NCBI GenBank assembly: GCA_963606965.1
Contig: CAVDAL010000032.1
Coordinates: forward strand, 25 to 64,024
DNA length: 64,000 bases
Direction: 5' to 3'
Origin: Acutalibacteraceae bacterium
Lineage (GTDB): Bacteria > Actinomycetota > Coriobacteriia > Coriobacteriales > QAMH01
Below the pieces are notes generated by a model. It was not told the DNA's origin and made no database searches. It saw only the letters and a list, made by a program, of their open reading frames with translations. Shown here piece after piece: positions 1 through 64,000 of this stretch. The translations under genes were made by a program, and so were the position numbers. Positions within the stretch are counted from its first letter, which is position 1; the number at the start of each line of letters is the position of its first letter.

Positions 1-1384
1 GAGAATCATGCGCAATAGTTGTAGCAATTGCTCCGCATTTTAAGCCATATCCACCAAGCAATGCACAAGAAACATTGCCTGTTCCGTTGTGACGTTCAAC
101 AACAGTAAGCTTCACAACATCCTGGTTTGGGTCGCGCACAAACATGTCTTCACTGTCAAGCAAGACAGTTGCTGCGCCTTTCTTTGTTACAATTTCACCC
201 GGCTGAATTTCAATAACATTTGCCTTATTGCTATGCAAGTGAATCTTTAGCTTATCTTTTGTGAAGTCTTTAACATTCATCTTGTTGCGCACAGGTGTAA
301 TGTCTTCATGCATGACGCGAGGGATATATTCGCCATCTTCGGCGACAAGCTTGCCTTCAATCCAAACTTTTTGAGCATTGAAATTTTCCAAATTATCAAG
401 CAAAACAATATTTGCATGATAGCCAGGAGCAATTGCACCATAGTTTTTCAAGTTAAATGCAGTTGCAGGGTTCAGCGTTGCCATTTGCATTGCACTTAGT
501 GCGTCGATGCCTTCTTCAATGCAAATGCGCAAGTGGCTATCGATGTGCCCTTCATTGAAAATTGTTTTTGGTTGTCTATCATCTGAACAGAGTAAGCATC
601 TTGATAAGTTTTGCGGAGTTACGCACTTCAAAAGTTGGCGCAAGTCGTGGCATGCTGAACCTTCACGCAGCAAGCCATACATTCCGCGTGAAATGCGCTG
701 TTCAAGTTCTTCAGCCGTAGTGCATTCATGTTCACCAAAAATTCCAGCGCAAGAATATGCATTGAGCTCTTTGCCAGAAATTCCGGGAGCATGACCATCT
801 ATCAATTTGCCGCATTTATGAGCTAATTCAATCTTTGCTAAGTCTGGACGTTGTGCTTCAATTACGCCAGGGAAGTTCATATATTCGCCAAGGCCTAAAA
901 TTTCATCACGCAGGATTGGCTCTTCCATTGCTGCTGCATCAATGACTGCACCTGAATGTTCAAATGGTGTTGCAGGCACGCATGATGGCAACATGAATTT
1001 GATATCTAAAGCAGTATTTTTTGCTGCGCGAATCATGTAATCAAGACCGTCTATTCCGCAGACGTTTACAATTTCATGTGGGTCAGCAATTATGCAGCTT
1101 GTGCCATGTGGAACAAGCAATTTGCCAAGTTCTTCAGGGCATAAAAAGGACGATTCTATATGAATGTGGCTGTCTATAAAACTTGGGCTAGCATATGCAC
1201 CTTTTGCATCGAGTTCAACTTCGCCGCTGTATTCGCCAACGCCAGCAATCATGTCGCCGCAAAAAGCGATGTCGCCATCAATAATTTTATGGGTGAAAAT
1301 GTTTACAACTTTGCAATTTTTGATAACAAAACTTGCCGGTATTCTGCCAGCTGCTGTGTCGATTAAAGTTTTAAGATCTGCCAT
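1..1384 (-). CDS. ade: adenine deaminase, truncated at its 3' end by the window edge (about 461 N-terminal codons present)
   Basis: Not in the ORF track because no stop lies inside the window. Manual translation from the ATG (complement of 1382-1384, SD GGAGAAGG upstream) gives MADLKTLIDTAAGRIPASFVIKNCKVVNIF...SFIDSHIHIESSFLCPEELGKLLVPHGTSCIIADPHEIVNVCG. This carries the amidohydrolase HxH metal site and the PHGT..DPHE block typical of Ade. The frame stays open to position 1. Confidence 0.8.
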   Translation of the reverse strand, partial: MADLKTLIDTAAGRIPASFVIKNCKVVNIFTHKIIDGDIAFCGDMIAGVGEYSGEVELDAKGAYASPSFIDSHIHIESSFLCPEELGKLLVPHGTSCIIADPHEIVNVCGIDGLDYMIRAAKNTALDIKFMLPSCVPATPFEHSGAVIDAAAMEEPILRDEILGLGEYMNFPGVIEAQRPDLAKIELAHKCGKLIDGHAPGISGKELNAYSCAGIFGEHECTTAEELEQRISRGMYGLLREGSACHDLRQLLKCVTPQNLSRCLLCSDDRQPKTIFNEGHIDSHLRICIEEGIDALSAMQMATLNPATAFNLKNYGAIAPGYHANIVLLDNLENFNAQKVWIEGKLVAEDGEYIPRVMHEDITPVRNKMNVKDFTKDKLKIHLHSNKANVIEIQPGEIVTKKGAATVLLDSEDMFVRDPNQDVVKLTVVERHNGTGNVSCALLGGYGLKCGAIATTIAHDS

Positions 1385-1552
1385 ACCTTCTCCGTTTTAA
1401 AAATTGTTAAGAAATAAAATAACATCAAAAAGGTGAATGCGTGCGAAGAAAACGCAAGATTAACAATTTGCTCGAAAAATGAATGTGCCCTTTTGCATAA
1501 AGCTGTTCATGTTTGCTGTTGCATGACTTTTGCGCTTTGGTAAAGTGGAATT

Positions 1553-2635
1553 ATGAGAAAATCACAGAAAATGTCAAATAAAAAATTATTGTCTATTGCA
1601 ATTGGCTTGCTGCTTGTTGCAGGAATTGCTGGCGGTGGTGGTTCTGCAATAGAAAGCGGCTCTTCAAATTCTGCTGACAATGCTGCGCAAAGCGGACAAT
1701 CTTCACAATATTATTATTCAAGCGACGATCAAGATTCATATGGCAGCAGTTCAAGTGCGGATGAGTCAACTTCAAGTTCGTCTTCATCTTCTTCTAGCTC
1801 TGCATCTTCTGCCTCTTCAAATGATGAGTCAGAAAATGTTGGCAAAAATTCAAGTTTCAAAGTGACATTTTTTGATATTGGACAAGGAGATTGCGCGCTT
1901 GTGCAATGCAATGGGCACAACATGTTGATAGATGGCGGGCCGCAACCTGCGTCATCAACTTTGTATTCTTATTTTTTACGCAAAAAGATAAAGAAGCTTG
2001 ATTATGTTATTGCAACACATGCTGACACGGATCATACTGGCGGAATATCGGGTGCATTGCAGGTTGCAAAAGCGAAGCATGCATATTGTTCTGTGACTTC
2101 TTCATATCAACAAACATTTAATTCAATGAAGAAAATACTCAAAAGCCAAGGCGTTTCAATTAAAGTACCTGCTTGTGGCTCAAGTTTTAAGCTTGGGAAG
2201 GCAAAAGTTTATGTCATAGGCCCTGAAAATATCACGGAAAATGGCGACAATAATGACGATTCAATCATGCTGAAAATTACATATGGCAAGACTGTTTTTG
2301 TCTTTACGGGGGACGCAAATTATGATGAAGAAAAGTCTGCCTGCAAATATTTAGACGGATGCGATGTTTTGAAAGTTGCTCATCATGGTTCTGCATCTAG
2401 CAGCAGCTATCAATTTTTGCGCGCAGCAATGCCAAAGAATGCAATCATAAGCGTTGGGGCTGGCAATACTTATGGCCACCCGAAGGAAAAGGCTTTGTCG
2501 CGCTTGAAAGACTGCGGCGCAAAAATTTATAGAACAGATTTACAAGGCGACATTGTTGTGACTAGCAATGGCAAGAAGGTCAAAATTTCTGTATCAAAAA
2601 ATAAGAATGCTAATACTCTGCAACCCGGTAAGTAA
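1553..2635 (+). CDS. secreted or membrane-anchored MBL-fold hydrolase (ComEC C-terminal-domain-like) with a Ser-rich linker
   Basis: N-terminal hydrophobic anchor (LLSIAIGLLLVAGIAGGGG), a poly-Ser low-complexity linker, then the metallo-beta-lactamase signature ATHADTDHTGG (HxHxDH) and a downstream VAHHGS. Start is alternatively at 1571. Confidence 0.7.
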   Translation: MRKSQKMSNKKLLSIAIGLLLVAGIAGGGGSAIESGSSNSADNAAQSGQSSQYYYSSDDQDSYGSSSSADESTSSSSSSSSSSASSASSNDESENVGKNSSFKVTFFDIGQGDCALVQCNGHNMLIDGGPQPASSTLYSYFLRKKIKKLDYVIATHADTDHTGGISGALQVAKAKHAYCSVTSSYQQTFNSMKKILKSQGVSIKVPACGSSFKLGKAKVYVIGPENITENGDNNDDSIMLKITYGKTVFVFTGDANYDEEKSACKYLDGCDVLKVAHHGSASSSSYQFLRAAMPKNAIISVGAGNTYGHPKEKALSRLKDCGAKIYRTDLQGDIVVTSNGKKVKISVSKNKNANTLQPGK

Positions 2636-3089
2636 CTTATTCAAAATGCTGCAGAATTTTGCTTGTAATTTAACCCATCTTCAATATGTACATTTCTTAT
2701 TTCTTGCAAATTTATTTAAAAAACCTCCATTTTCTATTTTTGAAATAGTCTGTCTGCATTGCTATAAAGTTCTATACAATTTTCAATTTCTCTTATGCTC
2801 AATTCATCTGTAATATGGCGATATGATGTAATAATTTCTTTATAATAATCAAGTGGTAAAGAAGTAAAGCAGTGTAAAAGCTCAACAAGCATTCGCTTTT
2901 TTGAAAACAAACGAATTGTGTTTTAAAGTAAACAGCTCACATTAAGCAAGGCAGTGTGAATAATTAGTTTAAATTTATATTTGCTTATGTCGTGAATGTT
3001 GTGCTTTGTATATTATCGAGGTTTCATAGAGAAAAGCCGCCCAGATAATAAAAATCCAGACGGCTTATATTTAATAAAAATTAGTATAA

Positions 3090-4061
3090 TTATTCAAGAG
3101 ATTTAAATCCAAGATCTGCCATTGTCATATCAAGGTTACTATCATTTACTATATTTTGTAATCTTTTAGTAATTGATTTAAGAATTGAAGGTGTGCAAGA
3201 ATTAAGAGAGGAAATATTAGAACTACTACTGGAAGCACGTGTGGATAATTTTAAGAGACTTTGCACATATTCTAAAGATTCAATAATATCAGAACTAGGG
3301 CTAGCATTGAAAACATTCGAGCTATCTATTGCCCAATCAGATAAATTATCTCCTAATTTATAATTTTCTACAAACCATACACTTTCAGCTTGTTCGTAAT
3401 GAGGATACAAAAAAGACATATTAGCAAATGTTCCATTTACCATTGCTATTATTCCGTGTTCATCTGTATATACGAATGAAAAGACAAACAACTTTGCAGT
3501 AGTGCTATTACCAGATTTATTATTATTATGATAAGAGATGTCAAAACCAGACTTGTCTTCGCGTACTGCAATCCAATTTAGTGATTTGTTTTCATTAAGC
3601 TTATCTTGATTCTTTTCTAAATAATTAAGAAACATATTCCATTTACATAAAGATAACTTATTATCACTATCTTTAAAATTATTCAGACCTTCGTATATAG
3701 AGGCAGCTTCTTGGTAACTTCCATTATTAAATAATGATTCGGCTTTATTGTATTTATAAAGCGGAATGCCTAAAGTAATCCCAAGAATAATTAATACAAC
3801 GCAGATACAAACAATAGAAATTATTATTGGTTTTTTATGAGATTTTTTAGGTTTTTCTTGAGGACTTTCTTCAGATGGAATATCTGGATTTTTGGAAATT
3901 TCATCTGGTGAATCATTATCAGGTTTATCTAAATTAGAAGGTTCGCTGTGGGTTTGCTCAGTTGCAGATGCGGCGGCTGCTATATCATCGGCAGCTTCAT
4001 CAATTTGAGCATCATTTAAATTGACATTTTCATTTTGGTTTTCATCCATAATTTCCTCCAA
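3090..4061 (-). CDS. hypothetical single-pass membrane protein (acidic disordered N-terminus, TM helix, extracytoplasmic domain)
   Basis: 323-aa ORF with an Asp/Glu/Pro-rich N-terminus, one clear TM segment (IIISIVCICVVLIILGITLGIPL) and a TPR-like YQEAASIYEGL segment. Lies in a markedly AT-rich stretch. I recognise no family. Confidence 0.5.
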   Translation of the reverse strand: MEEIMDENQNENVNLNDAQIDEAADDIAAAASATEQTHSEPSNLDKPDNDSPDEISKNPDIPSEESPQEKPKKSHKKPIIISIVCICVVLIILGITLGIPLYKYNKAESLFNNGSYQEAASIYEGLNNFKDSDNKLSLCKWNMFLNYLEKNQDKLNENKSLNWIAVREDKSGFDISYHNNNKSGNSTTAKLFVFSFVYTDEHGIIAMVNGTFANMSFLYPHYEQAESVWFVENYKLGDNLSDWAIDSSNVFNASPSSDIIESLEYVQSLLKLSTRASSSSSNISSLNSCTPSILKSITKRLQNIVNDSNLDMTMADLGFKSLE

Positions 4062-4330
4062 ACAATAAATGGTAATTGAACAAGTTAATGCTATATCTAA
4101 TTAGCCATAATGATTATGAAATAAGAAAGGCTTAGGAATCATAACTCCATTGATCTTTATTATGAAATGTGGCTGTCTTAATTTAAAAGGTGGCCACATG
4201 CTCAATGAAAGCAATGATAGGCAGTAGAGGATGCTGTTTCTTTTTTTCAATGTCTTCAATATTATCGAAAGGCGTTGTTATATTACATATTTTTCTTTCT
4301 TCGATTTTGCTCATTTTTTTGAAGCATTTG

Positions 4331-4358
4331 TTGCTTGTGGCAAAATTTAGCATATAAT
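4331..4358 (+). promoter_or_regulatory. candidate sigma-70-type promoter of the toxin-antitoxin pair
   Basis: TTGCTT (4331-4336), 16 nt spacer, TATAAT (4353-4358), about 28 nt upstream of the antitoxin ATG. Confidence 0.4.
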
Positions 4359-4385
4359 ATAGCCACACGAGAAAAGGAGAAAACG

Positions 4386-4643
4386 ATGCAAATTATCCCA
4401 ATGAGAGATCTAAAGAATACAGTTGAAGTTGAGCGAAGATGCGCAGAAGAAAATGGACCTGTTTTTGTTACGAAAAATGGATATGGGCGCCTTGTTGTTA
4501 TGGATATTGAATATTATGAGCAAACAATGAGAAAACTTGATGAAGCTAGAATTATTTTCGATGGACTGAGAGATGTTGAAAATGGATGCATTATTGATGG
4601 TGATGATGCTATAAATAAAATAAAGAGTAAATATGGCATATAA
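4386..4643 (+). CDS. type II antitoxin, Phd/YefM family
   Basis: MQIIPMRDLKNTVEVERRCAEENGPVFVTKNGYGRLVVMDIEYYE is the typical Phd/YefM N-terminus. SD AAGGAGAA precedes the ATG at 4386, so the track start at 4335 is probably too long. Overlaps the toxin gene by 11 nt. Confidence 0.75.
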   Translation: MQIIPMRDLKNTVEVERRCAEENGPVFVTKNGYGRLVVMDIEYYEQTMRKLDEARIIFDGLRDVENGCIIDGDDAINKIKSKYGI

Positions 4644-4965
4644 ATTCAAATACAAGTTAACGCACAAGGCAAACAAAGATTTGGATGATATTGTTAAGTA
4701 TATCTCTGTGGATTTGTCCAATTTAAAGGCTGCCTCGGAATTTATAGATAGGCTTGAAAAGGGTATAGATGACATAAGAAGTTTTCCTCAAAGCTGTCAA
4801 TTAGTTGAAAATGAATTTCTTCTTGGCATGAAAATTAGAAAAAAGTTAATCGGTAATTATGTCATGTATTATCAAGTTGATGAGCATGACGAAATTATTC
4901 TAATCTTAAGAGTTATATATGGAAGAAGAAACTTGGATGAAATTTTAAGGAAGTTGAATAACTGA
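4633..4965 (+). CDS. type II toxin, RelE/ParE family
   Basis: 110 aa, overlapping the upstream antitoxin. ParE-like pattern: LTHKANKDLDDIVKYI...SFPQSCQLV...KKLIGNYVMYYQVDEHDEIILILRVIYGRRN. Confidence 0.75.
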   Translation: MAYKFKYKLTHKANKDLDDIVKYISVDLSNLKAASEFIDRLEKGIDDIRSFPQSCQLVENEFLLGMKIRKKLIGNYVMYYQVDEHDEIILILRVIYGRRNLDEILRKLNN

Positions 4966-5038
4966 GCGCTTTGTGCGAAATATAATGAGATAATGTTGCA
5001 AGATATTCTTGCAAGGTTCTAGATTCATTGGAGAAAAA

Positions 5039-5596
5039 ATGAGTATCGGTTTAATTATTGTTATTGTAATTGTTGTATTGCTTATTATTTATGTCATTAG
5101 CATGTATAACAAGTTTGTGTCTTTGCGCAATCGCGTTGACAATGCTTGGGCACAGATTGATGTTCAGTTGCAGCGCCGCGCAGACCTTATCCCAAATTTG
5201 GTGGAAACTGTTAAAGGCTATGCAAAGCATGAAAGCGGTACATTAGAGGCGGTAACGCAAGCCAGAAGTGCTGTTGCAAATGCTGGCACTCCAGCAGAAG
5301 CAATGGAAGCAAACAACGTTTTGACTTCAACATTGAAGACTTTATTTGCTGTTGCGGAAGCTTATCCAGATTTGAAAGCGAACACAAACTTTATTGAGTT
5401 GCAAAATGAACTTTCTGAAACTGAAGACAAAATTAGCTATATGCGCCAGAGCTTCAATGATGTTGTGATGAAATACAATAATGCTATTCAGCAATTCCCA
5501 GGCAACATCTTTGCTGGCATTTTCCATTTTGAAGCACGCGATTCATTTGATGCTGTTGCAGGTGCAGAAGTTGCGCCAAAAGTTAGCTTTGAATAA
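5039..5596 (+). CDS. lemA: LemA family membrane protein
   Basis: N-terminal TM helix followed by [43 protein letters not shown], the LemA signature. SD GGAGAAAA precedes the ATG at 5039. Confidence 0.85.
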
Positions 5597-5626
5597 GCTC
5601 GCAATTTCTAAATAAAGGAATCATGG

Positions 5627-7600
5627 ATGGTTTTATCTAAAAAGCTAAGCAAGCTCACTCTGCCATTTGTTGTGCTTTTCATAACAATATTGATGTGCAC
5701 TTTTCTGTTGCCGCAACAGGCGCAAGCAGACGACTATTCTGTTACAAATGTTGATATAGACGCAACTGTTAAAGATGATGCTTCGCTACATGTTGTTGAA
5801 GATAGAACATTTTCTTTTGATGGCAGCTTTACTTGTGTTTGGTGGAAGTTTGATAGCTTGCCTCAAAATTCGACTCTCGACATAAATGGCGTAAGCCTTA
5901 AAACTGATGAAGATAGCAAGTGGCAAAAGCTCAAAAAAGTTGAATTTCAATATGAGTGGACTTATGAAGGCGGTCCTGGCGGTTTTGCATATTCAGTAGA
6001 TGAAGAAGATAAAGCTGTTTATGTCTTTTTTAAAGCAGAAGACACAGACATGCAAGTCATGCTTGATATGACATATAACAATGCTGTCCAAATTTATGAA
6101 GACACAGCAGAACTTTATTGGAAATATGTTGGCACTGATTGGGAAGTTGATTCAGAAAATGTAACAATGTCTTTGACTTTGCCGAATCCGTTTTCATCAT
6201 CCTTTGAACTTGGCAGCGACGTGTGCGCTTGGGGTCATGGTAATTTGAGCGGCAGTTTGGCTGCAGGCTCAGAAAATAATATCATTTATGATACAGGCAC
6301 TGTTAAGCCTGGCAAATATGCAGAAGCAAGAGTTTTGTTCCCAAAGTCATGGGTCAGTAATGCACCAAAAGTTGTGCTTAATGCACATAGCGGCATATAT
6401 CGCACAAATGAAGTTTTGGAACAAGAACAGCAATGGGCTGATGAAGCTAACAGAGAGCGCATGTTTGAGCGTCTCAAAATTTTTGGCTTTGCTGGTATTT
6501 GCTTGATAATAATTGTTGCTTGCATATTCATGTATTTGCGCTTTGGCAGAGAGTATAAGCCAAATTTCACTAATGACTACTGGCGCGACGACCCGCTGCC
6601 AGGCACCAACCCTGCTGTTATTGGCAGAATTTGGCGCATGAATAAAGAAGACAAGAATGACTTCATGACTGTCATTATGTATTTGTGCGACAAAGGCTTC
6701 ATTAATCTTGGTGTTGAAAAAGTTGAAAAAGACCGCTTGATTTTTGGCACAACAGAAGAAGAGCTTTATTATCTTGACCGTGTAAAGACAAAGTCTGAAG
6801 AAGACGAGCAAGGCCTGGATGACATAAGCAATGGTGTTCTTGATTTAATATTTAATAAAATTGGCAACAAACATGCAAAGCGTGTTTATCTTACAGAGAT
6901 AAGCGACTTTGCAAAAGATGACCCTGATAGCTTCAAGAGCGAAATTGAAAGCTGGCAAGCAAGTGTTGAAACAGAAACATTGCGCGGCGGCTTTTTTGAA
7001 CAGGCCTCTTTAAAGTGGCAAAAAAGGTCAAATGTTTTAAGCTTCCTTCCTCTTGTTGTTTCCTTTATTCTTTTAGTTATTTCAGATTTTGACTTAGTAT
7101 CAATTTGCGAATTTTTCTGCGCTCTTATAACTTTGGCTATCTGCCTTATTGTTTCTAGGGCAGTTTCAAAGCGCAGCCAGCTTGGTGCAGATGTTAATGC
7201 TAAATGCGAAGCTTTGCGCAAGTGGCTTAAAGACTTCACAGCGCTTGATGAATATGTTCCAACAGATATTAAAGTCTGGGGTAAATATATGGTTTATGCG
7301 CATCTGTTTGGCATTGCTGAAGAAGTTATGCATAAATTAAAGAATGCTATTCCAAGTGTCTTTGGTGAAGATGCATATACAGATGTTAATGACACGACTT
7401 ATATTCCATGGTACTGGTTCTGGTATTCGCATGGAAGTTATTCATATACAGGCAATTCATTCAATGATGTCTTTAGTGATAGCTTCACCGAAGCTTTTGA
7501 TGCTGCATTTTCTGATGATTCATCTGGTGGAGGATTCGGCGGAGGATTTTCCGGCGGCGGAGGCGGCGGCTTTGGCGGAGGCGGCGGCGGAGCCAGATAG
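5627..7600 (+). CDS. DUF2207-type membrane protein (usual LemA partner) with a Gly-rich C-terminal tail
   Basis: Signal peptide, large extracytoplasmic domain, several TM helices and a terminal SSGGGFGGGFSGGGGGGFGGGGGGAR tail. The position directly after lemA matches the conserved LemA-DUF2207 pairing. Confidence 0.7.
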   Translation: MVLSKKLSKLTLPFVVLFITILMCTFLLPQQAQADDYSVTNVDIDATVKDDASLHVVEDRTFSFDGSFTCVWWKFDSLPQNSTLDINGVSLKTDEDSKWQKLKKVEFQYEWTYEGGPGGFAYSVDEEDKAVYVFFKAEDTDMQVMLDMTYNNAVQIYEDTAELYWKYVGTDWEVDSENVTMSLTLPNPFSSSFELGSDVCAWGHGNLSGSLAAGSENNIIYDTGTVKPGKYAEARVLFPKSWVSNAPKVVLNAHSGIYRTNEVLEQEQQWADEANRERMFERLKIFGFAGICLIIIVACIFMYLRFGREYKPNFTNDYWRDDPLPGTNPAVIGRIWRMNKEDKNDFMTVIMYLCDKGFINLGVEKVEKDRLIFGTTEEELYYLDRVKTKSEEDEQGLDDISNGVLDLIFNKIGNKHAKRVYLTEISDFAKDDPDSFKSEIESWQASVETETLRGGFFEQASLKWQKRSNVLSFLPLVVSFILLVISDFDLVSICEFFCALITLAICLIVSRAVSKRSQLGADVNAKCEALRKWLKDFTALDEYVPTDIKVWGKYMVYAHLFGIAEEVMHKLKNAIPSVFGEDAYTDVNDTTYIPWYWFWYSHGSYSYTGNSFNDVFSDSFTEAFDAAFSDDSSGGGFGGGFSGGGGGGFGGGGGGAR

Positions 7601-7658
7601 TTGCGGTGAAGCTAGGCAGCTTTTAATAAAGCCAGAGTTGTTATATTGTTTTTTAGGG

Positions 7659-7693
7659 GCGGCTTGTCTGTGCGACAAGCCGCTATTTTGTTT
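7659..7693 (+). terminator. rho-independent terminator after the DUF2207 gene
   Basis: 10-bp GC-rich stem GCGGCTTGTC / GACAAGCCGC with a 5-nt loop, followed by TATTTTGTTT. Confidence 0.7.
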
Positions 7694-7789
7694 AGACTAT
7701 GTGAATATTTGACGCCGAGCGCATCTTAGTATTTATTCTTTGTGTTCTTTGCGGTATAGTTTGGAAGTTTTAAGTTTGGTTTTAAACGA

Positions 7790-8857
7790 TTGAATGGAAG
7801 TAGTAATATTTCAGTGGCTTCTCAAGTTAAAAAATGGATTTTCAATATAGCCTTTTTTGTCATCATTATTGGGCTGACTATCTATTTTGTTTTGCGCGGC
7901 AGCGACCTTTCAGGCGCGTGGGATCTTTTAACTTCTGCAAATGTTTATTGGTGTTTAGTTGCAGTTTTACTTGTTATTTTATTCATAATTTCAGAATCTG
8001 CGATTATTGCATACCTTGCTCATTCTCTTAAAATTAGCATTAATTTTTTGCATTGCATTTTATATTCATTTGTTGGATTTTTCTTTTCAGCAATTACACC
8101 TTCAGCTTCAGGCGGACAGCCATTCCAAATTGTATTTATGAAGCGCGATGGAATTTCAATTTCAACATCTTGCGCAATATTAGCGATTGTTACAATCCTT
8201 TATAAGACTGTTTTAATTTTGGTTGGTGTACTTGTTTTTATATTCCGCCCCGAGCCACTAATGATTCTTATAGCGCCGCATATTGGCTGGTACATTCTTG
8301 GTCTTTTCTTAAATGTCATATTTGTATCTGCAATGGTAGTTATGGTTTTCAAGCCTCGCATTATTGAAGTGCCTGTCATAGCAATCTTTGATTTTGCAAA
8401 TAAGATTTTCAAATTTAAAAAAGCAGATTCTAAACGTGAAAGACTTCGTAATGGTGTGCATAAGTATGCAAGTGTGACAGCAAACTTTACTGCAAGCTGG
8501 CGCACGCTGTTTGTGGCCTTCATTATGACTTTAATTCAGCGCTTCTTCCTTTTCCTAGTTACATATATCGCTGCGCTTGCTTTGTATCAAATACATGTTA
8601 ATATGCCATTGGTTGTTTCTGTACAAGCAATGATTTCTGTTGCAGTTGACATGATGCCAATGCCTGGTGGCAGTGGTTTGGCAGAATTTTTATTCCAGCG
8701 AGCATTTGCGCCGCTAGTAAGCCGCGATATACTCTTACCATTGCTTATCTTAAGCAGAGGAATTGGATATTATACTCAAATTATTTTGGGCGGCATCGGA
8801 ACACTTGCTGCTTTAGTAGTTATTCGCGATAAAGGCAAGAAAGAAATTAAAGAATGA
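7790..8857 (+). CDS. UPF0104 / lysyl-phosphatidylglycerol-synthase-TM-region (flippase-like) membrane protein
   Basis: Polytopic membrane protein containing AITPSASGGQPFQIVFMKRDGIS. The only in-frame start near the 5' end is TTG 7790 (or GTG 7814). 4-nt overlap (ATGA) with pssA. Confidence 0.6.
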   Translation: MNGSSNISVASQVKKWIFNIAFFVIIIGLTIYFVLRGSDLSGAWDLLTSANVYWCLVAVLLVILFIISESAIIAYLAHSLKISINFLHCILYSFVGFFFSAITPSASGGQPFQIVFMKRDGISISTSCAILAIVTILYKTVLILVGVLVFIFRPEPLMILIAPHIGWYILGLFLNVIFVSAMVVMVFKPRIIEVPVIAIFDFANKIFKFKKADSKRERLRNGVHKYASVTANFTASWRTLFVAFIMTLIQRFFLFLVTYIAALALYQIHVNMPLVVSVQAMISVAVDMMPMPGGSGLAEFLFQRAFAPLVSRDILLPLLILSRGIGYYTQIILGGIGTLAALVVIRDKGKKEIKE

Positions 8858-9522
8858 TTGGTTTTTGGAATTACACAATAGTGCTGACCTTTTTAGGTTT
8901 GGTATTTTCGATTTTTGGAATGACGCAAGCAGACGCAAATCACATGGTAATTGCTGTTGCATGTTTGGCTGCGTCTGGTTTATGCGATGCATTCGATGGT
9001 AGGGTAGCAGGCACAAAGACAGACAGAACTCAAAAAGAAGTTATCTTCGGCATACAACTTGATTCTCTTTGCGATGTTATTTGCTTTGGTATCTTCCCAG
9101 CAGTGATTTGCTATTCAAGTGGAGTTGGCCACTATATAGGCGGCATTGCTCTTAGCTATTATTGCATTTGCGCTGTTATTCGCCTTGCATTCTTCAATAC
9201 TTTGGAAACTGAAAAGCTTGGGCAAGAAGTCCAAACTGAAAAGGTCTATCATGGTTTGCCCATCACTTCAATTTCAATTATTTTGCCAATCATATTTTTT
9301 GTTTGCATGGTTTTTGTGCCAGAAAAAGCGCACCCAATTATTTATACATTTATGCTATTTATTGTTGGCACGCTTTTCATTCTTGACTTTAAACTCAAAA
9401 AGCCAAGCTTAAAACAACTGATTCTTATCATTGTTGTTGTATTTATTTTTGTTGTCGCATCATTTGTTGTATTTGGTTTAACTAAAGGCGGAACTACAAG
9501 TCTGTTTGGATTTATGCATTGA
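8854..9522 (+). CDS. pssA: CDP-alcohol phosphatidyltransferase (phosphatidylserine synthase type)
   Basis: CDP-alcohol motif DAFDGRVAG...GIQLDSLCDVICFG, multiple TM helices, and psd immediately downstream. Confidence 0.75.
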   Translation: MIGFWNYTIVLTFLGLVFSIFGMTQADANHMVIAVACLAASGLCDAFDGRVAGTKTDRTQKEVIFGIQLDSLCDVICFGIFPAVICYSSGVGHYIGGIALSYYCICAVIRLAFFNTLETEKLGQEVQTEKVYHGLPITSISIILPIIFFVCMVFVPEKAHPIIYTFMLFIVGTLFILDFKLKKPSLKQLILIIVVVFIFVVASFVVFGLTKGGTTSLFGFMH

Positions 9523-10388
9523 TTGCTCGCAAAAGAAATGGCGACAATGTTGAAGTTTATGATGCGCAAGGCGGTTTAATTAAATTTTTATATACAAACT
9601 GCTTTGGACGGGTTTTGCTATCTTTATTGGTTAAGCCGCCCGTCTCGCGTCTTGTTGGGCATTTCATGGATAGTGCGATTTCAAAGTTCATGATTAAGTC
9701 TTTTATTCGTAATAATAATATTGATTTGTCACAATATCAAAAGCAAGAATTTTCATCATATAATGACTGTTTTTGCAGAAAGATTAAGCCGCAGTTTCGC
9801 CCTTTTGATGATGAGTCAAGTCATCTTGTTTCGCCCTGTGATGCAAAGCTAACAATTTGCAATATAAGTGCAGATGTAAAGTTTGATATTAAAGGTCATA
9901 AATATACACTTTCTGAGCTTTTGAAGGATGAAAAATTAGCTAAGCATTATGACGGCGGCAAGCTGGCAATTTTTCGTCTTAGCGTGGACGACTATCACAG
10001 ATATAGCTTTTTTGATAGCGGCAAGATTATTTCACAGAAAAAAATCTCTGGAGTTTTTCATACTGTGAATCCTTTGGCTGTAAGTTTGCGCCCAATATAT
10101 AAAGAGAATACGCGGACATATTCTGTTTTAGAAACTCAAAATTTTAGTGAAGCAATTCAGATGGAAGTTGGAGCTTTGCTTGTTGGCAGAATTGTTAATG
10201 AAAGTCTAAATGCTGATGCGCATTTTAATAGAGGCGATGAAAAAGGTCACTTTGAATTTGGCGGATCAACAGTCATTTTAATTTTTGGGAAAGACGCAGT
10301 CACATTTGATGACGACATTGAAAAGAATAGTTCTGAAGATATTGAAACTATCGTCAAAATGGGAGAGCGCATAGGGCGTTCTAAATAA
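9519..10388 (+). CDS. psd: phosphatidylserine decarboxylase proenzyme
   Basis: C-terminal self-cleavage region GHFEFGGSTVILIF (G-S-T) and the overall Psd layout. TTG start overlaps the pssA stop by 4 nt. Confidence 0.8.
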   Translation: MIARKRNGDNVEVYDAQGGLIKFLYTNCFGRVLLSLLVKPPVSRLVGHFMDSAISKFMIKSFIRNNNIDLSQYQKQEFSSYNDCFCRKIKPQFRPFDDESSHLVSPCDAKLTICNISADVKFDIKGHKYTLSELLKDEKLAKHYDGGKLAIFRLSVDDYHRYSFFDSGKIISQKKISGVFHTVNPLAVSLRPIYKENTRTYSVLETQNFSEAIQMEVGALLVGRIVNESLNADAHFNRGDEKGHFEFGGSTVILIFGKDAVTFDDDIEKNSSEDIETIVKMGERIGRSK

Positions 10389-10397
10389 AAATACTCC

Positions 10398-10571
10398 ATA
10401 AAAGGAAAAACGAGCTAGGGAGGGGACCTAGCTCGTGGCCTGCAAAAAGAACCCTGTGAAATAATTCACTTTCAAGCCCAAGAAGCAGGGCCTGAGGCTT
10501 GAGGGATTGCAAGCCCTGCTCGAGGAGAAGGGGGCAGAGAGAAGATAGAGGAGGGTATTATCTTTCTGCAA
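10398..10571 (-). ncRNA. candidate small RNA (about 170 nt) with its own promoter and terminator and CU-rich anti-SD-like segments
   Basis: Minus strand: TTGACC (10605-10600), 17 nt, TATATT (10582-10577). A 10-bp terminator stem ACGAGCTAGG / CCTAGCTCGT (10411-10437) is followed on the minus strand by TTTTTCCTTTT. The 5' end GCAGAAAGA can pair with UCUUUUUGC just upstream of the terminator. Contains no ATG. Confidence 0.4.
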
Positions 10572-10624
10572 GAAGAAATATACTACATTTATTATTCACG
10601 GTCAAGAATAAATATTTAAATTGT

Positions 10625-11443
10625 TTATTTTTTCTTTGAAGCATGCGCTGCATACATTATGCTTGCAACAAGTATGCCCCCAATAATATTTCCAATTGTT
10701 ACAGGAATAAGGTTATTGATAATAAAACTTCCAAAATTCAAAACTGCTGTATTTATTCCAGCTTCAGCAATCATGCCTGCAAATGCAGAATTCATATTCG
10801 CAAAAATTCCAGCAGGGATGTAATACATATTTGCAACGCTATGTTCAAAGCCTGCAATAACAAATCCAAAGATTGGCAAGAACAAACCCATAATGCGTCC
10901 GGCTGTGTCATGCGCAGTGCTTCCTAAATAAACAGCTATGCAAACCAAGATGTTGCAGAACACGCCAAGTGCTAAAGCCTTTCCCCAGCTCAATGATGCT
11001 TTTGAGGCTGCTACTTTTGCAGTATATACAGCAAGTGCTCCGCCACCGATATCAAGCTGACCCAAAAAAGCCATGCATGCTGCTAAAGCAATAGCGCCAA
11101 CAAAATTGCCAACATATACAAGTCCCCAATTTCTTAAGAGCTTGCCTACTGTAATTTCTTTTGCATATACAGCAGAAATCATTAAGCAATTTCCTGTGAA
11201 AAGTTCTGTTCCAAGCAAAACAACCATAACCAAGCCAATAGGAAAGATTGCTCCGCTTACAAAGCGCACCATTCCAACATCGCTTAATGCATGCGCTGCA
11301 GTAGAAGATGCAACTGCGCCAAATCCAATTAAAACACCTGCAGCAATTCCCAAAACAAAAAGCTTCCACGCTGGAGCATTCGCTTTAGATATACTCGATT
11401 TTATGTAGTTGTCTGTGATTTCTGTAGGGCTGTTATAAGCCAT
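10625..11443 (-). CDS. formate/nitrite transporter (FNT) family channel
   Basis: Six-TM FNT layout with FLPIFGFVIAGFEHSVANMYYIP (the FNT central His region). SD GGAGGAACC precedes the ATG at 11443 (MAYNSPTEI...). Confidence 0.85.
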   Translation of the reverse strand: MAYNSPTEITDNYIKSSISKANAPAWKLFVLGIAAGVLIGFGAVASSTAAHALSDVGMVRFVSGAIFPIGLVMVVLLGTELFTGNCLMISAVYAKEITVGKLLRNWGLVYVGNFVGAIALAACMAFLGQLDIGGGALAVYTAKVAASKASLSWGKALALGVFCNILVCIAVYLGSTAHDTAGRIMGLFLPIFGFVIAGFEHSVANMYYIPAGIFANMNSAFAGMIAEAGINTAVLNFGSFIINNLIPVTIGNIIGGILVASIMYAAHASKKK

Positions 11444-11600
11444 GGTTCCTCCTAAGCTCATTCACACATTTGTGAATATCCATTATGTCTTGTGGATATT
11501 TATAAGGCATTGCAAGTTCAAGTTCTAATATGGCGTGGCATTGAACTTGGCATTCGTATTTGAATAATCTATAAGGCGCTTGCTTGCGTTTTGGCGCATG

Positions 11601-12314
11601 CTATTCAGAAATAATATCGCGTATAACTTTGGAAGCTATCATTTGACCCATGATTGCAGGGTAATATGAAATTGTTCCAATGTTTGCTCTGGCTTTGCGC
11701 GTGTTGTTATCTGCCGGAATGACAAGAGGCTCTTCAGGCGAATAGATGACCTGCATTTTTTCAAGCCCGCACTTTCTGGCATGCTTGCGAACAGCTTTAC
11801 ACATTCTGCATGTGTGAGTTTCATAGATATCTGCAAATTGCAACATTTGCGGGTCGAGCTTGTTCCCAGACCCAAGCGCGGCAATATAAGGAATTTCTAA
11901 GCTTTCAGCGCGCATTGCAAGAGCAACTTTTGTTGTGACAAGGTCTGCTGTGTCAACAATATAGTTTGGAACAAAATCCATCTTGCTGAAAAATTCATCA
12001 ATATTGTCAGGTAGCAGTTGCATAGAGATGCATTGAACTTTCGCGTCTGGGTTTATTTCTTTGATAATCGCAGACATCACTTCAAGCTTGCTTTTTCCAA
12101 TAGTGCTATTGAATGCAAGAGCTTGTCTATTTATGTTACTTTCGGAAACAATATCATAATCAACAAGGATAAATGCACCAATACCTGCGCGCGCCAAGCT
12201 TTCAACACAGTTGCTCCCGACGCCACCAATGCCAACCACTGAAACGCACGAATTAGCCAGTTCGCTAATTCCATGTTCGCCAATAAGGATTTTTGTTCGT
12301 TCATTAAAAGACAT
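11601..12314 (-). CDS. tcdA: tRNA threonylcarbamoyladenosine dehydratase (ThiF/E1-like)
   Basis: VSVVGIGGVGSNCVESLARAGIG..LVDYD..SNINRQ nucleotide-binding block plus the C-terminal CRMCKAVRKHARK segment typical of TcdA/CsdL. The likely start is the internal ATG at 12314 (MSFNERTK...). Confidence 0.7.
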   Translation of the reverse strand: MSFNERTKILIGEHGISELANSCVSVVGIGGVGSNCVESLARAGIGAFILVDYDIVSESNINRQALAFNSTIGKSKLEVMSAIIKEINPDAKVQCISMQLLPDNIDEFFSKMDFVPNYIVDTADLVTTKVALAMRAESLEIPYIAALGSGNKLDPQMLQFADIYETHTCRMCKAVRKHARKCGLEKMQVIYSPEEPLVIPADNNTRKARANIGTISYYPAIMGQMIASKVIRDIISE

Positions 12315-12459
12315 GGGAGTATTATATCCTATGGCTTGGGTGGGTGTTGCGCCGTCAGCACTTTGCTTATTTGTATTCGCGGAATTACATATTTTCAAGT
12401 CGGTAGTTTGCGTTACACTACTATAAGACATATGCCAATAGGAGTGAGGGGAAAGTTCC

Positions 12460-13341
12460 ATGGCTATAGGCACTAGTGGAAAACAAAGTATAAAAGAGAG
12501 GATAGCAACGCGTAATGCTGCAAGAAATGCAAAGCGCGATGCTGTGAATCAACATTATGCTGAAGTTGCAAATAATGTTCGCGCAATCACTCAAGATGAA
12601 AATCAATCATGTTCATCTGCATCTTCCTGCTCATGCAAAGATGCTAGAAGGCTTTATCCTGAACAGGTTATAGATGGAGTTCCTCAAGCAGCACTTCTTG
12701 CTTCTCGTGGCTGTGGCAATCCTTTTGACAGAACATGTTTAAAGGAAGGCGACACTGTTTTAGACCTTGGCTGTGGCGGCGGCATTGATGTTTTGTTAGC
12801 TGCACAAAAGGTTGGGGAAAGTGGTCATGTCACTGGCGTAGACATGACAGAAGAAATGCTTCAAATAGCCAGGGAAAATCAAGCCCTTACTAACATTACA
12901 AACGTTGACTTTGTTCAAGGATATCTTGAACATCTTCCATTTGATGATAATTCATTTGATTGCGTAATTTCTAATTGTGTTATAAATCTTTGTGAAGATA
13001 AAAGCAAAGTTCTGGCTGAAGCCTTGCGCGTTTTAAAGCCACTTGGCTGCTTTGTTGTTGCAGATATTGCTTTTGATTCTGCATATTATCAAGCACAAAG
13101 TGTGGATTCTGCTGCTGCAATCTTGGGCTGCACTTCTGGCGTTTTGGACATTCAGCAGTACAGAGGAATTTTAAACCAACTTGGTTTCTTAAGTTCAAAT
13201 ATTGAAATTTATAGGCGCTATCCTTATGAAACTTTGCAAGAAAAGGCACAGCAAAAAGGAATGCAGCAAGACTTAGCAGCATATTCTCCGCAATATATCG
13301 ATAATGCTTTTTGCGGTGTTTATGTTACAGCTTATAAATAA
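12460..13341 (+). CDS. arsM: ArsM-family SAM-dependent (arsenite-type) methyltransferase
   Basis: SAM motif VLDLGCGGGID plus the ArsM-specific Cys contexts: CSC near the N-terminus, SRGCGNP, ISNCVINL and ILGCTSG. SD GAGGGGA precedes the ATG. Confidence 0.7.
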   Translation: MAIGTSGKQSIKERIATRNAARNAKRDAVNQHYAEVANNVRAITQDENQSCSSASSCSCKDARRLYPEQVIDGVPQAALLASRGCGNPFDRTCLKEGDTVLDLGCGGGIDVLLAAQKVGESGHVTGVDMTEEMLQIARENQALTNITNVDFVQGYLEHLPFDDNSFDCVISNCVINLCEDKSKVLAEALRVLKPLGCFVVADIAFDSAYYQAQSVDSAAAILGCTSGVLDIQQYRGILNQLGFLSSNIEIYRRYPYETLQEKAQQKGMQQDLAAYSPQYIDNAFCGVYVTAYK

Positions 13342-13345
13342 GTTT

Positions 13346-14326
13346 TTAATCAAATAGCATTTTTAAAGGATATCTTGGCACATCCCAATCTTCGCCTTTG
13401 AGCGTTCTGATTTTATGCAAAACTTCATAAGCTAAAATGTCAAAATCTTCACTTGGCCTTTTGCCTCTTGGGCTTGTTCCAGCATCTGCCCAAAGCACAT
13501 TGCCAGCCCCTGTTCCAAAAGGAATGCTTTCCCCAGCGCACAAACGCATGATACATGCGAGCTGTTTGACTCGTGCGCCGCTTATTGTTTCTGTATTTTC
13601 CATAGCAGTGCCTCTGGCAGGCGTGAGCTTGCCAATTCCAGAACAATATGGCTTATAAGCAATGACTTCAAACATTCGCTGGACAATTTCTTTAGGATCG
13701 CTTGATGCTTGTACTGGTTCAACAGATGTCATTATTTGCAATCCTGCAGATACAGCAGCATCCAAAGTTGCTATGCGGCTTTGCGGATTGATTGAAGTTA
13801 TTGTTCCTTCTTCTAGCCTGTGTGCATGATAAATCGATTGCACGCCGAGCTTTTTGAGTTTTTGCGCTTGCTCAAACGTAATGTCTCCGATGTTTGCCAT
13901 TACAGGCATATTGTCTGAAATATTTTCACGCACTGCTTGTACAACTTCGCAAAATTGATCAAATGGATATGCTGCTGTGCTCATCAAGCTAATTAAGTGA
14001 GCGCCGCCTTTGTCAAAAGCTTGCGCAAATCTAACAATATCTTCAAGGGGAACAATCTGTTCATTTTTGCTATATGTATTTTGTTTTGCAGCAAATTTAC
14101 AAAAGTCGCAATTTGCGGGGCAAGGCAATTTGTCTAAGCCAATTTGTGCATAAACTTGACCGATATTTTTTGAAGCTTTTCTAGAAATTATCATTGCAGC
14201 ATTTATTGTGCATGCAGCTTCAAAAGAATCTGGCTCAAATTCCATAAATCGCAAAGCTTCTTCTTCATTTAAAAGCTTGCCACGCAAAACTTCATCAAGT
14301 CGTTTTTCTATCCATTTATCAAGCAT
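13346..14326 (-). CDS. radical SAM protein, BioB/HydE-like TIM-barrel class (paralog 1), function unknown
   Basis: Cluster motif CPANCDFC (CxxxCxxC) preceded by YAQIGL. Shares blocks with 16865-17878: TSVEPV vs TCVEPV, and GAGNVLWADAGTSPRG vs SGGNLTWAEVGSNPRD. Lies 18 nt downstream of the SufS-like fusion gene. Confidence 0.75.
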   Translation of the reverse strand: MLDKWIEKRLDEVLRGKLLNEEEALRFMEFEPDSFEAACTINAAMIISRKASKNIGQVYAQIGLDKLPCPANCDFCKFAAKQNTYSKNEQIVPLEDIVRFAQAFDKGGAHLISLMSTAAYPFDQFCEVVQAVRENISDNMPVMANIGDITFEQAQKLKKLGVQSIYHAHRLEEGTITSINPQSRIATLDAAVSAGLQIMTSVEPVQASSDPKEIVQRMFEVIAYKPYCSGIGKLTPARGTAMENTETISGARVKQLACIMRLCAGESIPFGTGAGNVLWADAGTSPRGKRPSEDFDILAYEVLHKIRTLKGEDWDVPRYPLKMLFD

Positions 14327-14344
14327 TAGTCTTCCTTATAAATT

Positions 14345-16507
14345 TTATCTGTCCCAATAAAGTTTTGAACAAAGTGAAACACTTGTAAGCAAAGCTTCAA
14401 TATCTTCAAGCGTTGTATGCACAGCAATGCTTGCACGTCCTGTGCCAATTGTACCAAAAGCGCCTGAAAGAGGAATTGCACAATGCGAACCTGCGCGAAT
14501 TGCAACGCCGCGATTCCCGCAGAAAGCTGCAAGCTGCGGCGGCGTGACGCCATCAAGTGAAAATGAAACAAGTCCATTTTGTCCATCAGCTTTTGAATGG
14601 TCGCCCCAAATTGTAATTCCCCAGATTTTCTTTAGCCCAGCAACAAGTGCTTTTGTCATTGCAACTTTGTGGTTTTGGCGTTCGCCTTCATCTAAGCTTT
14701 CAAGATAGTCGATTGCGCCACCCAAAGCTATAGCTTGTGAAATTGCAGGTGTGCCTGTTTCATATTGAATTGCGCCAAGTCTCAAATAGTAAGAGTCAAG
14801 CGACACATGAGAAATTACACCTCCGCCCAATGCAAGCGGGTCCATTTCTTCAAATGCATCTGGGTGAATCCACAAGCCACCAATCCCAAATGGTGCATAC
14901 ATTTTGTGCCCTGAAAATGCAATAAAATCAGCACCTGTTTTATAAACATCAATTTTTTGATGCGGCATTGATTGCGCAGCATCCAGCACAAATCTAGCTC
15001 CGCACTCATGTGCCATCTTTGCCATCTTTTCAACTGGCGCTTTAATTCCTGTGACATTTGAAATATGTGCAATGCAAACAAGCTTTGGCTTTTGTTCAAG
15101 AAGCTTTTCATAAGCTTCCATGTCAAGTCTGCAATCAGTTGTTAGCGGCAGGGCTTCCAATCTTGCACCCTTGCGTTGTGCCAAAGCAAGCCATGGCAAA
15201 TAATTTGAATGATGCTCAGCAATTGTGCTGATAATCAAGTCACCTTCAGAAATATTATGTTCGCCCCATGCTAAAGCAACAAGATTTAGCGAATCACTTG
15301 TATTCTTTGTATATACAGTTTCACGCCTGGAAGCGCCAATATAATCTTCCAACTTCGCTCTGGCATCATTTAGCATAGCCGTTGCTTTTGCAGAAAGCTC
15401 ATAAGCACCTCTATAAACATTTGCATTTTCATGCTTGTCAAAATTTTCCTGTGCTTGCAAAGCTTGGAAGCAACGCTGGCTTGTAGCAGCAGAGTCTAAA
15501 AATGCTAAGCTGTCTTTGTTTTTTGTATCCAGCAAAATGGGGAAGTTTTTGACTTGGCTTTTTCCAAAAGCATCCGCATCTGTTAGCTTTTTGCGCAAAG
15601 GCATAGGGAATGCTTTGTTTAAGGATGAAATAACATCTTTAGCTGCGTCGATAAGCTGCATATCAGCATTGTTATAGTTTTCTTTCTTGTGCTTTTTGCC
15701 TATGCTAAGCTTCATTTGTTCATGCGCAATACGCACAGCTTCACGCGCGCTCAAAGTGCATTCTTTTTCAAAGTCTTCAACGCGCTTGCAAGCTGGCAAA
15801 TTTGAGTCAAGGCGTTCTTCACCAAAATTATGATCCTTAATTTTGAGCATTGGAAGAATGCGCTCTTTTGGTGTCATTTCATAGATGGAATTTTCAAGCA
15901 AATCGCGCGAAACCAGAAGCGGAGTGTGGCGTGTCCATGCAATCCAAGATGTAACGCAATCAAGACTTGTATCATTGCGAAAATCTTGGCAAACTTCAAT
16001 TATGTGAGCAGGCGTCAACCTGACCTGGTCGCATGAAAGCAAGATAATTGAATCAATATCCGGATCATCTTCAATTTCTTCAAAAGCTATATCAAAAATC
16101 CCTTTTGTGAAACTGAACAAATCGAAAAAGCCAGATTCTTTGCTAGCTTTAGCATCCTTTTTGGAGTCATATCTAATTACGGAAGCATCATGTGCTAACT
16201 TTTTTGGCAACCTTAAATCTGGAGCTGCAATAATGTCAACGGATGCAAATTCGCACTGGCAAGCGCATTCATAAGATTGTTCAATCAAAGTCTTTTTCTG
16301 CCACACTTGCAAAGGTCTTGAGGCTTCTTTGCAAAGCTTTGGATCTTTACCAGGAATATCAGATTGCACTTTCAATGGAGTTGTGCCCATATTGTTTGCA
16401 AGAATGAATGCAGCTGTTCTTCCGCATGCTGCTTTCAACTCGTTTTTGCTTGGATTTTCCCGCTTAGGAATTTCCATGCTTGGTTGGTGCAACTTTCGAT
16501 CTTCCAT
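14345..16507 (-). CDS. fusion protein: unassigned ~340-aa N-terminal domain (possibly a degenerate MobA/MocA-like fold) plus a SufS/CsdA-type cysteine desulfurase
   Basis: C-terminal half carries LDSAATSQ, ANVYRGAYELS, AEHHSNYLPW, the PLP lysine in FSGHKMYAPFGIGGLW, ETGTP, and the active-site Cys in RAGSHCA. N-terminal half contains AAFILANNMGTTPLKV and IILLSCDQVRLTPAHI. SD AGAGGAG precedes the ATG at 16507. Confidence 0.75.
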   Translation of the reverse strand: MEDRKLHQPSMEIPKRENPSKNELKAACGRTAAFILANNMGTTPLKVQSDIPGKDPKLCKEASRPLQVWQKKTLIEQSYECACQCEFASVDIIAAPDLRLPKKLAHDASVIRYDSKKDAKASKESGFFDLFSFTKGIFDIAFEEIEDDPDIDSIILLSCDQVRLTPAHIIEVCQDFRNDTSLDCVTSWIAWTRHTPLLVSRDLLENSIYEMTPKERILPMLKIKDHNFGEERLDSNLPACKRVEDFEKECTLSAREAVRIAHEQMKLSIGKKHKKENYNNADMQLIDAAKDVISSLNKAFPMPLRKKLTDADAFGKSQVKNFPILLDTKNKDSLAFLDSAATSQRCFQALQAQENFDKHENANVYRGAYELSAKATAMLNDARAKLEDYIGASRRETVYTKNTSDSLNLVALAWGEHNISEGDLIISTIAEHHSNYLPWLALAQRKGARLEALPLTTDCRLDMEAYEKLLEQKPKLVCIAHISNVTGIKAPVEKMAKMAHECGARFVLDAAQSMPHQKIDVYKTGADFIAFSGHKMYAPFGIGGLWIHPDAFEEMDPLALGGGVISHVSLDSYYLRLGAIQYETGTPAISQAIALGGAIDYLESLDEGERQNHKVAMTKALVAGLKKIWGITIWGDHSKADGQNGLVSFSLDGVTPPQLAAFCGNRGVAIRAGSHCAIPLSGAFGTIGTGRASIAVHTTLEDIEALLTSVSLCSKLYWDR

Positions 16508-16560
16508 AAAAATCTCCTCTTATATGACTTGCCGCCTTTTGCACATAATGCAAATAGTAT

Positions 16561-16603
16561 ATAAAAAATGACAGATTCTTGAGGCCTGATCCAAGAATCT
16601 GTC
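16561..16603 (-). terminator. intrinsic terminator inside the 5' leader of the fusion/rSAM operon (attenuator or riboswitch expression platform)
   Basis: Perfect 12-bp stem GACAGATTCTTG / CAAGAATCTGTC (16570-16581 with 16592-16603) and a 10-nt loop. On the minus strand it is followed by ATTTTTTAT. It lies 54 nt upstream of the ATG at 16507 and before the SD. Confidence 0.55.
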
Positions 16604-16701
16604 AAGTCATCCTTCTTCTTTCATCTTTAAAATAATTGCCCATTTGTTCGGACAAATGCAAAGAAATAATACTTTTGCTGCCTGTGCTTCGACCGTTTAA
16701 C

Positions 16702-16731
16702 AGTATAAGACAATGTCAAATAAAAGCGCAA
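16702..16731 (-). promoter_or_regulatory. candidate promoter for the attenuated leader
   Basis: Minus strand TTGCGC (16731-16726), 18 nt, TATACT (16707-16702). This would give a leader of about 190 nt. Confidence 0.3.
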
Positions 16732-16792
16732 GTCCATACTTTGGCGAAAAATACTTGCATTCTTGCATATACTTTAGTTATTCTGTTAGTGG

Positions 16793-16810
16793 TTAGCGAC
16801 TAATAGCTAA
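16793..16810. promoter_or_regulatory. inverted repeat TTAGC-N8-GCTAA (candidate operator) in the divergent control region
   Basis: TTAGCGACTAATAGCTAA at 16793-16810, preceded by further TTAG copies (16774-16777, 16786-16789). About 55-70 nt upstream of the rSAM paralog 2 start. Confidence 0.3.
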
Positions 16811-16864
16811 AGTTACTATATGTTAAATAAAATAAAGAATTGTTAACTCGGGGAGATGTTTTTT

Positions 16865-17878
16865 ATGCAGAAGTTAACACCAAAAGTTGTTGAGCTTTTA
16901 GAAAAAGCTGAAGAAGGCAATGGCCTTGAATTTGACGAGATGGAATATCTTTATGGTCTTGACCCAACATCGCGCGATGCATGGCTTGTGCGTTGGGTTG
17001 CACATCAAATGTCTCTTGAAGCTACAAATGGTAAAGCTGAAATTCATGCACAAATTGGTTTGAATGGCAGCCCTTGTGGCAAAAATTGCAAGTTCTGCAG
17101 CTTTGCCGTTTGCAATGGTTTAACAAAAGAAAAAGTGGAACTTGATGTTGAAGATGTTAAAGCTTATTGCGATGCATATATGGAAGAAGGCGCAAACCTG
17201 ATTCTTATGCTAACAACAGCATCTTATAAGTTTGAAAAAATTCTTGAAATGGGGCAGGTCGCACGCGAAATTATTGGCAAAGACATGCCTCTTTTGGTAA
17301 ATACAGCAGACATGACGCTTGAACAAACAAAGCAAATTAAGGCTGCTGGCTTTAATGGCGCATATCATGCAATTCGCATGCGTGAAGGCGAAGATACAGA
17401 AATTCCAGTAGAAGAAAGACTTAATACAATTAAGAATTTGCAAGCGGCAGGCTTGTCAATTTCAACATGTGTTGAACCTGTCGGTCCAGAAGCAAGCGCA
17501 CATGAAATTGCAGAAGCTTCTGCACTTTGCATGAGCTATCCAAACAATTCTGCTGGCGTTGGCAGAAGAATTACTGTTCCTGGCACAATGGTTGAACCAC
17601 GCGGGCAGATTAGCGACCTTGTTGCTTCTTTATATGTTGCTGTCTATGGCCTTACAACTGGTTTCAAACCAGCTCTTAACTGTTCTGTTTGCTCACCACT
17701 TTCTGCTGTATCTGGCGGCAACTTAACTTGGGCGGAAGTCGGTTCTAACCCACGCGACGCTGTTGAACGCACAGAAAATGGCGGACGCGGTGCAAGCATT
17801 GAACGCTGCCGCAGCGAATATGAAAAGGCTGGCTGGGAAGTTTTAGAAGGACCTTCACAGGGCTGGATTCTAGATTAG
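16865..17878 (+). CDS. radical SAM protein, BioB/HydE-like class (paralog 2), function unknown
   Basis: CGKNCKFC (CxxxCxxC) preceded by HAQIGL, with blocks shared with 13346-14326. SD GGGGAG is correctly spaced for the ATG at 16865, whereas the track start at 16856 abuts the SD. Confidence 0.75.
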   Translation: MQKLTPKVVELLEKAEEGNGLEFDEMEYLYGLDPTSRDAWLVRWVAHQMSLEATNGKAEIHAQIGLNGSPCGKNCKFCSFAVCNGLTKEKVELDVEDVKAYCDAYMEEGANLILMLTTASYKFEKILEMGQVAREIIGKDMPLLVNTADMTLEQTKQIKAAGFNGAYHAIRMREGEDTEIPVEERLNTIKNLQAAGLSISTCVEPVGPEASAHEIAEASALCMSYPNNSAGVGRRITVPGTMVEPRGQISDLVASLYVAVYGLTTGFKPALNCSVCSPLSAVSGGNLTWAEVGSNPRDAVERTENGGRGASIERCRSEYEKAGWEVLEGPSQGWILD

Positions 17879-17887
17879 TAATTAACA

Positions 17888-17931
17888 AAATGAAATAAGA
17901 AGTGTGGGGGCGCTTCTTCTTTTCATTTTTT
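17888..17931 (+). terminator. probable rho-independent terminator (or partial terminator) after rSAM paralog 2
   Basis: AAATGAAA-T-AAGAAG / CTTCTT-CT-TTTCATTT bipartite stem (8+6 bp) with loop TGTGGGGGCG. The 3' arm runs into TTTTT. Confidence 0.5.
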
Positions 17932-17971
17932 AGGGCCTTTTGACAGCTTCAATTTGGGAGGAAATTAAAAA

Positions 17972-18982
17972 GTGGCAAAGAAGGATACTAGTGTAGAAAA
18001 AGCGATACGCACTACACGCAGGGCAAAAGATTATGTGAAGATGCTTTTGCCTATTGCTGGCGTTTTAATTGCGTTGGCAGAATGGTATGGCACAGATATC
18101 GTATACCCTTTGACATATACAGGAACTGTTAATCCAATTTGGTTTTCAACATTTTTAAAGGTTTATGGAATCATTTATATAATCTTTTATTTGATTTCAA
18201 TTTTTAGCGGCTCTATTCGTTATCATCTTGTGAAATGGGCATGGCTTTTATTTATGGTTCCATTCCTTTTATGTATTTGGGACTTAACAACTTTGAAATC
18301 TGGCATCTTTAAGTTGCCATTTACTCCAGGTCCAGACAAGATTCTTTCAATTGTTCCATTGAATTGGCAAGACTTAATTTATCACTTGTGGGAATCTATG
18401 AAGTTGCTCTTCACAGGCGTGTTCATTGGTCTTGTAACAGGTTTTGTTTCCGGATTGCTTATTGGCTGGTCACACTTCTTTGATTATTGGATTTCTCCTT
18501 TAATGAAGATTATTGGCCCTGTTCCATCAGCAGCATGGCTTCCAATTGCTGTTGCAATCATGCCATCGTCACGCGCAGCTGGCTTGCTCTTGATTGCAAT
18601 TGCTGTTTGGTTCCCGCTTACTTTGATGCTTTCATCAGAATTAAAATCAACAGACATTCGTAAGATTGAAGCAGCACGTGTTCTTGGTGCAAGCGAAAGA
18701 TATATTTTGTTCAAAGTTGCTTTGCCATCTGCATTGCCTGGAATTTTTAACGGCTTATTCATGGGCTTGTCATCGTCATTCGGCGCTTTGGTTATCGCTG
18801 AACAGCTTGGCGTTAAAGCAGGTCTTGGTTGGTATATCAACTGGGCTGCATCATGGGCAGAATATGCAAAAGTATTCGCAACAGTCGGCATCTTCATTAT
18901 AATTTTCTATGTTTTGACAACATTGCTCTTTAAGTTGCGCGACGGAATTATGAAGTGGCAAGAGGGTACGGTGAAGTGGTAA
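17972..18982 (+). CDS. ABC transporter permease, NitT/TauT (SsuC/ThiX-like) family
   Basis: EAA-loop region IEAARVLGASERYILFKVALPSALPGI and multiple TM helices. GTG start is preceded by GGGAGG. Confidence 0.8.
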   Translation: MAKKDTSVEKAIRTTRRAKDYVKMLLPIAGVLIALAEWYGTDIVYPLTYTGTVNPIWFSTFLKVYGIIYIIFYLISIFSGSIRYHLVKWAWLLFMVPFLLCIWDLTTLKSGIFKLPFTPGPDKILSIVPLNWQDLIYHLWESMKLLFTGVFIGLVTGFVSGLLIGWSHFFDYWISPLMKIIGPVPSAAWLPIAVAIMPSSRAAGLLLIAIAVWFPLTLMLSSELKSTDIRKIEAARVLGASERYILFKVALPSALPGIFNGLFMGLSSSFGALVIAEQLGVKAGLGWYINWAASWAEYAKVFATVGIFIIIFYVLTTLLFKLRDGIMKWQEGTVKW

Positions 18983-19848
18983 TGGCTTTGAAGAAAGATA
19001 CAAGTCGCAGTGTGCAAGAAACAAAAGAAATTGCATCAGAACAAATGCTTGATGAAAATTTAGCAAAAGAAACTTTATTGCGACATGAAAATCATATATT
19101 GAAATCTGTTGGCATTCGACAGGTCTTTAATGAAGAAGAAGAAAATGAAGTCATAGCTTTGGAAGGCGTTGACTTAGAAATTAGTGGCGATGACATCGTT
19201 GGTTTAATTGGTCCTTCTGGCTGTGGTAAGTCGACATTTTTGCGCATTGCTGCTGGCTTGGATAAGCCAACAAGTGGCGAAATCACATTTGATGGTGAAC
19301 CTATCAAAGGCCCAGATTGGCATCGTGGCGTTGTATTTCAAGGCGCACAGCTTTTTGAATTTTTGACTGTTTATGGCAATGTTGCATTTGGTTTGAAAGC
19401 TCGTGGAGTTTATAAAGGTAATGAAGATAAAGTTGACGAATTTTTAAAGCTTGTTGGCTTGGAACAGTTTGCTCATTCTTACCCGCATCAAATTTCTGGC
19501 GGCATGGCTGCTCGTGTTGCAATTGCAAGAACTTTAATTCAGCAGCCTGGCCTTGTTTTGATGGATGAGCCGCTTTCTGCTTTGGATGCGTTCACACGTG
19601 GCACGATTCAAGATGAAATTATCAAGCTTTTAAAGACGTCAAACACTCTTTCAATGCTTGTTACACATGATATTGAAGAGGCTGTTTATATGTGCGACAG
19701 AGTTTTGGTTATGTCGCCACGTCCTGGTCGCGTTGTTGCGGATATCAAAATCGATCTTGAACATCCACGCGACAGGATTTCGCCTGAATTTGTTGAATAC
19801 AGGCGTCAAGTGCTCGATGCATTAAATGATGCACATGCACTTGATTAA
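18982..19848 (+). CDS. ABC transporter ATP-binding protein, NitT/TauT family
   Basis: Walker A GPSGCGKST, signature ISGGMAARV, Walker B LVLMDEPLSALD. TAATG start/stop overlap with the permease gene; the track start at 18955 is probably too long. Confidence 0.85.
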   Translation: MALKKDTSRSVQETKEIASEQMLDENLAKETLLRHENHILKSVGIRQVFNEEEENEVIALEGVDLEISGDDIVGLIGPSGCGKSTFLRIAAGLDKPTSGEITFDGEPIKGPDWHRGVVFQGAQLFEFLTVYGNVAFGLKARGVYKGNEDKVDEFLKLVGLEQFAHSYPHQISGGMAARVAIARTLIQQPGLVLMDEPLSALDAFTRGTIQDEIIKLLKTSNTLSMLVTHDIEEAVYMCDRVLVMSPRPGRVVADIKIDLEHPRDRISPEFVEYRRQVLDALNDAHALD

Positions 19849-19917
19849 TTTTGGTTTCGACCTGGTTAAGATGGTCAGGTGAAATAATACTCAATTTTTC
19901 TACATGGGAGGTTTTTT

Positions 19918-20961
19918 ATGAGTATTACAAGAAGGAAATTTATTGGTGCTGCGGCAGCAGCAGGTGCTCTTGCAGCAAGTGGCGCAGCAGTAAGTGGCTG
20001 CGGCAGCGAAGAGACAACTTCAACAGAAGTTGACAAGGTTGTTGTTGGCTACTGGGGTGGCACTTGCGAAGCTCCTATCTTTATTGCTAAAGAAAAGGGC
20101 TACTTTGAAGAAGAAGGTCTTGAAGCAGAAGTTACTTTGCTCGACTCTGATGGTGGCATTTCTTCAGAATCAGGCGTTGCTAATGGTGAACTTGACTGCT
20201 ATGAATTGACACCTGATAAGTTCAAGCCAATTGAACAAGGCTCACCAATGAAGGTTATCGATTCTCTTCACATTGGCTGCATCCAAGCTTGCGCTTCAAA
20301 AAAGAGTGGCATTACATCTGTTAAGGATCTTGAAGGCAAAAAGGTTGCTGCTTCACAGGGCAGCATTGCTCACATCATGTTGGCAAACCAGATGATCTTG
20401 GAAGGTGCTGACCCAACTAAGGTTGAATGGCTCACTTATAAAAACCCAATGATGGAAGCTGCAATTGATGCTGGCGAAGTTGACGCTATGGCTTGCTATG
20501 ACCCATATGTTGACATTGCTGTAAAGAATGGCAAGAAGCGCTTCTGGTCATGGACATATGATGAAGGCGTTAATGAAATCCTTTGCTGCTTCGTTGGCTG
20601 CAGTCAGTTGACATTTGAAAATAAACCAAATGCTCCTAAGAAACTTGCTGCTGCTTTCAAGAAGGCAACACAGTTCTTGGAAGAAAATCCAGAAGAAGCT
20701 GCACAAATTATCATTGATGGTGGCTATGTTAAACTCAATGATGACTCAGGCTTCACGAAGGATATCATGGTTACTGAAATTAAGGATTATCAATGGTTAT
20801 CTGGTGACAAAGATGTATTCGACAAGTCATATAAATACATTTGGGAAGCTATCTGGCGTGCTGGCGCTCTTGATGATTATGATTTCAAGACTGTTGAAGA
20901 AGTTGACGAATGGTGCATGGGCGATATGTACACTCAAATGTGTGAATATTGCGGTGAATAA
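19918..20961 (+). CDS. ABC substrate-binding lipoprotein, NMT1/THI5-like (SsuA/ThiY-like)
   Basis: Tat-like lipoprotein signal MSITRRKFIGAAAAAGALAASGAAVSGC, then a periplasmic-binding fold of the NitT/TauT type. SD GGGAGG upstream. Confidence 0.75.
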   Translation: MSITRRKFIGAAAAAGALAASGAAVSGCGSEETTSTEVDKVVVGYWGGTCEAPIFIAKEKGYFEEEGLEAEVTLLDSDGGISSESGVANGELDCYELTPDKFKPIEQGSPMKVIDSLHIGCIQACASKKSGITSVKDLEGKKVAASQGSIAHIMLANQMILEGADPTKVEWLTYKNPMMEAAIDAGEVDAMACYDPYVDIAVKNGKKRFWSWTYDEGVNEILCCFVGCSQLTFENKPNAPKKLAAAFKKATQFLEENPEEAAQIIIDGGYVKLNDDSGFTKDIMVTEIKDYQWLSGDKDVFDKSYKYIWEAIWRAGALDDYDFKTVEEVDEWCMGDMYTQMCEYCGE

Positions 20962-20992
20962 TTCTCGATTTTTAAAAGGATTGATGATTTAA

Positions 20993-21439
20993 ATGAAATC
21001 TTCGCTTTGGAAAACTGTTTCAATACTTACATGTGTTCTTGCTATCGCTGCTTTGATTGTATGCATCGCCATGGGCGGTTGCAGCAAGCAGCTTGAAACA
21101 ACTGCAGGTGGAGTTTGCTACATGAAATGTTATTGGTGCTTTAGAGCATCTACTATTGTTTTAGGTTTAACAATTATTGCTTCTTTTGCTCAAATTTTTA
21201 AGAAAGAAGCTGATACGCGCCGTGTTTGCGCTGTGTTTACGGGGCTTGGCGCTGTGGGCACAATCGCAATGAATGCAACATCTATTGTTGGCATTTGCGT
21301 GGGCGCTGCAGAAGCTGGAATGCATTGCTTCACAACTGCATTGGTGGTTGATATCATTTGCGCAGTTATAATAATTCTGGCTTTTGTTGCAATTTTTGGT
21401 TCAAAGCCAAAATCTAATAAACCAAAAATGACTTTGTAA
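20993..21439 (+). CDS. Cys-rich small membrane protein, DUF4418-like
   Basis: 148 aa, four hydrophobic helices, conserved-looking Cys contexts (GGCSK, CYMKCYWC, MHCF). Position upstream of an FtsX/MacB ABC pair is as commonly seen for DUF4418. Family assignment is from memory. Confidence 0.45.
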   Translation: MKSSLWKTVSILTCVLAIAALIVCIAMGGCSKQLETTAGGVCYMKCYWCFRASTIVLGLTIIASFAQIFKKEADTRRVCAVFTGLGAVGTIAMNATSIVGICVGAAEAGMHCFTTALVVDIICAVIIILAFVAIFGSKPKSNKPKMTL

Positions 21440-21469
21440 CATTAATATTTGTCTGTAAAAGGAACCTTC

Positions 21470-22684
21470 ATGAAAGAACTCATTTTTAGCAGTTTAAAGA
21501 AGCGTAAAATTCAGACGATTTCGGTTGTGCTTGTGGTTGCCGCAAGCACAACCCTTCTTTTTTCTCTGCTCTTAATTTATAGTGGTGTGTCTTCAGGTGT
21601 GACACTTTCAAAAGAACGCGGTGGTGCAGAACTTATGCTTTTGCCAGCCGACGCAGATGAATCAATATCAGATAACACTTTGCTATTTACTGGTTCTCCT
21701 ACACCTGTTTATATGAATTCTGATGTCTTGGAAAAGGCAGCAAAAATTGATGGAGTTGCAAAGGTTGCTCCGCAATTTTTCTCGCAAACAATAGAAGCAA
21801 GCTGCTGCACAACTGGCAGTGAAACAAGAGTTATTGGCTTTGACCCGAAAAGCGATTGGGTAGTCCAGCCATTGACTGATTGTGATCTTTCTAATGGTCT
21901 TGCTGAAGACGAAGTGCTTGTTGGCGCACGAATGTCTGATTATGGCGGAGACACCATTAGTATGCTTGGAAAAGAGTACAAGATTGCTGGATATCTTGCA
22001 GAAACAGGTTCTGATATTGACCTATCATTAATGGTTGATATTGAAACTGCACGTCAGATGTCTAGGGAGATTGTTGGCTATGATCATTATTGGGAAAAAT
22101 ATGGTGACCCAGACACGCTTGTTTCAAGCGTTTTGATAGATGTAGATGACAGCCTGTCTGAAACTGAACAAACTATGGTTTTGCGTAAATTGAGCAATAT
22201 CGATGGCGTTAGAGTTTTGGAAAGAAGCAGTGTTATTGATAGTTCGCAAGAATCTTTATCAAGTGTTTTTGCTGTGATGTTTGCAGCTGGAATTTTGATG
22301 CTTATTGTTTGTATTTTGCAATTGTTCTCGCGCTATTACTCTTGCGTGTGGGAACGCAAATCAGAACTTGCTTTATATAGAGCTGTTGGAGCTACGCAAA
22401 AGCAGCTTTCAGGCTTGATAGGCGGGGAAGCAGCAATATTGAGTGGTGCCGGAATTGTGATAGGCCTTGTGCTTGGCGTAATACTTTATTTTGCTGGTCA
22501 AGCATGGCTTTCTAGCATGGAATCATTCCCATTTGTTGCACCATCAATTCTGATTTCAATAGCTTTTGGAGCTGGCGTGGTTGTGCTGCTAGCACTTGTG
22601 ACCTTGCTTTCTATCATTGCTCCGTTAAGACAACTTAATCGCATTGACCCTTCGCTTGCTATGCAGCAAAGTGATATCGATTAA
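21470..22684 (+). CDS. ABC transporter permease, FtsX/MacB type
   Basis: N-terminal TM helix, large extracytoplasmic domain, C-terminal FtsX 3-TM bundle (ELALYRAVGATQKQL...). SD AAAGGAA precedes the ATG at 21470. Confidence 0.75.
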   Translation: MKELIFSSLKKRKIQTISVVLVVAASTTLLFSLLLIYSGVSSGVTLSKERGGAELMLLPADADESISDNTLLFTGSPTPVYMNSDVLEKAAKIDGVAKVAPQFFSQTIEASCCTTGSETRVIGFDPKSDWVVQPLTDCDLSNGLAEDEVLVGARMSDYGGDTISMLGKEYKIAGYLAETGSDIDLSLMVDIETARQMSREIVGYDHYWEKYGDPDTLVSSVLIDVDDSLSETEQTMVLRKLSNIDGVRVLERSSVIDSSQESLSSVFAVMFAAGILMLIVCILQLFSRYYSCVWERKSELALYRAVGATQKQLSGLIGGEAAILSGAGIVIGLVLGVILYFAGQAWLSSMESFPFVAPSILISIAFGAGVVVLLALVTLLSIIAPLRQLNRIDPSLAMQQSDID

Positions 22685-22699
22685 GGGAAGGAGCAAATA

Positions 22700-23371
22700 A
22701 TGGCTGAAGAAACTGTATTAAAAGTTGAACATATTTCAAAATCTTTTGGTGAAACAACAATTTTAAAAGATGTAAACTTCACGCTTGACCGCGGCGAGTC
22801 AATTTCAATAACAAGCCCGTCAGGCTCTGGCAAGTCTACAATTCTTTCTATTGTTGGTTTGTTGCTTGCTCCGGACTCTGGTCAAATTATCATCAATGGC
22901 AAAGAAGCTATTGGTTTAGATGATGATGAACTTTCGCAATTGCGTCGCCAAGCATTTGGCTTTGTCTTTCAACATACTCAATTGATTGGTTCTTTGCGTG
23001 CTTATGAAAATGCAGCTGTGCCAGCAAGATTTGATGGAAATCAAGATGCAAATGCAGATGAAAAAGCAAAAGAGCTTCTTGTTGCATTAGGTTTGGAAGA
23101 GCGTCTTGAACATTATCCGCATCAATTAAGTGTTGGGCAAAAGCGCCGCGTTGCTGTTGCTCGTGCGTTATTACTTAATCCGCAAATCATTCTTGCAGAT
23201 GAGCCAACAAATGACTTGGATGCAGGTTCAGCAAATTCTGTTGCAGAAATGCTTTTTGAACAACCAAAGAATGGCAAGTCGCTTATTCTTGTTACGCATG
23301 ATGTACAGCTTGCTGAAAAGACAGACCATCAATATCATTTGACAGATGGTAAGCTTGAGCAAATTCGATAA
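22700..23371 (+). CDS. ABC transporter ATP-binding protein (LolD/MacB-ATPase-like)
   Basis: Walker A SPSGSGKST, signature LSVGQKRRVAVARAL, Walker B IILADEPTNDLD. Confidence 0.85.
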   Translation: MAEETVLKVEHISKSFGETTILKDVNFTLDRGESISITSPSGSGKSTILSIVGLLLAPDSGQIIINGKEAIGLDDDELSQLRRQAFGFVFQHTQLIGSLRAYENAAVPARFDGNQDANADEKAKELLVALGLEERLEHYPHQLSVGQKRRVAVARALLLNPQIILADEPTNDLDAGSANSVAEMLFEQPKNGKSLILVTHDVQLAEKTDHQYHLTDGKLEQIR

Positions 23372-23398
23372 TTATCCTTTTTGATGGGTTTGCAACGA

Positions 23399-23430
23399 AT
23401 GGGCGCAGTGGCTTTTCGCACTGCGCCCAT
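23399..23430. terminator. strong hairpin between convergent genes (bidirectional terminator candidate)
   Basis: 12-bp stem ATGGGCGCAGTG / CACTGCGCCCAT with an 8-nt loop. Neither side has a clean U-tract. Confidence 0.5.
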
Positions 23431-23445
23431 CTTGTGTGCGGTAGC

Positions 23446-24513
23446 TTAAAAACAAGTATCCAAACAGAATTCAAGATAGTCTTTGCTTAAATAAATTTTA
23501 AGCTTATTAAATGTCTTTTCATTTTTAAGCTGCCGCGCACAGGTATGATATTCCACCCAAGCATTGCAGCTCCATGTTATTCCGCGCAAGCAATTTGAAC
23601 TTACATATGCGCCGAAGCGTTCTTCAAAATTGCCCGTGTCGAAACGACTGCCAACATGCTTCCAGTAATCTTCAACAAAATTTTCGCGTTCTTTTTGTTT
23701 GAAGATATATTCGCTGTCCCAAATTGTTGTTGTAGGCGACAAATAATAAGCAATATCTTGTGCGACTTCTGCGATTATTGGCTTTTCCCAGTCAACCATT
23801 TTGCCCTGCTTGATATTGCCATTTTCATCATGCTGAATAATGAAGTGTGAAGGAACAGCTTCTGTATTGATGATATGCGATGCATCTTCTTCAACAAAAC
23901 GGCTATTGTTTAGCTTTTGCTTTGTTTGCTTAATCATCTGCTGTGCGCGCTTCATTACCATATCATCTGCAAGCGCAGACTTTTCATATGCTTTAAAAAA
24001 GCCCATGCATTCATTGAATTGGTCCTGCAATGGGTCGCCCGGTTTTAGTATTCCATGCGCCGGAGGGCAAACAGAATGAATATCTGCAAGGATGTGTGCA
24101 CATTCTGTAACATCTTGCGGTTTTTCAAAATCCATCCATTCGCCTTGCAAGAATTCTTGAACCAAAATGCCTTTATCAAGAAGTTTGCAAGAATTATCAA
24201 CATATATCGGCAATGCTGTTCTGCAACTTTTATAAAGAGCTTTTAAAGCGTTATATTCATATTCAATTTGATTATCAAGATTAAGCTGACTTGAAAAATT
24301 AATTCTAAAGACATATTTTTGTTCAAAGAGCAAGCCTTTGTTTGCAGTAATCAAAAAGTTCATATTATGTTCGCCTTGAGCAAGCATTTCGCATGTGAAA
24401 GAATCTTTATCTTCCAAATTCAAAGCTTTTTGGAGCTCGGCATTGCTGCTGATATATCTTCGTATTTCTTCACATTGCATCTGTTTAGCACACTTTCTCT
24501 TCAGTATTTGCAC
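23446..24513 (-). CDS. phosphotransferase-family (APH/choline-kinase-like) protein
   Basis: Kinase-like layout with LAQGEHNMNF near the N-terminus and ...IIQHDENGNIKQGKMVDWEKPIIAEVAQDIAYYL (the H.D..N ... DWE ... D motif region). Start is either GTG 24513 or ATG 24480. Confidence 0.5.
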   Translation of the reverse strand: MQILKRKCAKQMQCEEIRRYISSNAELQKALNLEDKDSFTCEMLAQGEHNMNFLITANKGLLFEQKYVFRINFSSQLNLDNQIEYEYNALKALYKSCRTALPIYVDNSCKLLDKGILVQEFLQGEWMDFEKPQDVTECAHILADIHSVCPPAHGILKPGDPLQDQFNECMGFFKAYEKSALADDMVMKRAQQMIKQTKQKLNNSRFVEEDASHIINTEAVPSHFIIQHDENGNIKQGKMVDWEKPIIAEVAQDIAYYLSPTTTIWDSEYIFKQKERENFVEDYWKHVGSRFDTGNFEERFGAYVSSNCLRGITWSCNAWVEYHTCARQLKNEKTFNKLKIYLSKDYLEFCLDTCF

Positions 24514-24595
24514 TTGTCTAGTATACTTGTTTGCGAAGCTAAATTTTATTTATGTTCTTCCCAAATTGAGTTATATATCTTAAAAAGAGGTAAAA

Positions 24596-25453
24596 ATGCA
24601 ACGAGTTATTTTATTATGTGATAATACTTTTGGAGTCAAAGGCTGCGACGTTGACGATGGCTTGGCTCTTTTGATGCTTTTGGGCAGCGATGCTGTTAAA
24701 GTGGAAGCAGTCTGCACGTGCTATGGTAATAACACAATAGACGTCGTACATGAAAACACATTGCGTTTTATGAATGAGCTAAAGCTTGATATTCCTGTTT
24801 ATAAGGGCGCTGCAAGCCCAGCTGAGCCAATAAGCGAAGCAGCAAAATTCATGGCTGCTTATTGCGCACAAAATTCAGGCGAAGTTGCTATTCTTTCTAC
24901 TGGTTCAACAACAGATTTGCTTGGCGCACAGCTTGTGGATGCAGACTTTTTCAAACACGTGCCAAGCATCACAATGATGGGTGGCGTCACAGAATCGCTT
25001 CATATTAAAGGTGGCAAAATCATGGACGAGCTTAATCTTTCTTGTGACCCACATGCAACGCTTGCAGTGCTTAGTGCTCCATGCAAAATTGCAATTGCAA
25101 GTGCGCAAAATTGCATGCCAGCGTTTTTCACATGGCAAGAATTTGCAGATGAATTCGGCGAAGATTCATGGATTTTGCAAGCGATAGATTATTGGTTTGA
25201 TGACATGGATGAAGCTTATAAATGGAATGGCTGGGTTGCATGGGATCCTGTCGCTGCAGCAATGTTAACTGCACCACAGCTTTTTGACTGGAAATATAAG
25301 CAAATCACATTATATGAACGATTTTTGTCTGTTGGCTATCTTGAACAAGCAAACAAAGATGTACCGCAAGCAAAGATTGCATTCCCTGAAATTAAAGATG
25401 TGCAAGCTTTCAAAAAATATGCATTTGAGGCATGGAAGCGCGCGCTGCTTTAA
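24596..25453 (+). CDS. nucleoside hydrolase-like (IU-NH fold) protein, divergent N-terminal Asp cluster
   Basis: VILLCDNTFGVKGCDVDDGLALLMLL resembles the DxDxxxDD calcium/ribose motif but is interrupted by an insertion. Size (285 aa) and the downstream pattern fit the IUNH family. SD AAGAGG upstream. Confidence 0.55.
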   Translation: MQRVILLCDNTFGVKGCDVDDGLALLMLLGSDAVKVEAVCTCYGNNTIDVVHENTLRFMNELKLDIPVYKGAASPAEPISEAAKFMAAYCAQNSGEVAILSTGSTTDLLGAQLVDADFFKHVPSITMMGGVTESLHIKGGKIMDELNLSCDPHATLAVLSAPCKIAIASAQNCMPAFFTWQEFADEFGEDSWILQAIDYWFDDMDEAYKWNGWVAWDPVAAAMLTAPQLFDWKYKQITLYERFLSVGYLEQANKDVPQAKIAFPEIKDVQAFKKYAFEAWKRALL

Positions 25454-25582
25454 ATGTCTTCAAAGCTTTAGTTGTGGCTCTTGATTGATGAACATGCAAC
25501 TTGCGCTTTTATGACGCTTTTACTTCGTTATAATTTGAAACACGCATTTGGTGTTATCAAATTTTATTTCAATCGAGGGTAA

Positions 25583-25897
25583 ATGGCATATCTTTTGCTT
25601 AGCATTTCAATAATTTGTGAAGTTGGCGCAGACACATGCATGAAGTTGTCGCAAGGCTTCAAGCGCAAGCGCTGGCTTATTGGCGTTGTTGTTGGATATG
25701 TCATTTCTTTATATATGATGGGCCATGTTTTGGCTCAGCTTTCACTTGGATATGCATATGCTTTATGGATTAGCATCGCAATTGCTTTGACTGCAATTGT
25801 TGGGCATATCATCTGGAAAGAAGGCTTCAATACAAAAAAAGTTGTCGGCATTATTTTGATTATAGCTGGCGTTGCTTTAATGCGCTTGGGAGTATAA
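25583..25897 (+). CDS. SMR-family small multidrug/guanidinium-type exporter subunit A
   Basis: 104 aa, 4 TM helices, membrane-embedded Glu in SIICEVGADTCMK (the conserved E of EmrE-like proteins). Confidence 0.8.
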   Translation: MAYLLLSISIICEVGADTCMKLSQGFKRKRWLIGVVVGYVISLYMMGHVLAQLSLGYAYALWISIAIALTAIVGHIIWKEGFNTKKVVGIILIIAGVALMRLGV

Positions 25898-25902
25898 GTA
25901 AA

Positions 25903-26289
25903 ATGACACAGAAGCAAAAAACATGGCTTATGCTTTTTATCGCAATAATTTGTGAAGTTACTGGCACAACATGCTTGAAGATGTCTGACAGCTTCACTCA
26001 TCCATATTATGCAATTGTCACAGTAATTGGCTTTGCAGCATCTTTTGCCTTATTTATCAAAGTGCTTGAACATATGTCATTAGGTCTGGCTTATGGCGTG
26101 TGGGGCGGTGTTGGCTCTGCATGTACAGTTGCTATTGGAATAATTTTGTGGGGCGATGCTTTAACCCCACTGATGTGCGCAGGTTTGTGCCTTGTTATTG
26201 TTGGCATAATCTTTTTGAATAAAGGCACAGACGAATTGGAAGAAAAACAGGCGAAAGCACTAAACAATCAAGATAATAAAGCTGAGTAA
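25903..26289 (+). CDS. SMR-family exporter subunit B (paired SMR) with a hydrophilic C-terminal tail
   Basis: IAIICEVTGTTCLK with the conserved Glu and 4 TM helices. Lies 5 nt after subunit A, the paired-SMR heterodimer arrangement. Confidence 0.8.
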   Translation: MTQKQKTWLMLFIAIICEVTGTTCLKMSDSFTHPYYAIVTVIGFAASFALFIKVLEHMSLGLAYGVWGGVGSACTVAIGIILWGDALTPLMCAGLCLVIVGIIFLNKGTDELEEKQAKALNNQDNKAE

Positions 26290-26309
26290 AAAGAATTGAG
26301 GAGATGAGC

Positions 26310-27731
26310 GTGGGCGGGTTTTTTGGAATTGCATCGAAAAAGGACTGTATGGGCGATGTCTTTTTTGGCATCGATTATCATTCGCACTTGGGCACTTATG
26401 CTGGCGGCATGGCAGCATGGGACAAAGAAATCGGCCTTCAGCGTCGAATTCATAGCATTAAAAATGCTCCATTTCGCACAAAGTTCAATGATATTTTCGA
26501 TGAGATGTGGGGCACGTCAGCAATAGGTAGCATAAGCGATACTCATCCGCAGCCGTTGCTTGTTCGCACGAAATTTGGCGCTTTTGCTATAAGCATGATT
26601 GGCGTTATTCAAAATGAAAAAGAGCTCATTGACATATGCTTGGAAAATGGCTGCTGCTTTGATGCTATGGCTGGTGGGCGCGTCAATCAAAATGAACTTA
26701 TTGCCGCTCTTATCAATACGCAAGATTCAATTGCAAGCGGCATTCAATTTGCTCAAGAAAAAGTTGAAGGCACTTTATCTTTGCTGATTTTGAAAGATGA
26801 TGGTTCAATTATTGCTGCACGCGACAAAGTTGGCAGACTTCCAATTCGCATTGGTAAAAATGAAGACGGTTTTGCTGTTGCTTTTGAAGCATATGCATAT
26901 CAAAAACTTGGCTTTGAAGATTATGGCGAACTAGGCCCTGGTGAAGTTGTTTCCATCACGCCTGAAGGGGTGACACAAATTGTTGCTCCTGGCAAAGAGA
27001 TGAAGATGTGTGCATTTTTGTGGAGCTATTATGGTTATCCGACTTCAACATATGAAGGTGAAAATGTTGAAATTATGCGTTATAGAAATGGCGCAATAAT
27101 GGCAAAGCATGATGCTGAATGCGGAAAGCTTGATGGCATAGATTATGTTGGTGGTGTTCCTGATAGCGGCACTCCGCATGCTATAGGTTTTGCTAATGAA
27201 AGTGGCATTCCTTTTGCTCGTGCTTTTGTTAAATATACTCCAACATGGCAGCGCAGCTTCATGCCAACTTCGCAAAAAGACCGCGACAAAGTTGCTTATA
27301 TGAAGCAAATTCTTATCAAAGAATTGATTGAAGATAAAAGCTTGCTTTTCGTTGATGATTCAATTGTTCGCGGCACGCAGTTGCGTGAAACAGTAAACTT
27401 TCTTTATGAAAATGGCGCGAAGGAAGTTCACATGCGTTCTGCTTGCCCGCCAATTATGTATGGCTGCAAGTATCTTAATTTTTCACGCGCAACAAGTGAC
27501 ATGGAACTTCTTGCGCGTCGCGTTATTGTTGAACTTGAAGGTGAGCAAGGCCTTGAACATATGGATGAATATGCATCAAGTTCTACAGAGCGTGGCAAAA
27601 ATATGCGACAAGCTATTTGTGATAAATTCAAGTTTACATCTTTAGATTTTCAAAGTGTTGAAGGCTTGGTTGAAGCTATTGGCTTAGAGCCTTGCAAACT
27701 GTGCACTTATTGCTGGACTGGTAAAGAATAG
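26310..27731 (+). CDS. purF: amidophosphoribosyltransferase-like protein lacking the N-terminal catalytic Cys
   Basis: N-terminus (M)GGFFGIASKKDC..GIDYHSHLGT aligns with the PurF CGI(V/F)G start, but Gly replaces Cys1. PRPP-binding loop LLFVDDSIVRGTQ is present. SD GAGGAG sits 6 nt before GTG 26310 (ATG 26304 is the alternative). Lies directly upstream of purL. Confidence 0.7.
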   Translation: MGGFFGIASKKDCMGDVFFGIDYHSHLGTYAGGMAAWDKEIGLQRRIHSIKNAPFRTKFNDIFDEMWGTSAIGSISDTHPQPLLVRTKFGAFAISMIGVIQNEKELIDICLENGCCFDAMAGGRVNQNELIAALINTQDSIASGIQFAQEKVEGTLSLLILKDDGSIIAARDKVGRLPIRIGKNEDGFAVAFEAYAYQKLGFEDYGELGPGEVVSITPEGVTQIVAPGKEMKMCAFLWSYYGYPTSTYEGENVEIMRYRNGAIMAKHDAECGKLDGIDYVGGVPDSGTPHAIGFANESGIPFARAFVKYTPTWQRSFMPTSQKDRDKVAYMKQILIKELIEDKSLLFVDDSIVRGTQLRETVNFLYENGAKEVHMRSACPPIMYGCKYLNFSRATSDMELLARRVIVELEGEQGLEHMDEYASSSTERGKNMRQAICDKFKFTSLDFQSVEGLVEAIGLEPCKLCTYCWTGKE

Positions 27732-27746
27732 GATAGGAGAGCGTTC

Positions 27747-30700
27747 ATGGTTTCACGTGTTTATGTTGAAAAGAAGCCCGGTTTTGATATTGAAGCGCAG
27801 CAGCTTTGTGCAGAATTGCAAAATATTCTGCAGGTCAAAAGCTTGAGTGCTTTGCGCATTATCAATAGATATGACGTTGAAGGAATAAGTGAAGAGCTTT
27901 TTGAATCTTGCGTTCCTACTGTTTTCAGCGAGCCACAAACAGATATAGCATTTTTTGAATTGCCACAAAGCAAGCAGATGTTTGCTGTTGAATATCTACC
28001 AGGGCAGTTTGACCAGCGCGCAGACAGCGCTAGTGAATGCATTCAGCTTATTAGCCAAGGTGAACGCCCAACTGTTCGTTCAGCAAAAATTTATATTCTG
28101 GAAGGCGAACTTAGCGAAGACGAAATTGCTTCAATCAAAAATTATGTAATCAATCCAATTGAATCGCGTGAAGCAAGTTTTGACGAATTCCAAACGCTAA
28201 AGATGGAATATGTTGAGCCTGACGATGTTGAAATTGTCGATGGATTCATTGAATTTAACAAAGATGAATTGGCTGCTTTTATTGATGAGCGCGGTCTTGC
28301 AATGGACTTGGCAGACATAATATTTTTCCAGAGTTATTTCAAGGAACAAGGTCGTAACCCAAGCATTACTGAAGTTAAGCTTGTTGACACATATTGGTCT
28401 GACCATTGCAGGCATACAACATTTGGCACAATTCTTGAAAATATTGAAATCAATGATGCTCGTGTCCAGGATTCATTTGAGCGCTATTTGGAAATTCGTG
28501 AAGAGCTTGGTCGTGAAAAAAAGCCAATCTGTTTGATGGATTTGGGGACAATTGGCGCTAAATATTTGAAGCATAAAGGCATTCTTACAAATTTAGATGA
28601 ATCTGAAGAAATCAATGCTTGTACTGTTAAAGTCAAAGTTGATGTTGATGGTAAAGATGAAGACTGGCTTTATTTATTCAAGAATGAAACTCATAATCAT
28701 CCAACAGAAGTTGAGCCATTTGGTGGTGCTGCGACATGTGTTGGTGGCGCAATTCGCGACCCTCTTTCAGGACGCAGTTATGTTTATCAATCAATGCGCA
28801 TTACAGGTGCTGCCAACCCACTAAAGCCGGTTTCAGAAACTTTGCCTGGTAAGCTGCCACAGCGCAAGCTTGTAACAACAGCTGCTGCTGGTTTTTCAAG
28901 CTATGGCAACCAGATTGGTTTAGCGACTGGCCAAGTGCAAGAACTTTATCATCCGGGATACGCTGCAAAGCGCATGGAAATTGGCGCTGTTGTTGGAGCA
29001 ACACCTGCAGATCATGTTCGTCGTGAAACTCCTATCCCAGGGGACGTTATTGTTTTGCTTGGTGGGCGCACAGGTCGCGATGGTATTGGCGGCGCAACTG
29101 GTTCATCAAAAGCTCATACATCAAGCAGTTTGGAAACTTGTGGAGCTGAAGTTCAAAAAGGTAATGCTCCTGTCGAACGCAAATTGCAAAGGCTTTTCCG
29201 TCGTGGCGATGCTTGCAAACTTATCAAACGCTGCAATGATTTTGGAGCTGGCGGAGTTAGCGTTGCAACAGGAGAGCTTGCAGATGGCCTGCAAATAAAT
29301 TTGGATGCTGTTCCAAAGAAATATGAAGGCTTGGATGGCACTGAACTTGCAATCGCTGAAAGTCAAGAGCGCATGGCTGTTGTATTAGCTGCTAAAGACG
29401 TTGATGAATTCTTAAGCTATGCAAAAGAAGAAAATTTGGAAGCGACGCCAATTGCTGAAGTTACTGAGTCTCCAAGGCTTTGCATGAATTGGCGAGGGAA
29501 GAAAATTGTCGATGTCAGTCGCAAGTTTTTGAATTCAAATGGTGCGCCAAAGTTTGCAAATGTTTGCGTTCCTGTTCAAGGCGACTATAAGCCTGCATGG
29601 GAAGGCAGCAACTTTGAACAGCGCATGAATTCGCTGGTAAAGGACTTAAATGTTTGTTCAAACAAAGGCTTGGTTGAAAGGTTTGATTCAACAATTGGTG
29701 CAGCAACTGTCATGATGCCATTTGGTGGTAAAAAGCAGTTGACACCAAGCATGGCTATGGTTGCAAAGATGCCAGTAGATGGAGAGACAACAACATGCTC
29801 TGGTATGGCTTGGGGCTTTAATCCTTACTTGGCTGAAAAAGACCAATATTCTGGCGCATATTTGGCTGTTTTGGAAAGCTTGTCAAAGCTGGTTGCTGCT
29901 GGCTTTAGTCGCAAGAGCGCATATTTTACATTCCAAGAATATTATGGAAAGCTGCGCGATGAAGATGAACGTTGGGGCATGCCTTTTGCTGCACTTCTTG
30001 GTGCCTTGGATGCTCAGCTTGATTTGGAAGTTGCATCTATTGGTGGTAAAGATTCAATGAGTGGTAGCTTTGAAGATTTGGATGTTCCGCCAACTCTTGT
30101 TAGCTTTGCAACAGCAACTGGAAGCATTGATAATATTTGTTCTGCTGAATTCAAAAATGATAATTCAGAAGTTGTATTTATAACGCCAACGCATAATCCA
30201 TCAATTATGCCAGTTGCACAAGATTTGCAAGTAATCCTTGATTTTGTTAGCGAACTAATTGCAAGCGGCAAAGTTGTTGCTGCATCAACTCCTAGCTTTG
30301 GCGGTATTGCAGAAGCTTTATTCAAGATGTGCCTTGGTAATGAAATTGGCTTCAAGCTTAATGAAGCTATTAACCCAGACAGTCTGTTTGAGCTTGCATA
30401 TGGCAGCTTTATTTTGGAACTTAAAGACGGTGTTGCGCTTGATGATATTCCAGAAGAAATTGCTCTTGTTAATTTGGGTACAACTTGCAAAGATTATGTC
30501 ATGCAATATGCTGGTGGCACAATCGACTTGCACAAATTGCAAGAAGTTTGGGAAGAAAAACTTGAATCTGTTTATCCATATCGCAAGAATGGTGAAAGTG
30601 TAAAACAGATTAGCGACGACTCACATTTGCCTCTTGTTTATAATGGCGAACTTGCAAAGCCTCGTGTTGTTATTCCAGTATTCCCTGGAACAAATTGCGA

Positions 30701-31457
30701 ATATGATACAGCTCGTGCATTCAGACGTGCAGGTGCTGAAGCTGAAGTTTTTGTCATAAATAACTTGAGCCCACAAGCTGTAGCGCAAAGTGCAGATGAG
30801 TTTGCAAAATTAATTTCACAAAGCCAAATTATTATGATTCCAGGCGGTTTTTCTGGTGGCGATGAACCTGATGGCTCAGCAAAATTGATAACAGCATTCT
30901 TCCGTGCTCCTCGCGTGACAGAAGCCGTGCGTGACTTGCTGCAGAATCGCGATGGCTTAATGCTTGGCATTTGCAATGGCTTCCAAGCTCTTATCAAGCT
31001 TGGTCTTGTTCCATTTGGTGATATTAAAGAAATGGATGAAGATTGTCCGACTTTGACATTTAATACAATCGGCAGACATCAAAGCCGTCTTGTTCGCACT
31101 CGTATTGCATCAAACTTGAGCCCATGGCTTAGCCGCTGCAATGTTGGTGACATTCACACTCTTGCAATTAGTCATGGTGAAGGTCGCTTTGTTGCAAGCG
31201 ATGCTTTGCTTGAACAGATGCTAAAGCAAGGACAAATTGCAACTCAATATGTTGATGAAAATGGCAACCCGTCAATGAATTGGGATGTCAACCCTAATGG
31301 CTCTGTTCTTTCGATTGAAGGAATTACAAGCCCTGATGGCAGAGTGTTTGGCAAGATGGGGCATACAGAGCGCAGCGCAAATGGCTTATATAAAAATGTG
31401 CCTGGCAACACTTTCCAAGAGCTTTTTGAAGGCGGCGTGGAATATTTCACAGCATAA
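27747..31457 (+). CDS. purL: phosphoribosylformylglycinamidine synthase, single-chain large form
   Basis: 1236 aa. FGAM synthase blocks DTYWSDHCRHTTF and NETHNHPTEVEPFGGAATCVGGAIRD. C-terminal glutaminase with GICNGFQAL (nucleophile Cys) and the H..E triad region. Confidence 0.9.
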   Translation: MVSRVYVEKKPGFDIEAQQLCAELQNILQVKSLSALRIINRYDVEGISEELFESCVPTVFSEPQTDIAFFELPQSKQMFAVEYLPGQFDQRADSASECIQLISQGERPTVRSAKIYILEGELSEDEIASIKNYVINPIESREASFDEFQTLKMEYVEPDDVEIVDGFIEFNKDELAAFIDERGLAMDLADIIFFQSYFKEQGRNPSITEVKLVDTYWSDHCRHTTFGTILENIEINDARVQDSFERYLEIREELGREKKPICLMDLGTIGAKYLKHKGILTNLDESEEINACTVKVKVDVDGKDEDWLYLFKNETHNHPTEVEPFGGAATCVGGAIRDPLSGRSYVYQSMRITGAANPLKPVSETLPGKLPQRKLVTTAAAGFSSYGNQIGLATGQVQELYHPGYAAKRMEIGAVVGATPADHVRRETPIPGDVIVLLGGRTGRDGIGGATGSSKAHTSSSLETCGAEVQKGNAPVERKLQRLFRRGDACKLIKRCNDFGAGGVSVATGELADGLQINLDAVPKKYEGLDGTELAIAESQERMAVVLAAKDVDEFLSYAKEENLEATPIAEVTESPRLCMNWRGKKIVDVSRKFLNSNGAPKFANVCVPVQGDYKPAWEGSNFEQRMNSLVKDLNVCSNKGLVERFDSTIGAATVMMPFGGKKQLTPSMAMVAKMPVDGETTTCSGMAWGFNPYLAEKDQYSGAYLAVLESLSKLVAAGFSRKSAYFTFQEYYGKLRDEDERWGMPFAALLGALDAQLDLEVASIGGKDSMSGSFEDLDVPPTLVSFATATGSIDNICSAEFKNDNSEVVFITPTHNPSIMPVAQDLQVILDFVSELIASGKVVAASTPSFGGIAEALFKMCLGNEIGFKLNEAINPDSLFELAYGSFILELKDGVALDDIPEEIALVNLGTTCKDYVMQYAGGTIDLHKLQEVWEEKLESVYPYRKNGESVKQISDDSHLPLVYNGELAKPRVVIPVFPGTNCEYDTARAFRRAGAEAEVFVINNLSPQAVAQSADEFAKLISQSQIIMIPGGFSGGDEPDGSAKLITAFFRAPRVTEAVRDLLQNRDGLMLGICNGFQALIKLGLVPFGDIKEMDEDCPTLTFNTIGRHQSRLVRTRIASNLSPWLSRCNVGDIHTLAISHGEGRFVASDALLEQMLKQGQIATQYVDENGNPSMNWDVNPNGSVLSIEGITSPDGRVFGKMGHTERSANGLYKNVPGNTFQELFEGGVEYFTA

Positions 31458-31479
31458 GTTTTTGAGCTAAATAGATTTG

Positions 31480-31511
31480 CGAGGCTAGCTAAATGCTGGC
31501 CTCGTTTTTTA
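31480..31511 (+). terminator. rho-independent terminator after purL
   Basis: 10-bp stem CGAGGCTAGC / GCTGGCCTCG (one G-U pair) with a 5-nt loop, followed by TTTTTTAT. Confidence 0.7.
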
Positions 31512-31560
31512 TGCTGCAATATCGTTCACCGGATAATTTTGACATAATTTTCATAATTAC

Positions 31561-31588
31561 TTCACATATTGGTTTAGCGTGATATACT
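31561..31588 (+). promoter_or_regulatory. candidate promoter of the glycine-riboswitch leader
   Basis: TTCACA (31561-31566), 16 nt, TATACT (31583-31588) with TG two bases upstream (extended -10-like). Confidence 0.4.
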
Positions 31589-31658
31589 CGCCGAGTTGTA
31601 AATTACATAAATCCTATGAAGCAGGTTGAATTCTTTTGAAAACAGTCTGTGGAGGAAC

Positions 31659-31739
31659 CTCTGGAGAACCTCACAAAATGTGAGTACCGAAGGTGCAAGG
31701 CTTGGAAACAAGCTGAAACTCTCAGGTAAAAGGACAGAG
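31659..31739 (+). promoter_or_regulatory. glycine riboswitch, single aptamer
   Basis: CUCUGGAGAAcc...GUACCGAAGGUGCAAgg...ACUCUCAGGUAAAAGGACAGAG matches the conserved glycine-aptamer blocks (CUCUGGAGAG / ACCGAAGGGGCAA / CUCAGGCAAAAGGAC). P1 is CUCUG/CAGAG. Only one ACCGAAGG core is present. The downstream gene is a sodium:alanine/glycine symporter, a classic regulon member. Confidence 0.8.
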
Positions 31740-31776
31740 CAAACATAGACTTACATGTCGTGCTTGCAAATTCTCC

Positions 31777-31803
31777 AGAGCTGTTTATACAGCTCTTTTT
31801 TTA
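31777..31803 (+). terminator. expression-platform terminator of the glycine riboswitch
   Basis: AGAGCTGT / ACAGCTCT 8-bp stem with a TTAT loop, followed by TTTTTTT. Ends 20 nt before the SD/ATG of agcS. Confidence 0.75.
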
Positions 31804-31822
31804 TGTCGAAAGGAGAACAAGG

Positions 31823-33241
31823 ATGCTGTTACAGATAGTACAAACTATCAATTCGTATTTGTCGGATTATGTTTTGGTCATTTTGCTTATTGGCGTTGGC
31901 CTTTGGTTCACTATTCGCACTCGCTTTGTGCAGGTGCGCTGCTTTGGTGAAGGTATGCGCAGACTTTTTGGTAACTTCAGCTTGCGCGGCAAAAAGCATG
32001 ATAGTGGAATGAGTTCATTCCAAGCTTTAGCAACTGCAATTGCAGCACAGGTTGGTACTGGTAATATCATTGGTGCTTCTGGTGCGATTTTGACAGGTGG
32101 CCCTGGCGCGATTTTTTGGATGTGGATTATCGCATTCTTTGGCATGGCAACAAATTATGCTGAAGCAACACTTGCACAAAAGACTCGTAAAGTTGGCGAA
32201 GATGGGGAAGTTAAAGGTGGTCCTGTCTATTACATTCGCACAGCTTTTACTGGCGGCTTTGGTAAGTTTTTGGCTGGATTTTTTGCTGTTGCAATTACAT
32301 TAGCTTTAGGCTTCTTTGGCTGCATGGTTCAATCAAATTCAATTGGTTCAACTTTGGAAAATGCAATTGGAATTCCAACATGGGTTATGGGCATTATTCT
32401 TGTTTTAATTTGCGCTGTAATCTTTCTTGGTGGAGTTAACAGACTTGCTTCTGTAACAGAAAAACTTGTCCCACTGATGGCAATGATTTTCTTGATTGGT
32501 AGCTTATTTGTTTTGATTGTTCGCATTAAATATATTCCAGAAACATTCTATTTGATTTTTAAATATGCGTTCCACCCAGACGCAATTATTGGCGGCGGTA
32601 TTGGCTATGCTCTTAAAACTGCAATCAGCCAAGGTGCAAAGCGCGGCCTGTTTTCAAATGAAGCTGGCATGGGTTCAACTCCACATGCTCATGCTCTTGC
32701 AAATGTTAAAAAGCCACATGATCAAGGCGTTATGGCAATGATGGGTGTTTTCATCGATACATTTGTTGTTTTGACTTTGAATGCTTTGGTTATCATTTCA
32801 ACAATGTATGCAGGCGACGGCATTTTAGCTGGTGGCTATACTGACAGCCTTGTTGACATAATTGGTAAGTCGAATTTGGCGCAGATGGCATTCGGTACTG
32901 TTATGGGTGAAAAGTTCGGCTCTATCTTTGTTGCTGTTTGCTTGTTCTTCTTTGCATTCTCTACAATTTTAAGCTGGAATTTGTTCGGCAAAATTAATGT
33001 TAAATATATGTTTGAAAAATTCCTTGGCAAAAAGAGCACAATCATTTATACAGTAATTGCACTTATCTTTATTTTCATTGGCACGCTTGCTTCAAATGAT
33101 CTTGTTTGGGAACTTTCAGATATGTTTAACCAGCTGATGGTTATTCCAAATGCACTTGCACTATTTGCATTAACAAAGCTTGTTATCAGCGCTGTTAATG
33201 AAGGATATGCTGAAAAGAAAAAGCAAAAAGAAGAAAAATAA
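31823..33241 (+). CDS. agcS: sodium:alanine (glycine) symporter, AGCS family
   Basis: Polytopic AGCS pattern: SSFQALATAIAAQVGTGNIIGASGAI, GGPGAIFWMW, NEAGMGSTPHAHA. SD AAAGGAGAA precedes the ATG at 31823. The track start at 31760 lies inside the riboswitch platform. Confidence 0.85.
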   Translation: MLLQIVQTINSYLSDYVLVILLIGVGLWFTIRTRFVQVRCFGEGMRRLFGNFSLRGKKHDSGMSSFQALATAIAAQVGTGNIIGASGAILTGGPGAIFWMWIIAFFGMATNYAEATLAQKTRKVGEDGEVKGGPVYYIRTAFTGGFGKFLAGFFAVAITLALGFFGCMVQSNSIGSTLENAIGIPTWVMGIILVLICAVIFLGGVNRLASVTEKLVPLMAMIFLIGSLFVLIVRIKYIPETFYLIFKYAFHPDAIIGGGIGYALKTAISQGAKRGLFSNEAGMGSTPHAHALANVKKPHDQGVMAMMGVFIDTFVVLTLNALVIISTMYAGDGILAGGYTDSLVDIIGKSNLAQMAFGTVMGEKFGSIFVAVCLFFFAFSTILSWNLFGKINVKYMFEKFLGKKSTIIYTVIALIFIFIGTLASNDLVWELSDMFNQLMVIPNALALFALTKLVISAVNEGYAEKKKQKEEK

Positions 33242-33271
33242 TAAATTCTTGTTGCTGATATTTTGAAGATG

Positions 33272-33301
33272 AAAGCGCCGCATTTTTTGCGGCGCTTTTT
33301 T
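33272..33301. terminator. bidirectional terminator between agcS and the convergent SufS-like gene
   Basis: AAAGCGCCGC / GCGGCGCTTT 10-bp stem flanked by an A-run and a T-run. Confidence 0.7.
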
Positions 33302-35054
33302 AATTTTTGCAAATTGATATTAAAACATTCAAGAACTTATCAATGTCTTCAAAACTGTTATAGCATGCAATAGATGCACGAACTGTTGAATCAAAACCAA
33401 GAGAATTAAGATATGGTTGCGCGCAGTGACGCCCAGAGCGTACTGCAATTCCATAGCTGTCTAGAATTTGTGCGCATTTATATGAAGACATGCCATCTAC
33501 AACAAAAGATATGGCTCCAATGCGTTCAGAACTTCTGCCAAATATTTTAATTTTTGGAATTTCTTCTAATCCCGATTGAATTTTATCCATAAGTTTTTGC
33601 TCATGATTTATGCGTGAATCTTCATCTATTAAAGTCCAAAAATTAATTGCAGCAGCAAGAGAAATTGCACCGTCAATAGGGGGAGTTCCAGGCTCGAACC
33701 GTTCAATTCCATTGCGCAAGATAAATGAACTTGTTGTGACATTTTCAACAGTTCCTCCTCCAAAAGTGCATGGCTGAAGTGTTTTTAAAAGCTCACTTTT
33801 AACCCAAAGTGCTCCAACTCCTGCAAGAGAACCAAGCTTGTGACCAGAAAATGCATACATATCACAATCAAGCTCTTTTGGCTTGTGACATGCATGGACT
33901 GCCCCTTGCGCTCCATCTATGATAATTATTGCATCTGATTTCTTCCTGGCTATGCTTGTGAGTTTCTGGTGTGGTATAGAGATTCCAGAAACATTTGAAA
34001 GCTGTGTAAATGAAAGAATGGCTGTGTTTTCGTCAATGATTTCATTAGCACTTTCTATGTTTAAAGTTCCATCTTCAAGCACTGGGATTATGCGAAGTTC
34101 ACAAGATTTTTCTTTAGCTAAATTCATCCAAGGAAGCAAATTTGAATGATGTTCCATTTCAGTTATGACAATATTTGATTTTTTGCCAAGTTTATTGCTT
34201 AGCATCCTTGCAGCTTTATTAAGCCCGTCGCTTGTGCCATAAGTAAAGATGAGTTCTTCTGCTTTAACATCTAAAAATTTTGCAACTTGCATTCTTGCTG
34301 AATCAAAAGCATCTGAACAAAGCTGAGACAATTTGTGTGTGCCTCTGTGGACATTTGAATAATTGCCTTGGCGCAGTTTGGTAATGCTTTGAATAACTTT
34401 TTGCGGCATCTGCATGCTGGCAGCATTATCCAAATAAACAAGACTGTGCCCATTAATTTCTTGCTGGAAAGCGCGAAATTGCAAGCGCAAAGCTTCATAA
34501 TCAAAGCATGATAAATTTTGTTTTTTGGAAGCGGCGACCTTATCTTGTGGGCTTTCATTGTGCATCACTGCAACTGCACAATTTTTGCCTGTACATTTTT
34601 TGATTGCTTCTATTAAGACATCAGCTAATTCGCTAATATTTTCCGCAAGGGCTGCCTTCATTGTGTCAAGCTTCACATTAAAATCGTTTTGAATCGCCAT
34701 CATCAGCAGAGCTTGTTTTGTATCAAGCGTACTTGCTCCATCACAAGTGGCAGAACGCAAAGATTCTTTAGCTAATTTTGGGTTTAATTTAAAAGCTTTA
34801 TCAATGCTTTTTTGTGTCAATTTGTCAAAGTCACAATTGCATTTTAATGTGTCGGCAAGTTCCAAAAGGTCAAATTTTGCGAGTATATAAAGCTTTAATT
34901 GCTCATCTATATAATCTTTTGAATAATTGTTCGACTGCACATTCTTAAGTATATTATTTGTGCAAGCAGAGGCTACTGACTCTCGCTTTTCAGTAGCCTC
35001 ATTTTTTATTTGCGTTGCCTGTTTCATAAGTGAAAATGTAGAAAATTTATGCAA
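33300..35054 (-). CDS. SufS/CsdA-type cysteine desulfurase with a ~185-aa N-terminal extension (carrier-protein-like helical segment)
   Basis: YLDNAASMQ, SNVHRGTHKLS, MEHHSNLLPW, PLP lysine in FSGHKLGSLAGVGALW, FEPGTPP, active-site RSGRHCAQP. The N-terminal extension contains CDGASTLDTKQALLMMAIQNDF. 8-nt overlap with the upstream gene. Confidence 0.75.
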   Translation of the reverse strand: MHKFSTFSLMKQATQIKNEATEKRESVASACTNNILKNVQSNNYSKDYIDEQLKLYILAKFDLLELADTLKCNCDFDKLTQKSIDKAFKLNPKLAKESLRSATCDGASTLDTKQALLMMAIQNDFNVKLDTMKAALAENISELADVLIEAIKKCTGKNCAVAVMHNESPQDKVAASKKQNLSCFDYEALRLQFRAFQQEINGHSLVYLDNAASMQMPQKVIQSITKLRQGNYSNVHRGTHKLSQLCSDAFDSARMQVAKFLDVKAEELIFTYGTSDGLNKAARMLSNKLGKKSNIVITEMEHHSNLLPWMNLAKEKSCELRIIPVLEDGTLNIESANEIIDENTAILSFTQLSNVSGISIPHQKLTSIARKKSDAIIIIDGAQGAVHACHKPKELDCDMYAFSGHKLGSLAGVGALWVKSELLKTLQPCTFGGGTVENVTTSSFILRNGIERFEPGTPPIDGAISLAAAINFWTLIDEDSRINHEQKLMDKIQSGLEEIPKIKIFGRSSERIGAISFVVDGMSSYKCAQILDSYGIAVRSGRHCAQPYLNSLGFDSTVRASIACYNSFEDIDKFLNVLISICKN

Positions 35055-36570
35055 TGACTGGTTCTAAACCAAGGCGTTCGGCCACAAAGCTAAGCTCTTC
35101 AACATAATCGCCATAAACAAGCGGAAGGTGGAGTCCAAAGCGTGCATGTTTTTGGAAGAAGTCATTAATGTTATTCACTTTGAAAATGAAGCCACCATTG
35201 CAGTTGTCTGTGTCATATCCAAGTCCAGCAACAATTTCGCCTTTTCCAATAAACATTTGCTTGCAATCAGAAGAAATACGAATCATCGTGATTGTTTGGC
35301 CTTTGTCTTTTTGGAAGTCATGGCGTTGAACTGCACCAAAGCCAGCATCCAGTGCAAAATGCCTTAATGCATATTCATCCAAATTATCAAAGCCATGGAA
35401 TGCACGGCATGGTGTTGAATGTGTGCACACATATAGATTTTCTTTTGTATCTACATCTGTTTCATATTTCGGGTCTGAAAAATTGATTTCGCCTTTTTCA
35501 TTAACTGGACATGGAAGAGTGTTACCCATATATGCAGCTTTTCCTGAAATTGCCATAACAATCAACATACAAAGAGCTGTGGTTACATCATATTCACAAG
35601 CTGAACCAAAGCCTTGTTCCAAATTTAGTGAATGTGTTAGGCAGAATGTGAATTGAATTTCATTCAGGCGGCGAGTTGAACATGAATCAGGACATGGTGC
35701 AGCAAAAGCAGAACAGTCATAATAATCCATCATCTTGCTAACCACTTTATATGCTTTTAGTGAATTGACAACAAATTTCTTTTCGATATTGCAGAAGCTT
35801 GCACCATTCATAAGTTCGTCAGCGAGTTCTTCACATTGAGCAATTTCTTCCTCTGTGATGTTATTTGTAATGCGCCCTGGAGTTGTATGATTTCCACCTT
35901 CTGGTAAAGGCGACATATAATCCATCATTTCATGTATATTAACGTAGCGGAAGTTTGTGCCCAACTTATCGCGCACCAAATTAAGGTTGTCGAATGTGTC
36001 TGTTCCGCCTGCCATTGCTTTGTCAGAACCAAAGCGTGTTGCACATAAGATGTTTGCATTGCGAACAATTTTTTCTGCAAGAAGGCCAATAAGTTTAGAT
36101 TTGAGTTCTTTCCAATCAAGAGCAAAAATCACATCTGCACCTCTGCGCACTGAAGATGCAAAGCAAAGCTGACCAAACATTTTGAATGGGTTTGCAGCAA
36201 TTGGCTTTTTTGTACGCAAGCAAAATTCTTCAATAACTGTATTAGCTCCAAATGCTGTATTTACAAGATAGAAGTCTGCTTCATGATCATCTTTAAGAGC
36301 TTCTTCAAACCATTCTTCTTTAATATCCCAATCATCCGTGCAACGAATAGTAGCTGGTTCAAGAACATTAAATCGTGGATCATTTTCAAGATTGAATTTT
36401 ATTGCTTGTGTGAATCCTTTATAGATTTTGCCATTAATTACTCCGTCAAAGCCTGGCTTTAATGCATCTCCTGAAGACATACGGCATGGACCTTCATAAT
36501 AATATTGATGTTCCATTGCAAAAAATACTGGCTTTACATTGAGTTGAAAATCCTTGATACTCTTTTTCAT
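35047..36570 (-). CDS. hypothetical enzyme, possibly of the L-fucose/L-arabinose-isomerase-like superfamily
   Basis: 507 aa from the ATG at 36570 (SD AGGGGAAAAG). Cys-rich core (FAAPCPDSCSTRR, GSACEYDVTTALCML) and a C-terminus (RFGLHLPLVYGDYVEELSFVAERLGLEPV) that resembles FucI/AraA-family C-termini. The family call is a weak recollection only. Confidence 0.35.
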   Translation of the reverse strand: MKKSIKDFQLNVKPVFFAMEHQYYYEGPCRMSSGDALKPGFDGVINGKIYKGFTQAIKFNLENDPRFNVLEPATIRCTDDWDIKEEWFEEALKDDHEADFYLVNTAFGANTVIEEFCLRTKKPIAANPFKMFGQLCFASSVRRGADVIFALDWKELKSKLIGLLAEKIVRNANILCATRFGSDKAMAGGTDTFDNLNLVRDKLGTNFRYVNIHEMMDYMSPLPEGGNHTTPGRITNNITEEEIAQCEELADELMNGASFCNIEKKFVVNSLKAYKVVSKMMDYYDCSAFAAPCPDSCSTRRLNEIQFTFCLTHSLNLEQGFGSACEYDVTTALCMLIVMAISGKAAYMGNTLPCPVNEKGEINFSDPKYETDVDTKENLYVCTHSTPCRAFHGFDNLDEYALRHFALDAGFGAVQRHDFQKDKGQTITMIRISSDCKQMFIGKGEIVAGLGYDTDNCNGGFIFKVNNINDFFQKHARFGLHLPLVYGDYVEELSFVAERLGLEPVIA

Positions 36571-36691
36571 CTTTTCCCCTTTATTCGATATTCGAACTGG
36601 CATTTTGCCAAAACATTAGCTGAATTGTATGAAGGCCAAATTTCTATTACAATGTTAAACTGCACAAGGAAATAAGAAAAAGGACAGCAAA

Positions 36692-37975
36692 ATGACAAAG
36701 ACAGTTCAGTCTTTTATAAATGATTTGCGTGAATCAAATGTTGTTTATACAAGCAGCAACGGCGATATAAGCGCTTCAAAAGTAGCATGGGTTATAGCTA
36801 TGCAAAATTCACTTTTGCAAGGGGGCGGATATCAAGAGCTCATTGATTTAGCTCAGCCAATTTTGCAAAACGCTCTTACTATGTCCGATGCTGGATTTCG
36901 CATTGTTGCTAACACGCAAGAAATTAAGCCTAGCATGCCAGAAGTAAAAAAGGCTATCGAACAAGGCTTTTTTGGAAATGAAGAACTTGAAGTTTTCAGA
37001 AAAAACGGGCGTCCTTTGCGCTGGAGCACTCAAAGCGGCATAGCAATTTTGGAAAATACAAATGGCAAAGGAATTGTTGAATGTATCTTCCGAGTGAAAG
37101 GTCTTTATGCTGCACATCTTGTGATGGAATGTATTGGCCGCAAGCTTGATGATGAAAATTTAATGAATGATTTTTCTCTTTTATGCAATTGCATAGAAAT
37201 GCATATCAAGCAAAATTTGCCTGCAAGTAGTATATTGAATCAAGGCTCAACAAAAGTTTTGGTCGACTTGGCTCATGGAATTTCAGTTCCAAAACAGCGC
37301 CTGCGAGCATGGATGCGCACAACAGATTTTGAAGATGGAATTTTGCACACGCTTGCTTTATTTGATTTTGCATATCAGAAAGAAGAAAAACAGTTGGCGG
37401 TAGCTGCTTGTTTGCGCATAGGTGAGCTCTTTCCACATGCTATTGTTGGCTTGGATGATTGCAGAGCTGTAATGGTTTTTCCTCATGATGTTAATGATAA
37501 TTCTTATAGTAAAAAACTTTTGTCATATGCGCATTATAGTGGGTCTATTATTGGCATTTCTGATAATTTTAATAATATTAATGATATTTCATTTGCTTAT
37601 AAACAAGCTTGCATTGCACTTGAACGAAGGAACGACTTGCACAGTGCAATTTATCCTTTCAAACAGTGCTTTGCATCATATGTAATGTCTGCTCAAGACA
37701 GAGATGACGAACTTATTAGCTATTGTTTGCAGCATTGTATCCCAATGCGTCTTATGGAATCTGATAAAAAAATGAATACAGATGATTGCAGATTGCTCTT
37801 TGAATATTTGCGAGGCGAAAGGAAGTCATCTGCGGTTGCAAATTTGCTGCATATGCACAGGAATACTCTTTTATATAGAATTAAACGAATTGAAGATGAA
37901 TATCATATCGACTTAGATGATTGGTCAACTCGCGAAAGACTTATTGTTGAATATCGCGCGATGAGTTATGAATAA
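36692..37975 (+). CDS. PucR/CdaR-family transcriptional regulator
   Basis: C-terminal PucR-type HTH SAVANLLHMHRNTLLYRIKRIEDEYHIDLDD. Divergent from the 35047-36570 / 33300-35054 operon. Confidence 0.7.
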   Translation: MTKTVQSFINDLRESNVVYTSSNGDISASKVAWVIAMQNSLLQGGGYQELIDLAQPILQNALTMSDAGFRIVANTQEIKPSMPEVKKAIEQGFFGNEELEVFRKNGRPLRWSTQSGIAILENTNGKGIVECIFRVKGLYAAHLVMECIGRKLDDENLMNDFSLLCNCIEMHIKQNLPASSILNQGSTKVLVDLAHGISVPKQRLRAWMRTTDFEDGILHTLALFDFAYQKEEKQLAVAACLRIGELFPHAIVGLDDCRAVMVFPHDVNDNSYSKKLLSYAHYSGSIIGISDNFNNINDISFAYKQACIALERRNDLHSAIYPFKQCFASYVMSAQDRDDELISYCLQHCIPMRLMESDKKMNTDDCRLLFEYLRGERKSSAVANLLHMHRNTLLYRIKRIEDEYHIDLDDWSTRERLIVEYRAMSYE

Positions 37976-38160
37976 AACTTTACTTCATTTTTTAGGTCGC
38001 GGCTAAGAATGTCAAAGCAGCAAGCAAGTGATAATTATGCGCCGCCTGTAATACTCGCTATTCACTTCGCACTATAAGTGTGCTGCTCGTATGCTTAATT
38101 CGTACGCTTTGAAGGTACAATCCTTGTTCGGCTGTTTACAGACTTTAACAAAGGATTGCA

Positions 38161-40989
38161 ATGACAGAAGAAACCCCAAATTATAAACAGACAATGAATT
38201 TGCCAAAAACTGCTTTTAAAATGAAGGCTGGTCTTCCGCAAAAAGAACCACAGCGCTTGAAGGTGTGGGAAGAAGCTGACCTTTATCATAAAGTTTTAGA
38301 GCAGAATAAAGATAATGAACCATTTATTTTGCATGATGGCCCGCCATATGCAAATGGCCCTATTCATATTGGCCATGCTTTCAACAAGATTTTAAAAGAT
38401 ATCATTGTTAAATATAAATCACAGCGTGGATATTATGCTCCATATGTCCCAGGTTGGGATTGCCATGGTTTGCCTATTGAAAATAAAGTGGAAAACCAAC
38501 TTGGTCCAGAAAAGATGAAGAAAATTCCTACGCCAACATTCCGCAAAATCTGCCGTGAATATGCTGAAAAGCAATTGGATGGTCAGCGTGAAGGCTTTAA
38601 GCGTCTTGGCGTTGGTGGTGAATGGGACGACCCATATTTAACATTCTTGCCTGAATATGAAGCTGGCAATATTGAAGTCTTCAAAAAGATGTATCTGGAC
38701 GGCGCAATTTATCAAGGACGCAAGCCAATTCATTGGTGTTCGCATTGTCATACAGCTTTAGCTGAAGCTGAAATTGAATATTCAGATGAAGTTTCACCTT
38801 CAATTTATGTGAAATTTTATTTCACAAAAATGCCTCAAGCTTTTGCTGAAGCAGCAAAGGCTGCTGGGCTTGCAGAAGCAAAAAGCGGCATCATTATTTG
38901 GACAACAACTCCATGGACTTTGCCTGCAAATAAAGCAGTAAGCCTTGCACCTAGTGCTGATTATGTTGCTGTTATTGTTGATGGTGAACTGCTTATTATG
39001 GCTCAAGAGCTTGTTGAACAAGTTGCAGAAATTGTTGGCTGGAATGCTTATGAAATTTTGCAAAGCAATGGTGCTGACTTCACTGTTAAGGGCAAAGATT
39101 TAGCTCAAGAACATTATGTTCACCCAATCTTGGATGGTGAAGAAGGCATTCTTATCTATGGCGACCATGTCACATTAGACACTGGTACTGGTGCTGTTCA
39201 TACAGCTCCAGGTCATGGCATGGATGACTACTTGGTTTGCCAAGATTTTGGAATTGAAACTGTAATGCCAGTTGATGACGATGGCAAATTTATGGCTGGC
39301 ACTTGCCCTTGGGAAGGTAAAGATGCAGTTGAATCAAATCCTGAAATTATTGAGTGGCTGCGCGAGCGTGGCACAATGCTGGCTGCTGTTAAGATTTCTC
39401 ACTCTTATCCACATTGTTGGCGCTGCAAAGAACCAGTAATCTTCCGTGCAACAACACAATGGTTTGTTTCTATGGACAAAACTGGTTTGCGCGATGCAGC
39501 CATGAATGAAATCAATAATAACGTGCAATGGATTCCTGGTTGGGCATCTAACCGCATTGGTTCAATGGTTCAAGATCGTCCTGATTGGTGCATTAGCCGC
39601 CAGCGCTTCTGGGGTGTTCCAATTCCTGTATTTACCTGCAAGGATTGCGGGGAAACTATAGCAACAGAAGAAACTTTCGATGCCGTCATCGAGCTTTTCA
39701 AAACGGAAGGCGCAGATGCTTGGTATTCAAAGTCTGCTCAAGAAATTTTGCCAGCTGGCACATGTTGTCCAAAGTGCGGCAGCAAAAATATCGAAGGCGA
39801 CAAAGACGTCTTGGATGTTTGGTGGGAATCTGGCGTTTCACATACAAGCGTTTGTGAAGCTCGTCCATATTTGCAGCGCCCAGCAGATCTTTATTTGGAA
39901 GGCAGCGACCAACATCGTGGTTGGTTCCAATCTTCGCTTTTAACAAGCACAGCTGCTTATGGCAAAGCTCCTTATAAAGCTGTTATGAGCTGCGGATTTA
40001 CTGTGGACAAAGATGGCAAAAAGATGTCAAAGTCAATTGGCAATGTCATCGACCCTGCAGATGTTATTGCAAAGGTTGGCGCTGACGTTTTGCGCTTGTG
40101 GGTTGGTTCAGTTGATTATTCGCAAGATGTAAGCATTGGCGATGAAATTATCGACCGCACTTCTGAAGCATATCGACGCATCCGCAATACATATCGCTAT
40201 TTGTTAAGCAATCTTTATGATTTTTCAAATGATGATTATGTTGCAGAAGGCGACATGCTTGAATTTGATGCATGGGCACAAGCAAAATTGATGCAAGTTT
40301 GTGAAGAAGTCACAAAGCATTATGACGAATATCATTTCCATGCAGCATATCGCACATGGTATGACTTCATTGTTATGATTTCTTCTGTATATTTTGATGC
40401 AATTAAAGATAGGCTTTATTCTGATGCTGCTGTTTCATTGCAGCGCCGCAGCGCACAGACTGTTTTAGCAAATATGCTTGAAGCTATGGTGCGTCAGCTT
40501 GCTCCAATTTTGACATTCACAACAGATGAAGTTTGGGGCTTTTATCCTGATGGCTTGAAGAAAGAAGACCGCCCTGAATTTATCCAACTTGCTGGCTGGG
40601 TTGAAGCTAGTGATTTTGTCCCTTCACTTTCTGAAGAAAAGCGTGCAAGCTTGCTTGAAACATATGAGGCAGTTTCTGCTGCTAGAGACGTTGTAACAAA
40701 AGCTCTGGAAGAAGCTCGCAATGCTGAACTTATCAACAAGAGCCAAGAAGCAAGTGTTATTTTGACTGCTCCTTCAGATATGTTTGACTTGTTGAATGCA
40801 CGCGGCAAAGATGCTTTGGCTGAGATGTTCATTGTTTCTGAAGTTGAATTGCAGCAGGGTGACGAATTGTCAGCTGAAGTTAAAAAAGCATCTGGTGAAA
40901 AATGCCCACGTTGTTGGAACTATAGAGAACTTGGTGAAGATGGTTTGTGCCAACGTTGCCATGCGGTGGTGGATGCTTTTGAAGCGTAA
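38161..40989 (+). CDS. ileS: isoleucine--tRNA ligase
   Basis: HIGH region PPYANGPIHIGHAFN, KMSKS as GKKMSKSIGN, editing-domain blocks, and C-terminal zinc knuckles CPRCWNY...CQRC. Confidence 0.95.
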   Translation: MTEETPNYKQTMNLPKTAFKMKAGLPQKEPQRLKVWEEADLYHKVLEQNKDNEPFILHDGPPYANGPIHIGHAFNKILKDIIVKYKSQRGYYAPYVPGWDCHGLPIENKVENQLGPEKMKKIPTPTFRKICREYAEKQLDGQREGFKRLGVGGEWDDPYLTFLPEYEAGNIEVFKKMYLDGAIYQGRKPIHWCSHCHTALAEAEIEYSDEVSPSIYVKFYFTKMPQAFAEAAKAAGLAEAKSGIIIWTTTPWTLPANKAVSLAPSADYVAVIVDGELLIMAQELVEQVAEIVGWNAYEILQSNGADFTVKGKDLAQEHYVHPILDGEEGILIYGDHVTLDTGTGAVHTAPGHGMDDYLVCQDFGIETVMPVDDDGKFMAGTCPWEGKDAVESNPEIIEWLRERGTMLAAVKISHSYPHCWRCKEPVIFRATTQWFVSMDKTGLRDAAMNEINNNVQWIPGWASNRIGSMVQDRPDWCISRQRFWGVPIPVFTCKDCGETIATEETFDAVIELFKTEGADAWYSKSAQEILPAGTCCPKCGSKNIEGDKDVLDVWWESGVSHTSVCEARPYLQRPADLYLEGSDQHRGWFQSSLLTSTAAYGKAPYKAVMSCGFTVDKDGKKMSKSIGNVIDPADVIAKVGADVLRLWVGSVDYSQDVSIGDEIIDRTSEAYRRIRNTYRYLLSNLYDFSNDDYVAEGDMLEFDAWAQAKLMQVCEEVTKHYDEYHFHAAYRTWYDFIVMISSVYFDAIKDRLYSDAAVSLQRRSAQTVLANMLEAMVRQLAPILTFTTDEVWGFYPDGLKKEDRPEFIQLAGWVEASDFVPSLSEEKRASLLETYEAVSAARDVVTKALEEARNAELINKSQEASVILTAPSDMFDLLNARGKDALAEMFIVSEVELQQGDELSAEVKKASGEKCPRCWNYRELGEDGLCQRCHAVVDAFEA

Positions 40990-41440
40990 AGGTTCATTTG
41001 TAACTTTTATAATAGAGCTGCTCATCTTTGTCACGCTTGATCGCATTACAAAGATTTGGGCAGAAAATGCAAACTTTAGCGAGGCCGATTCATTTGGCCT
41101 CGTCCGCTTTACGCTTGTTCATAATCAAGGTGCAGCTTTTGGAATAGGGCAAGGCAAGCAAGGTCTTTTTATTGTAATAGCTGCTGTAATTTTTATCATC
41201 ATTTTGCTGTGGCTCCTTATAGCAAGCAGGCATGGCAAACTTGAAGTGTTTTCTCTTGGCCTTCTTGCTGCTGGTGCTTTTGGCAATGTTGTCGACCGCG
41301 TTGACTATGGCTATGTTGTTGACTTCATCGACTTTACTTTCATTGATTTTCCCGTCTTTAATGTCGCAGATATTTGCGTTGTTGTTGGCGTCATATTGTT
41401 TGTTGTGTCCATCTTATTCTTTTCCCCGCAAGAGGACTGA
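40973..41440 (+). CDS. lspA: lipoprotein signal peptidase II
   Basis: LDRITKIWA, NQGAAFGIG, GNVVDRV..GYVVDFIDF, FPVFNVADICVVVG (catalytic Asp contexts). The ATG at 40973 overlaps the ileS end; the track start at 40796 lies inside ileS. Confidence 0.85.
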   Translation: MLLKRKGSFVTFIIELLIFVTLDRITKIWAENANFSEADSFGLVRFTLVHNQGAAFGIGQGKQGLFIVIAAVIFIIILLWLLIASRHGKLEVFSLGLLAAGAFGNVVDRVDYGYVVDFIDFTFIDFPVFNVADICVVVGVILFVVSILFFSPQED

Positions 41441-41445
41441 TAATT

Positions 41446-42486
41446 GTGGCAGAGCATGTACGACATATTGTTGATGCGCAAGAACATGGCAAACGCTTAG
41501 ACATTTGCATTGCTGAACTTGAAATTGATGCGATTGCTTCGCGCAGTGCAGCTGTGCGTTTAATTGAATCTGGCAGAGTGATGCTTAATGGCAAGCCTTC
41601 CACAAAAAAGCATATAGTTATGGAAGGCGACACCATCACAATGGAAATTGTTCCGCGCACGCCTGCAGACACTTGTGTTGAGCCAACATATTCAATAGAT
41701 TTAGATATTCGCTATGAAGATGAACATGTGATTGTCTTGTCAAAACAGGCTGGGCTTGTTTGCCACCCGTCGCGCGGACATTATAATGACACGCTTGCAA
41801 ATGCTCTTGTTGCGCACTGCGGGTTGGAAAATTTAGCAGAAGTTCAAGGGGAGGACAGGCCTGGAATTGTACACAGACTCGACCGCGACACAAGTGGTTT
41901 AATGCTTGCCGCAAAAACTGATATTGCTGCTGCAAGATTGCAGGATGCTATTCGCATGCGCGAAGTTGACAGGCGTTATATGACTTTGGTTCATGGTTCA
42001 ATTGCTCATGATACTGGAATGATTGATGCTCCAATTGCGCGCGCAAGTGCAGACCGCATGCGCATGATGGTAAGTGATAATCCAAGTGCAAGAAGTTCTG
42101 TTACAACATTTAGTGTTTTGGAACGCTTTGCAGCAGGGCAGTTCGATGACGGCTATTCGCTTTTGGAATGCAAACTTTATACTGGCCGCACCCACCAAAT
42201 TCGAGTGCACATGGCATATGCTCATCATCCTGTTGTTGGTGACCCATTGTATGGACGCGCTGCAAATGTGAAAGCTCGCAATAAAGCTGCTGCTCTTAAA
42301 ACAGAATTAGGCCTTGAGAGGCAATTTCTTCATTCATATAAGTTAGAATTTACTCACCCTGTTAGTGGCGAGCTTTTGAGCTTTCAAGATGATATTTCTG
42401 AAGATTTGCAAGAAGTGCTTGATGGCTTGGCATGTCATTCGATGGGGCGCACAGATTATGGCCAAGAAGTATTAGATAAAGAATAA
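41446..42486 (+). CDS. rluD: RluA/RluD-family 23S rRNA pseudouridine synthase
   Basis: S4-like N-terminus (KRLDICIAEL...ASRSAAVRLIESGRVMLNG) and catalytic motif HRLDRDTSGLML. Probable GTG start at 41446. Confidence 0.8.
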   Translation: MAEHVRHIVDAQEHGKRLDICIAELEIDAIASRSAAVRLIESGRVMLNGKPSTKKHIVMEGDTITMEIVPRTPADTCVEPTYSIDLDIRYEDEHVIVLSKQAGLVCHPSRGHYNDTLANALVAHCGLENLAEVQGEDRPGIVHRLDRDTSGLMLAAKTDIAAARLQDAIRMREVDRRYMTLVHGSIAHDTGMIDAPIARASADRMRMMVSDNPSARSSVTTFSVLERFAAGQFDDGYSLLECKLYTGRTHQIRVHMAYAHHPVVGDPLYGRAANVKARNKAAALKTELGLERQFLHSYKLEFTHPVSGELLSFQDDISEDLQEVLDGLACHSMGRTDYGQEVLDKE

Positions 42487-42500
42487 TTGTTAGGTGAATT

Positions 42501-43331
42501 ATGGCTGACGGCAAACATAACAAGAGAAAAGGCTTGGAAGCATCTCCACAAGATTTGCGCAAACATAGTGCATATAGTCGAACAACTCATGATGCTCAAG
42601 AATTTCAAGGCTTGCAGGACAAGCGCAAACGCAGAAAGAAGCGCAAGTCTGCAAATGTCATGTTCTTTATTTTCTTGGCAATCTTTATCATCTCTTTAGC
42701 TTGTCTTGCTTATTATGGAATCAATAGATATGTTATGCCCGAGCGCGAATTTACAAAGTTGGCTCAGCAATCATCAGAAATTGCTAAGCTTAATGAACAA
42801 AATGGTGCATGCGTTGGTTGGGTAAAGGTTGAAGACACTCGTATCGATTATCCTGTGATGTTTACTCCTTCAGACCCGGAAAAATATTTGCATCTTGACT
42901 TTGATAAAAATTATTCAGCGGCTGGCACTCCATTTATTGGTGAAGGATGCGATATGGAAAGCAATAGCATAATTGTTTATGGTCACCATATGCGCGTTGG
43001 TACAATGTTTGCAAACTTGACTAAGTTCGAAGATGTTGATTTTGCGAAGTCGCATGATATTGAATTTGAAACATTAATGCGTGCTAAAGCTTCATATCAA
43101 GTTGTTGCTGTTGTTCGATGTGACTTAACAAGCAGTGACTATTATAAATTCTGGAATCATGTTGGCGATTTAACAGAAGATGAATATGAAGAATTTGTCC
43201 AAACAATGAAGGGGCTTTCATCTATTGATACAGGCGTCGAGCCAAAATATGGACAGAATTTGTTAATGCTTTCCACGTGTACATATGGCACAGATGATGA
43301 ACGTCTTGTTGTTTTAGCGGTGCAAAAATAA
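42501..43331 (+). CDS. srtB: class B sortase
   Basis: N-terminal basic stretch plus a TM anchor, WVKVEDTRIDYPVM, VYGHHM, the catalytic LSTC (TLxTC-type) and a downstream conserved Arg region. Confidence 0.7.
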   Translation: MADGKHNKRKGLEASPQDLRKHSAYSRTTHDAQEFQGLQDKRKRRKKRKSANVMFFIFLAIFIISLACLAYYGINRYVMPEREFTKLAQQSSEIAKLNEQNGACVGWVKVEDTRIDYPVMFTPSDPEKYLHLDFDKNYSAAGTPFIGEGCDMESNSIIVYGHHMRVGTMFANLTKFEDVDFAKSHDIEFETLMRAKASYQVVAVVRCDLTSSDYYKFWNHVGDLTEDEYEEFVQTMKGLSSIDTGVEPKYGQNLLMLSTCTYGTDDERLVVLAVQK

Positions 43332-43954
43332 TGTCAAAACGCTGCATAATTGTTGCTTCTGCACTCGAGGATGCATGCGCTGTGGAATGCGCTGCAGGTG
43401 ATTTTGTGGTTGCGGCAGATGCAGGATATTTGTGCTGCAACAAGCACGGAATAATTCCAGATTTGGTTGTTGGCGACTTTGATTCTATGCGCATCGAAGA
43501 ACTTGATGGTGCAGCTTGTGAACATGTGCAGCTGCCTTGTGCAAAGGACGACACAGACACTTTAGCTGCAATTCGTGCTGGCCTTGAACAAGGTTGCAGT
43601 GAATTTCATATTTATGGCGGCATTAGCACAGACATGGCTCATTCATTTGCAAACTTTCAATGTTTAAATTTCTTGGAAGAGCATAATGCACATGGCTTTC
43701 TTCATACGGAAGGGCAAGTTGCTCAGCTTGTATATGCTGGCAGCGAGCTGCAATTTGAAGATGAAATTAATAAAAGGCTTTCGATTTTTGCACTGGGGCA
43801 AAGAGCTTGCAAAGTTAGTTTGTGTGGCACAAAATGGACTCTTGACAATGCAACTTTAAGTGAAGCATTTCCTGTTGGCGTTAGCAATGTCATCATTGAA
43901 AAATCAGCCAAGCTTTCTGTTCATGAAGGCAAGCTACTTTGTATCCTTGGCTAG
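43331..43954 (+). CDS. thiN: thiamine diphosphokinase
   Basis: ADAGY...PDLVVGDFDS...KDDTD motif series typical of TPK. TAATG overlap with srtB. Confidence 0.7.
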   Translation: MSKRCIIVASALEDACAVECAAGDFVVAADAGYLCCNKHGIIPDLVVGDFDSMRIEELDGAACEHVQLPCAKDDTDTLAAIRAGLEQGCSEFHIYGGISTDMAHSFANFQCLNFLEEHNAHGFLHTEGQVAQLVYAGSELQFEDEINKRLSIFALGQRACKVSLCGTKWTLDNATLSEAFPVGVSNVIIEKSAKLSVHEGKLLCILG

Positions 43955-44112
43955 AATTTTCCTGCATGAAATATGGATTTTATTTTATGAAGCTATGAAG
44001 AGCTTGTGCTTATGTGCGCCATATACAAGGTTTTGTCTTGCGCAGCGTTATTAGCTCGCGTAAAATGCTTAAAAGTCTTTTTGAATGAAGATTAATTGCA
44101 GAAAAGAGAGGC

Positions 44113-45633
44113 ATGAGTTATATAACTCGCACATCTAATAAAATCACATTTATATTTATGTTTGTAGCTTTGCTATTTGCATCTGTTCTTGCATTGGTAA
44201 TTGTCCCGCAGGCATTTGCTGCGCGCGATTATGGCTTTCTTTCTTCAAAATATGAATCAAGCGACAACCCATCAAGCATTGACAAAAATTCATATGTTAG
44301 TGGCCTGAGCATTCAAGAATATGGTGTTGCATATGGTGCTTATCAAATGAGCAGTGGCAATGCAGAAAATTTTGCAAAATGGCTTAAGAAAAGCAAAAAT
44401 ACAAATTATGTAAGCTGGGGTAAGTCTTTAGTTTCTGCTGGTAACAAAGATAAAAAAGATGATAGCCAAAAAGGATATTTTTGCGGCACAAACTTTGACA
44501 AAAAGTGGCGTGAAATTGCAAAGAATAATCCAAGTTCATTTTTTACAGCTCAATATCTTTATTGCTTGGAAGCTTATTATGAACCAGCACTTGCATATTG
44601 GAAAAAGGCAGAACCAGATTTTGATATAAATGATTATGGCACAGCTTTGCGTGCAACTTTATTTTCAACAGCAATCCAGCATGGTCCATATGGAAGTGCA
44701 TATTATATTTTTGCAAAAGTTTCATATGTAAAAGGCATGGCTGAAAAAGATTTAATTAAACGCATTTATGAAGAGCGTGCTCGCGTCACAAGCGTTGCTC
44801 CTGAAAAAGGTGCGACAAAAATTAAGTCAAATTCAATATCAAGAAAATATGGAATTAATGGCAAGTACCTTGCTCATTTTTATAGTTGTTCTTCTGATGC
44901 GCAAATAAGCATTTATAACAGACTTTGGAATAATGAAAAAGCGGATGCTTTGAACTATTGCCCGCATTCAAAAACAACAAAATTGGTCATTAAATATACA
45001 AAGAAAAATGACAAATATGTAAAGAAGAGCACTAACGCTACAAAGTGCTTGATATGTGGGGGAATTGCAACGGCAAGCTCTGTGAAAAATGTCAAAGTTG
45101 CATATACATATAAGGGCAGCAAGATGCTCGACCAATCTGGCACAAAAGCTACAGTCCATTCAAAGGGATATTACAAAGTTGACGCAAGCTCATTGATTGT
45201 GCGCAAAAGCGCTAAGAAAAGCTCAAAAGCAAAAGGGCTTTTATATAAAGGCAAAATTTTTAAAGTGAAAAATGTTGTTATGGGCTCCGATGGATATTAT
45301 TGGGCTCAATTTAGCGGCAAACAAGTTAAAGGATATGTGCGGATGAATTATCTTGTTCCAGTTGGAACATCTTCTGTACATTATTTTGTTAGTGGCAAGT
45401 GCAAATATTGCGGCATTACAAAGAAGAAAGCAGGATATGTTAATGCTGGCAAATATAAAGCTGCGCAAAATTTGACTATCCATAAGGCAGCATATACTGA
45501 ATCTGCAAGTGTGACAACCGTTGCAAAAGGCAAAAAAATCAAGATTGTAAAAGTTGTCAAAAACGCCTATAAAGATTATTGGGGAAAGCTTGATAAAGGC
45601 GGATATGTCGACATGTCTTTGCTGAAGAAATAG
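44113..45633 (+). CDS. secreted protein: N-terminal lysozyme-like/unknown catalytic domain plus two CxxC-SH3b-like modules
   Basis: Signal peptide ending AFAARD. The C-terminal half has two repeats of a CxxCG motif (CLICGG, CKYCG), each followed by an SH3b-like segment (GYYWAQFSG..GYVRMNYL and YKDYWGKLDKGGYVDMSLL). Confidence 0.5.
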   Translation: MSYITRTSNKITFIFMFVALLFASVLALVIVPQAFAARDYGFLSSKYESSDNPSSIDKNSYVSGLSIQEYGVAYGAYQMSSGNAENFAKWLKKSKNTNYVSWGKSLVSAGNKDKKDDSQKGYFCGTNFDKKWREIAKNNPSSFFTAQYLYCLEAYYEPALAYWKKAEPDFDINDYGTALRATLFSTAIQHGPYGSAYYIFAKVSYVKGMAEKDLIKRIYEERARVTSVAPEKGATKIKSNSISRKYGINGKYLAHFYSCSSDAQISIYNRLWNNEKADALNYCPHSKTTKLVIKYTKKNDKYVKKSTNATKCLICGGIATASSVKNVKVAYTYKGSKMLDQSGTKATVHSKGYYKVDASSLIVRKSAKKSSKAKGLLYKGKIFKVKNVVMGSDGYYWAQFSGKQVKGYVRMNYLVPVGTSSVHYFVSGKCKYCGITKKKAGYVNAGKYKAAQNLTIHKAAYTESASVTTVAKGKKIKIVKVVKNAYKDYWGKLDKGGYVDMSLLKK

Positions 45634-45693
45634 CTGCCCATCCGTGCGCAATTCCTCTAACGTGATTTTCATGCACATTTAAATATAATCTAG

Positions 45694-45722
45694 TTCAAAA
45701 TCTTTGCATAATGCGTTACAAT
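45694..45722 (+). promoter_or_regulatory. candidate promoter of rpsB-tsf
   Basis: TTCAAA (45694-45699), 17 nt, TACAAT (45717-45722). Leaves a leader of about 140 nt, relatively GC-rich. Confidence 0.35.
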
Positions 45723-45866
45723 CGGACGGCTGTGCTAATAAGGGCATAGTTAATAGCGAAACATGCAAGGGGAGCCGCCCCGCTAGTGACTTGAAGTAAG
45801 GTGCTTTAAGTTGCGGGAAGAGCTGGCGATGATCCGCGCAGAAGATTAACGAAAGAGGTTATTTTT

Positions 45867-46640
45867 ATGGCTACTACTGTATCCATCAAGACCCTGTTGG
45901 ACGCTGGTGTTCACTTCGGTCATCAAACACGCCGCTGGAATCCAAAAATGAAACCATATATTTTTGGTGAGCGCAACGGAATCTACATTCTCGATTTAAA
46001 AAAGACTCTTTATGGAATTGACGATGCTTATACTGTCGTTAAAGACTTGGCTGCTCGCGGCAAAAAAGTTTTGTTCGTAGGCACAAAGAAGCAAGCTCAA
46101 GAACCAATCAAAGAGCAGGCAGAACGCTGCGGCATGCCTTATGTCAACTTCCGCTGGATGGGCGGCATGATGACAAACTTCCAGACAATTCGCAAACGCG
46201 TAAAGCGCATGGAAGAAATCGAAGACATGAAGGAAACTGGCGTTTTTGATTCTTACAACAAGAAGGAACAGGCTAAGATCAACAAGGAACATGAAAAGTT
46301 GAAGCTTGCTTTGGGCGGCATTCGTGAAATGTATGACTTGCCAGCAGCAATTTTTGTTGTAGACACAAAGCATGAAATCAATGCTGTTCGTGAAGCTCGT
46401 CGTCTTAACATTCCAATTATTGGTTTGCTCGACACAAATGCTGATCCTGATGAAGTTGATTATGGCATTCCTGCAAATGATGACGCAATTCGTGCAATTG
46501 AACTTATGTGCACATTGATGTCAGACGCTGTTTTGGCTGGTACAGAAGCTGAAGTTAGTGTTGAAGAAATGACTGGCGAAGCTGCTGCTGAAGCACCTGC
46601 ACAGGAAGCTCAAGCTGAACAAGCAGCTACTGAAGAATAA
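45867..46640 (+). CDS. rpsB: 30S ribosomal protein S2
   Basis: [35 protein letters not shown] is the S2 signature. Acidic Ala/Glu-rich C-terminal tail. Confidence 0.95.
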
Positions 46641-46667
46641 GACAAAGCTTTAAAAGGAGGCAAACAA

Positions 46668-47543
46668 ATGGCTAACATTACCGCTGCTTTGGTAAAGGAA
46701 CTGCGCGAAATTACTGGCGCAGGCATGATGGAGTGCAAAAAGGCGCTCGTCGAAGTTGAAGGCGAAATTGAAAAGGCAGTTGACGTTTTGCGTTCTAAGG
46801 GCTTAGCAGCTGCTGCAAAGAAGGCAGGTCGTGCAACTAATGAAGGTCGCGTAACTGCTCTTGTTTGCGCTGGCGACCCTAAGAAGGGTGCTGTTGCAGA
46901 GATTAACTGTGAAACAGACTTTGTTGCAATCAATGACAAATTCGCTGAATATTGCGACACATTCACACGCGCAATTGTTATGAACAACCCTGCAGACGTT
47001 GATGCCTTGCTTGAATCTGAATACAATGATGAAAAGGTTTCAGACATTTTGACTGACGCTATTCACGTTATTGGTGAAAACATGAAGATTGCTCGCTTCG
47101 AGCGTCTTGAAGTTGAAGGCACTGGCGCATTGGTCAGCTATGTTCATATGAATGGCAAAATTGGTGTTTTGGTTGCATTTTCTTGCGAAGATGAAGCAAC
47201 AACAACTAAGGACGAATTCCAAGCAATGGGCAAGGATGTTGCAATGCAGATTGCTGCAACAAATCCTGTTGCTTTGGATGAAGCAAGTGTTCCTGCAGAT
47301 GTTGCTGCTCATGAGCTTGAAATTTATAAGGCACAAGCTGCTGAATCTGGCAAACCAGAAAACATTCAGCAGAAAATTGCTGAAGGCCGCATGAAGAAGT
47401 TCTACAAAGAAAGCTGCTTGACTCAGCAAGACTTTGTTAAAGATCCAGACATGACAGTCGAACAATATGTAAACAAGTGCGCTAAAGAAATGGGCGACAA
47501 AATCAAGATCGTTGAGTTTGCTCGCATGGCTTTAGGCGAATAA
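46668..47543 (+). CDS. tsf: translation elongation factor Ts
   Basis: ITAALVKELREITGAGMMECKKAL UBA-like N-terminus and the EF-Ts core. Immediately follows rpsB. Confidence 0.95.
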   Translation: MANITAALVKELREITGAGMMECKKALVEVEGEIEKAVDVLRSKGLAAAAKKAGRATNEGRVTALVCAGDPKKGAVAEINCETDFVAINDKFAEYCDTFTRAIVMNNPADVDALLESEYNDEKVSDILTDAIHVIGENMKIARFERLEVEGTGALVSYVHMNGKIGVLVAFSCEDEATTTKDEFQAMGKDVAMQIAATNPVALDEASVPADVAAHELEIYKAQAAESGKPENIQQKIAEGRMKKFYKESCLTQQDFVKDPDMTVEQYVNKCAKEMGDKIKIVEFARMALGE

Positions 47544-47564
47544 TTTTATTCCGCACATAAAAGT

Positions 47565-47603
47565 GGAGCCAGGGGGCACATGCTCGCTGGCTCCTTATTT
47601 TTT
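47565..47603 (+). terminator. rho-independent terminator after tsf, abutting the gltX ribosome-binding site
   Basis: GGAGCCAG / CTGGCTCC stem with a 14-nt loop, then TTATTTTTT. The gltX SD CAGGAGAA starts right after the T-tract. Confidence 0.7.
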
Positions 47604-47615
47604 CAGGAGAAAAAT

Positions 47616-49067
47616 ATGTCAGATGTTAGAGTTCGTTTTGCACCATCACCAACTGGCAAGTTGCACATTGGTGGCGCAAGGACGGCAATTTATAATTGGG
47701 CTTTTGCTCGTGCTATGGGTGGCAAATTTATTTTGCGTATTGAAGATACAGATCCAGAACGCTCAACACAGGAAAATGTTGATTTGATTTTGCGTGCCAT
47801 GCGTTGGCTTGGTCTTGATTGGGATGAAGGTCCAGAAGTTGGTGGCGATTTTGGCCCATATTTTCAAACACAGCGCAATGAAAGCTATAACCAAGCTTTG
47901 CAAAAGCTAATTGAATCTGGAGCAGCTTACCCTTGTTTCTGCACGGCGGATGAAAATGCAGCACGTCGCGATGCAATTCAAAAAGAAGGTCACATAATTC
48001 ATGACGCATGTCGTTCGCTTTCACCTGAAGAAGCAAAAGCAAAAATTGAAGCAGGGGAGCCTCATGTTTGGCGACTTGCTGTTCCGCAAGACAGAGGAAT
48101 GATTACTGTTCATGATCTTGTTCATGGCGATGTTGATTTTGATGCTGCTTTGCAAGATGACATGATTATTGTTCGAAGCGATGGCAGCCCGACTTATAAT
48201 TTTGCTGTTGTTTGCGATGATGTGAATATGAAGATGACTCATATCATTCGTGGTGATGACCATTTTTCAAACACTCCGCGCCAGATTCTTGTTTATGAAG
48301 CTTTGGGTTATCCAACTCCAACTTTTGTTCACATTCCAATGATTTGCGGTGAAGATGGCAAGAAGCTTTCAAAGCGCCATGGTGCTGCAAGTGTTGAAGA
48401 ATATGCTGAGCTTGGATATTTGCCAGACGCATTATTCAATTATCTTGCTTTGCTTGGCTGGGCTCCAGATGGTGAAACAACAATCTTTAGTCGCAGTGAA
48501 ATGACAAAAGTTTTTTCACTTGAACATTTGAGCAAAAACCCAAGTTCGCTTGATTTGAAGAAGCTCAATTGGATTAACAATCAATACATTCGCGCCCTTG
48601 GCGCAGATGAATTTGCAGATGCAATTATCCCAATGCTTGAGGAAGCTGGATTTGATGTTGCGAGCCAGCGCGACCGCATTAAAGAAATGTATCCGCTTGT
48701 TTATGAGCGCATTAATTTGATGAATGAAGCAGTGCCCATGCTTCGTTATTTCTTTGTTGATGAACCTGAATATGATGAAGCAAGCGTTAAAAAGAATTTG
48801 CAAAAGGAAGGCGCTGGCGCAAAGAAAGTTTTAGAGGCTGCAATTGAAGCTTTGAAGTCTTGCGACTGGACTTTAGATGCCATAACGCAAGCTTTGCAAG
48901 CTTTGCCAGCTGCGCTAGAGATGAAGCCTCGTGTAATCTTTCAGCCAATGCGAGTTGCTTTAACAGGCAACCAAGTTAGCCCGCCGCTTTTTGAATCTAT
49001 TGTTCTGTTTGAGCAGGATGAAGTTTTAAAGCGCTTTGAAAAAGCAGCTTCTATTGCTTGTGACTAA
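47616..49067 (+). CDS. gltX: glutamate--tRNA ligase
   Basis: RVRFAPSPTGKLHIGGARTA (HIGH) and KLSKRHGA (KMSKS). Starts at the ATG at 47616; the track start at 47580 lies inside the terminator hairpin. Confidence 0.9.
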   Translation: MSDVRVRFAPSPTGKLHIGGARTAIYNWAFARAMGGKFILRIEDTDPERSTQENVDLILRAMRWLGLDWDEGPEVGGDFGPYFQTQRNESYNQALQKLIESGAAYPCFCTADENAARRDAIQKEGHIIHDACRSLSPEEAKAKIEAGEPHVWRLAVPQDRGMITVHDLVHGDVDFDAALQDDMIIVRSDGSPTYNFAVVCDDVNMKMTHIIRGDDHFSNTPRQILVYEALGYPTPTFVHIPMICGEDGKKLSKRHGAASVEEYAELGYLPDALFNYLALLGWAPDGETTIFSRSEMTKVFSLEHLSKNPSSLDLKKLNWINNQYIRALGADEFADAIIPMLEEAGFDVASQRDRIKEMYPLVYERINLMNEAVPMLRYFFVDEPEYDEASVKKNLQKEGAGAKKVLEAAIEALKSCDWTLDAITQALQALPAALEMKPRVIFQPMRVALTGNQVSPPLFESIVLFEQDEVLKRFEKAASIACD

Positions 49068-49106
49068 ACAGATTTTTAGTTATAGAACAAAAAGTGTGTC
49101 TTGCTT

Positions 49107-49138
49107 CGGGCGTTGACGCAGGTCAACGCCCGTTTTTT
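49107..49138. terminator. terminator shared by convergent gltX and aroQ
   Basis: 11-bp stem CGGGCGTTGAC / GTCAACGCCCG with a GCAG loop, then TTTTTT on the plus strand. Overlaps the aroQ stop codon. Confidence 0.75.
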
Positions 49139-49568
49139 ATGCAAAAAATTCAAGCGCACACTTGTAGCCTTCAAAGTCTTTGCCACTAATTGTTTTTTCA
49201 GCATATATTGAAACATAAGAAGTTTTACGAAAGTCTTCTCTGTTGAAAATATCTGACAAGTGAACTTCAACTGTTGGGATTGCAACAGCTGCTAAAGCAT
49301 CTAAAATTGCGATTGATGTGTGAGTATATGCAGCAGGGTTGATTATTATCCCATCAAACTTTTTATATGCATCTTGAATTTTGTCAACAATTTCACCTTC
49401 ATGATTCGATTGAAAAAGCTCAACTTCTAAATTCAAACTTGCAGCTTGTTCTTTGATATATGTGCAAAGCGCATTAAAGTCAGACGTGCCATATGTTTTT
49501 GGTTCGCGAATTCCAAGCATATTCATATTTGGCCCATTGATTACTAAAATCTTTTTTTGGTTTGGCAT
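49137..49568 (-). CDS. aroQ: type II 3-dehydroquinate dehydratase
   Basis: KILVINGPNMNMLGIREPKTYG...NPAAYTHTSIAILDA are type II DHQase signatures. SD GGAGG precedes the ATG at 49568. Confidence 0.85.
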   Translation of the reverse strand: MPNQKKILVINGPNMNMLGIREPKTYGTSDFNALCTYIKEQAASLNLEVELFQSNHEGEIVDKIQDAYKKFDGIIINPAAYTHTSIAILDALAAVAIPTVEVHLSDIFNREDFRKTSYVSIYAEKTISGKDFEGYKCALEFFA

Positions 49569-49569
49569 A

Positions 49570-50340
49570 TCAAAAGCCTCCATTTTCAATTTGCTGCAGT
49601 GCCCAGCTGTATACTTCCATAATTTTATCTTGCGATATTTCAATATCAAAGAATAATTCTTCAGCTTTTGCAGCCTGCGCAACAAGCATTAAAAGTCCAT
49701 TGAAGCATGCAATTCCGTGTTTGTGTGCGTCTTGCAATAATTTTGTTTGCAGTGGGTTATAAATAAGATCAAATACAGCTTCAAGCTGCGGGAAGTTGCA
49801 AATATCAATTAAAGATGAATCAATATTTGGAAACATCCCAACCGGCGTTGCATTTACAATAATTTGTGCGTCGCTATGTTGTTGCAGATTGTTGTAATTA
49901 ACTTCACCGCTGCGTGAAACAATAATAATGTTAGAAGCTTTATGTTTTTCAAGAATAGCTTTTATGATTGGAGTGCTGCCGCCATTACCAAGAATCAGCG
50001 CCTTCTTGCCAGTGATATCAACATTTGATTTTTTCACAAGCATGTTAAAACCAAAAATATCAGTGTTGTAGCCATGCAGAGTTCCATCGCTTTTGCAGAT
50101 GATTGTATTAATACTTCCAAGTGCGGATGCTTCTTCAGAAATAGAATCAATATATGCGGTGACGCTTTTCTTATAAGGAATAGTCACATTTATTCCTCTG
50201 AAGTTTTTATTTTGGAAAAAATTCTTTAACTTGTCTGGCTCAATACAGATAAGTTCATAATTACTGCACCCAAATGCTTTATGGATTTGCGGTGAATAGC
50301 TGTGACTTAATTGCCGTCCAAGTAATCCAAAGCTAGGCAT
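49570..50340 (-). CDS. aroE: shikimate dehydrogenase
   Basis: SHSYSPQIHK, NVTIPYKKSV, the NTD motif (YNTDIFGF) and the GNGGS Rossmann loop. Confidence 0.8.
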   Translation of the reverse strand: MPSFGLLGRQLSHSYSPQIHKAFGCSNYELICIEPDKLKNFFQNKNFRGINVTIPYKKSVTAYIDSISEEASALGSINTIICKSDGTLHGYNTDIFGFNMLVKKSNVDITGKKALILGNGGSTPIIKAILEKHKASNIIIVSRSGEVNYNNLQQHSDAQIIVNATPVGMFPNIDSSLIDICNFPQLEAVFDLIYNPLQTKLLQDAHKHGIACFNGLLMLVAQAAKAEELFFDIEISQDKIMEVYSWALQQIENGGF

Positions 50341-50626
50341 TGTTAAGTCCTGAACTCTGCAAGTTACCCATTGTATCTTTTTGATATTTTTTTGACTCGT
50401 CCATGATGTGCTTATAAACTTCGCTTATGTATGGCGCAAGCTCAGTGCCAGCACATTTGCATATATCATCTAGTTTTTGTTCTTCACGAGACTCATCTAA
50501 AATTGCTAGATTGTTTTGCATTTTATAGTTGGCGACTTCACTGCAGAAAGCAAAGCGCTTGCAAAGAAGCTGAACTATTTCTTCATCAATTTCATCAATA
50601 TTTTTTCGTATGTTTTTTAAATCCAT
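50333..50626 (-). CDS. chorismate mutase (AroQ-class, CM_2)
   Basis: 97-aa helical protein. LKNIRKNIDEIDEEIVQLLCKRF...ESREEQ is the typical CM_2 pattern. Embedded in the aro operon. Confidence 0.7.
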   Translation of the reverse strand: MDLKNIRKNIDEIDEEIVQLLCKRFAFCSEVANYKMQNNLAILDESREEQKLDDICKCAGTELAPYISEVYKHIMDESKKYQKDTMGNLQSSGLNNA

Positions 50627-50666
50627 TTTGCATCCTTTTATTTCTTAAAGAATAGCATAATGCAAA

Positions 50667-51755
50667 TTAGTCGCTTTGAGCATCATAAAGCGCATCAAGA
50701 ATTGCAATGGCACATGCAGCTTCAACAACAGGGACAGCTCTTGGAACAATGCAAGGGTCATGTCTGCCGCTAATCGTGAGTTTTGTATTTTGCATTGTTT
50801 TAAGGTTGACGCTTTCTTGTTCAATAGAAATTGAAGGAGTTGGTTTAATTGCAACTCTAAAAATAATTGGCATACCTGAGGCTATTCCACCAAGTATCCC
50901 GCCATGATTGTTTGTTTTTGTAATTATCTTGCCATCATCATTTATGTGGAACTGGTCATTATGTTTGCTGCCATGCATTTGTGCAGCTTCAAAGCCTGCG
51001 CCAAATTCTATGCCGCGAACAGCAGGGATTCCAAAAATGATAGAGCTTATGCTGCTTTCAAGACTATCTGTTAAAGGTCCGCCAATGCCAGCTGCTACAT
51101 TCAATGCAACACATTCAATAATGCCGCCAACAGAATCACCTTCAGCTGCTGCATTTTCAATTTCAGCCTTCATGGCATTGCGAATATCTTCACCATTAGC
51201 GGGGAAGTCATATGTTTTTACTTCTTCCAAATTTCCTTTAGTGAAGATTCCATCGCTAAATTTATTGCCACAAACAGTGCCAATTTGTGTGATGTGGGCA
51301 GCAATTGTAATTCCGTAAGTTTCAAGGATCTGTAAACAAATGCCACCAAGAATGCAAAGAGGGGCTGTCATTCTTCCAGAAAAAGGACCACCGCCAGACA
51401 TATTAATGCTACTGCCATATTTTATGTGTGCTGTGTAATCTGCATGTGATGGTCGCGGAATGCTTAAATCATAATCTTGCGAGCGAATATCATTATTCTT
51501 GATTATTGCACGCAGCTTTTCTCCATCAAGCACGTCATCAGAAATCCCACTTTCAAATATAGGAATGTCATTTTCTTTGCGCTTGCTTGACCATTCATTT
51601 TGTCCGGGCGATCTGCGATTCATAAAAGATTGCAGTTTGTCTATTGAAATTTTTGAGCCAGCTTTTAAACCCGTTGCTTCAATTCCAATTTCTTCTTCAT
51701 GGGAGCCGCCAAAAATTGTATAGCTAATTTTTTTGCCATTATATGTTGTCTGCAT
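50667..51755 (-). CDS. aroC: chorismate synthase
   Basis: FGGSHEEEIG, RPSHADYTAHIKYG, GRHDPCIVPRAVPV signatures. Confidence 0.9.
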   Translation of the reverse strand: MQTTYNGKKISYTIFGGSHEEEIGIEATGLKAGSKISIDKLQSFMNRRSPGQNEWSSKRKENDIPIFESGISDDVLDGEKLRAIIKNNDIRSQDYDLSIPRPSHADYTAHIKYGSSINMSGGGPFSGRMTAPLCILGGICLQILETYGITIAAHITQIGTVCGNKFSDGIFTKGNLEEVKTYDFPANGEDIRNAMKAEIENAAAEGDSVGGIIECVALNVAAGIGGPLTDSLESSISSIIFGIPAVRGIEFGAGFEAAQMHGSKHNDQFHINDDGKIITKTNNHGGILGGIASGMPIIFRVAIKPTPSISIEQESVNLKTMQNTKLTISGRHDPCIVPRAVPVVEAACAIAILDALYDAQSD

Positions 51756-51758
51756 TAT

Positions 51759-53147
51759 TTAAGCTCCCTTGACCTTGCCACCAAGAATCGCAAAGTCATC
51801 AAAAAATGATGGATAAGATTTGCTTACTGCACTTGCATTTATGATTGTAACAGGTTCATCGCATAAAATTGATGCGCATGCTGCCATCATTGCAATGCGG
51901 TGGTCGTTGTATGAATCAATGCATGCTCCATGCATCTTCGCTTTTCCATAAATAACAAGCTCATCATCATTTTCAATATCAAGCTTTGCGCCAAGTTTGT
52001 CAAGCGCTTCGCATATTGCTTCAAGTCTGTCAGACTCCTTTAAGCGCAATCTGCCAACATTATGAATGTGTGTTGTGCCTTCTGCTGCGCATGCGACTAA
52101 AGCAATTGCAGGAACAAGATCTGGAATATCTGCAGCATCTAAATCAATAGCGCGCAAGCTGCCGCCTTGTGGTTTTTGTACTGTGATTTTGCAATATTTA
52201 TCTTTTGTGTGCAGATTGATTTCTGCTCCAAATTGCTTCAAAATCCAAATGATTTTTTCATCACCTTGAAGGCTTGTTATTGAGTTGGCTGACTTATTGA
52301 TTATTAGCCTGTTGTCATTGCCAATTTTGCAGACAATAGCATCGTTGGGGCAAAGCAAGTTCAAACCATTTTTGCTTATTGCACCAGCGCAAAGCCAAAA
52401 AGCTCTATTTGACCAATCGAGTTCTGTGCTGACTTCATAGTCATCAAACATTCCATATTTCCCTGCAACAATAAATTCATTTTCGCTGGTAGTAATATTG
52501 ATGCCAAAGCAGCGCATTGCCACAACTGTCATATTTATATATGGCTTTGATTCTGTCTTGCTATAAATTTTTAAGCAGCTTTTACCAAGAAGGGGAAGAG
52601 CTAGCAAAATTCCGCTAATAAATTGCGAAGACTCGGTAGACTCAAGATTAAATGTGCCTCCACTAATCTTTCCTGTGCAATGCAATTTTGTTTTGTCTTC
52701 TTTATCCCAGTAAATGTTTGCTCCATGATTTTTAAGCTCATCAATAAGTGGTTGTATGGGGCGTTCGCTCAAACGCTTGCTCAAATTAAAAGTGCAATTA
52801 ATTCCAAGAGCGCAAACAACTGGCAGCAAAAAGCGAAAAGTTGAACCTGATTCACCAACATTTAATTCTGCATAATCAATAAGCTTAGTTCTATCTATTG
52901 GAGTTACTGCAAAACCATCAGAGCTTTGCTTAATTTTTGCACCAAGCGCATTCAAACATTGCACAGTTGCAAATACATCTTTAGCCTGCGTTTTGCAAAT
53001 GATACGCGTTGTGTATTCAGATAAAGCAGCGCAGATTAAAAATCTGTGTAATTCCGATTTTGATGCAAGTTCATAATTTAGCGTTCCGCCAAAATTTTTT
53101 GCAGAAACTTCAATTGCATCATTATGTGTCCTTGCTGGCTTGTCCAT
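51759..53147 (-). CDS. aroA: 3-phosphoshikimate 1-carboxyvinyltransferase (EPSP synthase)
   Basis: SKSELHRFLICAAL, ESGSTFRFLLP, LRLKESDRL and a YNDHRIAMM-type block. Start is ATG 53147, or TTG 53159 directly after the aroB stop. Confidence 0.85.
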   Translation of the reverse strand: MDKPARTHNDAIEVSAKNFGGTLNYELASKSELHRFLICAALSEYTTRIICKTQAKDVFATVQCLNALGAKIKQSSDGFAVTPIDRTKLIDYAELNVGESGSTFRFLLPVVCALGINCTFNLSKRLSERPIQPLIDELKNHGANIYWDKEDKTKLHCTGKISGGTFNLESTESSQFISGILLALPLLGKSCLKIYSKTESKPYINMTVVAMRCFGINITTSENEFIVAGKYGMFDDYEVSTELDWSNRAFWLCAGAISKNGLNLLCPNDAIVCKIGNDNRLIINKSANSITSLQGDEKIIWILKQFGAEINLHTKDKYCKITVQKPQGGSLRAIDLDAADIPDLVPAIALVACAAEGTTHIHNVGRLRLKESDRLEAICEALDKLGAKLDIENDDELVIYGKAKMHGACIDSYNDHRIAMMAACASILCDEPVTIINASAVSKSYPSFFDDFAILGGKVKGA

Positions 53148-53159
53148 TTTTTCCCGCAA

Positions 53160-54206
53160 TTAATAGCCAGAAGCAATATAATTTGCAAGTTCACTATAAG
53201 GAGTTTCTCTTATTTCACACTTGCCAATTTCACGCGGAATAATTAATTTTATTGAATCGCCGTCGCGCTTTTTATCTGTCATCATAACGCGAACAAGCTC
53301 ATTTGGTTCATAATCAATCTCTGTTGGCAAATTTGCTTTTGTTAAAGATTCAACAATCTTTTTTACACATTCTTGCGAACATTCACCATTTGCATAAGCA
53401 GAGCGAGCGATTCCGGCAATCCCAATGCTAACAGCACGCCCGTGTGTCACTTTATATTCGCTTAAAACTTCAAATGCATGCCCTATGCTGTGCCCCAGAT
53501 TCAGCATCACTCTAGAGCCTGTTTCACGTTCGTCTTCTTCAGTATATTTCTTCTTAATTTTTATACAGCGCGTGATAATTTCTTCAATGTTGCTATGCAT
53601 GTCTTGCATTAAGTCTAAAATTTCTGGATCGTCTAAAATTGCATATTTGATGACTTCTGCACAGCCATCTGCAAAGATTTTTGCAGATAAAGTTGAAAGA
53701 ACTTCAATGTCGCACAAAACAAGGTTTGGCTGCCAAAATGCGCCAACCAAATTTTTGTGAGCACCAAGATTGATTGCAGTTTTGCCACCAATTGATGCAT
53801 CGACCATTGCAAGAAGAGTTGTTGGAATATTGATAAGCGATATCCCACGCATATATGTTGCAGCAGCATATCCTGCCATGTCGCTTGCGACTCCGCCGCC
53901 TAGTGCGATAATGCTGTCCTGCCTGTCAAAGCTCATGTCTGCTAAGAATTCTAAAATATCAATATATGTTTTTGTTGTTTTATATTTTTCCCCACTTGGG
54001 AAGACAAATTTGTGTACTGTGAATCCAGCTTCCTTCAGGCTTTTTAGCACTCGTTCGCCATAAATTAAGTCAACATTTGAGTCGCTTATGAGCGCGCAAT
54101 GCTTTGACTTTGTGACTTTTGAAATTTCTTCACCACATGTGTCAAGTAAGCCAGACCCAATTTCAACATTGTAATTTTTCGAGCTATGCACGCAAACGCT
54201 ATTCAT
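53160..54206 (-). CDS. aroB: 3-dehydroquinate synthase
   Basis: GGGVASDMAGYAAATYMRGISLINIPTTLLAMVDASIGGKTAINL and the His-rich metal site region (LNLGHSIGHAFE). Confidence 0.9.
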   Translation of the reverse strand: MNSVCVHSSKNYNVEIGSGLLDTCGEEISKVTKSKHCALISDSNVDLIYGERVLKSLKEAGFTVHKFVFPSGEKYKTTKTYIDILEFLADMSFDRQDSIIALGGGVASDMAGYAAATYMRGISLINIPTTLLAMVDASIGGKTAINLGAHKNLVGAFWQPNLVLCDIEVLSTLSAKIFADGCAEVIKYAILDDPEILDLMQDMHSNIEEIITRCIKIKKKYTEEDERETGSRVMLNLGHSIGHAFEVLSEYKVTHGRAVSIGIAGIARSAYANGECSQECVKKIVESLTKANLPTEIDYEPNELVRVMMTDKKRDGDSIKLIIPREIGKCEIRETPYSELANYIASGY

Positions 54207-54374
54207 TCCTGATAAACCCCTTTGTAATTACTAGCGCGTATTGTTTAAGATGTTTTACCACAAATTGTGCAGCACTTGCAAAAAGTTTGCCTTATTGTTT
54301 TCTATTTGTGCATAAATGTAACTAGACAAGTTTTTTTGTATGTTGGCAGATATGAACTCTGGTTTTAGTAAAAT

Positions 54375-55232
54375 ATGCATATAAACAAATTAATGAAAGC
54401 TGAAAGTATGGAAAAAGACCCATTTGAAAATTATTCAATAGAAACTGAACCGGAAAAAGCCAAAAAAAGCTATGCGTGGAATACAGCAATTGGTTTGCAA
54501 GCTGTTGATGGACTTAAAGTCTCTGATTATCTTGTTGAAACAGCAACAAAAAATATTGAAGGTGAAATCACATTAGAACAAGCACGTTCGATGATTGATA
54601 GCTATTATGCTGAAAAGTCACAACGTGCTATTGATGATAATGATCGCACAGAGGAAGCTGATAAAGTTTCAAGCAGAATTTCTGAACTGATTTCTGAGCC
54701 GGCATTTTCACTTTCTGTAAATGAATATGTTTCCATACATCGCAAACTGTTTTATGGAATATATGACCATGCAGGAAAGGTTCGTGATTATAACATCACA
54801 AAAAAAGAATGGGTTTTAGATGGCGCAACTGTGATATATGGCACAGCTTCTGAATTAGAATCAACTCTTGAATATGATATTTCTAAAGAAAAGGCTTTTT
54901 CATATAAGGGTCTTTTGCCAGAAGAAATGATTAATCATCTTGCTATTTTTATATCCAACTTGTGGCAAATTCATGCTTTTGCAGAAGGCAACACAAGAAC
55001 CACTGCTGTCTTTTTAATTAAATACTTACAGGTCTTGGGCTATGATGTGACCAATGATTTATTTAAAGAAAATTCTTGGTATTTCAGAAATGCTCTTGTT
55101 CGCGCAAATTATACAAATTTGCAAAAGAACATACATGAAACAACTAAATATCTTGAACTATTTTTAAAGAACTTGCTTTTTAATGAGCAAAATGAACTAA
55201 ATAATCGAGATTTGCATATAGATAACGAATAG
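54375..55232 (+). CDS. Fic/Fido-family protein with a VbhA-like N-terminal domain and a non-canonical active-site motif
   Basis: Fic core HAFAEGNTRTTA vs canonical HxFx(D/E)GNGRxxR. N-terminus NTAIGLQAVDGLKVSDYLVETATKNIEGEITLEQARSMI resembles the VbhA antitoxin fold. Start is ambiguous (54375, 54393 or 54408). Confidence 0.7.
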   Translation: MHINKLMKAESMEKDPFENYSIETEPEKAKKSYAWNTAIGLQAVDGLKVSDYLVETATKNIEGEITLEQARSMIDSYYAEKSQRAIDDNDRTEEADKVSSRISELISEPAFSLSVNEYVSIHRKLFYGIYDHAGKVRDYNITKKEWVLDGATVIYGTASELESTLEYDISKEKAFSYKGLLPEEMINHLAIFISNLWQIHAFAEGNTRTTAVFLIKYLQVLGYDVTNDLFKENSWYFRNALVRANYTNLQKNIHETTKYLELFLKNLLFNEQNELNNRDLHIDNE

Positions 55233-55247
55233 AGGGAAGAAGCAAAA

Positions 55248-55853
55248 ATGAACATAACTGTATTTTTAGGTGCTGCAGAAGGCAATAATCCAAAGTTTAA
55301 AGAATGCGTGGCAGAGCTTGGCTCATGGTTTGGCAAAACAGGCAATACGCTAGTTTATGGCGGGTCAAAAACTGGCTTGATGGGTGTTTTGGCAACAAGT
55401 GCGATTCAAGCTGGAGCAGAAGTTATTGGTGTGGAAACAACCTTTTTTGTTGAACAAAATGTGCATTTTGAACAGGCAACAAAGTTAATCATTGAAGATG
55501 ATTTATCTAAGCGCAAAGATAGCATGATCAATGCTGCAGATGCGTTCATCATTTTTCCTGGTGGCAATGGCACGCTTGATGAAGCTAGCGATGTCATGGC
55601 AAAAGCTTCACTTGGACATATAGATGCGCCATGCATTTTTTATAATATTGATGGCTATTACAATTCTTTGAAAGATTTTTTGCAAAATATGATTGATTGC
55701 GGCTTTTCAACAAAGAACCGCCAGCGCACTATAAGTTTTGCTTCATCATTGGAAGAAATTGAAGAAATTTTGCAAAACTTTACAAAGGCTGAAATGGATA
55801 AAACTTCTGGTGAAGCATTCCGCGATCTTTGCGCCGAGCAATTAGGCATTTAG
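55248..55853 (+). CDS. LOG-family (TIGR00730) nucleotide phosphoribohydrolase
   Basis: VYGGSKTGLMG and the PGGNGTLDE signature (PGGxGTxxE). SD AGGGAAGAAG upstream. Confidence 0.8.
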   Translation: MNITVFLGAAEGNNPKFKECVAELGSWFGKTGNTLVYGGSKTGLMGVLATSAIQAGAEVIGVETTFFVEQNVHFEQATKLIIEDDLSKRKDSMINAADAFIIFPGGNGTLDEASDVMAKASLGHIDAPCIFYNIDGYYNSLKDFLQNMIDCGFSTKNRQRTISFASSLEEIEEILQNFTKAEMDKTSGEAFRDLCAEQLGI

Positions 55854-56014
55854 CACATCTATCAACAAATTTTATGTGAGCTTATATCAGTTCTGTAATA
55901 TGCTATGTCGGTTATTCTTTTCATGCGCATACATATAGCAAAGCTTTGACTTGCTGTTATGTGCATGAATGGCAAAGTTGAGCACAAAACTAATAGCTTA
56001 TATAGATGGGAAGT

Positions 56015-57088
56015 ATGGAAGCAAAAAGCGCCATAGCAAAAGAGCTTGTTGATAAACTTGCATTAAAGCATTGTCTTGAACTTGAAGAATATGAACTACT
56101 TGTTTCTAGCTTTGATTGTGAACTAGCAGCATATGCAGCAAGTTTAGCTGTTGATGCATGCTTGGGTGTTTATGGCAAGAATATATATGTTCGTGGGCTT
56201 ATTGAATTTAGCAACTATTGCAAAAATAATTGCTATTATTGCGGCATCCGTGCTGAAAATAAAGCATGTGAACGTTATAGGCTGACAAATTCCCAAATTC
56301 TTGAATGTGCAGATGAAGGTTACAAACTTGGATATCGCACTATTGTTTTGCAAAGTGGCGAAGATGAATATTATACAGATGAGATTTTGTGCAATTTAAT
56401 TTCCGCTTTGAAAGAGCAGCATCAAGATTGCGCTGTCACTTTATCTGTTGGGGAGCGCAGTGCCAAAAGCTACCAATTGTTGCGAGCCGCCGGAGCAGAC
56501 AGATATCTTCTGCGTCATGAAACAGCAAATAAAGCACATTATGAAAAGCTACATCCAGGACAAATGAGCTGGCAAAATAGAATGGATTGCTTGCAAAATT
56601 TAAAGGATTGCGGCTTTTGTGTTGGCGCTGGCTTTATTGTTGGTTCACCTTATCAAAGTGCGGCATCTATCGCGCAAGATTTGAAATTCATTGAACAATT
56701 TAAGCCGCAAATGTGCGGGATTGGGCCATTTGTTCCTCATCATGCAACGCAATTTGCAAAGTGCGAGGCTGGCTCTGTTGATTTGACTTGCTATTTGCTT
56801 TCACTTATACGTTTGATTCAACCAAATATCTTGTTACCAGCAACAACAGCGCTTGCAACTCTAGCACAAGATGGTCGCGAGCGCGGAATACTTTCTGGTG
56901 CAAATGTTGTTATGCCAAATTTGTCACCGTGCAATGTTCGCAAAAAATATGAAATTTATGATAACAAAGCATGTACGGGGGAAGAAGCTGCGACAAGTTT
57001 TAAGCGTTTGAAAGCTAGCTTGAGCAAAATTGACAGGAATTTAATTATAGACAGAGGCGACCCAAAGCCGTTAAAAGAGGTGTTATAA
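56015..57088 (+). CDS. hydE: [FeFe]-hydrogenase maturase HydE (radical SAM)
   Basis: CKNNCYYCGIR cluster motif in a BioB-like barrel. Placed first in the hydEGF-hydA operon. Start is ATG 56015 (or 56006). Confidence 0.8.
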   Translation: MEAKSAIAKELVDKLALKHCLELEEYELLVSSFDCELAAYAASLAVDACLGVYGKNIYVRGLIEFSNYCKNNCYYCGIRAENKACERYRLTNSQILECADEGYKLGYRTIVLQSGEDEYYTDEILCNLISALKEQHQDCAVTLSVGERSAKSYQLLRAAGADRYLLRHETANKAHYEKLHPGQMSWQNRMDCLQNLKDCGFCVGAGFIVGSPYQSAASIAQDLKFIEQFKPQMCGIGPFVPHHATQFAKCEAGSVDLTCYLLSLIRLIQPNILLPATTALATLAQDGRERGILSGANVVMPNLSPCNVRKKYEIYDNKACTGEEAATSFKRLKASLSKIDRNLIIDRGDPKPLKEVL

Positions 57089-57091
57089 AAA

Positions 57092-58573
57092 TTGAAAGAA
57101 GAGATGGTTAAAACGCAGGAAAAATATAAATATGATGTCGCATCTTGTTGCGCAGATGAATTTATAAACAATGATGAGATTTTGGAATCTTTGGCTTATG
57201 CGCAGGAAAATAAGGGCAATGTTGAACTATGTCGCAAAATTCTTGCGCAGGCGCAATCGTCACTTGAAAATCCGCGCCGCGACCATGCGCCAGTCATAAC
57301 TCATCGTGAAGCTGCTTTGCTTCTTGCTTGTGAAGATCCACAAATTGATGCTGCTTGCAAGGCGCTGGCTAGGAAAATTAAGCTGCGTTTTTATGGCAAC
57401 AGAATTGTCCTGTTCGCTCCTCTTTATCTTTCAAATTATTGTGTCAATAGCTGTTTGTACTGCCCATATCATGCAAAGAATAAAGAAATCCCGCGTCACA
57501 AATTAACGCAAGAGCAGATACGTGCAGAAGTTATTGCTTTGCAAGATGCAGGGCACAAGCGCTTGGCAATTGAAGCTGGGGAAGATCCACACAACAACCC
57601 GCTTAGTTACATCTTGGAAAGCATAAATACAATCTATGAAACGAAGCACAAAAATGGTGCAATTCGCAGAGTTAATGTAAATATTGCAGCTACTAGTGTT
57701 GATGAATATAAGCAGCTTAAAAGCGCTGGTATTGGCACATATATTTTGTTTCAAGAAACATATAACAAAGAAAAATATTTGCAGTTGCACCCAACAGGCC
57801 CAAAGCATGATTATAACTGGCACACGGAAGCACACGACCGTGCAATGCAAGCTGGTATAGACGATGTTGGACTTGGTGTTTTGTTTGGTTTGGATAGCTA
57901 TGACTATGAGCTTGTTGGTTTGATTATGCATGCGGAACATTTGGAGACTCGTTTTGGCGTTGGTCCGCACACAATCAGCGTTCCGCGAGTGAAGCCTGCA
58001 ATGGATATTAATCCTGATGTTTTTGATAATGGAATTTCAGATGAACTTTTTGAAAAAATCATTGCAATTATTCGCTTGGCTGTTCCATATACAGGCATGA
58101 TAATTTCCACTCGTGAAGGGCAAAGCGTGCGCGATGCTGCGTTGCAATATGGGGTCTCGCAAATTTCTGGCGGTTCGCGCACTAGTGTTGGTGGTTATGT
58201 TCAAAGTGAACGCCCACATGATACAGAGCAATTTAATGTGTCTGACCAGCGCAGTCTTGATGAAGTCATTGGTTGGCTTATTGATCGTGGGCACATTCCA
58301 AGTTTTTGCACAGCTTGTTATAGGGCGGGGCGCACTGGCGATCGCTTTATGGAATTTTGCAAAAATGGTGAAATCTTGAATTATTGTCACCCGAATGCAC
58401 TTTTGACTTTGGAAGAATATTTAAGCGATTATGCTTCAAGTGAAGTGCGCGAAAAGGGAAGAAAGCTTGTTGATATTGAGCTGAATAAAATTACGAATGA
58501 AAACACTCGCGCTTTATGTGGTGAAAGAATAGATCAAATTCGCAACTCGCAGGCGCGAGATTTTCGATTTTAG
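57092..58573 (+). CDS. hydG: [FeFe]-hydrogenase maturase HydG (radical SAM tyrosine lyase)
   Basis: CVNSCLYCPY radical SAM motif, ThiH-like core, and C-terminal auxiliary-cluster cysteines (SFCTACYRAGRTGDRFMEFC). Start is TTG 57092 or ATG 57104. Confidence 0.85.
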   Translation: MKEEMVKTQEKYKYDVASCCADEFINNDEILESLAYAQENKGNVELCRKILAQAQSSLENPRRDHAPVITHREAALLLACEDPQIDAACKALARKIKLRFYGNRIVLFAPLYLSNYCVNSCLYCPYHAKNKEIPRHKLTQEQIRAEVIALQDAGHKRLAIEAGEDPHNNPLSYILESINTIYETKHKNGAIRRVNVNIAATSVDEYKQLKSAGIGTYILFQETYNKEKYLQLHPTGPKHDYNWHTEAHDRAMQAGIDDVGLGVLFGLDSYDYELVGLIMHAEHLETRFGVGPHTISVPRVKPAMDINPDVFDNGISDELFEKIIAIIRLAVPYTGMIISTREGQSVRDAALQYGVSQISGGSRTSVGGYVQSERPHDTEQFNVSDQRSLDEVIGWLIDRGHIPSFCTACYRAGRTGDRFMEFCKNGEILNYCHPNALLTLEEYLSDYASSEVREKGRKLVDIELNKITNENTRALCGERIDQIRNSQARDFRF

Positions 58574-58629
58574 ATTTTGTACTTTTGATTTTGAAATTGC
58601 GAGTACATGAATGGAGGAAAGCTTAAAAC

Positions 58630-59856
58630 ATGGGATTAAATGATGCGCCATCAGGTGAGCGAATGTGCATTGGCTTTTTTGGCGTGCGCAATGCTGGCAA
58701 GTCGAGTCTTGTGAATGCTGTGACAGCACAAGAGATGTCAATTGTCGATGCTAAGCTTGGTACAACAACTGACCCTGTTAGTAAGAATATGGAGCTTTTG
58801 CCATTAGGCCCTGTCACAATTATTGATACTCCGGGCATTGATGATGAAGGTAGCCTTGGCGCTAAGCGAATTGAAAAGACTCATAAAATTTTGGAAACTT
58901 GCGACATTGCTATTCTGGTTGCAGATGCTTCACGCGTGCTTAGTGCAGCAGACAAAGAATTGTTGCAAATTTTTAAAGATAAACAAAAACCATATATTCT
59001 TACTTTGAACAAGATTGATTTGCTTTCAGAAGAAGAAATAAATGAGCTTGAGCAAAAAGAAAACTGCTGCCTTGTGAGTGCGACGTGTGGCAGCGGCATT
59101 TATGAGCTAAAGGAACATATTGGCAAGTTGAAAGATAAAGCGCGTGAACATGAAAGAATGCTTATTCGCGATTTGCTTGAAGCAGGAGATATTGTTGTCT
59201 TGGTTATTCCAATTGACTCAAGCGCGCCAAAGATGCGCATAATCTTGCCGCAACAAATGGTAATGCGTGATTGCTTGGACGCGCATGCAATTCCAGTTTG
59301 CTGCCAGCCACAAGAGCTTGCAAATGTGCTTGATGCCTTGCAGCAAGAGCCAAAAATTGTCATTACAGACTCTCAAGTATTCAAAGAGGTTGAACAGATT
59401 GTTCCAAGTGATATTGCGTTAACTTCATTTTCAATATTGATGGCGCGATACAAAGGCGAGCTAGATGTTTTGCTGCAAGGCGCGCAAGCTTTGCAACAGC
59501 TGACAGATGAAAGCAAAGTGCTCATTTGCGAAGCATGTACGCATCATCGTCAGTGTGAAGATATTGGCACTGTTAAAATTCCTGCATGGGTTAAAGAATG
59601 CAGTGGGAGCAATCCTGAATTTAATTTCACAAGTGGCAAAGACTTCCCGCAAAATTTGGAAGATTATGATTTGGTCATTCATTGCGGCGCATGCATGATT
59701 ACACAAAATGAAATGCATTCGCGCATTGATATAGCAAAAGAAAATGGCGTGCAAATGGTTAATTATGGCATTGCTATAGCAAAGATGAATGGAATTTTGA
59801 CCCGCGCACTTGAGCCTTTTGGCAACAGCGCGATACAAGAAGAAAGGGCCGTATAA
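58630..59856 (+). CDS. hydF: [FeFe]-hydrogenase maturation GTPase HydF
   Basis: P-loop GVRNAGKSS, DTPG, NKID GTPase motifs, and C-terminal cluster ligands CEACTHH...HCGACM. Confidence 0.85.
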   Translation: MGLNDAPSGERMCIGFFGVRNAGKSSLVNAVTAQEMSIVDAKLGTTTDPVSKNMELLPLGPVTIIDTPGIDDEGSLGAKRIEKTHKILETCDIAILVADASRVLSAADKELLQIFKDKQKPYILTLNKIDLLSEEEINELEQKENCCLVSATCGSGIYELKEHIGKLKDKAREHERMLIRDLLEAGDIVVLVIPIDSSAPKMRIILPQQMVMRDCLDAHAIPVCCQPQELANVLDALQQEPKIVITDSQVFKEVEQIVPSDIALTSFSILMARYKGELDVLLQGAQALQQLTDESKVLICEACTHHRQCEDIGTVKIPAWVKECSGSNPEFNFTSGKDFPQNLEDYDLVIHCGACMITQNEMHSRIDIAKENGVQMVNYGIAIAKMNGILTRALEPFGNSAIQEERAV

Positions 59857-59859
59857 ATT

Positions 59860-61686
59860 ATGAGCAAGTTATCTGTTTATGCTCCAACAAAACTTGATGA
59901 AGAAATTGAAGCTATTACTTCATCTGCAATAGATAGAATGTCAGTTTTTGCAGGCGCGACTTGCCCGCTAGAAGCTGCTCTTGGATTTTTCAAAATGTGT
60001 GCTTCGCAAAGCTGTGGCAAGTGCACTCCGTGCCGGATTGGCCTTTCGCGTCTGTCTGATGGTTTGGAAAATATTTTGCGTGGCTCAAATGCAGATGGTG
60101 TCATTGAAAATATCGAATCTATTTGCAATTCCTTATATCAAACAGCAGATTGTGCAATTGGCTTTCAAGCTGGAAAGATTGGTCTTGCTTTTGCGCAGCT
60201 AATTCATGAAGATGCAAAAAGCCATATTGAAAAAGGTATTTGTGCCAAAGAGTTCAGCGCTGTGCCATGCATTAGCAAGTGTCCGTCGCATGTTGATATT
60301 CCAGGCTATATTGCTCTTGTGCGCGCTGGCAGATATGCAGATGCTGTCCGCTTGATAAGAAATGATAATCCCTTCCCGAGTGCATGTGCCTTTGTTTGTG
60401 AACATCCATGTGAAGCATCCTGCCGCCGTGGGATGATAGATGCGCCGCTAAACATTCGTGCAATAAAGCAACATGCAGTTTTGAGTGCAGGTGAAGTTGA
60501 ACCACCGCAAAAGTGTGAAAGCAGTGGCAAGAAAGTTGCAATTATTGGTGGAGGACCAAGTGGGTTGACCTGCGCATATTATGCAGCATTGATGGGGCAT
60601 AGCGTTACAGTTTTCGAGCAAAATGACAAACTTGGCGGCATGCTTTTATATGGCATTCCGCGATATAGGTTGCCTCAAAAATATATCGATTATGATATTG
60701 ATGCAATTTTATCTTTAGGCGTGGAGGTAAAGTTTAATACAAAAGTTGGTAAAGATATAACATTAGATGAAATTGAAGATGCTTTCGATGCTATCTATAT
60801 TGCAATTGGCGCGCACACATTCAAAGCTTTGGGAATTGAATATGAAACTCGTGAAGGCGTATGCGCTGCTGTTGAATTTTTACATGAAGCTTCATCTGGG
60901 GCGCGCAAAGATTTAAGCGGGAAGGATGTTGTTGTTATCGGCGGCGGCAATGTTGCAATGGATGCTACTCGCACAGCAAAGCGTCTTGGCGCAAAAAGTG
61001 TTCATTGCATTTATAGACGTCGCAAAGAAGATATGACAGCTTTGCCGCAGGAAATTGAATCTGCAATTGCGGAAGGCTGCGAAATTGTCGAACTTATGGC
61101 ACCTGATCATGTTGAAGTTGGAAAGGATAAGCCGCTGGTTTTTGTTGGACAGCCGCAAATTCCTGGTGAATATAGAGCTGGCAGGCCAAGTCCTGTTGCA
61201 GCTATGACTGCAAAGCATGAATATCCATGCGACATAATTATTGAAGCAATTGGTCAAGTTATTGAATCTGATTATTTTGAAAAGTGCGGCATCAATACAA
61301 ACCGTGGAAGAATTGTTGCAGATGAATATTGTTCAGTCGATAAAAGTGAAAAAATATTTTCTGGTGGGGATAGCGCGACAGGCCCTTCCACTGTAATTCG
61401 CGCAATTGCTGCTGGTAAAGCTGCTGCTGCAAATATCGATGCGTTCTTGGGCTTCAATCATAATATTTATGATGAAATTAAAATTCCGTCTGCTCAGTTC
61501 AAAACAAATAATGCATGCGGACGCGTGAATATTCAAGAAAGAGAGGCTAGCGAACGCGGAACAGATTTTGAAGGCGTTGAAATTCCTCTTAGCAATGAAG
61601 AAGCGCAACAGGAATGTGGAAGGTGCTTGCGTTGTGACCACTTTGGCATGGGCGCGTTGCATGAAGGGAGAACCCAAGCATGGTAA
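59860..61686 (+). CDS. hydrogenase-associated NAD(P)H oxidoreductase: NuoF-type [4Fe-4S] module fused to a GltD-like flavoprotein
   Basis: N-terminal SCGKCTPCRIG (NuoF N3-cluster motif) without the FMN/NADH domain. GltD-type Cys region CPSHVDIPGYI...CAFVCEHPCEASCRRG. Dinucleotide loops IIGGGPSGL and VIGGGNVAMD. Confidence 0.75.
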   Translation: MSKLSVYAPTKLDEEIEAITSSAIDRMSVFAGATCPLEAALGFFKMCASQSCGKCTPCRIGLSRLSDGLENILRGSNADGVIENIESICNSLYQTADCAIGFQAGKIGLAFAQLIHEDAKSHIEKGICAKEFSAVPCISKCPSHVDIPGYIALVRAGRYADAVRLIRNDNPFPSACAFVCEHPCEASCRRGMIDAPLNIRAIKQHAVLSAGEVEPPQKCESSGKKVAIIGGGPSGLTCAYYAALMGHSVTVFEQNDKLGGMLLYGIPRYRLPQKYIDYDIDAILSLGVEVKFNTKVGKDITLDEIEDAFDAIYIAIGAHTFKALGIEYETREGVCAAVEFLHEASSGARKDLSGKDVVVIGGGNVAMDATRTAKRLGAKSVHCIYRRRKEDMTALPQEIESAIAEGCEIVELMAPDHVEVGKDKPLVFVGQPQIPGEYRAGRPSPVAAMTAKHEYPCDIIIEAIGQVIESDYFEKCGINTNRGRIVADEYCSVDKSEKIFSGGDSATGPSTVIRAIAAGKAAAANIDAFLGFNHNIYDEIKIPSAQFKTNNACGRVNIQEREASERGTDFEGVEIPLSNEEAQQECGRCLRCDHFGMGALHEGRTQAW

Positions 61687-63425
61687 AGAAGATGATTCAT
61701 TTAACGATAGATGGCATAGAAGTTGAAGTTGAAGAAGGCACGACAATTTTAGAAGCTGCTGAAAAGTGCGGCAAAAAAATTCCAACCCTTTGTGCTTTGA
61801 AAGACATTAATTATCCGGGTTCATGCCGCATTTGTGTTGTGCAAATTGAAGGCGAAGACCGCATGGCTGCATCATGCAATACAGTTGCAAGCGATGGCAT
61901 GGTCATTTACACAAACACGCCAGAAGTTATAAATGCGCGCCGTATGAATTTTGAAATGTTACTTTGCGAACATAATGAAAATTGTACAAGGTGTGCAAGG
62001 GTCGACAGCTGTGCTTTAAAAGCTTTAGCTGCAGATTTATGCGTTGAAAGCTTGCCAATTTCTGCTGTGCCAGTCAAAGAAAATTGGGATGAAACATTCC
62101 CGCTGCAGCGCGACAACACAAAATGTATCAAATGCATGCGCTGTGTTGCTTTTTGTGAAAAAGTGCAAAATTGCGGAGTATGGAGCTTTGCTGGTGCAGG
62201 CGCTCACATGAAGGTCACTGTTAAAGGCGGCGCAGACATTAAAGACGCAGGCTGTGCATTATGTGGCCAGTGTGTGACACATTGCCCAACAGGCGCTTTG
62301 TCTGTTAGAAATGATATTAATAAAATTATTGCTGCGCTGGCAGACCCCGACACAAAAACTGTTGTTCAGGTTGCTCCTGCTGTTCGCAGTTCTTGGGGTG
62401 AAGGTGTTGGCCTTGAACGCGAAGCAGCAACGCAGGGCAAAATGGTTGCAGCTTTGCGCGCGCTTGGCTTTGATTATATTTTTGATACTGACTTTGCAGC
62501 AGATTTAACAATTATGGAAGAAGGGAGCGAAGTTGTTGCAGCTTTGAAAGAAAAACAAGCTGGCAATGTGAATGATCTTCCAATTTTTACAAGCTGCTGT
62601 CCTGGATGGGTCAGGTTTGCAAAGCTGCATTATCCGCAAGTTGTTAGCTTGCTTTCCAGTGCAAAATCACCACACCAGATGCTTGGAGCTGTTATCAAAA
62701 ATACAATGTCAAGCACTGCGCAAGAAGAATATAAGCGCTTGTTTTGTGTTTCAATTATGCCTTGTGTTGCAAAGAAATATGAATGCAGTGTTGATGCTTT
62801 GCATACAGCAGAAGGCAAAGATGTTGACGCTGTTTTGACAGTGCGTGAATTTTGCAGAATGTTAAGAATGTTTTCTGTCGATTGTGCTGGCCTGCAGGAA
62901 GAAGAATTTGATCAGCCGCTTGGAACAAGCACAGGCGCAGGAACAATTTTTGGCCGCACTGGTGGCGTTATGGAAGCTGCCTTGCGCACAGCTGCCTTTG
63001 TTATTACTGGTGAAAATCCAGATTTCAGCACTTGTGACTGCACAAGTGCTACTCCTGAAAAACCATGGGTTAGCAAAAAGCTGAACTTAGCAGGAATTGA
63101 TGTGAATATTGCAATTGCTAGTGGGCTTGGCAATGCATCTAAGCTTCTTGATGCAATGGAAGCAGGCGAAGTTTCATATGACTTTGTTGAAGTTATGGCT
63201 TGCCCAGGTGGGTGCGTTGCTGGTGGCGGGCAGCCAATTCATTACAATGAAGAGCTAGGGCTTGAGCGAGCAAAAGTCTTGAATACACTTGATTCAAATG
63301 ATACTTTGCGCAGGTCGCATGAAAACCCGCAAGTTCAAAAGCTTTATAAAGATTGGTTGGACGAGCCTTTAAGTGAACGTTCACATGCATGGCTTCATAC
63401 AAATCATGAGGAATGGCAAATATAA
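61680..63425 (+). CDS. hydA: [FeFe]-hydrogenase catalytic subunit, CpI-like M3 architecture
   Basis: H-cluster motifs FTSCCPGW, MPCVAKKYE, EVMACPGGCVAGGGQP. N-terminal plant-type [2Fe-2S], a His-ligated cluster (HNENCTRCARVDSC) and two ferredoxin CxxCxxCxxxCP motifs. 7-nt ATGGTAA overlap with the upstream gene. Confidence 0.9.
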   Translation: MVKKMIHLTIDGIEVEVEEGTTILEAAEKCGKKIPTLCALKDINYPGSCRICVVQIEGEDRMAASCNTVASDGMVIYTNTPEVINARRMNFEMLLCEHNENCTRCARVDSCALKALAADLCVESLPISAVPVKENWDETFPLQRDNTKCIKCMRCVAFCEKVQNCGVWSFAGAGAHMKVTVKGGADIKDAGCALCGQCVTHCPTGALSVRNDINKIIAALADPDTKTVVQVAPAVRSSWGEGVGLEREAATQGKMVAALRALGFDYIFDTDFAADLTIMEEGSEVVAALKEKQAGNVNDLPIFTSCCPGWVRFAKLHYPQVVSLLSSAKSPHQMLGAVIKNTMSSTAQEEYKRLFCVSIMPCVAKKYECSVDALHTAEGKDVDAVLTVREFCRMLRMFSVDCAGLQEEEFDQPLGTSTGAGTIFGRTGGVMEAALRTAAFVITGENPDFSTCDCTSATPEKPWVSKKLNLAGIDVNIAIASGLGNASKLLDAMEAGEVSYDFVEVMACPGGCVAGGGQPIHYNEELGLERAKVLNTLDSNDTLRRSHENPQVQKLYKDWLDEPLSERSHAWLHTNHEEWQI

Positions 63426-63462
63426 TATATTTATTAAAATATATATAAGTGTTAAAATAACC

Positions 63463-63506
63463 GGCTGCGACTGCTTGGAATTATTTTCAAGTGCGCAGCC
63501 TTTTTT
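63463..63506 (+). terminator. rho-independent terminator after hydA
   Basis: GGCTGCG / CGCAGCC outer stem with inner CTTGGA/TTCAAG pairing, followed by TTTTTT. Confidence 0.6.
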
Positions 63507-63527
63507 GTATAAATATAGGAGCTGACT

Positions 63528-64000
63528 ATGAATGGAATTTCTTCACCAAAGCAATTTAATTTGAGCATGAGCAAAAGAGTTTTAGCAGCTGTGCTTTCTC
63601 TTGTGCTTGTTGTCGCATTTTTGCCAAGTTTCTTTTTTGCGAGTCTTGGCACTGCATATGCGGAAACACAAACAAGGATATCCGGCGGTTCAACAATTAG
63701 CACTGGTGGCACATATAGGATAGTCTCAGATGCAAATGGTTGCACAGCTGGCTGCATTAAAGTTGAAACAACAGAGGCTGTCACTATTATTGGCGACGGT
63801 ATTGGCTCTGGCAGCGACCTTGGCGATGCTGATAAATATGGCAGCTCTGTTTATTTTGATTGTGTAACTGCTTCTCCAGTCAACTTGACATTCAAGGATG
63901 TGTTTTTGAATGGAAAAAAGCATAATGCAGGTGACATCATAGACGTCTCTGGTAGTGATAACATAATTAATTTCGAAGGCGAAAATATTTTAGACTACGA
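63528..64000 (+). CDS. secreted/surface protein, 5' part only (runs off the window)
   Basis: Not in the track (no stop in the window). SD AGGAG then ATG 63528. Signal peptide ...LPSFFFASLGTAYA|ETQ, then a Gly/Ser/Thr/Asp-rich beta-type sequence. The frame is open to position 64000. Confidence 0.6.
   Translation, partial: MNGISSPKQFNLSMSKRVLAAVLSLVLVVAFLPSFFFASLGTAYAETQTRISGGSTISTGGTYRIVSDANGCTAGCIKVETTEAVTIIGDGIGSGSDLGDADKYGSSVYFDCVTASPVNLTFKDVFLNGKKHNAGDIIDVSGSDNIINFEGENILDY

Follow-up and report, generated by a model that had tools for sequence, protein, structure and literature searches.

The window, by which we mean the whole 64-kb stretch of DNA that was analyzed, contains a minus-strand gene for a transporter of the formate/nitrite transporter family (FNT) and a convergent plus-strand gene, psd, with a predicted non-coding RNA on the minus strand between them (Table 1). 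The FNT protein is assigned by Pfam, and its matches to the NCBIfam fnt/FocA-like models fall below their cut-offs. Translation of FNT probably begins at the ATG at 11443 rather than at 11461, and an AGGAGG Shine-Dalgarno (SD) sequence precedes this ATG. The best named matches of psd are Ruminococcus and Lachnospiraceae-type proteins at ~52% identity, and it is on these alone that a Clostridia-like host is proposed. The psd stop codon lies ~10 nt from the T-run that would end the RNA.

Table 1. Genes and predicted elements at the FNT-psd locus, in minus-strand order; nt numbers count along the predicted RNA.
Feature	Position	Strand	Basis and remarks
FNT (formate/nitrite transporter family)	10625..11443	minus	Pfam PF01226; upstream of the RNA
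-35 hexamer TTGACC (relatives: TTGACT)	10600..10605	minus	Promoter scan; kept in 4/4 sequence variants
-10 hexamer TATATT (relatives: TATCTT), 17-nt spacer	10577..10582	minus	Promoter scan and comparison of variants
Predicted ~170-nt non-coding RNA	10401..10570	minus	Fold, absence of ATG or conserved ORF, conservation
P1 5' strand: nt 2-10 GCAGAAAGA, internal loop UAAU, nt 15-19 ACCCU	10552..10569	minus	MFE and ensemble; invariant
Pyrimidine tract CCCUCCUCUAUCUUCUCUCUGCCCCCUUCUCCUC, 34 nt (nt 16-49), three CCUC, mostly unpaired	10522..10555	minus	Pairing probabilities, window scan
P3 hairpin: 12-bp stem GAGCAGGGCUUG / CA(G/A)GCCCUGCUU (nt 50-61 / 77-88), 15-nt loop CAAUCCCUCAAGCCU	10483..10521	minus	RNAalifold consensus
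H4 hairpin GUGAA-UUAU-UUCAC (nt 102-115)	10456..10469	minus	MFE, RNAalifold
P1 3' strand: AGGGU UCUUUUUGC (nt 116-129)	10442..10455	minus	MFE and ensemble; invariant
Intrinsic terminator: 10-bp stem, loop UCCCCUC, T-run UUUUUCCUUUU	10401..10436	minus	Terminator scan; also in L083, L084
psd, convergent, last gene of the LPG-synthase / CDP-alcohol phosphatidyltransferase / psd cluster	9519..10388	plus	Pfam PF02666

The original prediction had described a near-consensus promoter on the minus strand and, downstream of it, a strong intrinsic terminator with a 10-bp stem and a T-run. Our scans recovered both to within 1 nt. The promoter (TTGACC-17-TATATT, 10605-10577) begins 20 nt past the FNT stop codon, agrees with the consensus at 10 of 12 positions, and is one of two sites of this quality in the interval 9000-12500. 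The terminator stem runs from 10436 to 10410 (10411-10437 in the original prediction); six of its 10 pairs are G-C, and a 7-nt loop, UCCCCUC, which is C-rich as had been claimed, separates the two arms ahead of UUUUUCCUUUU. Sites of either kind were not found above the level in shuffled sequence (9 promoter-like sites vs. 9.0 expected, and 4 terminator-like sites vs. 3.0 expected), and because hexamers of this type are no commoner than in shuffled sequence, it is conservation that has to carry the promoter call. Given that a start is expected 6-8 nt past the -10 hexamer, a range that includes 10571, we infer that transcription starts at 10569-10571 and that the 3' end of the RNA falls within the T-run at 10401-10410.

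Relatives of the locus were reached through psd homologues in metagenome assemblies (98, 88, 71, 69, 66, and 56% identity), and further loci were added through FNT homologues. The organism bearing the RNA was found in ENA, Logan, and NCBI assemblies, and the unit of promoter, RNA, and terminator was present in 13 metagenomic or MAG loci, which represent four distinct sequences. The order was always FNT, then the RNA, then psd converging on them, and RNA identity across the 13 loci was 95-100%. In the most distant carrier, locus L084, the RNA is ~95% identical to that of the window, and neither nt 1-78 nor the 3' strand of P1, the helix that closes the molecule, shows any change. Between the same two loci, nucleotide identity is 71.6% for psd (51% at third codon positions), 80% for the CDP-alcohol phosphatidyltransferase gene, 77% for the LPG synthase gene, and 74% for FNT, and two other intergenic regions are 67% and 45% identical. 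Taken 50 nt at a time, the RNA unit shows 90-100% identity and the coding flanks 54-88%. Absence or lack of conservation in close relatives had been named in advance as evidence that would speak against the RNA; we observed the opposite, in that no other stretch of the locus is as conserved as the unit. We conclude that the RNA and its promoter are under strong purifying selection at a single-copy, syntenic location.

The decisive evidence against a chance feature is this pattern of conservation, which extends to the promoter. TTGAC(C/T) and TAT(A/C)TT are kept in all variants together with the 17-nt spacing, while the spacer and the discriminator vary, and the invariant block starts at 10571, within the predicted +1 range. 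Similarity ends at about -42; farther upstream, L083 and L084 have unrelated sequence, and in L083 ~230 nt of it separate FNT from the conserved promoter. Invariance from +1, combined with hexamers and spacing that are kept amid a varying spacer, is the signature of a selected promoter and places the 5' end of the RNA at ~10570.

Searches at greater distances did not reveal the RNA. A scan of GTDB genomes by FNT protein yielded no close relative, the best match being 69% identical with no RNA downstream. The RNA was not found at the matching site of the psd relatives at 69%, 66%, and 56% identity or of a 462-aa homologue (P0006), and in the 69% relative a tRNA-Cys gene occupies the corresponding site. 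Neither was it found beside FNT homologues at 75%, 73%, and 69% identity, as a diverged copy in an nhmmer search over 125 fetched loci, in viral contigs (queried with two 21-mers), or in plasmid and phage collections. When JGI metagenomes were scanned for the 19-mer CCCTCCTCTATCTTCTCTC, a CT-rich, repetitive word, 26 matches were returned, all of them by chance and with no extended similarity. There is no second copy of the RNA within the 64-kb window. We considered whether the RNA could be carried by a mobile element, phage, or plasmid and rejected this, given the single copy in the window, the lack of a match in the collections, and the same chromosomal context in 13 of 13 loci. On present data the RNA family appears to be limited, as far as seen, to one narrow clade of uncultured, putatively Clostridia-like bacteria.

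The RNA folds with a minimum free energy (MFE) of -64.9 kcal/mol (z = -6.3), and 0 of 200 shuffles folded equally well. Three helices are common to all variants: P1, H4 (nt 102-115), and the terminator (nt 135-161). P1 is a 14-bp helix in which the 5' and 3' regions close the molecule, with nt 2-10 paired to nt 121-129 and nt 15-19 to nt 116-120 at a pairing probability of >0.98. This is the pairing of GCAGAAAGA..ACCCU with AGGGU UCUUUUUGC that had been proposed from inspection of the sequence, and it is present both in the MFE structure and, at that probability, in the ensemble.

The central domain is less clear-cut, with two competing folds within 3 kcal/mol. The one that combines a short helix P2 (GCCC/GGGC) with P3 was returned by RNAalifold as the consensus, and three of the four variants have it as their MFE structure. 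The variant of the window instead favors a pair of hairpins, at nt 56-75 and nt 76-99, over the P3 fold by 3 kcal/mol. A GCAGGGC/GCCCUGC hairpin with a AUCCCUCA loop, as originally proposed, is therefore upheld by the consensus and by the MFE of three variants but lies 3 kcal/mol above the alternative in the variant for which it was drawn. Whichever fold is adopted, the pyrimidine tract, the loop of P3 (or H2), and the terminator loop are mostly unpaired.

Covariation measures were no better than controls, and 41 of the 47 predicted pairs never vary among the four sequences; with so few variable positions, variation does not settle the choice between the central folds. The changes that do occur all suit an RNA. 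G79A converts U.G to U-A in P3, or G.U to A-U in the alternative fold, and a compensatory change from a G-C to an A-U pair is found at the top of the terminator stem in L084 and L122. The indels in relatives fall at the base of a helix and in the H4 loop, and there is one substitution in a linker; H4 itself has acquired insertions of 1-2 nt and one substitution, in the loop only. Thus, all observed changes sit where the RNA tolerates them.

At the DNA level, H4 reads AGTGAA-TTAT-TTCACA, and the operator consensus for Rex is TGTGAA-N4-TTCACA. We rejected H4 as a Rex operator, since the half-site spacing is increased by 1 in L122 and by 2 in L084, and the element is probably just an RNA hairpin. 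A palindrome, TTCACA-N4-TGTGAA, is also present upstream of FNT and was considered as a shared operator; it is exact only in the window-type (same-species) loci.

The composition of the RNA sets it apart from its neighborhood. As the original prediction had noted, the region is richer in GC than its surroundings (50%, vs. 30-36% in the immediate flanks and 40% in the window), and the claim that the enclosed RNA lacks an ATG holds over 173 nt of the RNA strand. The exposed pyrimidine tract, predicted at ~35 nt, measures 34 nt (10522-10555), of which 32 are pyrimidines. No other tract of this kind occurs on the two strands of the 64-kb window. The tract is 100% invariant across variants, and its unpaired probabilities are mostly 0.8-1.0 at nt 20-33 and 38-49. 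The tetramer CCUC occurs six times in the RNA, compared to 0.15 expected from the frequencies in the window; shuffling at the composition of the RNA itself gives 1.76, and only 9 of 2000 such shuffles reached six. UCCC is present in the loops of P3 (AAUCCCUCA) and of the terminator (GUCCCCUC), with unpaired probabilities of 0.8-1.0.

Comparison with known families used Rfam 15, with the whole window scanned at the gathering threshold and positions 10300-10700 at E <= 10. The scan of the whole window at gathering returned only a glycine riboswitch at 31651-31747, and at E <= 10 the interval 10300-10700 gave only noise (RsaE, ncr952, lncRNA) far below the cut-offs. Membership in RsaE/RoxS (RF01820) was rejected; the match, over 10407-10512, scores 14.9 bits against a gathering threshold of 79, with E = 6. 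The likeness to C-rich sRNAs of Gram-positive bacteria that had been pointed out earlier is consequently one of kind and not of family: a search of the type suggested, against 6C, RsaE/RoxS, 6S, and others, gave no match.

In several Gram-positive sRNAs, SD sequences are bound by UCCC or C-rich motifs that are left unpaired, whether in a loop, a single-stranded stretch, or the terminator loop (PMC2790875, PMC4409812, PMC4132741, PMC6486639). What defines the class is that such unpaired motifs lie where the molecule is most strongly conserved, and in this RNA the invariant 5' 78 nt carry most of the motifs. A promoter of its own and a Rho-independent terminator, which are also traits of the class, are both predicted and conserved here. 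RoxS/RsaE, like this RNA, is non-coding, delimited by a promoter and a terminator, equipped with several unpaired C-rich regions, and very strongly conserved among relatives. It differs in its length (~100-115 nt, compared to ~170 nt with a long-range 5'/3' helix and a 34-nt pyrimidine tract), in its motif (CCCC rather than CCUC/UCCC), and in its host group, the Bacillales, whereas this RNA comes from what would be a Clostridia-like lineage. The duplicated CCCCUUUGUU signature of RoxS (PMC4409812) is absent from this RNA, although unpaired C-rich segments are present.

LhrC of Listeria monocytogenes is comparable in that UCCC/CCUC motifs are displayed here by the loops of P3 and of the terminator and by the single-stranded tract. 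However, LhrC is multicopy, with five homologues, while this RNA is single-copy in the window, larger, and closed by a helix; we found no sequence similarity or Rfam match between the two. The actinobacterial 6C RNA shares C-rich unpaired segments and high sequence conservation with this RNA. The phylum would differ, and so does the fold: in 6C, the C-rich elements are two hairpin loops, whereas here the main one is a long unstructured tract, with no Rfam match to 6C at E <= 10.

Taken together, the sequence evidence makes it likely, with a probability of roughly 0.85, that the locus contains a real non-coding RNA gene under selection. By analogy, the best reading is that it would represent a new sRNA family of the C-rich/UCCC-motif type, resembling RoxS/RsaE, LhrC, and 6C but lying outside these families.

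How might such an RNA act? Precedents for a mechanism are well described. RsaE, RNAIII, and other Rsa RNAs bind SD sequences through UCCC motifs that are unpaired, and thereby keep the initiation complex from forming (PMC2790875); the C-rich regions of RoxS block translation of ppnKB and trigger decay by RNase III and RNase Y (PMC4409812); and the C-rich loops of 6C, which is 91% conserved among mycobacteria, bind G-rich ribosome-binding regions of multiple mRNAs without a chaperone (PMC6486639). In the scheme that we favor, a sigma-A-type promoter would drive the RNA from ~7 nt downstream of the -10 hexamer, and transcription would stop at the strong intrinsic terminator, which is probably common with the FNT mRNA. 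P1 would then close a domain displaying G-poor, C-rich unpaired segments, namely the 34-nt pyrimidine tract and the 15-nt hairpin loop (AAUCCCUCAAGCCU), with the terminator loop UCCCCUC displayed outside P1. The CCUC and UCCC motifs would pair in trans with the G-rich ribosome-binding sites of several mRNAs, and this pairing would block binding of the 30S subunit and probably expose the mRNAs to RNases, as in RoxS/RsaE, LhrC, and 6C.

Since CCUC and UCCC are complementary to GGAGG and GAGG, trans pairing to SD regions is the most likely activity. The genes in the window use GGAGG/GAGG as SD sequences, and complementary partners therefore exist. When the pyrimidine tract was run against the 64-kb window with RNAduplex, the top non-self duplexes had energies of -30 to -34 kcal/mol, equal to those of shuffled tracts; no specific target emerged, and any SD would match. 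We give this anti-SD mechanism, which is argued by analogy, about an even chance of being correct.

The first alternative to be weighed arises from the upstream gene. Our scan found no minus-strand terminator within 10437-10625, that is, from the FNT stop to the RNA, and for this reason the FNT mRNA probably ends at the terminator of the RNA. In the favored scheme as well, then, the RNA may additionally arise as the 3' terminus of this mRNA. A similar arrangement is known for the 'type I' 3'-UTR sRNAs of enterobacteria, such as MicL and DapZ, which have their own promoters. As in those cases, the promoter lies at or after the end of the upstream coding sequence and the terminator is common with the upstream mRNA; here, however, the promoter is just outside the coding sequence, and a functional link to FNT would be speculation.

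The element could amount to no more than a structured 3' UTR with its terminator, belonging to the FNT mRNA and serving as a module for stabilization or processing with no independent role in trans. FNT transcripts must indeed cross the RNA to reach the common terminator, linkage of FNT and the RNA is seen in 13 of 13 loci, and promoter-like hexamers on their own are not significant. We nevertheless consider this unlikely. The hexamers and their spacing are kept amid divergence, with invariance starting at the predicted +1 and not at the FNT stop, and even in L083, with its insert between FNT and the promoter, the conserved block still begins at about -42. FNT homologues occur elsewhere without the RNA, and a stabilizer needs neither 95 invariant nt nor an unpaired tract of 34 nt.

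A second alternative concerns the opposing operon. After psd, no plus-strand intrinsic terminator was found in our scan before 11362; the hairpin downstream of psd is followed by a T-run on the minus strand only. In L083, a plus-strand terminator-like hairpin is located just past the RNA gene. The lack of a plus-strand terminator for psd together with this hairpin makes an antisense overlap with psd read-through plausible as an additional or alternative role of the RNA. In its strong form, the RNA would be a cis-antisense regulator of the convergent operon of LPG synthase, CDP-alcohol phosphatidyltransferase, and psd, with RNA pairing or polymerase collision setting the 3' end or the stability of the psd mRNA. 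That the RNA adjoins psd in every locus, and that the hairpin in L083 is placed as if psd transcripts crossed the RNA, would both fit. Complementarity of this kind is automatic, however, and explains neither the invariance nor the repeated motifs nor the conserved fold, and psd relatives at 56-69% identity do not have the RNA. We therefore regard an antisense function as a doubtful explanation for the gene, while noting that it is not exclusive of the anti-SD mechanism and is compatible with it.

The extent of the invariance raises a third alternative. The ~95 invariant nt exceed what seed pairing needs, which leaves room for a protein-binding or decoy role. The RNA might bind or sequester a pyrimidine-binding, S1- or Csp-like protein, or Rho, at its CCUC/UCCC motifs and tract. 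Such an RNA would be an abundant, clade-specific RNP decoy, with the tract and the CCUC loops titrating a pyrimidine-specific protein, Rho, or, as an anti-SD mimic, the pool of SD-bearing mRNAs. CsrB and RsmZ, with their GGA repeats, follow an analogous logic. If true, this would explain why ~95 consecutive nt, including both strands of helices P1 and P3, remain unchanged when synonymous sites are near saturation; a short motif present six times and the failure of any specific mRNA target to stand out also agree with it. On the other side, the locus has no linked gene that would be a candidate partner, we know of no protein for CCUC motifs in Firmicutes, and the motif is the exact anti-SD core, for which there is ample precedent in RNA-RNA pairing. 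With regard to Rho, rut sites are C-rich and G-poor, as is the tract, but 34 nt is short for a full rut site. On balance, a protein-binding or decoy role seems improbable.

It is very improbable that the region encodes a small protein on either strand, or that it is a chance or DNA-level feature. Mechanically called ORFs that open with TTG and span 43-47 aa do overlap it on both strands, but ATG is absent from the RNA strand, and relatives carry indels of 1-2 nt that put the minus-strand frames out of register. The plus-strand TTG ORF has no properly spaced SD and differs in length, with 46 aa in the window and 30 aa in both L083 and L084; over 27 codons, every codon position is 100% identical, compared to 51% at third positions in the neighboring genes, so that the constraint must be on the nucleic acid and not on a protein. 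A cis-regulatory leader or riboswitch was also considered and rejected, as no minus-strand gene lies downstream and the RNA ends at its terminator near the convergent psd stop.

We return to the reading of the RNA as a C-rich, SD-pairing sRNA and to what it would mean. The terminator in common with FNT and the convergence on a phospholipid operon that lacks a terminator hint, as speculation, at a regulatory connection of the membrane with anaerobic or redox metabolism. To our knowledge, very few sRNAs have been characterized in Clostridia, and there is none from the uncultured lineages of the gut or rumen to which this locus appears to belong; this RNA would be a testable candidate with defined ends, motifs, and sites for mutation. 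The step is an incremental one that introduces no new principle: C-rich anti-SD regulation, as found in Bacillales, Listeria, and Actinobacteria, would extend to another branch of the Gram-positive bacteria.

On the plus strand, no intrinsic terminator was found after psd, a gene of the LPG-synthase / CDP-alcohol phosphatidyltransferase / psd cluster (window 9519-10700 (+)). In L083, a relative's locus that carries a variant of the predicted C-rich RNA, a plus-strand terminator-like hairpin (1462-1475 (+)) stands immediately past the RNA gene. Together, these observations suggest that psd transcripts would run across the RNA gene in antisense. The same locus contains ~230 nt of additional A/T-rich sequence (1424-1665), missing in other lineages, that separates the FNT stop codon from the conserved RNA promoter. 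At L085, a relative's locus whose psd shows 69% identity, the slot convergent to psd is occupied by a tRNA-Cys gene (3995-4068 (-)), and the RNA is absent there. A second tRNA-like T-arm was seen by eye in L085, close to the contig end.

Among the non-self duplexes predicted for the pyrimidine tract, a 34-nt mostly unpaired stretch of the RNA, the strongest involved purine-rich sequences at window 7526-7610 (+), located at the 3' end of a DUF2207 gene, and at 1776-1815 (-). The predicted energies, -30 to -34 kcal/mol, were no better than those obtained with shuffled tracts.

When read as DNA, the RNA hairpin H4 (window 10456-10471, AGTGAA-TTAT-TTCACA) is similar to the operator consensus of Rex, TGTGAA-N4-TTCACA. 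Because the spacing of the half-sites shifts in two relatives' loci that carry the RNA (+2 in L084, +1 in L122), we consider this likeness to be probably coincidental.

Several other genes and elements were recognised in the window, as listed in the table. The glycine riboswitch directly precedes the agcS-family carrier gene, which is an ordinary arrangement. Both SufS-family desulfurases have long N-terminal extensions, of ~320 aa in the protein encoded nearer the start of the window and ~185 aa in the other. Both also match a model named 'family 2A encapsulin cargo cysteine desulfurase', at 348 and 381 bits, far under the cut-off of 800, and no encapsulin shell gene was recognised. The neighbour of the first gave a weak radical-SAM match only. 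The 506-aa protein is probably a secreted cell-wall hydrolase.

Features in the window and their coordinates
Feature	Window position	Strand	Details
FNT leader element	11459-11478		Perfect palindrome, ATTCACA-AATG-TGTGAAT
Neighbour of SufS-family gene	13346-14326		
SufS-family cysteine desulfurase	14345-16507	-	
Glycine riboswitch aptamer	31651-31747	+	RF00504, 58.4 bits
agcS-family amino-acid carrier	31760-33241	+	
SufS-family cysteine desulfurase	33300-35054	-	
506-aa protein	44113-45633	+	VgrG3-like C-terminal domain, SH3_3 domain

The palindrome in the 5' leader of FNT, the formate/nitrite transporter family gene at window 10625-11443 (-), has a putative -10, CATAAT, on one side and the Shine-Dalgarno sequence of the gene on the other, and given this placement it looks like a putative operator. 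Exact matches to it occur in same-species loci only. For the FNT protein, the nearest relatives that bear a name belong to Eggerthellaceae/Adlercreutzia (Actinomycetota), at 67-73% identity, whereas for the adjoining psd they belong to Clostridia, at about 52%. Taken with the window GC of 40%, this difference suggests that the transporter gene was horizontally transferred between gut or rumen lineages.

Follow-up and report, generated by a model that had tools for sequence, protein, structure and literature searches.

Gene content of the locus

Within the window, the whole 64,000-nucleotide stretch of DNA analysed, two genes for BioB/HydE-class radical SAM proteins, rSAM1 (13346..14326, minus strand, 326 aa) and rSAM2 (16856..17878, plus strand), flank a fusion gene (14345-16507, minus strand) whose 720-aa product joins a MocA/MobA-like domain to a SufS-type desulfurase. 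All three are present where a preliminary description of this DNA had placed them. The rSAM2 product is 340 aa long when counted from the first ATG and 337 aa according to gene callers. The fusion stop codon and the rSAM1 start are separated by 18 nt, exactly as described, and the divergent control region between the fusion and rSAM2 genes (16508..16855), previously put at 350 bp, measures 348 bp. A promoter-like box on its minus strand, TTGACATTGTCTTATACT, is conserved, and the fusion gene has a terminator-like hairpin (16569-16604, minus strand) in its leader. The region had no Rfam match and no Moco riboswitch.

Across a gap of 4 nt, rSAM1 is convergent with a gene for an ArsM-like SAM-dependent methyltransferase (12460..13341, plus strand, 293 aa). 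Beyond rSAM2, the plus strand encodes the permease (17972..18982, PF00528) of a NitT/TauT-type ABC importer, the importer ATPase (18955..19848), a lipoprotein substrate-binding protein of the NMT1/SsuA type (19918..20961), a small Cys-rich DUF4418 membrane protein (20993..21439), a MacB/FtsX-type ABC exporter permease (21449..22684), and the ATPase of this MacB-type exporter (22700..23371). An APH-like kinase gene (23446..24513, minus strand, PF01636) follows. It was found again next to the locus in four relatives (L009, L035, L037, and L089) and is possibly associated with it, its membership being uncertain.

The radical SAM pair

Both radical SAM proteins contain a CX3CX2C motif, CPANCDFC at residues 69-76 of rSAM1 and CGKNCKFC at residues 74-81 of rSAM2. 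The sole further invariant cysteine of rSAM1 is C228, and those of rSAM2 are Cys205, Cys225, and Cys276. The two proteins aligned over 287 aa with 31% identity (BLASTP, E=9e-45), and the colinear blocks TSVEPV/TCVEPV and GAGNVLWADAGTSPRG/SGGNLTWAEVGSNPRD were found in their translations. Judged by this similarity, which is far above the chance level, they are paralogues, as had been proposed.

The AF2 model of rSAM1 (pLDDT 89) gave a TM score of 0.79 against both BioB (8vdw) and HydE. BioB of types I and II and HydE have the (beta/alpha)8 radical SAM fold in common with these proteins (TM 0.77-0.80) and CX3CX2C at the equivalent place, and the chemistry of the two known enzymes takes place at sulfur centres. 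The closest profile and fold matches were biotin synthases, and Cys205 of rSAM2 aligned within one residue of the BioB ligand Cys188. However, sequence identity to BioB and HydE was 15-18%, the BioB profile gave 65 bits for rSAM1 and 26 bits for rSAM2 against a cut-off of 225, neither protein matched the HydE profile, the BioB cluster ligands are not kept, and bio or hyd genes are absent around the pair. The preliminary description had named a set of characterised families for comparison, and in the profile search neither protein reached the curated cut-off of BioB, HydE, PylB, ThiH, MqnE, or CofH. They have the full-barrel BioB/HydE fold and stand outside every named family. They are also distinct from the bona fide HydE of the window, again in agreement with the earlier claim: the gene with the CKNNCYYC motif (56006-57088) encodes a true HydE (TIGR03956, 518 bits vs a cut-off of 254.6) and is followed by those for HydG, HydF, and a group A [FeFe] hydrogenase, with hydEGF at 56-60 kb.

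The desulfurase fusion and the methyltransferase

The C-terminal domain of the fusion (14345..15547, minus strand) is a SufS-type (type II) cysteine desulfurase, with a PF00266 match at E=1.2e-107, a TIGR01979 score of 411.5 (cut-off 475.1), and Foldseek TM scores of 0.88-0.94 to SufS structures. The PLP-binding Lys535 and Cys676 were invariant among 28 homologues. The N-terminal part (15548..16507, minus strand) consists of a divergent MocA/MobA-like nucleotide-binding domain and a helical linker; PF12804 scored 22.6 bits in the window fusion and matched 16 of 18 homologues (best E=2.4e-10). Here Cys28 is invariant, the nucleotide-binding glycine loop is gone, and the CDQ motif varies at its Asp. 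Without the nucleotidyl-transferase glycine loop, the domain probably only binds a nucleoside-like ligand. Its tested remote standalone relatives were MocA/YgfJ/PucB/DVU_1551-like. Only 67 cluster representatives of 1.84 billion matched it at E<=1e-10, and most of the stronger full-length matches were ~700-850 aa or >1000 aa long, which are the lengths of SufS and SufS-plus-methyltransferase fusions. No protein of the SufBCD, SufE, SufU, or IscU type was found among those scanned at 5627-10388 (minus the ORF at 8854-9522) and 10625-31457, consistent with the earlier remark that no such scaffold is adjacent.

The methyltransferase scored 246.1 bits against the arsenite methyltransferase model NF008823, just under the cut-off of 263. 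Its Cys85 (GCGNP) and Cys173 (SNCVIN) were invariant among homologues, and Cys224 and Cys51 were present in 78% and 67% of them, respectively. The enzyme retains the As(III)-binding cysteines of the ArsM type. Triple fusions of the MocA-like domain, SufS, and the ArsM-like methyltransferase occur in P0242, P0254, and P0260, and the methyltransferase domain of P0242 lies above the ArsM cut-off (264.5 vs 263).

Cysteines of the transport proteins

The importer permease scored 79.9 bits for TauC and 77.2 bits for SaoP, both under the cut-off, and the top NCBIfam match of the ATPase was SaoA (223.9 bits vs a cut-off of 360). Cys50, Cys121, and the Cys223-Cys224 pair of the binding protein are invariant. 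So are Cys46, Cys102, and Cys112 of the DUF4418 protein, in which Cys30 is present in 93% of cases, and the Cys119-Cys120 pair within the MacB-like periplasmic core domain of the exporter permease.

Conservation of the locus and arsenic-related neighbors

Linkage was assessed in those fusion-bearing loci, 14 in number, whose flanks extend 3 kb or more in each direction. All 14 had at least one BioB-like radical SAM gene within 6 kb of the fusion and 12 had at least two, so that the rSAM-fusion-rSAM arrangement is conserved across genomes. An ArsM-like methyltransferase gene adjoins the fusion in 12-13 of these loci, being placed between the fusion and rSAM1 in most relatives, and transporter parts occur in 11. 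The genome collection contained 470 relatives of rSAM2, with up to 7 radical SAM paralogues per 20 kb. Many loci have the importer permease gene next to rSAM2-type genes. Of the rSAM2-anchored loci that span 12 kb or more, roughly one half lack any transporter part and roughly two thirds lack a fusion within 10 kb.

In related loci of four phyla, such radical SAM genes stand beside those for ArsS, arsenosugar-associated transferases, a second ArsM type, and aquaglyceroporins. ArsS-like matches were obtained in nine loci, from Eggerthellaceae, Syntrophomonas, Nitrospiraceae, and an unclassified bacterium, and four exceeded the curated cut-off of 300 bits (L053, 377.6; L069, 442.6; L051, 388.9; L071, 358.5). 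The gene order in L071 is a TIGR04283 arsenosugar transferase, a BioB-like radical SAM protein, a CCG/DedA protein, and an ArsS-ArsM fusion, and in L083 TIGR04282 and a TIGR04283-like gene adjoin the radical SAM gene. The second ArsM type was found in L010, L017, L019, L042, and L097, accompanied by MIP channels in L010, L017, and L042. The window itself contains no ArsS, aquaglyceroporin, or classical ars genes.

In gut Coriobacteriia, the rSAM-fusion-rSAM triad forms the centre of a conserved cluster of ~11 kb (12460-23371) that is uncharacterised. The preliminary description was right about the triad itself, but the triad is not the whole unit: the ArsM-like gene, the transporters with their Cys and CC sites, and the repeated co-localisation of this radical SAM family with ArsS and arsenosugar genes in other loci, all overlooked, indicate that the unit is the 11-kb locus. 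As had been stated, the gene set matches no characterised pathway.

Possible function of the locus

Our tentative reading, to which we give somewhat less than an even chance, is that the locus encodes an undescribed system that takes up, modifies, and exports a thiophilic metalloid, with arsenic as the likeliest candidate. In its favor are the linkage of the genes across loci, the triple fusions, the conserved cysteines, the independent arsenic genes of related loci, and the radical SAM fold outside all named families. A metalloid, not an ordinary sulfur cofactor, would be the most likely substrate because the cluster holds an ArsM-like enzyme and cysteine-lined transporters. Such a system would combine methylation, sulfuration, and radical bond formation. 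The NitT/TauT-type importer would bring in the substrate through the lipoprotein with its four invariant cysteines, including the CC pair, and the ArsM-like enzyme would hold the trivalent centre by its conserved cysteines and then methylate it. The SufS domain would form an enzyme persulfide from cysteine. Either the metalloid centre, which would become a thio-species, or auxiliary sites of the radical SAM proteins might then receive the sulfane sulfur, possibly by way of Cys28 of the MocA-like domain. With the 5'-deoxyadenosyl radical, the radical SAM proteins could form or cleave a bond at this As or S centre, as ArsS does at As(III) and HydE at metal-bound sulfur. Export of the product or surplus metalloid would finally fall to the DUF4418 protein together with the MacB-type pump and its CC pair.

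Several points speak against this reading. ArsS, aquaglyceroporin, and classical ars genes are missing from the window, its methyltransferase stays just short of the ArsM cut-off, and many rSAM2-anchored loci have no transporter part or no fusion nearby. ArsM-family enzymes and Cys-rich sites leave the element open, and Se, Sb, Hg, and sulfur species fit equally. To our knowledge, systems for deliberate cellular uptake of arsenic are not established. The expansion to as many as seven radical SAM copies resembles a catabolic family of diverse substrates more than a single biosynthetic step, and no sequence feature of rSAM1 or rSAM2 points to a specific reaction.

Among known systems, the arsenosugar ArsM/ArsS pair of Synechocystis, with TIGR04282/TIGR04283, likewise places a methyltransferase with As(III)-binding cysteines beside a radical SAM protein, and bona fide ArsS and these transferases adjoin the present family in several related loci. 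However, the proteins here belong to the full-barrel BioB/HydE class rather than to ArsS, and the locus has the SufS fusion and two ABC systems in addition. The arsinothricin genes ArsL/ArsM, by which C-As bonds are formed (PMC8552651), resemble the locus in their set of radical SAM protein, ArsM-family methyltransferase, and transporter, but ArsL (47.5 kDa) carries its CX3CX2C motif at residues 194-201, and no ArsL-type family match was found in the locus.

The preliminary description proposed dedicated insertion of sulfur (or selenium) into an organic metabolite or cofactor, which we judge rather unlikely. The SufS domain would feed or rebuild a sacrificial auxiliary Fe-S cluster of the BioB-like proteins, the methyltransferase would cap the thiol or selenol so formed, and precursor and product would be carried by the transporters. 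The resemblance to biotin synthases, the three extra invariant cysteines of rSAM2 with Cys205 near the BioB ligand, the translational coupling of desulfurase and rSAM1, and the lack of a generic Fe-S scaffold gene in the scanned region would suit this proposal. Yet rSAM1 has only one extra conserved cysteine and the remaining BioB cluster ligands are missing. Nor does the proposal account for the Cys triad of ArsM type, for the CC motifs in the binding protein and in the exporter, or for the recurrent ArsS, arsenosugar-transferase, and aquaglyceroporin neighbors. Fewer parts of the locus are explained by a sulfur or selenium cofactor pathway than by arsenic-type metalloid chemistry, and sulfur transfer may be one step of the metalloid system. 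It is distinctly less probable that the locus is a selenocysteine-free relative of what Haft and Gwadz (bioRxiv 10.1101/2022.07.06.499078) put forward as the SAO (selenocysteine-assisted organometallic) locus, handling a different soft metal or metalloid (Hg, Sb, Bi, Te, or Se) in detoxification or energy metabolism, with arsenic not the physiological substrate. A soft metal is presumed for both. The importer ATPase, permease, and binding protein match SaoA, SaoP, and SaoX; of the conserved SaoX cysteines (Cys50, Cys192, and Cys224-225), Cys50 is shared and the CC pair corresponds to 223-224 here; and the pairing of importer and exporter fits the logic argued for SAO. All Sao model scores, however, are far under the cut-offs, and those three were the only Sao families among the NCBIfam matches listed for the locus proteins, up to 25 families each for three of these; the MerB-like SaoL and SaoB, SaoC, SaoD, SaoE, and SaoT were not among them. 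No selenocysteine codon aligned with any Cys position, the SAO exporter is ArsP-like rather than MacB/FtsX-type, and SAO as described has no radical SAM protein, desulfurase, or methyltransferase. The recurring neighbors here (such as ArsS and TIGR04282/TIGR04283) are arsenic-specific families.

A molybdenum/tungsten cofactor sulfurase is very improbable. The MocA-like domain would hold the pterin cofactor, SufS would install a terminal sulfido or selenido ligand, and the radical SAM proteins would be cofactor maturases. Eukaryotic Moco sulfurase (MOCOS/ABA3) is likewise a cysteine desulfurase fused to a cofactor- or nucleotide-binding domain, but in the reverse domain order and with a MOSC rather than a MobA-like partner. 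The MocA/YgfJ/PucB-like standalone relatives and the richness of Eggerthellaceae in molybdoenzymes, with MobB and DMSO-reductase-family genes in a few loci, are in line with such a role. Against it stand the lost glycine loop, the variable CDQ Asp, and the missing riboswitch, and the ArsM-like fusion partner and ArsS neighbors would be unexplained. Molybdoenzyme neighbors, none of them ArrA, occurred in only four loci (L010, L015, L016, and L018), probably no more than chance for these genomes. Scores for the DVU_1551 NTP transferase and DVU_1556 methyltransferase families were under the cut-off; judging only by family names and locus tags, a MocA-like protein and an ArsM-related methyltransferase appear to recur together in another uncharacterised cluster.

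Two paralogous radical SAM proteins of the BioB/HydE structural class

The three ORFs of the triad were confirmed at the positions assigned in the preliminary description: the radical SAM gene rSAM1 (13346-14326, minus strand, 326 aa), the desulfurase fusion (14345-16507, minus strand, 720 aa) and the second radical SAM gene rSAM2 (16856-17878, plus strand, 340 aa, or 337 aa by gene callers). The gap between the fusion and rSAM1 was 18 nt, and the divergent region, previously put at 350 bp, measured 348 bp. rSAM1 and rSAM2 shared 31% identity across 287 residues (E=9e-45) and are therefore paralogues, as had been proposed. Both show the features that characterize the radical SAM superfamily, a [4Fe-4S]-binding CX3CX2C motif on a (partial) TIM-barrel fold, and the motif (CPANCDFC and CGKNCKFC) was invariant in 25 and 26 homologues, respectively. 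The PF04055 scores were 26.8 and 24.5 bits, slightly below the gathering score of 29.5.

The AlphaFold model of rSAM1 (pLDDT 89) superposed on type II BioB, HydE and PylB with TM scores of 0.77-0.80 (0.79 for BioB and HydE) at 15-18% identity, and the only solved structures matched by profiles of each rSAM family were biotin synthases, PylB and HydG (E=4e-15 to 5e-4). Scores against the curated families were low. For BioB (TIGR00433), rSAM1 and rSAM2 reached 65.3 and 25.9 bits against a cut-off of 225; for HydE (TIGR03956, cut-off 254.6 bits), neither paralogue matched at E<=0.01; for PylB, the best score was 32.5 bits against 348; and for ThiH, MqnE and CofH, the best scores were 19.4, 17.3 and 15.7 bits against 380, 435 and 374. 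The earlier claim that neither protein fits a characterised family thus held for all six of these cut-offs. Taken together with the profile matches and the rSAM1 fold, these scores place the pair in the full-barrel BioB/HydE structural class, in no described family.

Beyond the motif, one further cysteine was invariant in rSAM1 (C228) and three in rSAM2 (C205, C225 and C276). The auxiliary cluster ligands of BioB are Cys97, Cys128, Cys188 and Arg260 in E. coli numbering. Profile alignment to 1r30 placed no cysteine at the Cys97 or Cys128 positions, and Cys205 of rSAM2 was the sole extra cysteine lying beside a BioB ligand (Cys188). Across the related loci, clustering separated the rSAM family into at least six subfamilies with differing conserved-cysteine patterns; the locus defines several uncharacterised subfamilies within this structural class. 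Tandem expansions of BioB-like rSAM genes occurred in L053, L039, L090, L091 and L001, with up to seven copies per 20 kb (seven in L053), and Ellagibacter-like contigs carried three 354-aa copies of near-identical length upstream of the fusion.

A SufS-type desulfurase fused to a rare, probably MocA-like domain

The last 400 residues of the fusion form a type II SufS domain (PF00266, E=1e-107). His534-Lys535, with the PLP lysine, and the catalytic Cys676 were invariant in 28 sequences, and Foldseek matched the domain to SufS/CsdB structures with TMt of 0.88-0.94 and 32-39% identity, so that the lysine, the cysteine and the type II fold expected of SufS are all present. The score against TIGR01979 (SufS) was 411.5 bits, below the cut-off of 475.1, and homologues scored 398-420. 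In agreement with the preliminary description, no SufE, SufU or SufBCD was found near the fusion when proteins at 5.6-31.5 kb, other than ORF 8854-9522, were scanned.

The N-terminal 320 residues appear to constitute a very divergent MobA-like domain. PF12804 gave 22.6 bits on the window protein against a gathering score of 27, and 16 of 18 homologues matched it (best E=2.4e-10). The loop has the sequence LANNMGTTPL and an insertion ahead of RPLQ, and the glycine-rich NTP loop is missing; in the CDQ motif the Asp was not invariant, and Cys28 was. The fold comparison of the fusion was dominated by SufS matches, and a search of PDB sequences with an N-domain profile returned only E=0.14-1.2. The remote standalone relatives tested were MocA/YgfJ/DVU_1551-like. 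Homology to the arsenosugar-associated TIGR04282 transferase was rejected (hhalign probability 0.2%). No curated NCBIfam or Pfam family was matched at threshold by this domain or by either rSAM protein. The domain is rare, with 67 cluster representatives among 1.84 billion at E<=1e-10, and the stronger full-length matches were mostly of SufS-fusion length (~700-850 aa) or, with a methyltransferase, of triple-fusion length (>1000 aa). In three fusion homologues (P0242, P0254 and P0260), the methyltransferase is fused to the desulfurase C-terminus. This rare joining of a MocA-like domain to SufS, and sometimes to ArsM, implies that sulfane sulfur and methyl groups may be channelled to one substrate.

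An ArsM-like methyltransferase convergent with rSAM1

The ArsM-like methyltransferase gene (12460-13341, plus strand) is convergent with rSAM1. Its product scored 246.1 bits against the arsenite methyltransferase model NF008823, under the cut-off of 263, whereas the fused methyltransferase domain of P0242 scored 264.5 bits, above it. The window protein has both the SAM-binding motif (VLDLGCGGG) and the conserved cysteines typical of ArsM: Cys85 (GCGNP) and Cys173 (SNCVIN) were invariant, and Cys224 and Cys51 were present in 78% and 67% of sequences. These presumably correspond to the As(III)-binding Cys44, Cys72, Cys174 and Cys224 of CmArsM. In two metagenome contigs (L102:6081-6863 and L103:10132-10914), the methyltransferase reads SNCVLNFSSN*RAV, with an in-frame TAG aligned to Lys181 in the window protein; the gene could be a pseudogene or an assembly variant, or the TAG could be read through or recoded.

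On the other side of the methyltransferase lies a ThiF/TcdA-like gene (11601-12473, minus strand), whose longest ORF overlaps the divergent methyltransferase start by 14 nt; in L086, gene callers take a shorter 276-aa form. Its best match was TcdA, far under the cut-off of that family, and no ThiS/MoaD-like ORF ending in GG was found in the window. The gene also adjoins the methyltransferase in L085, not in more distant loci. This gene and a FocA-like gene (10625-11461) recurred only in the closest relatives, L085 and L086, and were rejected as parts of the system.

Transport genes with conserved cysteines

The importer, DUF4418 and MacB-type exporter genes follow rSAM2 at 17972-23371 (plus strand). 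Invariant cysteines were found in the importer binding protein (Cys50, Cys121 and Cys223-Cys224), the exporter permease (Cys119-Cys120) and DUF4418 (Cys46, Cys102 and Cys112), the last of which has a Pfam entry only as a domain of unknown function. The importer ATPase had SaoA, the ATPase of the hypothetical selenocysteine-assisted organometallic (SAO) system of Haft and Gwadz, as its best family, and the binding protein matched SaoX weakly; the scores for SaoA, SaoP and SaoX were 223.9, 77.2 and 58.7 bits against cut-offs of 360, 295 and 300. The conserved cysteines of SaoX are Cys50, Cys192 and Cys224-225 according to Haft and Gwadz, and the CC pair at 223-224 and Cys50 of the window binding protein match them. 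No in-frame TGA aligned with any conserved cysteine, and no MerB-like SaoL was present among the NCBIfam matches listed for the locus proteins. The locus may represent a selenium-free counterpart of the SAO system.

In eight loci (L003, L009, L024, L026, L032, L047, L050 and L054), a different ABC importer adjoins the rSAM2-type gene, consisting of an SBP_bac_8-type binding protein of 470-530 aa, two permeases and an ATPase of ~400 aa; L003 has the NMT1-type set besides. An APH-like phosphotransferase gene (23446-24513, minus strand), possibly a further part of the system, adjoins the exporter ATPase gene and is again found next to the locus in L009, L035, L037 and L089.

Two linked modules in Coriobacteriales

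Neighbourhoods and tblastn maps were compared for 103 fetched loci. A simple ORF caller predicted false antisense ORFs in loci of high GC content (cluster 6), so the counts rest on the tblastn maps. Homologues came nearly all from Eggerthellaceae and other Coriobacteriales (Ellagibacter, Gordonibacter, Raoultibacter and many MAGs), and their source annotations were only 'radical SAM protein', 'biotin synthase' or 'aminotransferase class V-fold'.

Two linked modules were recognized. Module A comprises the rSAM2-type gene, a NitT/TauT importer (permease, ATPase and NMT1-type lipoprotein), DUF4418, and a MacB/FtsX permease and ATPase (16856-23371 in the window); in some loci the importer is a different one. 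Module B comprises the fusion, the ArsM-like methyltransferase and the rSAM1-type gene, mostly in this order and on a single strand. Linkage was counted in the 14 fusion-bearing loci flanked on either side by 3 kb or more. At least one BioB-like rSAM gene lay within 6 kb of the fusion in all 14, and two or more in 12, which bears out the conservation of the rSAM-fusion-rSAM arrangement; the methyltransferase was present in 12-13 and transporter parts in 11. Both modules form one string in Ellagibacter isourolithinifaciens DSM 104140 (L046). In Gordonibacter (L018 and L020, the latter being the transporter-rSAM module of Gordonibacter pamelaeae) and in Syntrophomonas (L060 and L061), module A stands with no module B close by. 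The closest rSAM2 relatives in the genome collection (L006, L062 and L064; 76-79% identity) lie on contigs without an adjacent importer, fusion or methyltransferase. Several contigs of this kind were binned as Ruthenibacterium, Acidaminococcaceae, Akkermansia or Phocaeicola, implausible taxa that suggest mis-binning.

Arsenic genes beside related loci

More distant rSAM2 relatives (~42% identity) were found in Desulfobacterota, Nitrospiraceae, Chlorobium, Deferribacterales and Leptospirales. In the Nitrospiraceae locus L071, the rSAM gene is flanked on one side by a TIGR04283 arsenosugar-biosynthesis transferase (222 bits vs. 182) and on the other by an ArsS-ArsM fusion, the ArsS part of which scored 358.5 bits against a cut-off of 300. 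In the Leptospirales locus L083, the genes that follow it encode a TIGR04283-like protein and a TIGR04282 transferase (184 bits vs. 134). ArsS-like genes occurred in nine loci. Scores above the ArsS (TIGR04167) cut-off were reached in L051 (388.9) and L053 (377.6), both from Eggerthellaceae, and by the Syntrophomonas gene of L069 (442.6), which lies directly upstream of the rSAM gene. A second, longer ArsM type was present in L010, L017, L019, L042 and L097, and MIP-family channels in L010, L017 and L042. The window itself contained no ArsS (TIGR04167) match anywhere, nor the arsenosugar transferases, second ArsM type or MIP channels of the related loci. Molybdopterin oxidoreductases near some loci were rejected as ArrA (47-107 bits; cut-off 1600).

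A tentative role in metalloid chemistry

The locus is a variant of the rSAM-plus-ArsM organoarsenical systems and of the hypothetical SAO system. We tentatively take its conserved parts and arsenic-gene neighbours to be best explained by thiophilic-metalloid chemistry, most likely of arsenic, at somewhat short of even chances, because a cysteine-lined importer, a cysteine-rich membrane protein and a CC exporter are conserved together, an ArsM-type methyltransferase is physically coupled to a desulfurase, the rSAM class includes HydE, which attacks metal-bound sulfur, and ArsS, arsenosugar and aquaglyceroporin neighbours recur. The main cautions are that rSAM paralogues are expanded, to as many as seven per 20 kb in L053, and that the window lacks the arsenic genes. 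The preliminary description favoured sulfur or selenium insertion, which overlaps partly with metalloid chemistry; we regard it as rather unlikely, since it leaves the ArsM-type cysteines, the CC motifs and the arsenic-gene neighbours unexplained. An SAO-like system handling another soft metal, to which the SaoA and SaoX likenesses lend themselves, is a weaker rival and seems improbable. Weaker still is a Moco sulfurase, which appears very improbable; an Rfam-type search of the 348-bp control region yielded no Moco riboswitch at E<=1.

Under the metalloid reading, As(III) bound to cysteines would be methylated, persulfide sulfur would sulfurate the metalloid, the rSAM proteins might catalyse radical adenosylation or the formation or cleavage of C-As or C-S bonds, and the product would finally be exported. 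The fuller proposal is that Coriobacteriia of gut and rumen, together with some Syntrophomonas, deliberately take up thio- or oxy-arsenic through the cysteine-lined ABC importer and convert it to a sulfur-containing organoarsenical via the channelled desulfurase-methyltransferase and new BioB/HydE-class rSAMs; in this complete form we consider it doubtful. If true, it would provide a third, independent radical SAM family acting at arsenic and the first enzymatic route in anaerobes to thiolated or adenosylated arsenicals.

According to two earlier reports, the gut microbiota of humans and animals methylates and thiolates arsenic and converts arsenosugars, and where thiolated methylarsenicals come from is there called unclear (PMC2920899, PMC4123032). 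The locus is a concrete genetic candidate, open to test in cultivable gut Actinobacteria, and cultivable hosts exist for direct tests of the cluster. Literature searches on DUF4418, SAO follow-ups, ArsM with rSAM and desulfurase, and Eggerthellaceae with arsM found no description of it.

Control region and other features of the window

No riboswitch of any kind was detected in the 348-bp control region at E<=1, and the fusion leader had no Rfam match. In its 5' leader the fusion gene carries a terminator-like hairpin (16569-16604, minus strand) with a 14-bp stem followed by a T run, and upstream of it a strongly conserved box, TTGACATTGTCTTATACT (16640-16720), enclosing the palindrome GACAnTGTC. 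The hairpin was retained with compensatory changes in L085, a 66%-identical locus, and was absent from L084. Hairpin and box could serve as an attenuator or operator.

Elsewhere in the window, a glycine riboswitch aptamer (RF00504) was found at 31651-31747 (plus strand; 58.4 bits, gathering score 32), just upstream of a 493-aa ORF (31760-33241). The gene with the CKNNCYYC motif (56006-57088), earlier called the bona fide hydE, indeed encodes HydE (518 bits; cut-off 254.6). It opens a set at 56006-63425 (plus strand) that comprises a complete hydE-hydG-hydF, then an NAD(P)-binding GltD-like subunit and then a group A (A6-like) [FeFe] hydrogenase.

Follow-up and report, generated by a model that had tools for sequence, protein, structure and literature searches.

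A coriobacterial fusion of a degenerate MobA/MocA-type fold to a SufS-type cysteine desulfurase, and its possible place in a metalloid-processing island

The 64,000-nucleotide stretch of DNA analysed here (the window) encodes a 720-residue fusion enzyme in which a degenerate MobA/MocA-type fold precedes a complete SufS-type cysteine desulfurase, and the fusion is confirmed to be real. It belongs to a small, unstudied family of gut Coriobacteriia, whose genes tend to lie beside genes for an ArsM-like methyltransferase, to which some are fused, and for BioB-like radical-SAM (rSAM) enzymes, and not beside molybdenum-cofactor genes. The enzyme may well be, and this is our preferred though tentative reading, the dedicated sulfur-mobilising and sulfur-supplying component of a metalloid, probably arsenic, processing island of these bacteria.

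Table 1. Features of the fusion gene and its surroundings in the window
Feature	Position	Strand	Basis
FNT formate/nitrite/hydrosulfide-type channel	10625-11461	minus	Profile matches
ThiF/TcdA-like E1-type adenylyltransferase	11601-12473	minus	Profile matches
ArsM-like SAM methyltransferase, 293 aa	12460-13341	plus	NCBIfam, PDB 5evj, fused relatives, adjacency
rSAM1, BioB-like radical-SAM, 326 aa, CX3CX2C at C69/C73/C76	13346-14326	minus	Pfam/NCBIfam, PDB, orthologues
Whole fusion gene (MobA-fold N-domain, helical linker, SufS domain), 720 aa	14345-16507	minus	ORF listing, translation, full-length homologues
Type II (SufS/CsdA-like) cysteine desulfurase domain, residues 320-716	14360-15550	minus	Pfam Aminotran_5, TIGR01979, PDB 1t3i, conservation
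Helical extension/linker, residues ~236-319 (LSAREAV helix and others)	15551-15802	minus	AF2 helices 241-249, 254-266, 280-299
N-terminal MobA/MocA-fold domain, residues ~20-235	15803-16450	minus	Pfam NTP_transf_3, AF2, Foldseek, residue mapping
Terminator-like hairpin, 14-bp stem then TTTTTT, candidate attenuator	16569-16604	minus	Fusion-gene 5′ leader, ~60 nt before ATG
rSAM2, BioB/ThiH-like radical-SAM, 340 aa	16856-17878	plus	Profile matches, orthologues in same position
ABC importer, NitT/TauT (SsuA/NMT1) type	17972-20961	plus	Profile matches, conserved beside cassette
Importer permease	17972-18982	plus	
Importer ATPase	18955-19848	plus	
Importer binding protein, Tat-signal lipoprotein, conserved Cys (WGG..CE, H.GC, CCF)	19918-20961	plus	
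Putative exporter module (DUF4418, MacB/FtsX permease, ABC ATPase)	20993-23371	plus	Pfam, conserved trio
DUF4418 small Cys/His-rich membrane protein	20993-21439	plus	
MacB/FtsX permease	21449-22684	plus	
ABC ATPase of exporter module	22700-23371	plus	

Architecture of the fusion protein

The fusion gene starts with ATG and runs for 720 codons without interruption on the minus strand, with a Shine-Dalgarno sequence, AAGAGGAG, rated good, located 6 nt ahead of the ATG; the plus-strand translation of the same interval is riddled with stops. The initial annotation of this DNA had given no strand. Every motif it had quoted (EHHSNYLPW, SGHKMYAP, RAGSHCA, AAFILANNMGTTPLKV and SIILLSCDQVRLTPAHIIEV) is present in the translation. 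Full-length homologues of 700–844 aa align at 99–100% coverage, and the same protein is encoded on independent metagenome contigs (a 6-member cluster), so the gene is not an assembly chimera. The 253-nt leader of the gene has a folding z of −3.2 and matched no Rfam family, the search returning noise alone. Because the high-GC relatives do not keep the hairpin in this leader, its membership in the cassette is uncertain.

In its C-terminal half, as had been claimed at the outset, the protein is a type II cysteine desulfurase whose catalytic residues are all in place, according to Pfam, NCBIfam, PDB and conservation. Pfam Aminotran_5 (PF00266) matches residues 336–706 with E=1.2e-107, and solved SufS structures match with E from 4.7e-88 (PDB 1t3i, the best) to 1e-75, values far outside chance. 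Specifically, EHHSNYLPW is located at residue 431 and contains His432 and His433, SGHKMYAP at residue 532 contains the PLP lysine Lys535 (codon 14903–14905), and RAGSHCA at residue 671 contains the catalytic Cys676 (codon 14480–14482); the catalytic-cysteine loop and the His pair align to 1t3i. Cys676 is invariant (100%) in 144 family members, and K535, H432/H433 and R671 are each conserved in at least 95%. The domain is best explained as a desulfurase of L-cysteine, in which, judging from these motifs, PLP on Lys535 would strip sulfur from L-cysteine and Cys676 would carry the persulfide.

The C-terminal 400 residues share with SufS/CsdA enzymes (Synechocystis 1t3i, B. subtilis 5xt5, E. coli CsdB 1jf9) the Aminotran_5 fold, the PLP lysine (SGHK), the His-His acid/base pair (EHHSN) and the cysteine in R-x-G-x-H-C-A. 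Unlike these enzymes, the fusion carries about 320 residues of N-terminal MobA-fold domain and helical linker, and reads RAGSHCA (family consensus RSGGHCA) where SufS has RSGHHCA. It scores 411.5 bits against TIGR01979 (sufS), under the cutoff of 475.1, and falls likewise under the cutoffs of the SufS/CsdA equivalog models. Neither a SufE/SufU/CsdE acceptor nor a SufBCD scaffold was found among the window neighbours at 8–24 kb or in the Pfam-annotated related loci; linked ArsM-like and radical-SAM genes are found instead. An ordinary housekeeping SufS for Fe-S clusters, with an inert or regulatory N-terminal extension, would fit the 40–45% identity of the domain to canonical SufS enzymes, but is extremely unlikely in view of the sub-cutoff SufS score, the missing sufBCD/sufU/sufE neighbours, the conserved linkage and fusion to ArsM and rSAM genes, and an N-domain that is well folded and has highly conserved residues of its own (H168, SW187-188, P196, FGEE).

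A long N-terminal extension on a SufS-type enzyme is also a feature of the cargo desulfurase of Family 2A encapsulins, and the corresponding model, NF041166, aligns over the desulfurase part. In the encapsulin cargo, the extension is a disordered targeting region. By contrast, the fusion scores 348 against a cutoff of 800, its extension is a folded MobA-type domain (pLDDT 89), and no encapsulin shell gene was found among its neighbours.

For the N-terminal half, the initial annotation had tentatively guessed a MobA/MocA-type fold (NTP_transf_3, GT-A), and AlphaFold (AF2) and Foldseek bear this out, as do Pfam matches across the family. Pfam NTP_transf_3 (PF12804) matches the window protein with E=1.1e-4 to 5.6e-4, at 20.5–22.8 bits against a gathering score of 27; a relative (P0001) reaches 34.1 bits against the same threshold, and 24 of 25 family members match at E≤0.01 (best 1.6e-12). 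The AF2 model used, built from a 25-sequence alignment, has a pLDDT of 89.4 and a pTM of 0.82 (a 2-sequence alignment gave a pLDDT of 50.6). Foldseek with this model returned Rv0371c at the top, together with 3d5n, MobA (1e5k/1h4d), KdsB and IspD, with E of 1e-7 to 1e-5 and TM of 0.6–0.74 relative to the targets.

The two segments singled out beforehand, AAFILANNMGTTPLKV (residues 32–47) and SIILLSCDQVRLTPAHIIEV (residues 153–172), do match the LAGGxxxRMG and CDxP blocks. Residue mapping, with E. coli MobA as the reference, places Arg64 (PRPLQ) at the position of MobA Lys25 and Asp160 (SCDQVR) at that of MobA Asp101, and substantiates the suspected loss of Gly/Arg residues, as the Gly-rich NTP loop (LAGGxxxRMG) has become LANNMGTTPL in the window protein and LA.D.GTTPL in the family consensus. 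D160, the metal-binding Asp of the CDxP block, is kept in 116/144 members; H168, S187-W188, P196 and FGEE (228–231) are conserved and family-specific, and A254, A257 and D282 are conserved in the linker. A β-hairpin is inserted at residues 45–59. No stand-alone N-domain protein was found, every short match being a contig-end fragment or a frameshifted translation.

The N-domain therefore probably no longer transfers nucleotides, the Gly-rich loop being lost. It retains from MobA, MocA (YgfJ) and PucB (PF12804) the GT-A-type fold, the CDxP-type Asp and the 'K/R-P-L..x-G-K-P' strand-helix, and differs from them in the altered loop, the replacement of Lys25 by Arg, the inserted hairpin, the C-terminal FGEE segment with its helical extension, and the lack of Moco genes near the fusion gene, all of which make nucleotidyl transfer doubtful. 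The N-domain would more likely serve as a built-in ligand-binding or acceptor/adaptor module, standing in for SufE/SufU, the separate protein on which SufS enzymes usually depend.

The cassette around the fusion gene

Related loci were found with a degenerate DNA pattern over WI.W.R..P...FGEE, whose matches (about 24 true, about 30 by chance) were sorted by tblastn. An ArsM-like gene adjoins the fusion gene in 21 of 35 loci, and BioB-like rSAM genes, as one to five paralogues, stand beside it in 22 of 35. In addition, an ArsM-like methyltransferase is fused to the desulfurase protein in at least five members (P0007, P0011, P0020, P0140, P0156), and apparently also in L024; the window methyltransferase is 41–42% identical to the C-terminal extension of P0007, P0011 and P0020. 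It scores 246 bits against the NCBIfam arsenite methyltransferase, just under the cutoff of 263, and matches the ArsM structure 5evj with E=4.2e-28 and with the Cys motifs aligned. The ArsM cysteines are C51, C85 (GCGNP), C173 (SNCVINL) and C224; among cassette methyltransferases, C85 and C173 are kept in 12/12, and C224 and C51/52 in 10/12. For some family members, an MFS transporter is the sole companion (L066).

The rSAM1 gene follows the fusion gene after a gap of 19 nt and is probably co-transcribed with it. Its product has a weak Radical_SAM match, a bioB match of E=5.3e-18 (Pfam/NCBIfam) and PDB matches to biotin synthases only, and its orthologues (45–52% identity) adjoin fusion or methyltransferase genes in 7 loci. 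The rSAM2 gene is divergent from the fusion gene and is the first gene of the importer operon; its product has extra conserved cysteines at 205, 225 and 276, and in 9 independent related loci an orthologue (46–58% identity) sits in the corresponding place. ArsL (arsinothricin) was considered as the identity of the BioB-like enzymes and rejected, since no NCBIfam match was obtained and ArsL belongs to a different, non-canonical class.

The ABC importer is kept beside the cassette in L015, L038, L050, L063, L068 and L070. The trio of DUF4418, MacB and ATPase genes flanks the cassette in L063/L064 and L068, and DUF4418, with its conserved MKCHW and MHC motifs, is also found in L024 and L070. Membership of the ThiF-like and FNT genes is doubtful, because they neighbour the cassette in this genome only and were not found in the other 33 loci. 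The distance of about 2 kb between the desulfurase and a ThiF-family gene whose best NCBIfam match is TcdA recalls the E. coli CsdA-CsdE-TcdA (CsdL) system; unlike that system, the TcdA score is 120 against a cutoff of 304, no CsdE is present, and the other family loci lack the ThiF-like gene.

This composition would also suit a sulfur donor for sulfur-inserting BioB-like enzymes that act on an imported organic precursor, in which the SufS fusion would rebuild sacrificial auxiliary clusters and the methyltransferase would cap a thiol, giving a methylthio metabolite or cofactor with no metalloid involved. Biotin synthases are the sole solved or curated relatives of the rSAM partners, the rSAM2 type has 3–4 extra conserved cysteines as potential ligands of an auxiliary cluster, desulfurase genes are closely linked to rSAM genes, and the importer is of the sulfonate/taurine family. 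We regard this as a real possibility, albeit an unlikely one: the BioB likeness is very distant (E of 5e-18 to 5e-6, far under cutoffs), the complete metalloid-binding Cys set of ArsM is kept and would be needless for a thiol S-methyltransferase, and ArsS with an AhpD-like partner lies in the cassette in three loci.

Candidate substrates of the island

The degenerate MobA/MocA-type domain brings to mind a bacterial Moco sulfurase or selenium-delivery enzyme, on the model of MOCOS/ABA3, XdhC+NifS4 and FdhD+IscS, in which the MocA/PucB-like domain would hold a molybdopterin (di)nucleotide and the SufS domain would add the terminal sulfido or selenido ligand. The nearest NCBIfam subfamilies of the N-domain, PucB (8/25 members, best 1.5e-5) and MocA/YgfJ (5/25), are indeed the Moco-cytidylyltransferase group named by the initial annotation, and the top structural match, Rv0371c, is a MocA-type protein. 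Only at L063/L064 does a molybdoenzyme gene, for a bis-MGD oxidoreductase, lie near the cassette, at a distance of about 5 kb, and this single adjacency is weak because Eggerthellaceae are rich in bis-MGD enzymes. A MobA-like and ArsM-like pair (models DVU_1551 and DVU_1556), named for a locus adjoining the Mo-MCD aldehyde oxidoreductase DVU_1559, is a lead only; we found no literature on these two genes.

Against a Moco role, no xdh-family, XdhC, MOSC, selD, yqeB/yqeC or moa/moe/mog gene was found in the 64-kb window or the 35 related loci, the N-domain has no NTP/phosphate loop, and the ArsM fusion and the rSAM paralogues would both go unexplained, which leaves such a role quite unlikely. 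The analogies drawn earlier to eukaryotic Moco sulfurase and to the YgfJ plus Sec-lyase pair of selenium-dependent molybdenum hydroxylase loci find no support in the same gene content, the context being one of ArsM and rSAM genes. The fusion does resemble MOCOS/ABA3/HMCS in that one chain combines a cysteine desulfurase with a domain that binds a cofactor or ligand and could take the persulfide. MOCOS has its NifS-like domain at the N terminus, paired with a MOSC-type domain unrelated to MobA; the fusion differs in its reversed domain order, its partner fold (NTP_transf_3) and the lack of a molybdoenzyme context, and gave no MOSC match in Pfam or NCBIfam.

We favour the metalloid reading because the SufS catalytic set is combined with a degenerate MobA fold, absent SufE/SufU, ArsM fusion or adjacency, the ArsM cysteines, ArsS and AhpD-like genes in three loci, and the cysteines of the binding protein and DUF4418. 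Specifically, ArsS (TIGR04167, cutoff 300) reaches 376 and 321 bits in L068 and L070, and the arsenosugar-associated AhpD-like protein (TIGR04169) scores 172 against 120. The two lie within or beside the cassette in L015, L068 and L070 (3/35 loci; the L015 ArsS was detected by tblastn); in L015 they occupy the place that rSAM2 has in the window. ArsS has an established role in forming C-As bonds (PMC13598754). The cassette thus resembles arsenosugar/organoarsenical genes in its ArsM-type methyltransferase with a full Cys set and in the ArsS and TIGR04169 hits above cutoffs at related loci, and a MobA/CofC-fold protein (TIGR04282) is a recognised member of the arsenosugar system by NCBIfam naming. 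It differs in that the described ArsM/ArsS system has no cysteine desulfurase member, and in that the window has no ArsS, its main radical enzymes being BioB-like paralogues.

In such an island, a thiophilic substrate would be imported through the Cys-rich ABC binding protein, processed by the ArsM-type methyltransferase and the radical-SAM enzymes (BioB-like paralogues, with ArsS in some genomes), and exported as product by MacB/DUF4418. From this gene content, we infer that arsenic, or a metalloid akin to it, is the most likely substrate. We likewise infer two possible destinations for the persulfide, which could place sulfur onto a (methyl)arsenical or help to build and repair Fe-S or auxiliary sites in the radical-SAM partners.

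Several observations count against the metalloid reading. No ArsS, arsR, arsB/acr3 or arsC gene was found within the 64-kb window, ArsS accompanies the fusion in just 3 of 35 loci, the methyltransferase is under the NCBI ArsM cutoff, and L066-type members have only the MFS transporter beside them. In addition, the nearest sequence relatives of the N-domain are Moco-related (PucB/MocA) and not arsenosugar TIGR04282, to which its similarity is marginal (2/25 at E=0.03), and ArsM-like enzymes may also act on Se, Te, Sb or thiols.

Of these other substrates, selenium would imply that the SufS domain is mainly a selenocysteine lyase and that the ArsM-like enzyme methylates selenide for detoxification, volatilisation or Se-dependent delivery. 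E. coli CsdB/SufS and similar type II desulfurases were initially reported as selenocysteine lyases (so named in PDB 1jf9 and 1i29), and several of the neighbours resemble families that include selenoproteins (ArsS "(seleno)protein", MbdU-like, CobW-related selenoprotein, SaoP/SaoA/SaoX-like importer). However, that likeness is sub-threshold, selD and Sec-insertion genes were not found nearby, every cassette gene examined needs no in-frame UGA, and the sequence does not tell a Sec preference from a Cys preference, so that selenium handling appears very unlikely.

A bolder form of the arsenic proposal, which we consider unlikely, is that the fusion is the missing enzyme of arsenic thiolation. 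It would transfer its persulfide directly to a methyl- or adenosyl-arsenical bound by the ArsM-type partner, whether fused or adjacent, and by the MobA-fold domain, and the BioB-like enzymes would be a hitherto unrecognised class that forms C-As (or C-S) bonds. A nucleoside arsenical, for example DDMAA, which ArsS makes, would fit a MobA-fold domain without a phosphate loop, and the products would be As-S compounds like those known from gut microbiota. Both methylation and thiolation of arsenic have been measured in the human colon microbiota, and neither has an assigned enzyme (PMC2920899).

Distribution and significance of the family

The family comprises at least 163 clusters at 90% identity, and all organism-labelled members are from Eggerthellaceae/Coriobacteriia, a gut lineage with unusual xenobiotic chemistry in the case of Eggerthellaceae. 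Ellagibacter isourolithinifaciens DSM 104140 is an example of a carrier in culture. Databases annotate the family as "aminotransferase class V" and nothing more specific, and we found no literature on the family, its architecture or its cassette. It is rare, taxonomically narrow and generically annotated, not a common, already annotated SufS variant.

Cysteine desulfurases usually pass sulfur to separate acceptor proteins. A desulfurase joined to a nucleotide-binding fold, and sometimes also to an arsenic-type methyltransferase, would point to an undescribed sulfur-transfer route in Eggerthellaceae. If arsenic is the substrate, the cassette would provide a genetic handle on the thiolation and methylation of arsenic seen in colon cultures, processes that alter arsenic toxicity. 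Even with a substrate other than arsenic, the family is a case of a MobA/MocA fold recruited away from Moco chemistry, and a group of BioB-like radical-SAM enzymes, as yet uncharacterised, comes along with it.

Domain architecture of the fusion protein

The fusion gene is an uninterrupted 720-codon ATG ORF on the minus strand, as seen in the ORF listing and translation, at the position where the initial annotation had placed it, and a Shine-Dalgarno sequence, AAGAGGAG, lies upstream of its ATG; the plus-strand translation of the same coordinates is riddled with stops. An independent metagenome contig (L001) encodes the same protein, with 99.4% identity across 9.9 kb, and the protein belongs to a 90% cluster of six members, including the NCBI MAG GCA_964548785.1. 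The translation and the family alignment place all the motifs quoted in the initial annotation at the expected residues.

Residues 320–716 match Pfam Aminotran_5 (E=1.2e-107) and solved SufS/CsdB structures, the best being Synechocystis 1t3i (4.7e-88). In a 144-member family alignment, Cys676 is invariant, and conservation reaches 95% or more at His432-His433, Lys535 and Arg671. These matches and catalytic residues bear out the group-II cysteine desulfurase proposed initially, and the C-terminal domain is, judged from its sequence, a catalytically complete type II enzyme. Against the NCBIfam SufS model the same residues score 411.5 bits, under the 475.1 cutoff, and sufBCD, sufE and sufU genes are absent from the 64-kb window; a housekeeping SufS role for the fusion is very improbable.

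The MobA/MocA-like fold guessed for the N-terminal domain proved right. The window protein alone gives a sub-threshold match to Pfam NTP_transf_3 (20.5 bits vs 27), and P0001, the first relative detected, exceeds the threshold (34.1 bits); across the family, 24 of 25 N-domains match at E<=0.01 (best 1.6e-12). An AlphaFold2 model built from the 25 N-domains is confident (pLDDT 89.4, pTM 0.82). Its top PDB matches are MobA/MocA-type proteins, namely Rv0371c (2we9/2yes), Sulfolobus 3d5n and E. coli MobA (1e5k/1h4d), followed by KdsB, IspD, TarI and GlmU (E 1e-7 to 1e-5, target-normalised TM 0.6–0.74).

The Gly-rich LAGGxxxRMG loop of MobA is replaced by LA.D.GTTPL in the family, and canonical NTP binding has very probably been lost. 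Arg64 (PRPLQ) presumably occupies the position of MobA Lys25, and Asp160 (SCDQVR; 81% conserved) that of the Mg-binding Asp101; we treat this mapping onto E. coli MobA as a lead only. The best-conserved N-domain residues are family-specific: HQP 7–9, C28, H168 (99%), S187-W188 (98%), P196 (100%) and FGEE 228–231 (97%).

Distribution of the fusion family

An exhaustive HMMER search with the N-domain profile against 1.84 billion representatives retrieved 61 proteins only, of which the full-length ones (705–848 aa) are all the same fusion. The stand-alone N-domain protein that the initial annotation suggested seeking was not found there, the short matches being fragments or frameshifts. A complete desulfurase is obligately fused to a MobA fold that lacks the NTP loop.

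A full-length search at E<1e-100 gives at least 163 clusters (90% identity), nearly all of 700–844 aa and most with precomputed PF12804 and PF00266 matches; the sole name attached by a source reads 'aminotransferase class V-fold PLP-dependent enzyme [Eggerthellaceae]'. Neither fold is new, and Pfam already picks up the two domains together in public databases. We found no description of the architecture in the literature, and neither it nor the family nor the cassette is named or studied in the sources searched.

Scanning GTDB species genomes with a degenerate DNA pattern yielded about 24 true fusion loci, all high-GC (55–69%) and from Ellagibacter, Eggerthellaceae or Coriobacteriia, with Ellagibacter isourolithinifaciens DSM 104140 as a cultured carrier. 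In that strain (locus L024, 4318–6810, minus strand) the gene appears as a single 831-aa ORF containing, in order, the MobA-like domain (C-terminal part only), SufS and a fused ArsM-like domain; the missing N-terminal part may be genuinely absent or lost to a frameshift. High-GC contigs (57–69%) with an Eggerthellaceae-type cassette also occur in genome records of Ruthenibacterium, Akkermansia muciniphila, Agathobacter rectalis and Oscillibacter (L007, L008, L019 and L042), probably through bin contamination rather than in true hosts. The P0001 gene call, on contig L002, reads through a frameshift, with the N-domain in one frame and the SufS domain in another; the Arg/Pro-rich tail of the database protein is therefore an artefact.

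The cassette and its conserved neighborhood

Features of the window
Feature	Position	Strand	Remark
ThiF-family gene and FNT (formate/nitrite/hydrosulfide-type) channel	10625-12473	-	beside cassette
ArsM-like methyltransferase	12460-13341	+	
rSAM1	13346-14326	-	
Fusion gene	14345-16507	-	
Fusion gene 5' leader	16508-16760	-	253 nt
Terminator-like hairpin	16569-16604	-	14-bp stem then TTTTTT, ~60 nt before fusion ATG
rSAM2	16856-17878	+	
Importer binding protein and DUF4418	19918-21439	+	Cys/His motifs
APH-family phosphotransferase	23446-24513	-	cassette edge
Glycine riboswitch	31651-31747	+	58 bits; upstream of sodium:alanine symporter family gene
Second N-terminally extended SufS-like protein and upstream ORF	33300-36603	-	
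PucR-type regulator	36692-37975		divergent from second SufS-like gene pair
hydE, hydG, hydF (canonical), GltD-like NAD(P)-binding protein, group A6 [FeFe] hydrogenase	56006-63425	+	

In the window, the BioB-like radical-SAM gene rSAM1 directly follows the fusion gene, and the ArsM-like methyltransferase gene lies just past it in convergent orientation. Upstream and divergent, the BioB/ThiH-like rSAM2 is the first gene of an ABC importer operon encoding a permease, an ATPase and a Tat-signal, Cys-rich binding protein of NMT1/SsuA type; DUF4418 and a MacB/FtsX exporter come after it. Import and export modules flank the cassette. Besides a Tat-type lipoprotein signal, the binding protein has 12 cysteines, of which several are conserved among orthologues (WGG..CE, H.GC, CCF), and DUF4418 retains MKCHW and MHC motifs. 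Because conserved Cys/His motifs are unusual in extracytoplasmic proteins, these sequences suggest a thiophilic ligand.

The leader of the fusion gene folds better than 200 of 200 shuffles (z=-3.2) and matches no family in an Rfam search. No minus-strand gene lies upstream for its strong hairpin to terminate; the hairpin is possibly an attenuator or an orphan riboswitch.

Of 35 related loci, 21 have ArsM-like genes and 22 have BioB-like radical-SAM genes, the latter in as many as five paralogues; the loci without them are mostly short contigs. Longer loci also contain the importer and the DUF4418/MacB module, L063 and L068 being nearly syntenic with the window. The cassette methyltransferase can be aligned to solved ArsM structures, and each of the four ArsM cysteine positions is conserved among cassette methyltransferases. 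In at least five family members (P0007, P0011, P0020, P0140 and P0156), and apparently also in L024, an ArsM-like domain is fused at the C-terminus, the fused domains being 41–42% identical to the separate methyltransferase of the window. The ArsM-type methyltransferase is linked to the desulfurase fusion by repeated gene fusion as well as adjacency.

Radical-SAM enzymes, in some genomes ArsS among them, are likewise linked to the desulfurase fusion. Specifically, three loci contain bona fide ArsS (TIGR04167, 376 and 321 bits vs the 300 cutoff), once as an ArsM-ArsS fusion, together with an arsenosugar-associated AhpD-like protein (TIGR04169, 172 vs 120); in L015 this pair holds the slot of rSAM2, whose orthogroup has three to four conserved cysteines besides CX3CX2C. 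With BioB-like partners, a purely organic sulfur-insertion pathway is conceivable, if unlikely. The canonical hydE, hydG and hydF of the window rule out the cassette BioB-like enzymes as the organism's H-cluster maturases.

Several further genes were observed. In L070, the desulfurase fusion and a second importer are followed downstream (15491–20962) by genes for a 683-aa ArsM-ArsS fusion protein, a CobW-like GTPase, a TupA-like oxyanion-binding protein and a DUF5714 protein similar to the 'MbdU metal-binding double selenoprotein' family; an APH-family phosphotransferase gene (8030–9112) is directly upstream of the desulfurase fusion gene. The second SufS-like protein of the window (584 aa, Aminotran_5 at 206–574) is 32% identical to the desulfurase domain of the fusion, and its N-terminal ~200 aa are unrelated to the MobA fold; its gene shares 8 nt with the end of an upstream 518-aa ORF, for which neither Pfam nor NCBIfam gives a match.

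The ThiF-family gene, whose best match is TcdA/CsdL, and the FNT channel adjoin the cassette in the window genome only among the 35 loci. A type II desulfurase beside a TcdA-like E1 is reminiscent of E. coli CsdA-CsdE-TcdA. The called GTG start of the ThiF gene is probably wrong, since it overlaps the methyltransferase start by 14 nt.

Proposed role in metalloid processing

The initial annotation drew an analogy to molybdenum cofactor (Moco) and selenium loci. The 64-kb window contains none of selD, yqeB/C, xdh-family or moa/moe/mog genes, nor XdhC or MOSC genes, and a bis-MGD oxidoreductase ~5 kb away in L063/L064 is the only molybdenum-related gene in the related loci with Pfam calls. Selenium handling by the fusion is accordingly a poor prospect. 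Moco sulfuration, improbable as well, keeps some weight because the closest sequence relatives of the N-domain are PucB/MocA (nearest curated subfamilies PucB for 8 and MocA/YgfJ for 5 of the 25 N-domains), and because another MobA-like/ArsM-like family pair, distinct from the fusion, takes its name from a locus adjacent to the Mo-MCD aldehyde oxidoreductase DVU_1559.

The most economical reading, which we favor tentatively, makes the fusion protein the subunit that mobilises sulfur in a metalloid-processing island, with arsenic as the most likely metalloid. The desulfurase persulfide would be handed either to an arsenical or to the radical-SAM partners for their Fe-S/auxiliary sites, and the N-domain may act as a persulfide acceptor in place of SufE/SufU or hold a nucleoside-type ligand in a pocket. 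Formation of C-As bonds by ArsS, with DMAs(III) as substrate, is established (PMC13598754), and human colon microbiota methylate and thiolate arsenic, activities still lacking an assigned enzyme (PMC2920899). The family has a moderate chance of leading to new chemistry, and Ellagibacter isourolithinifaciens DSM 104140 is a tractable organism for experiments.
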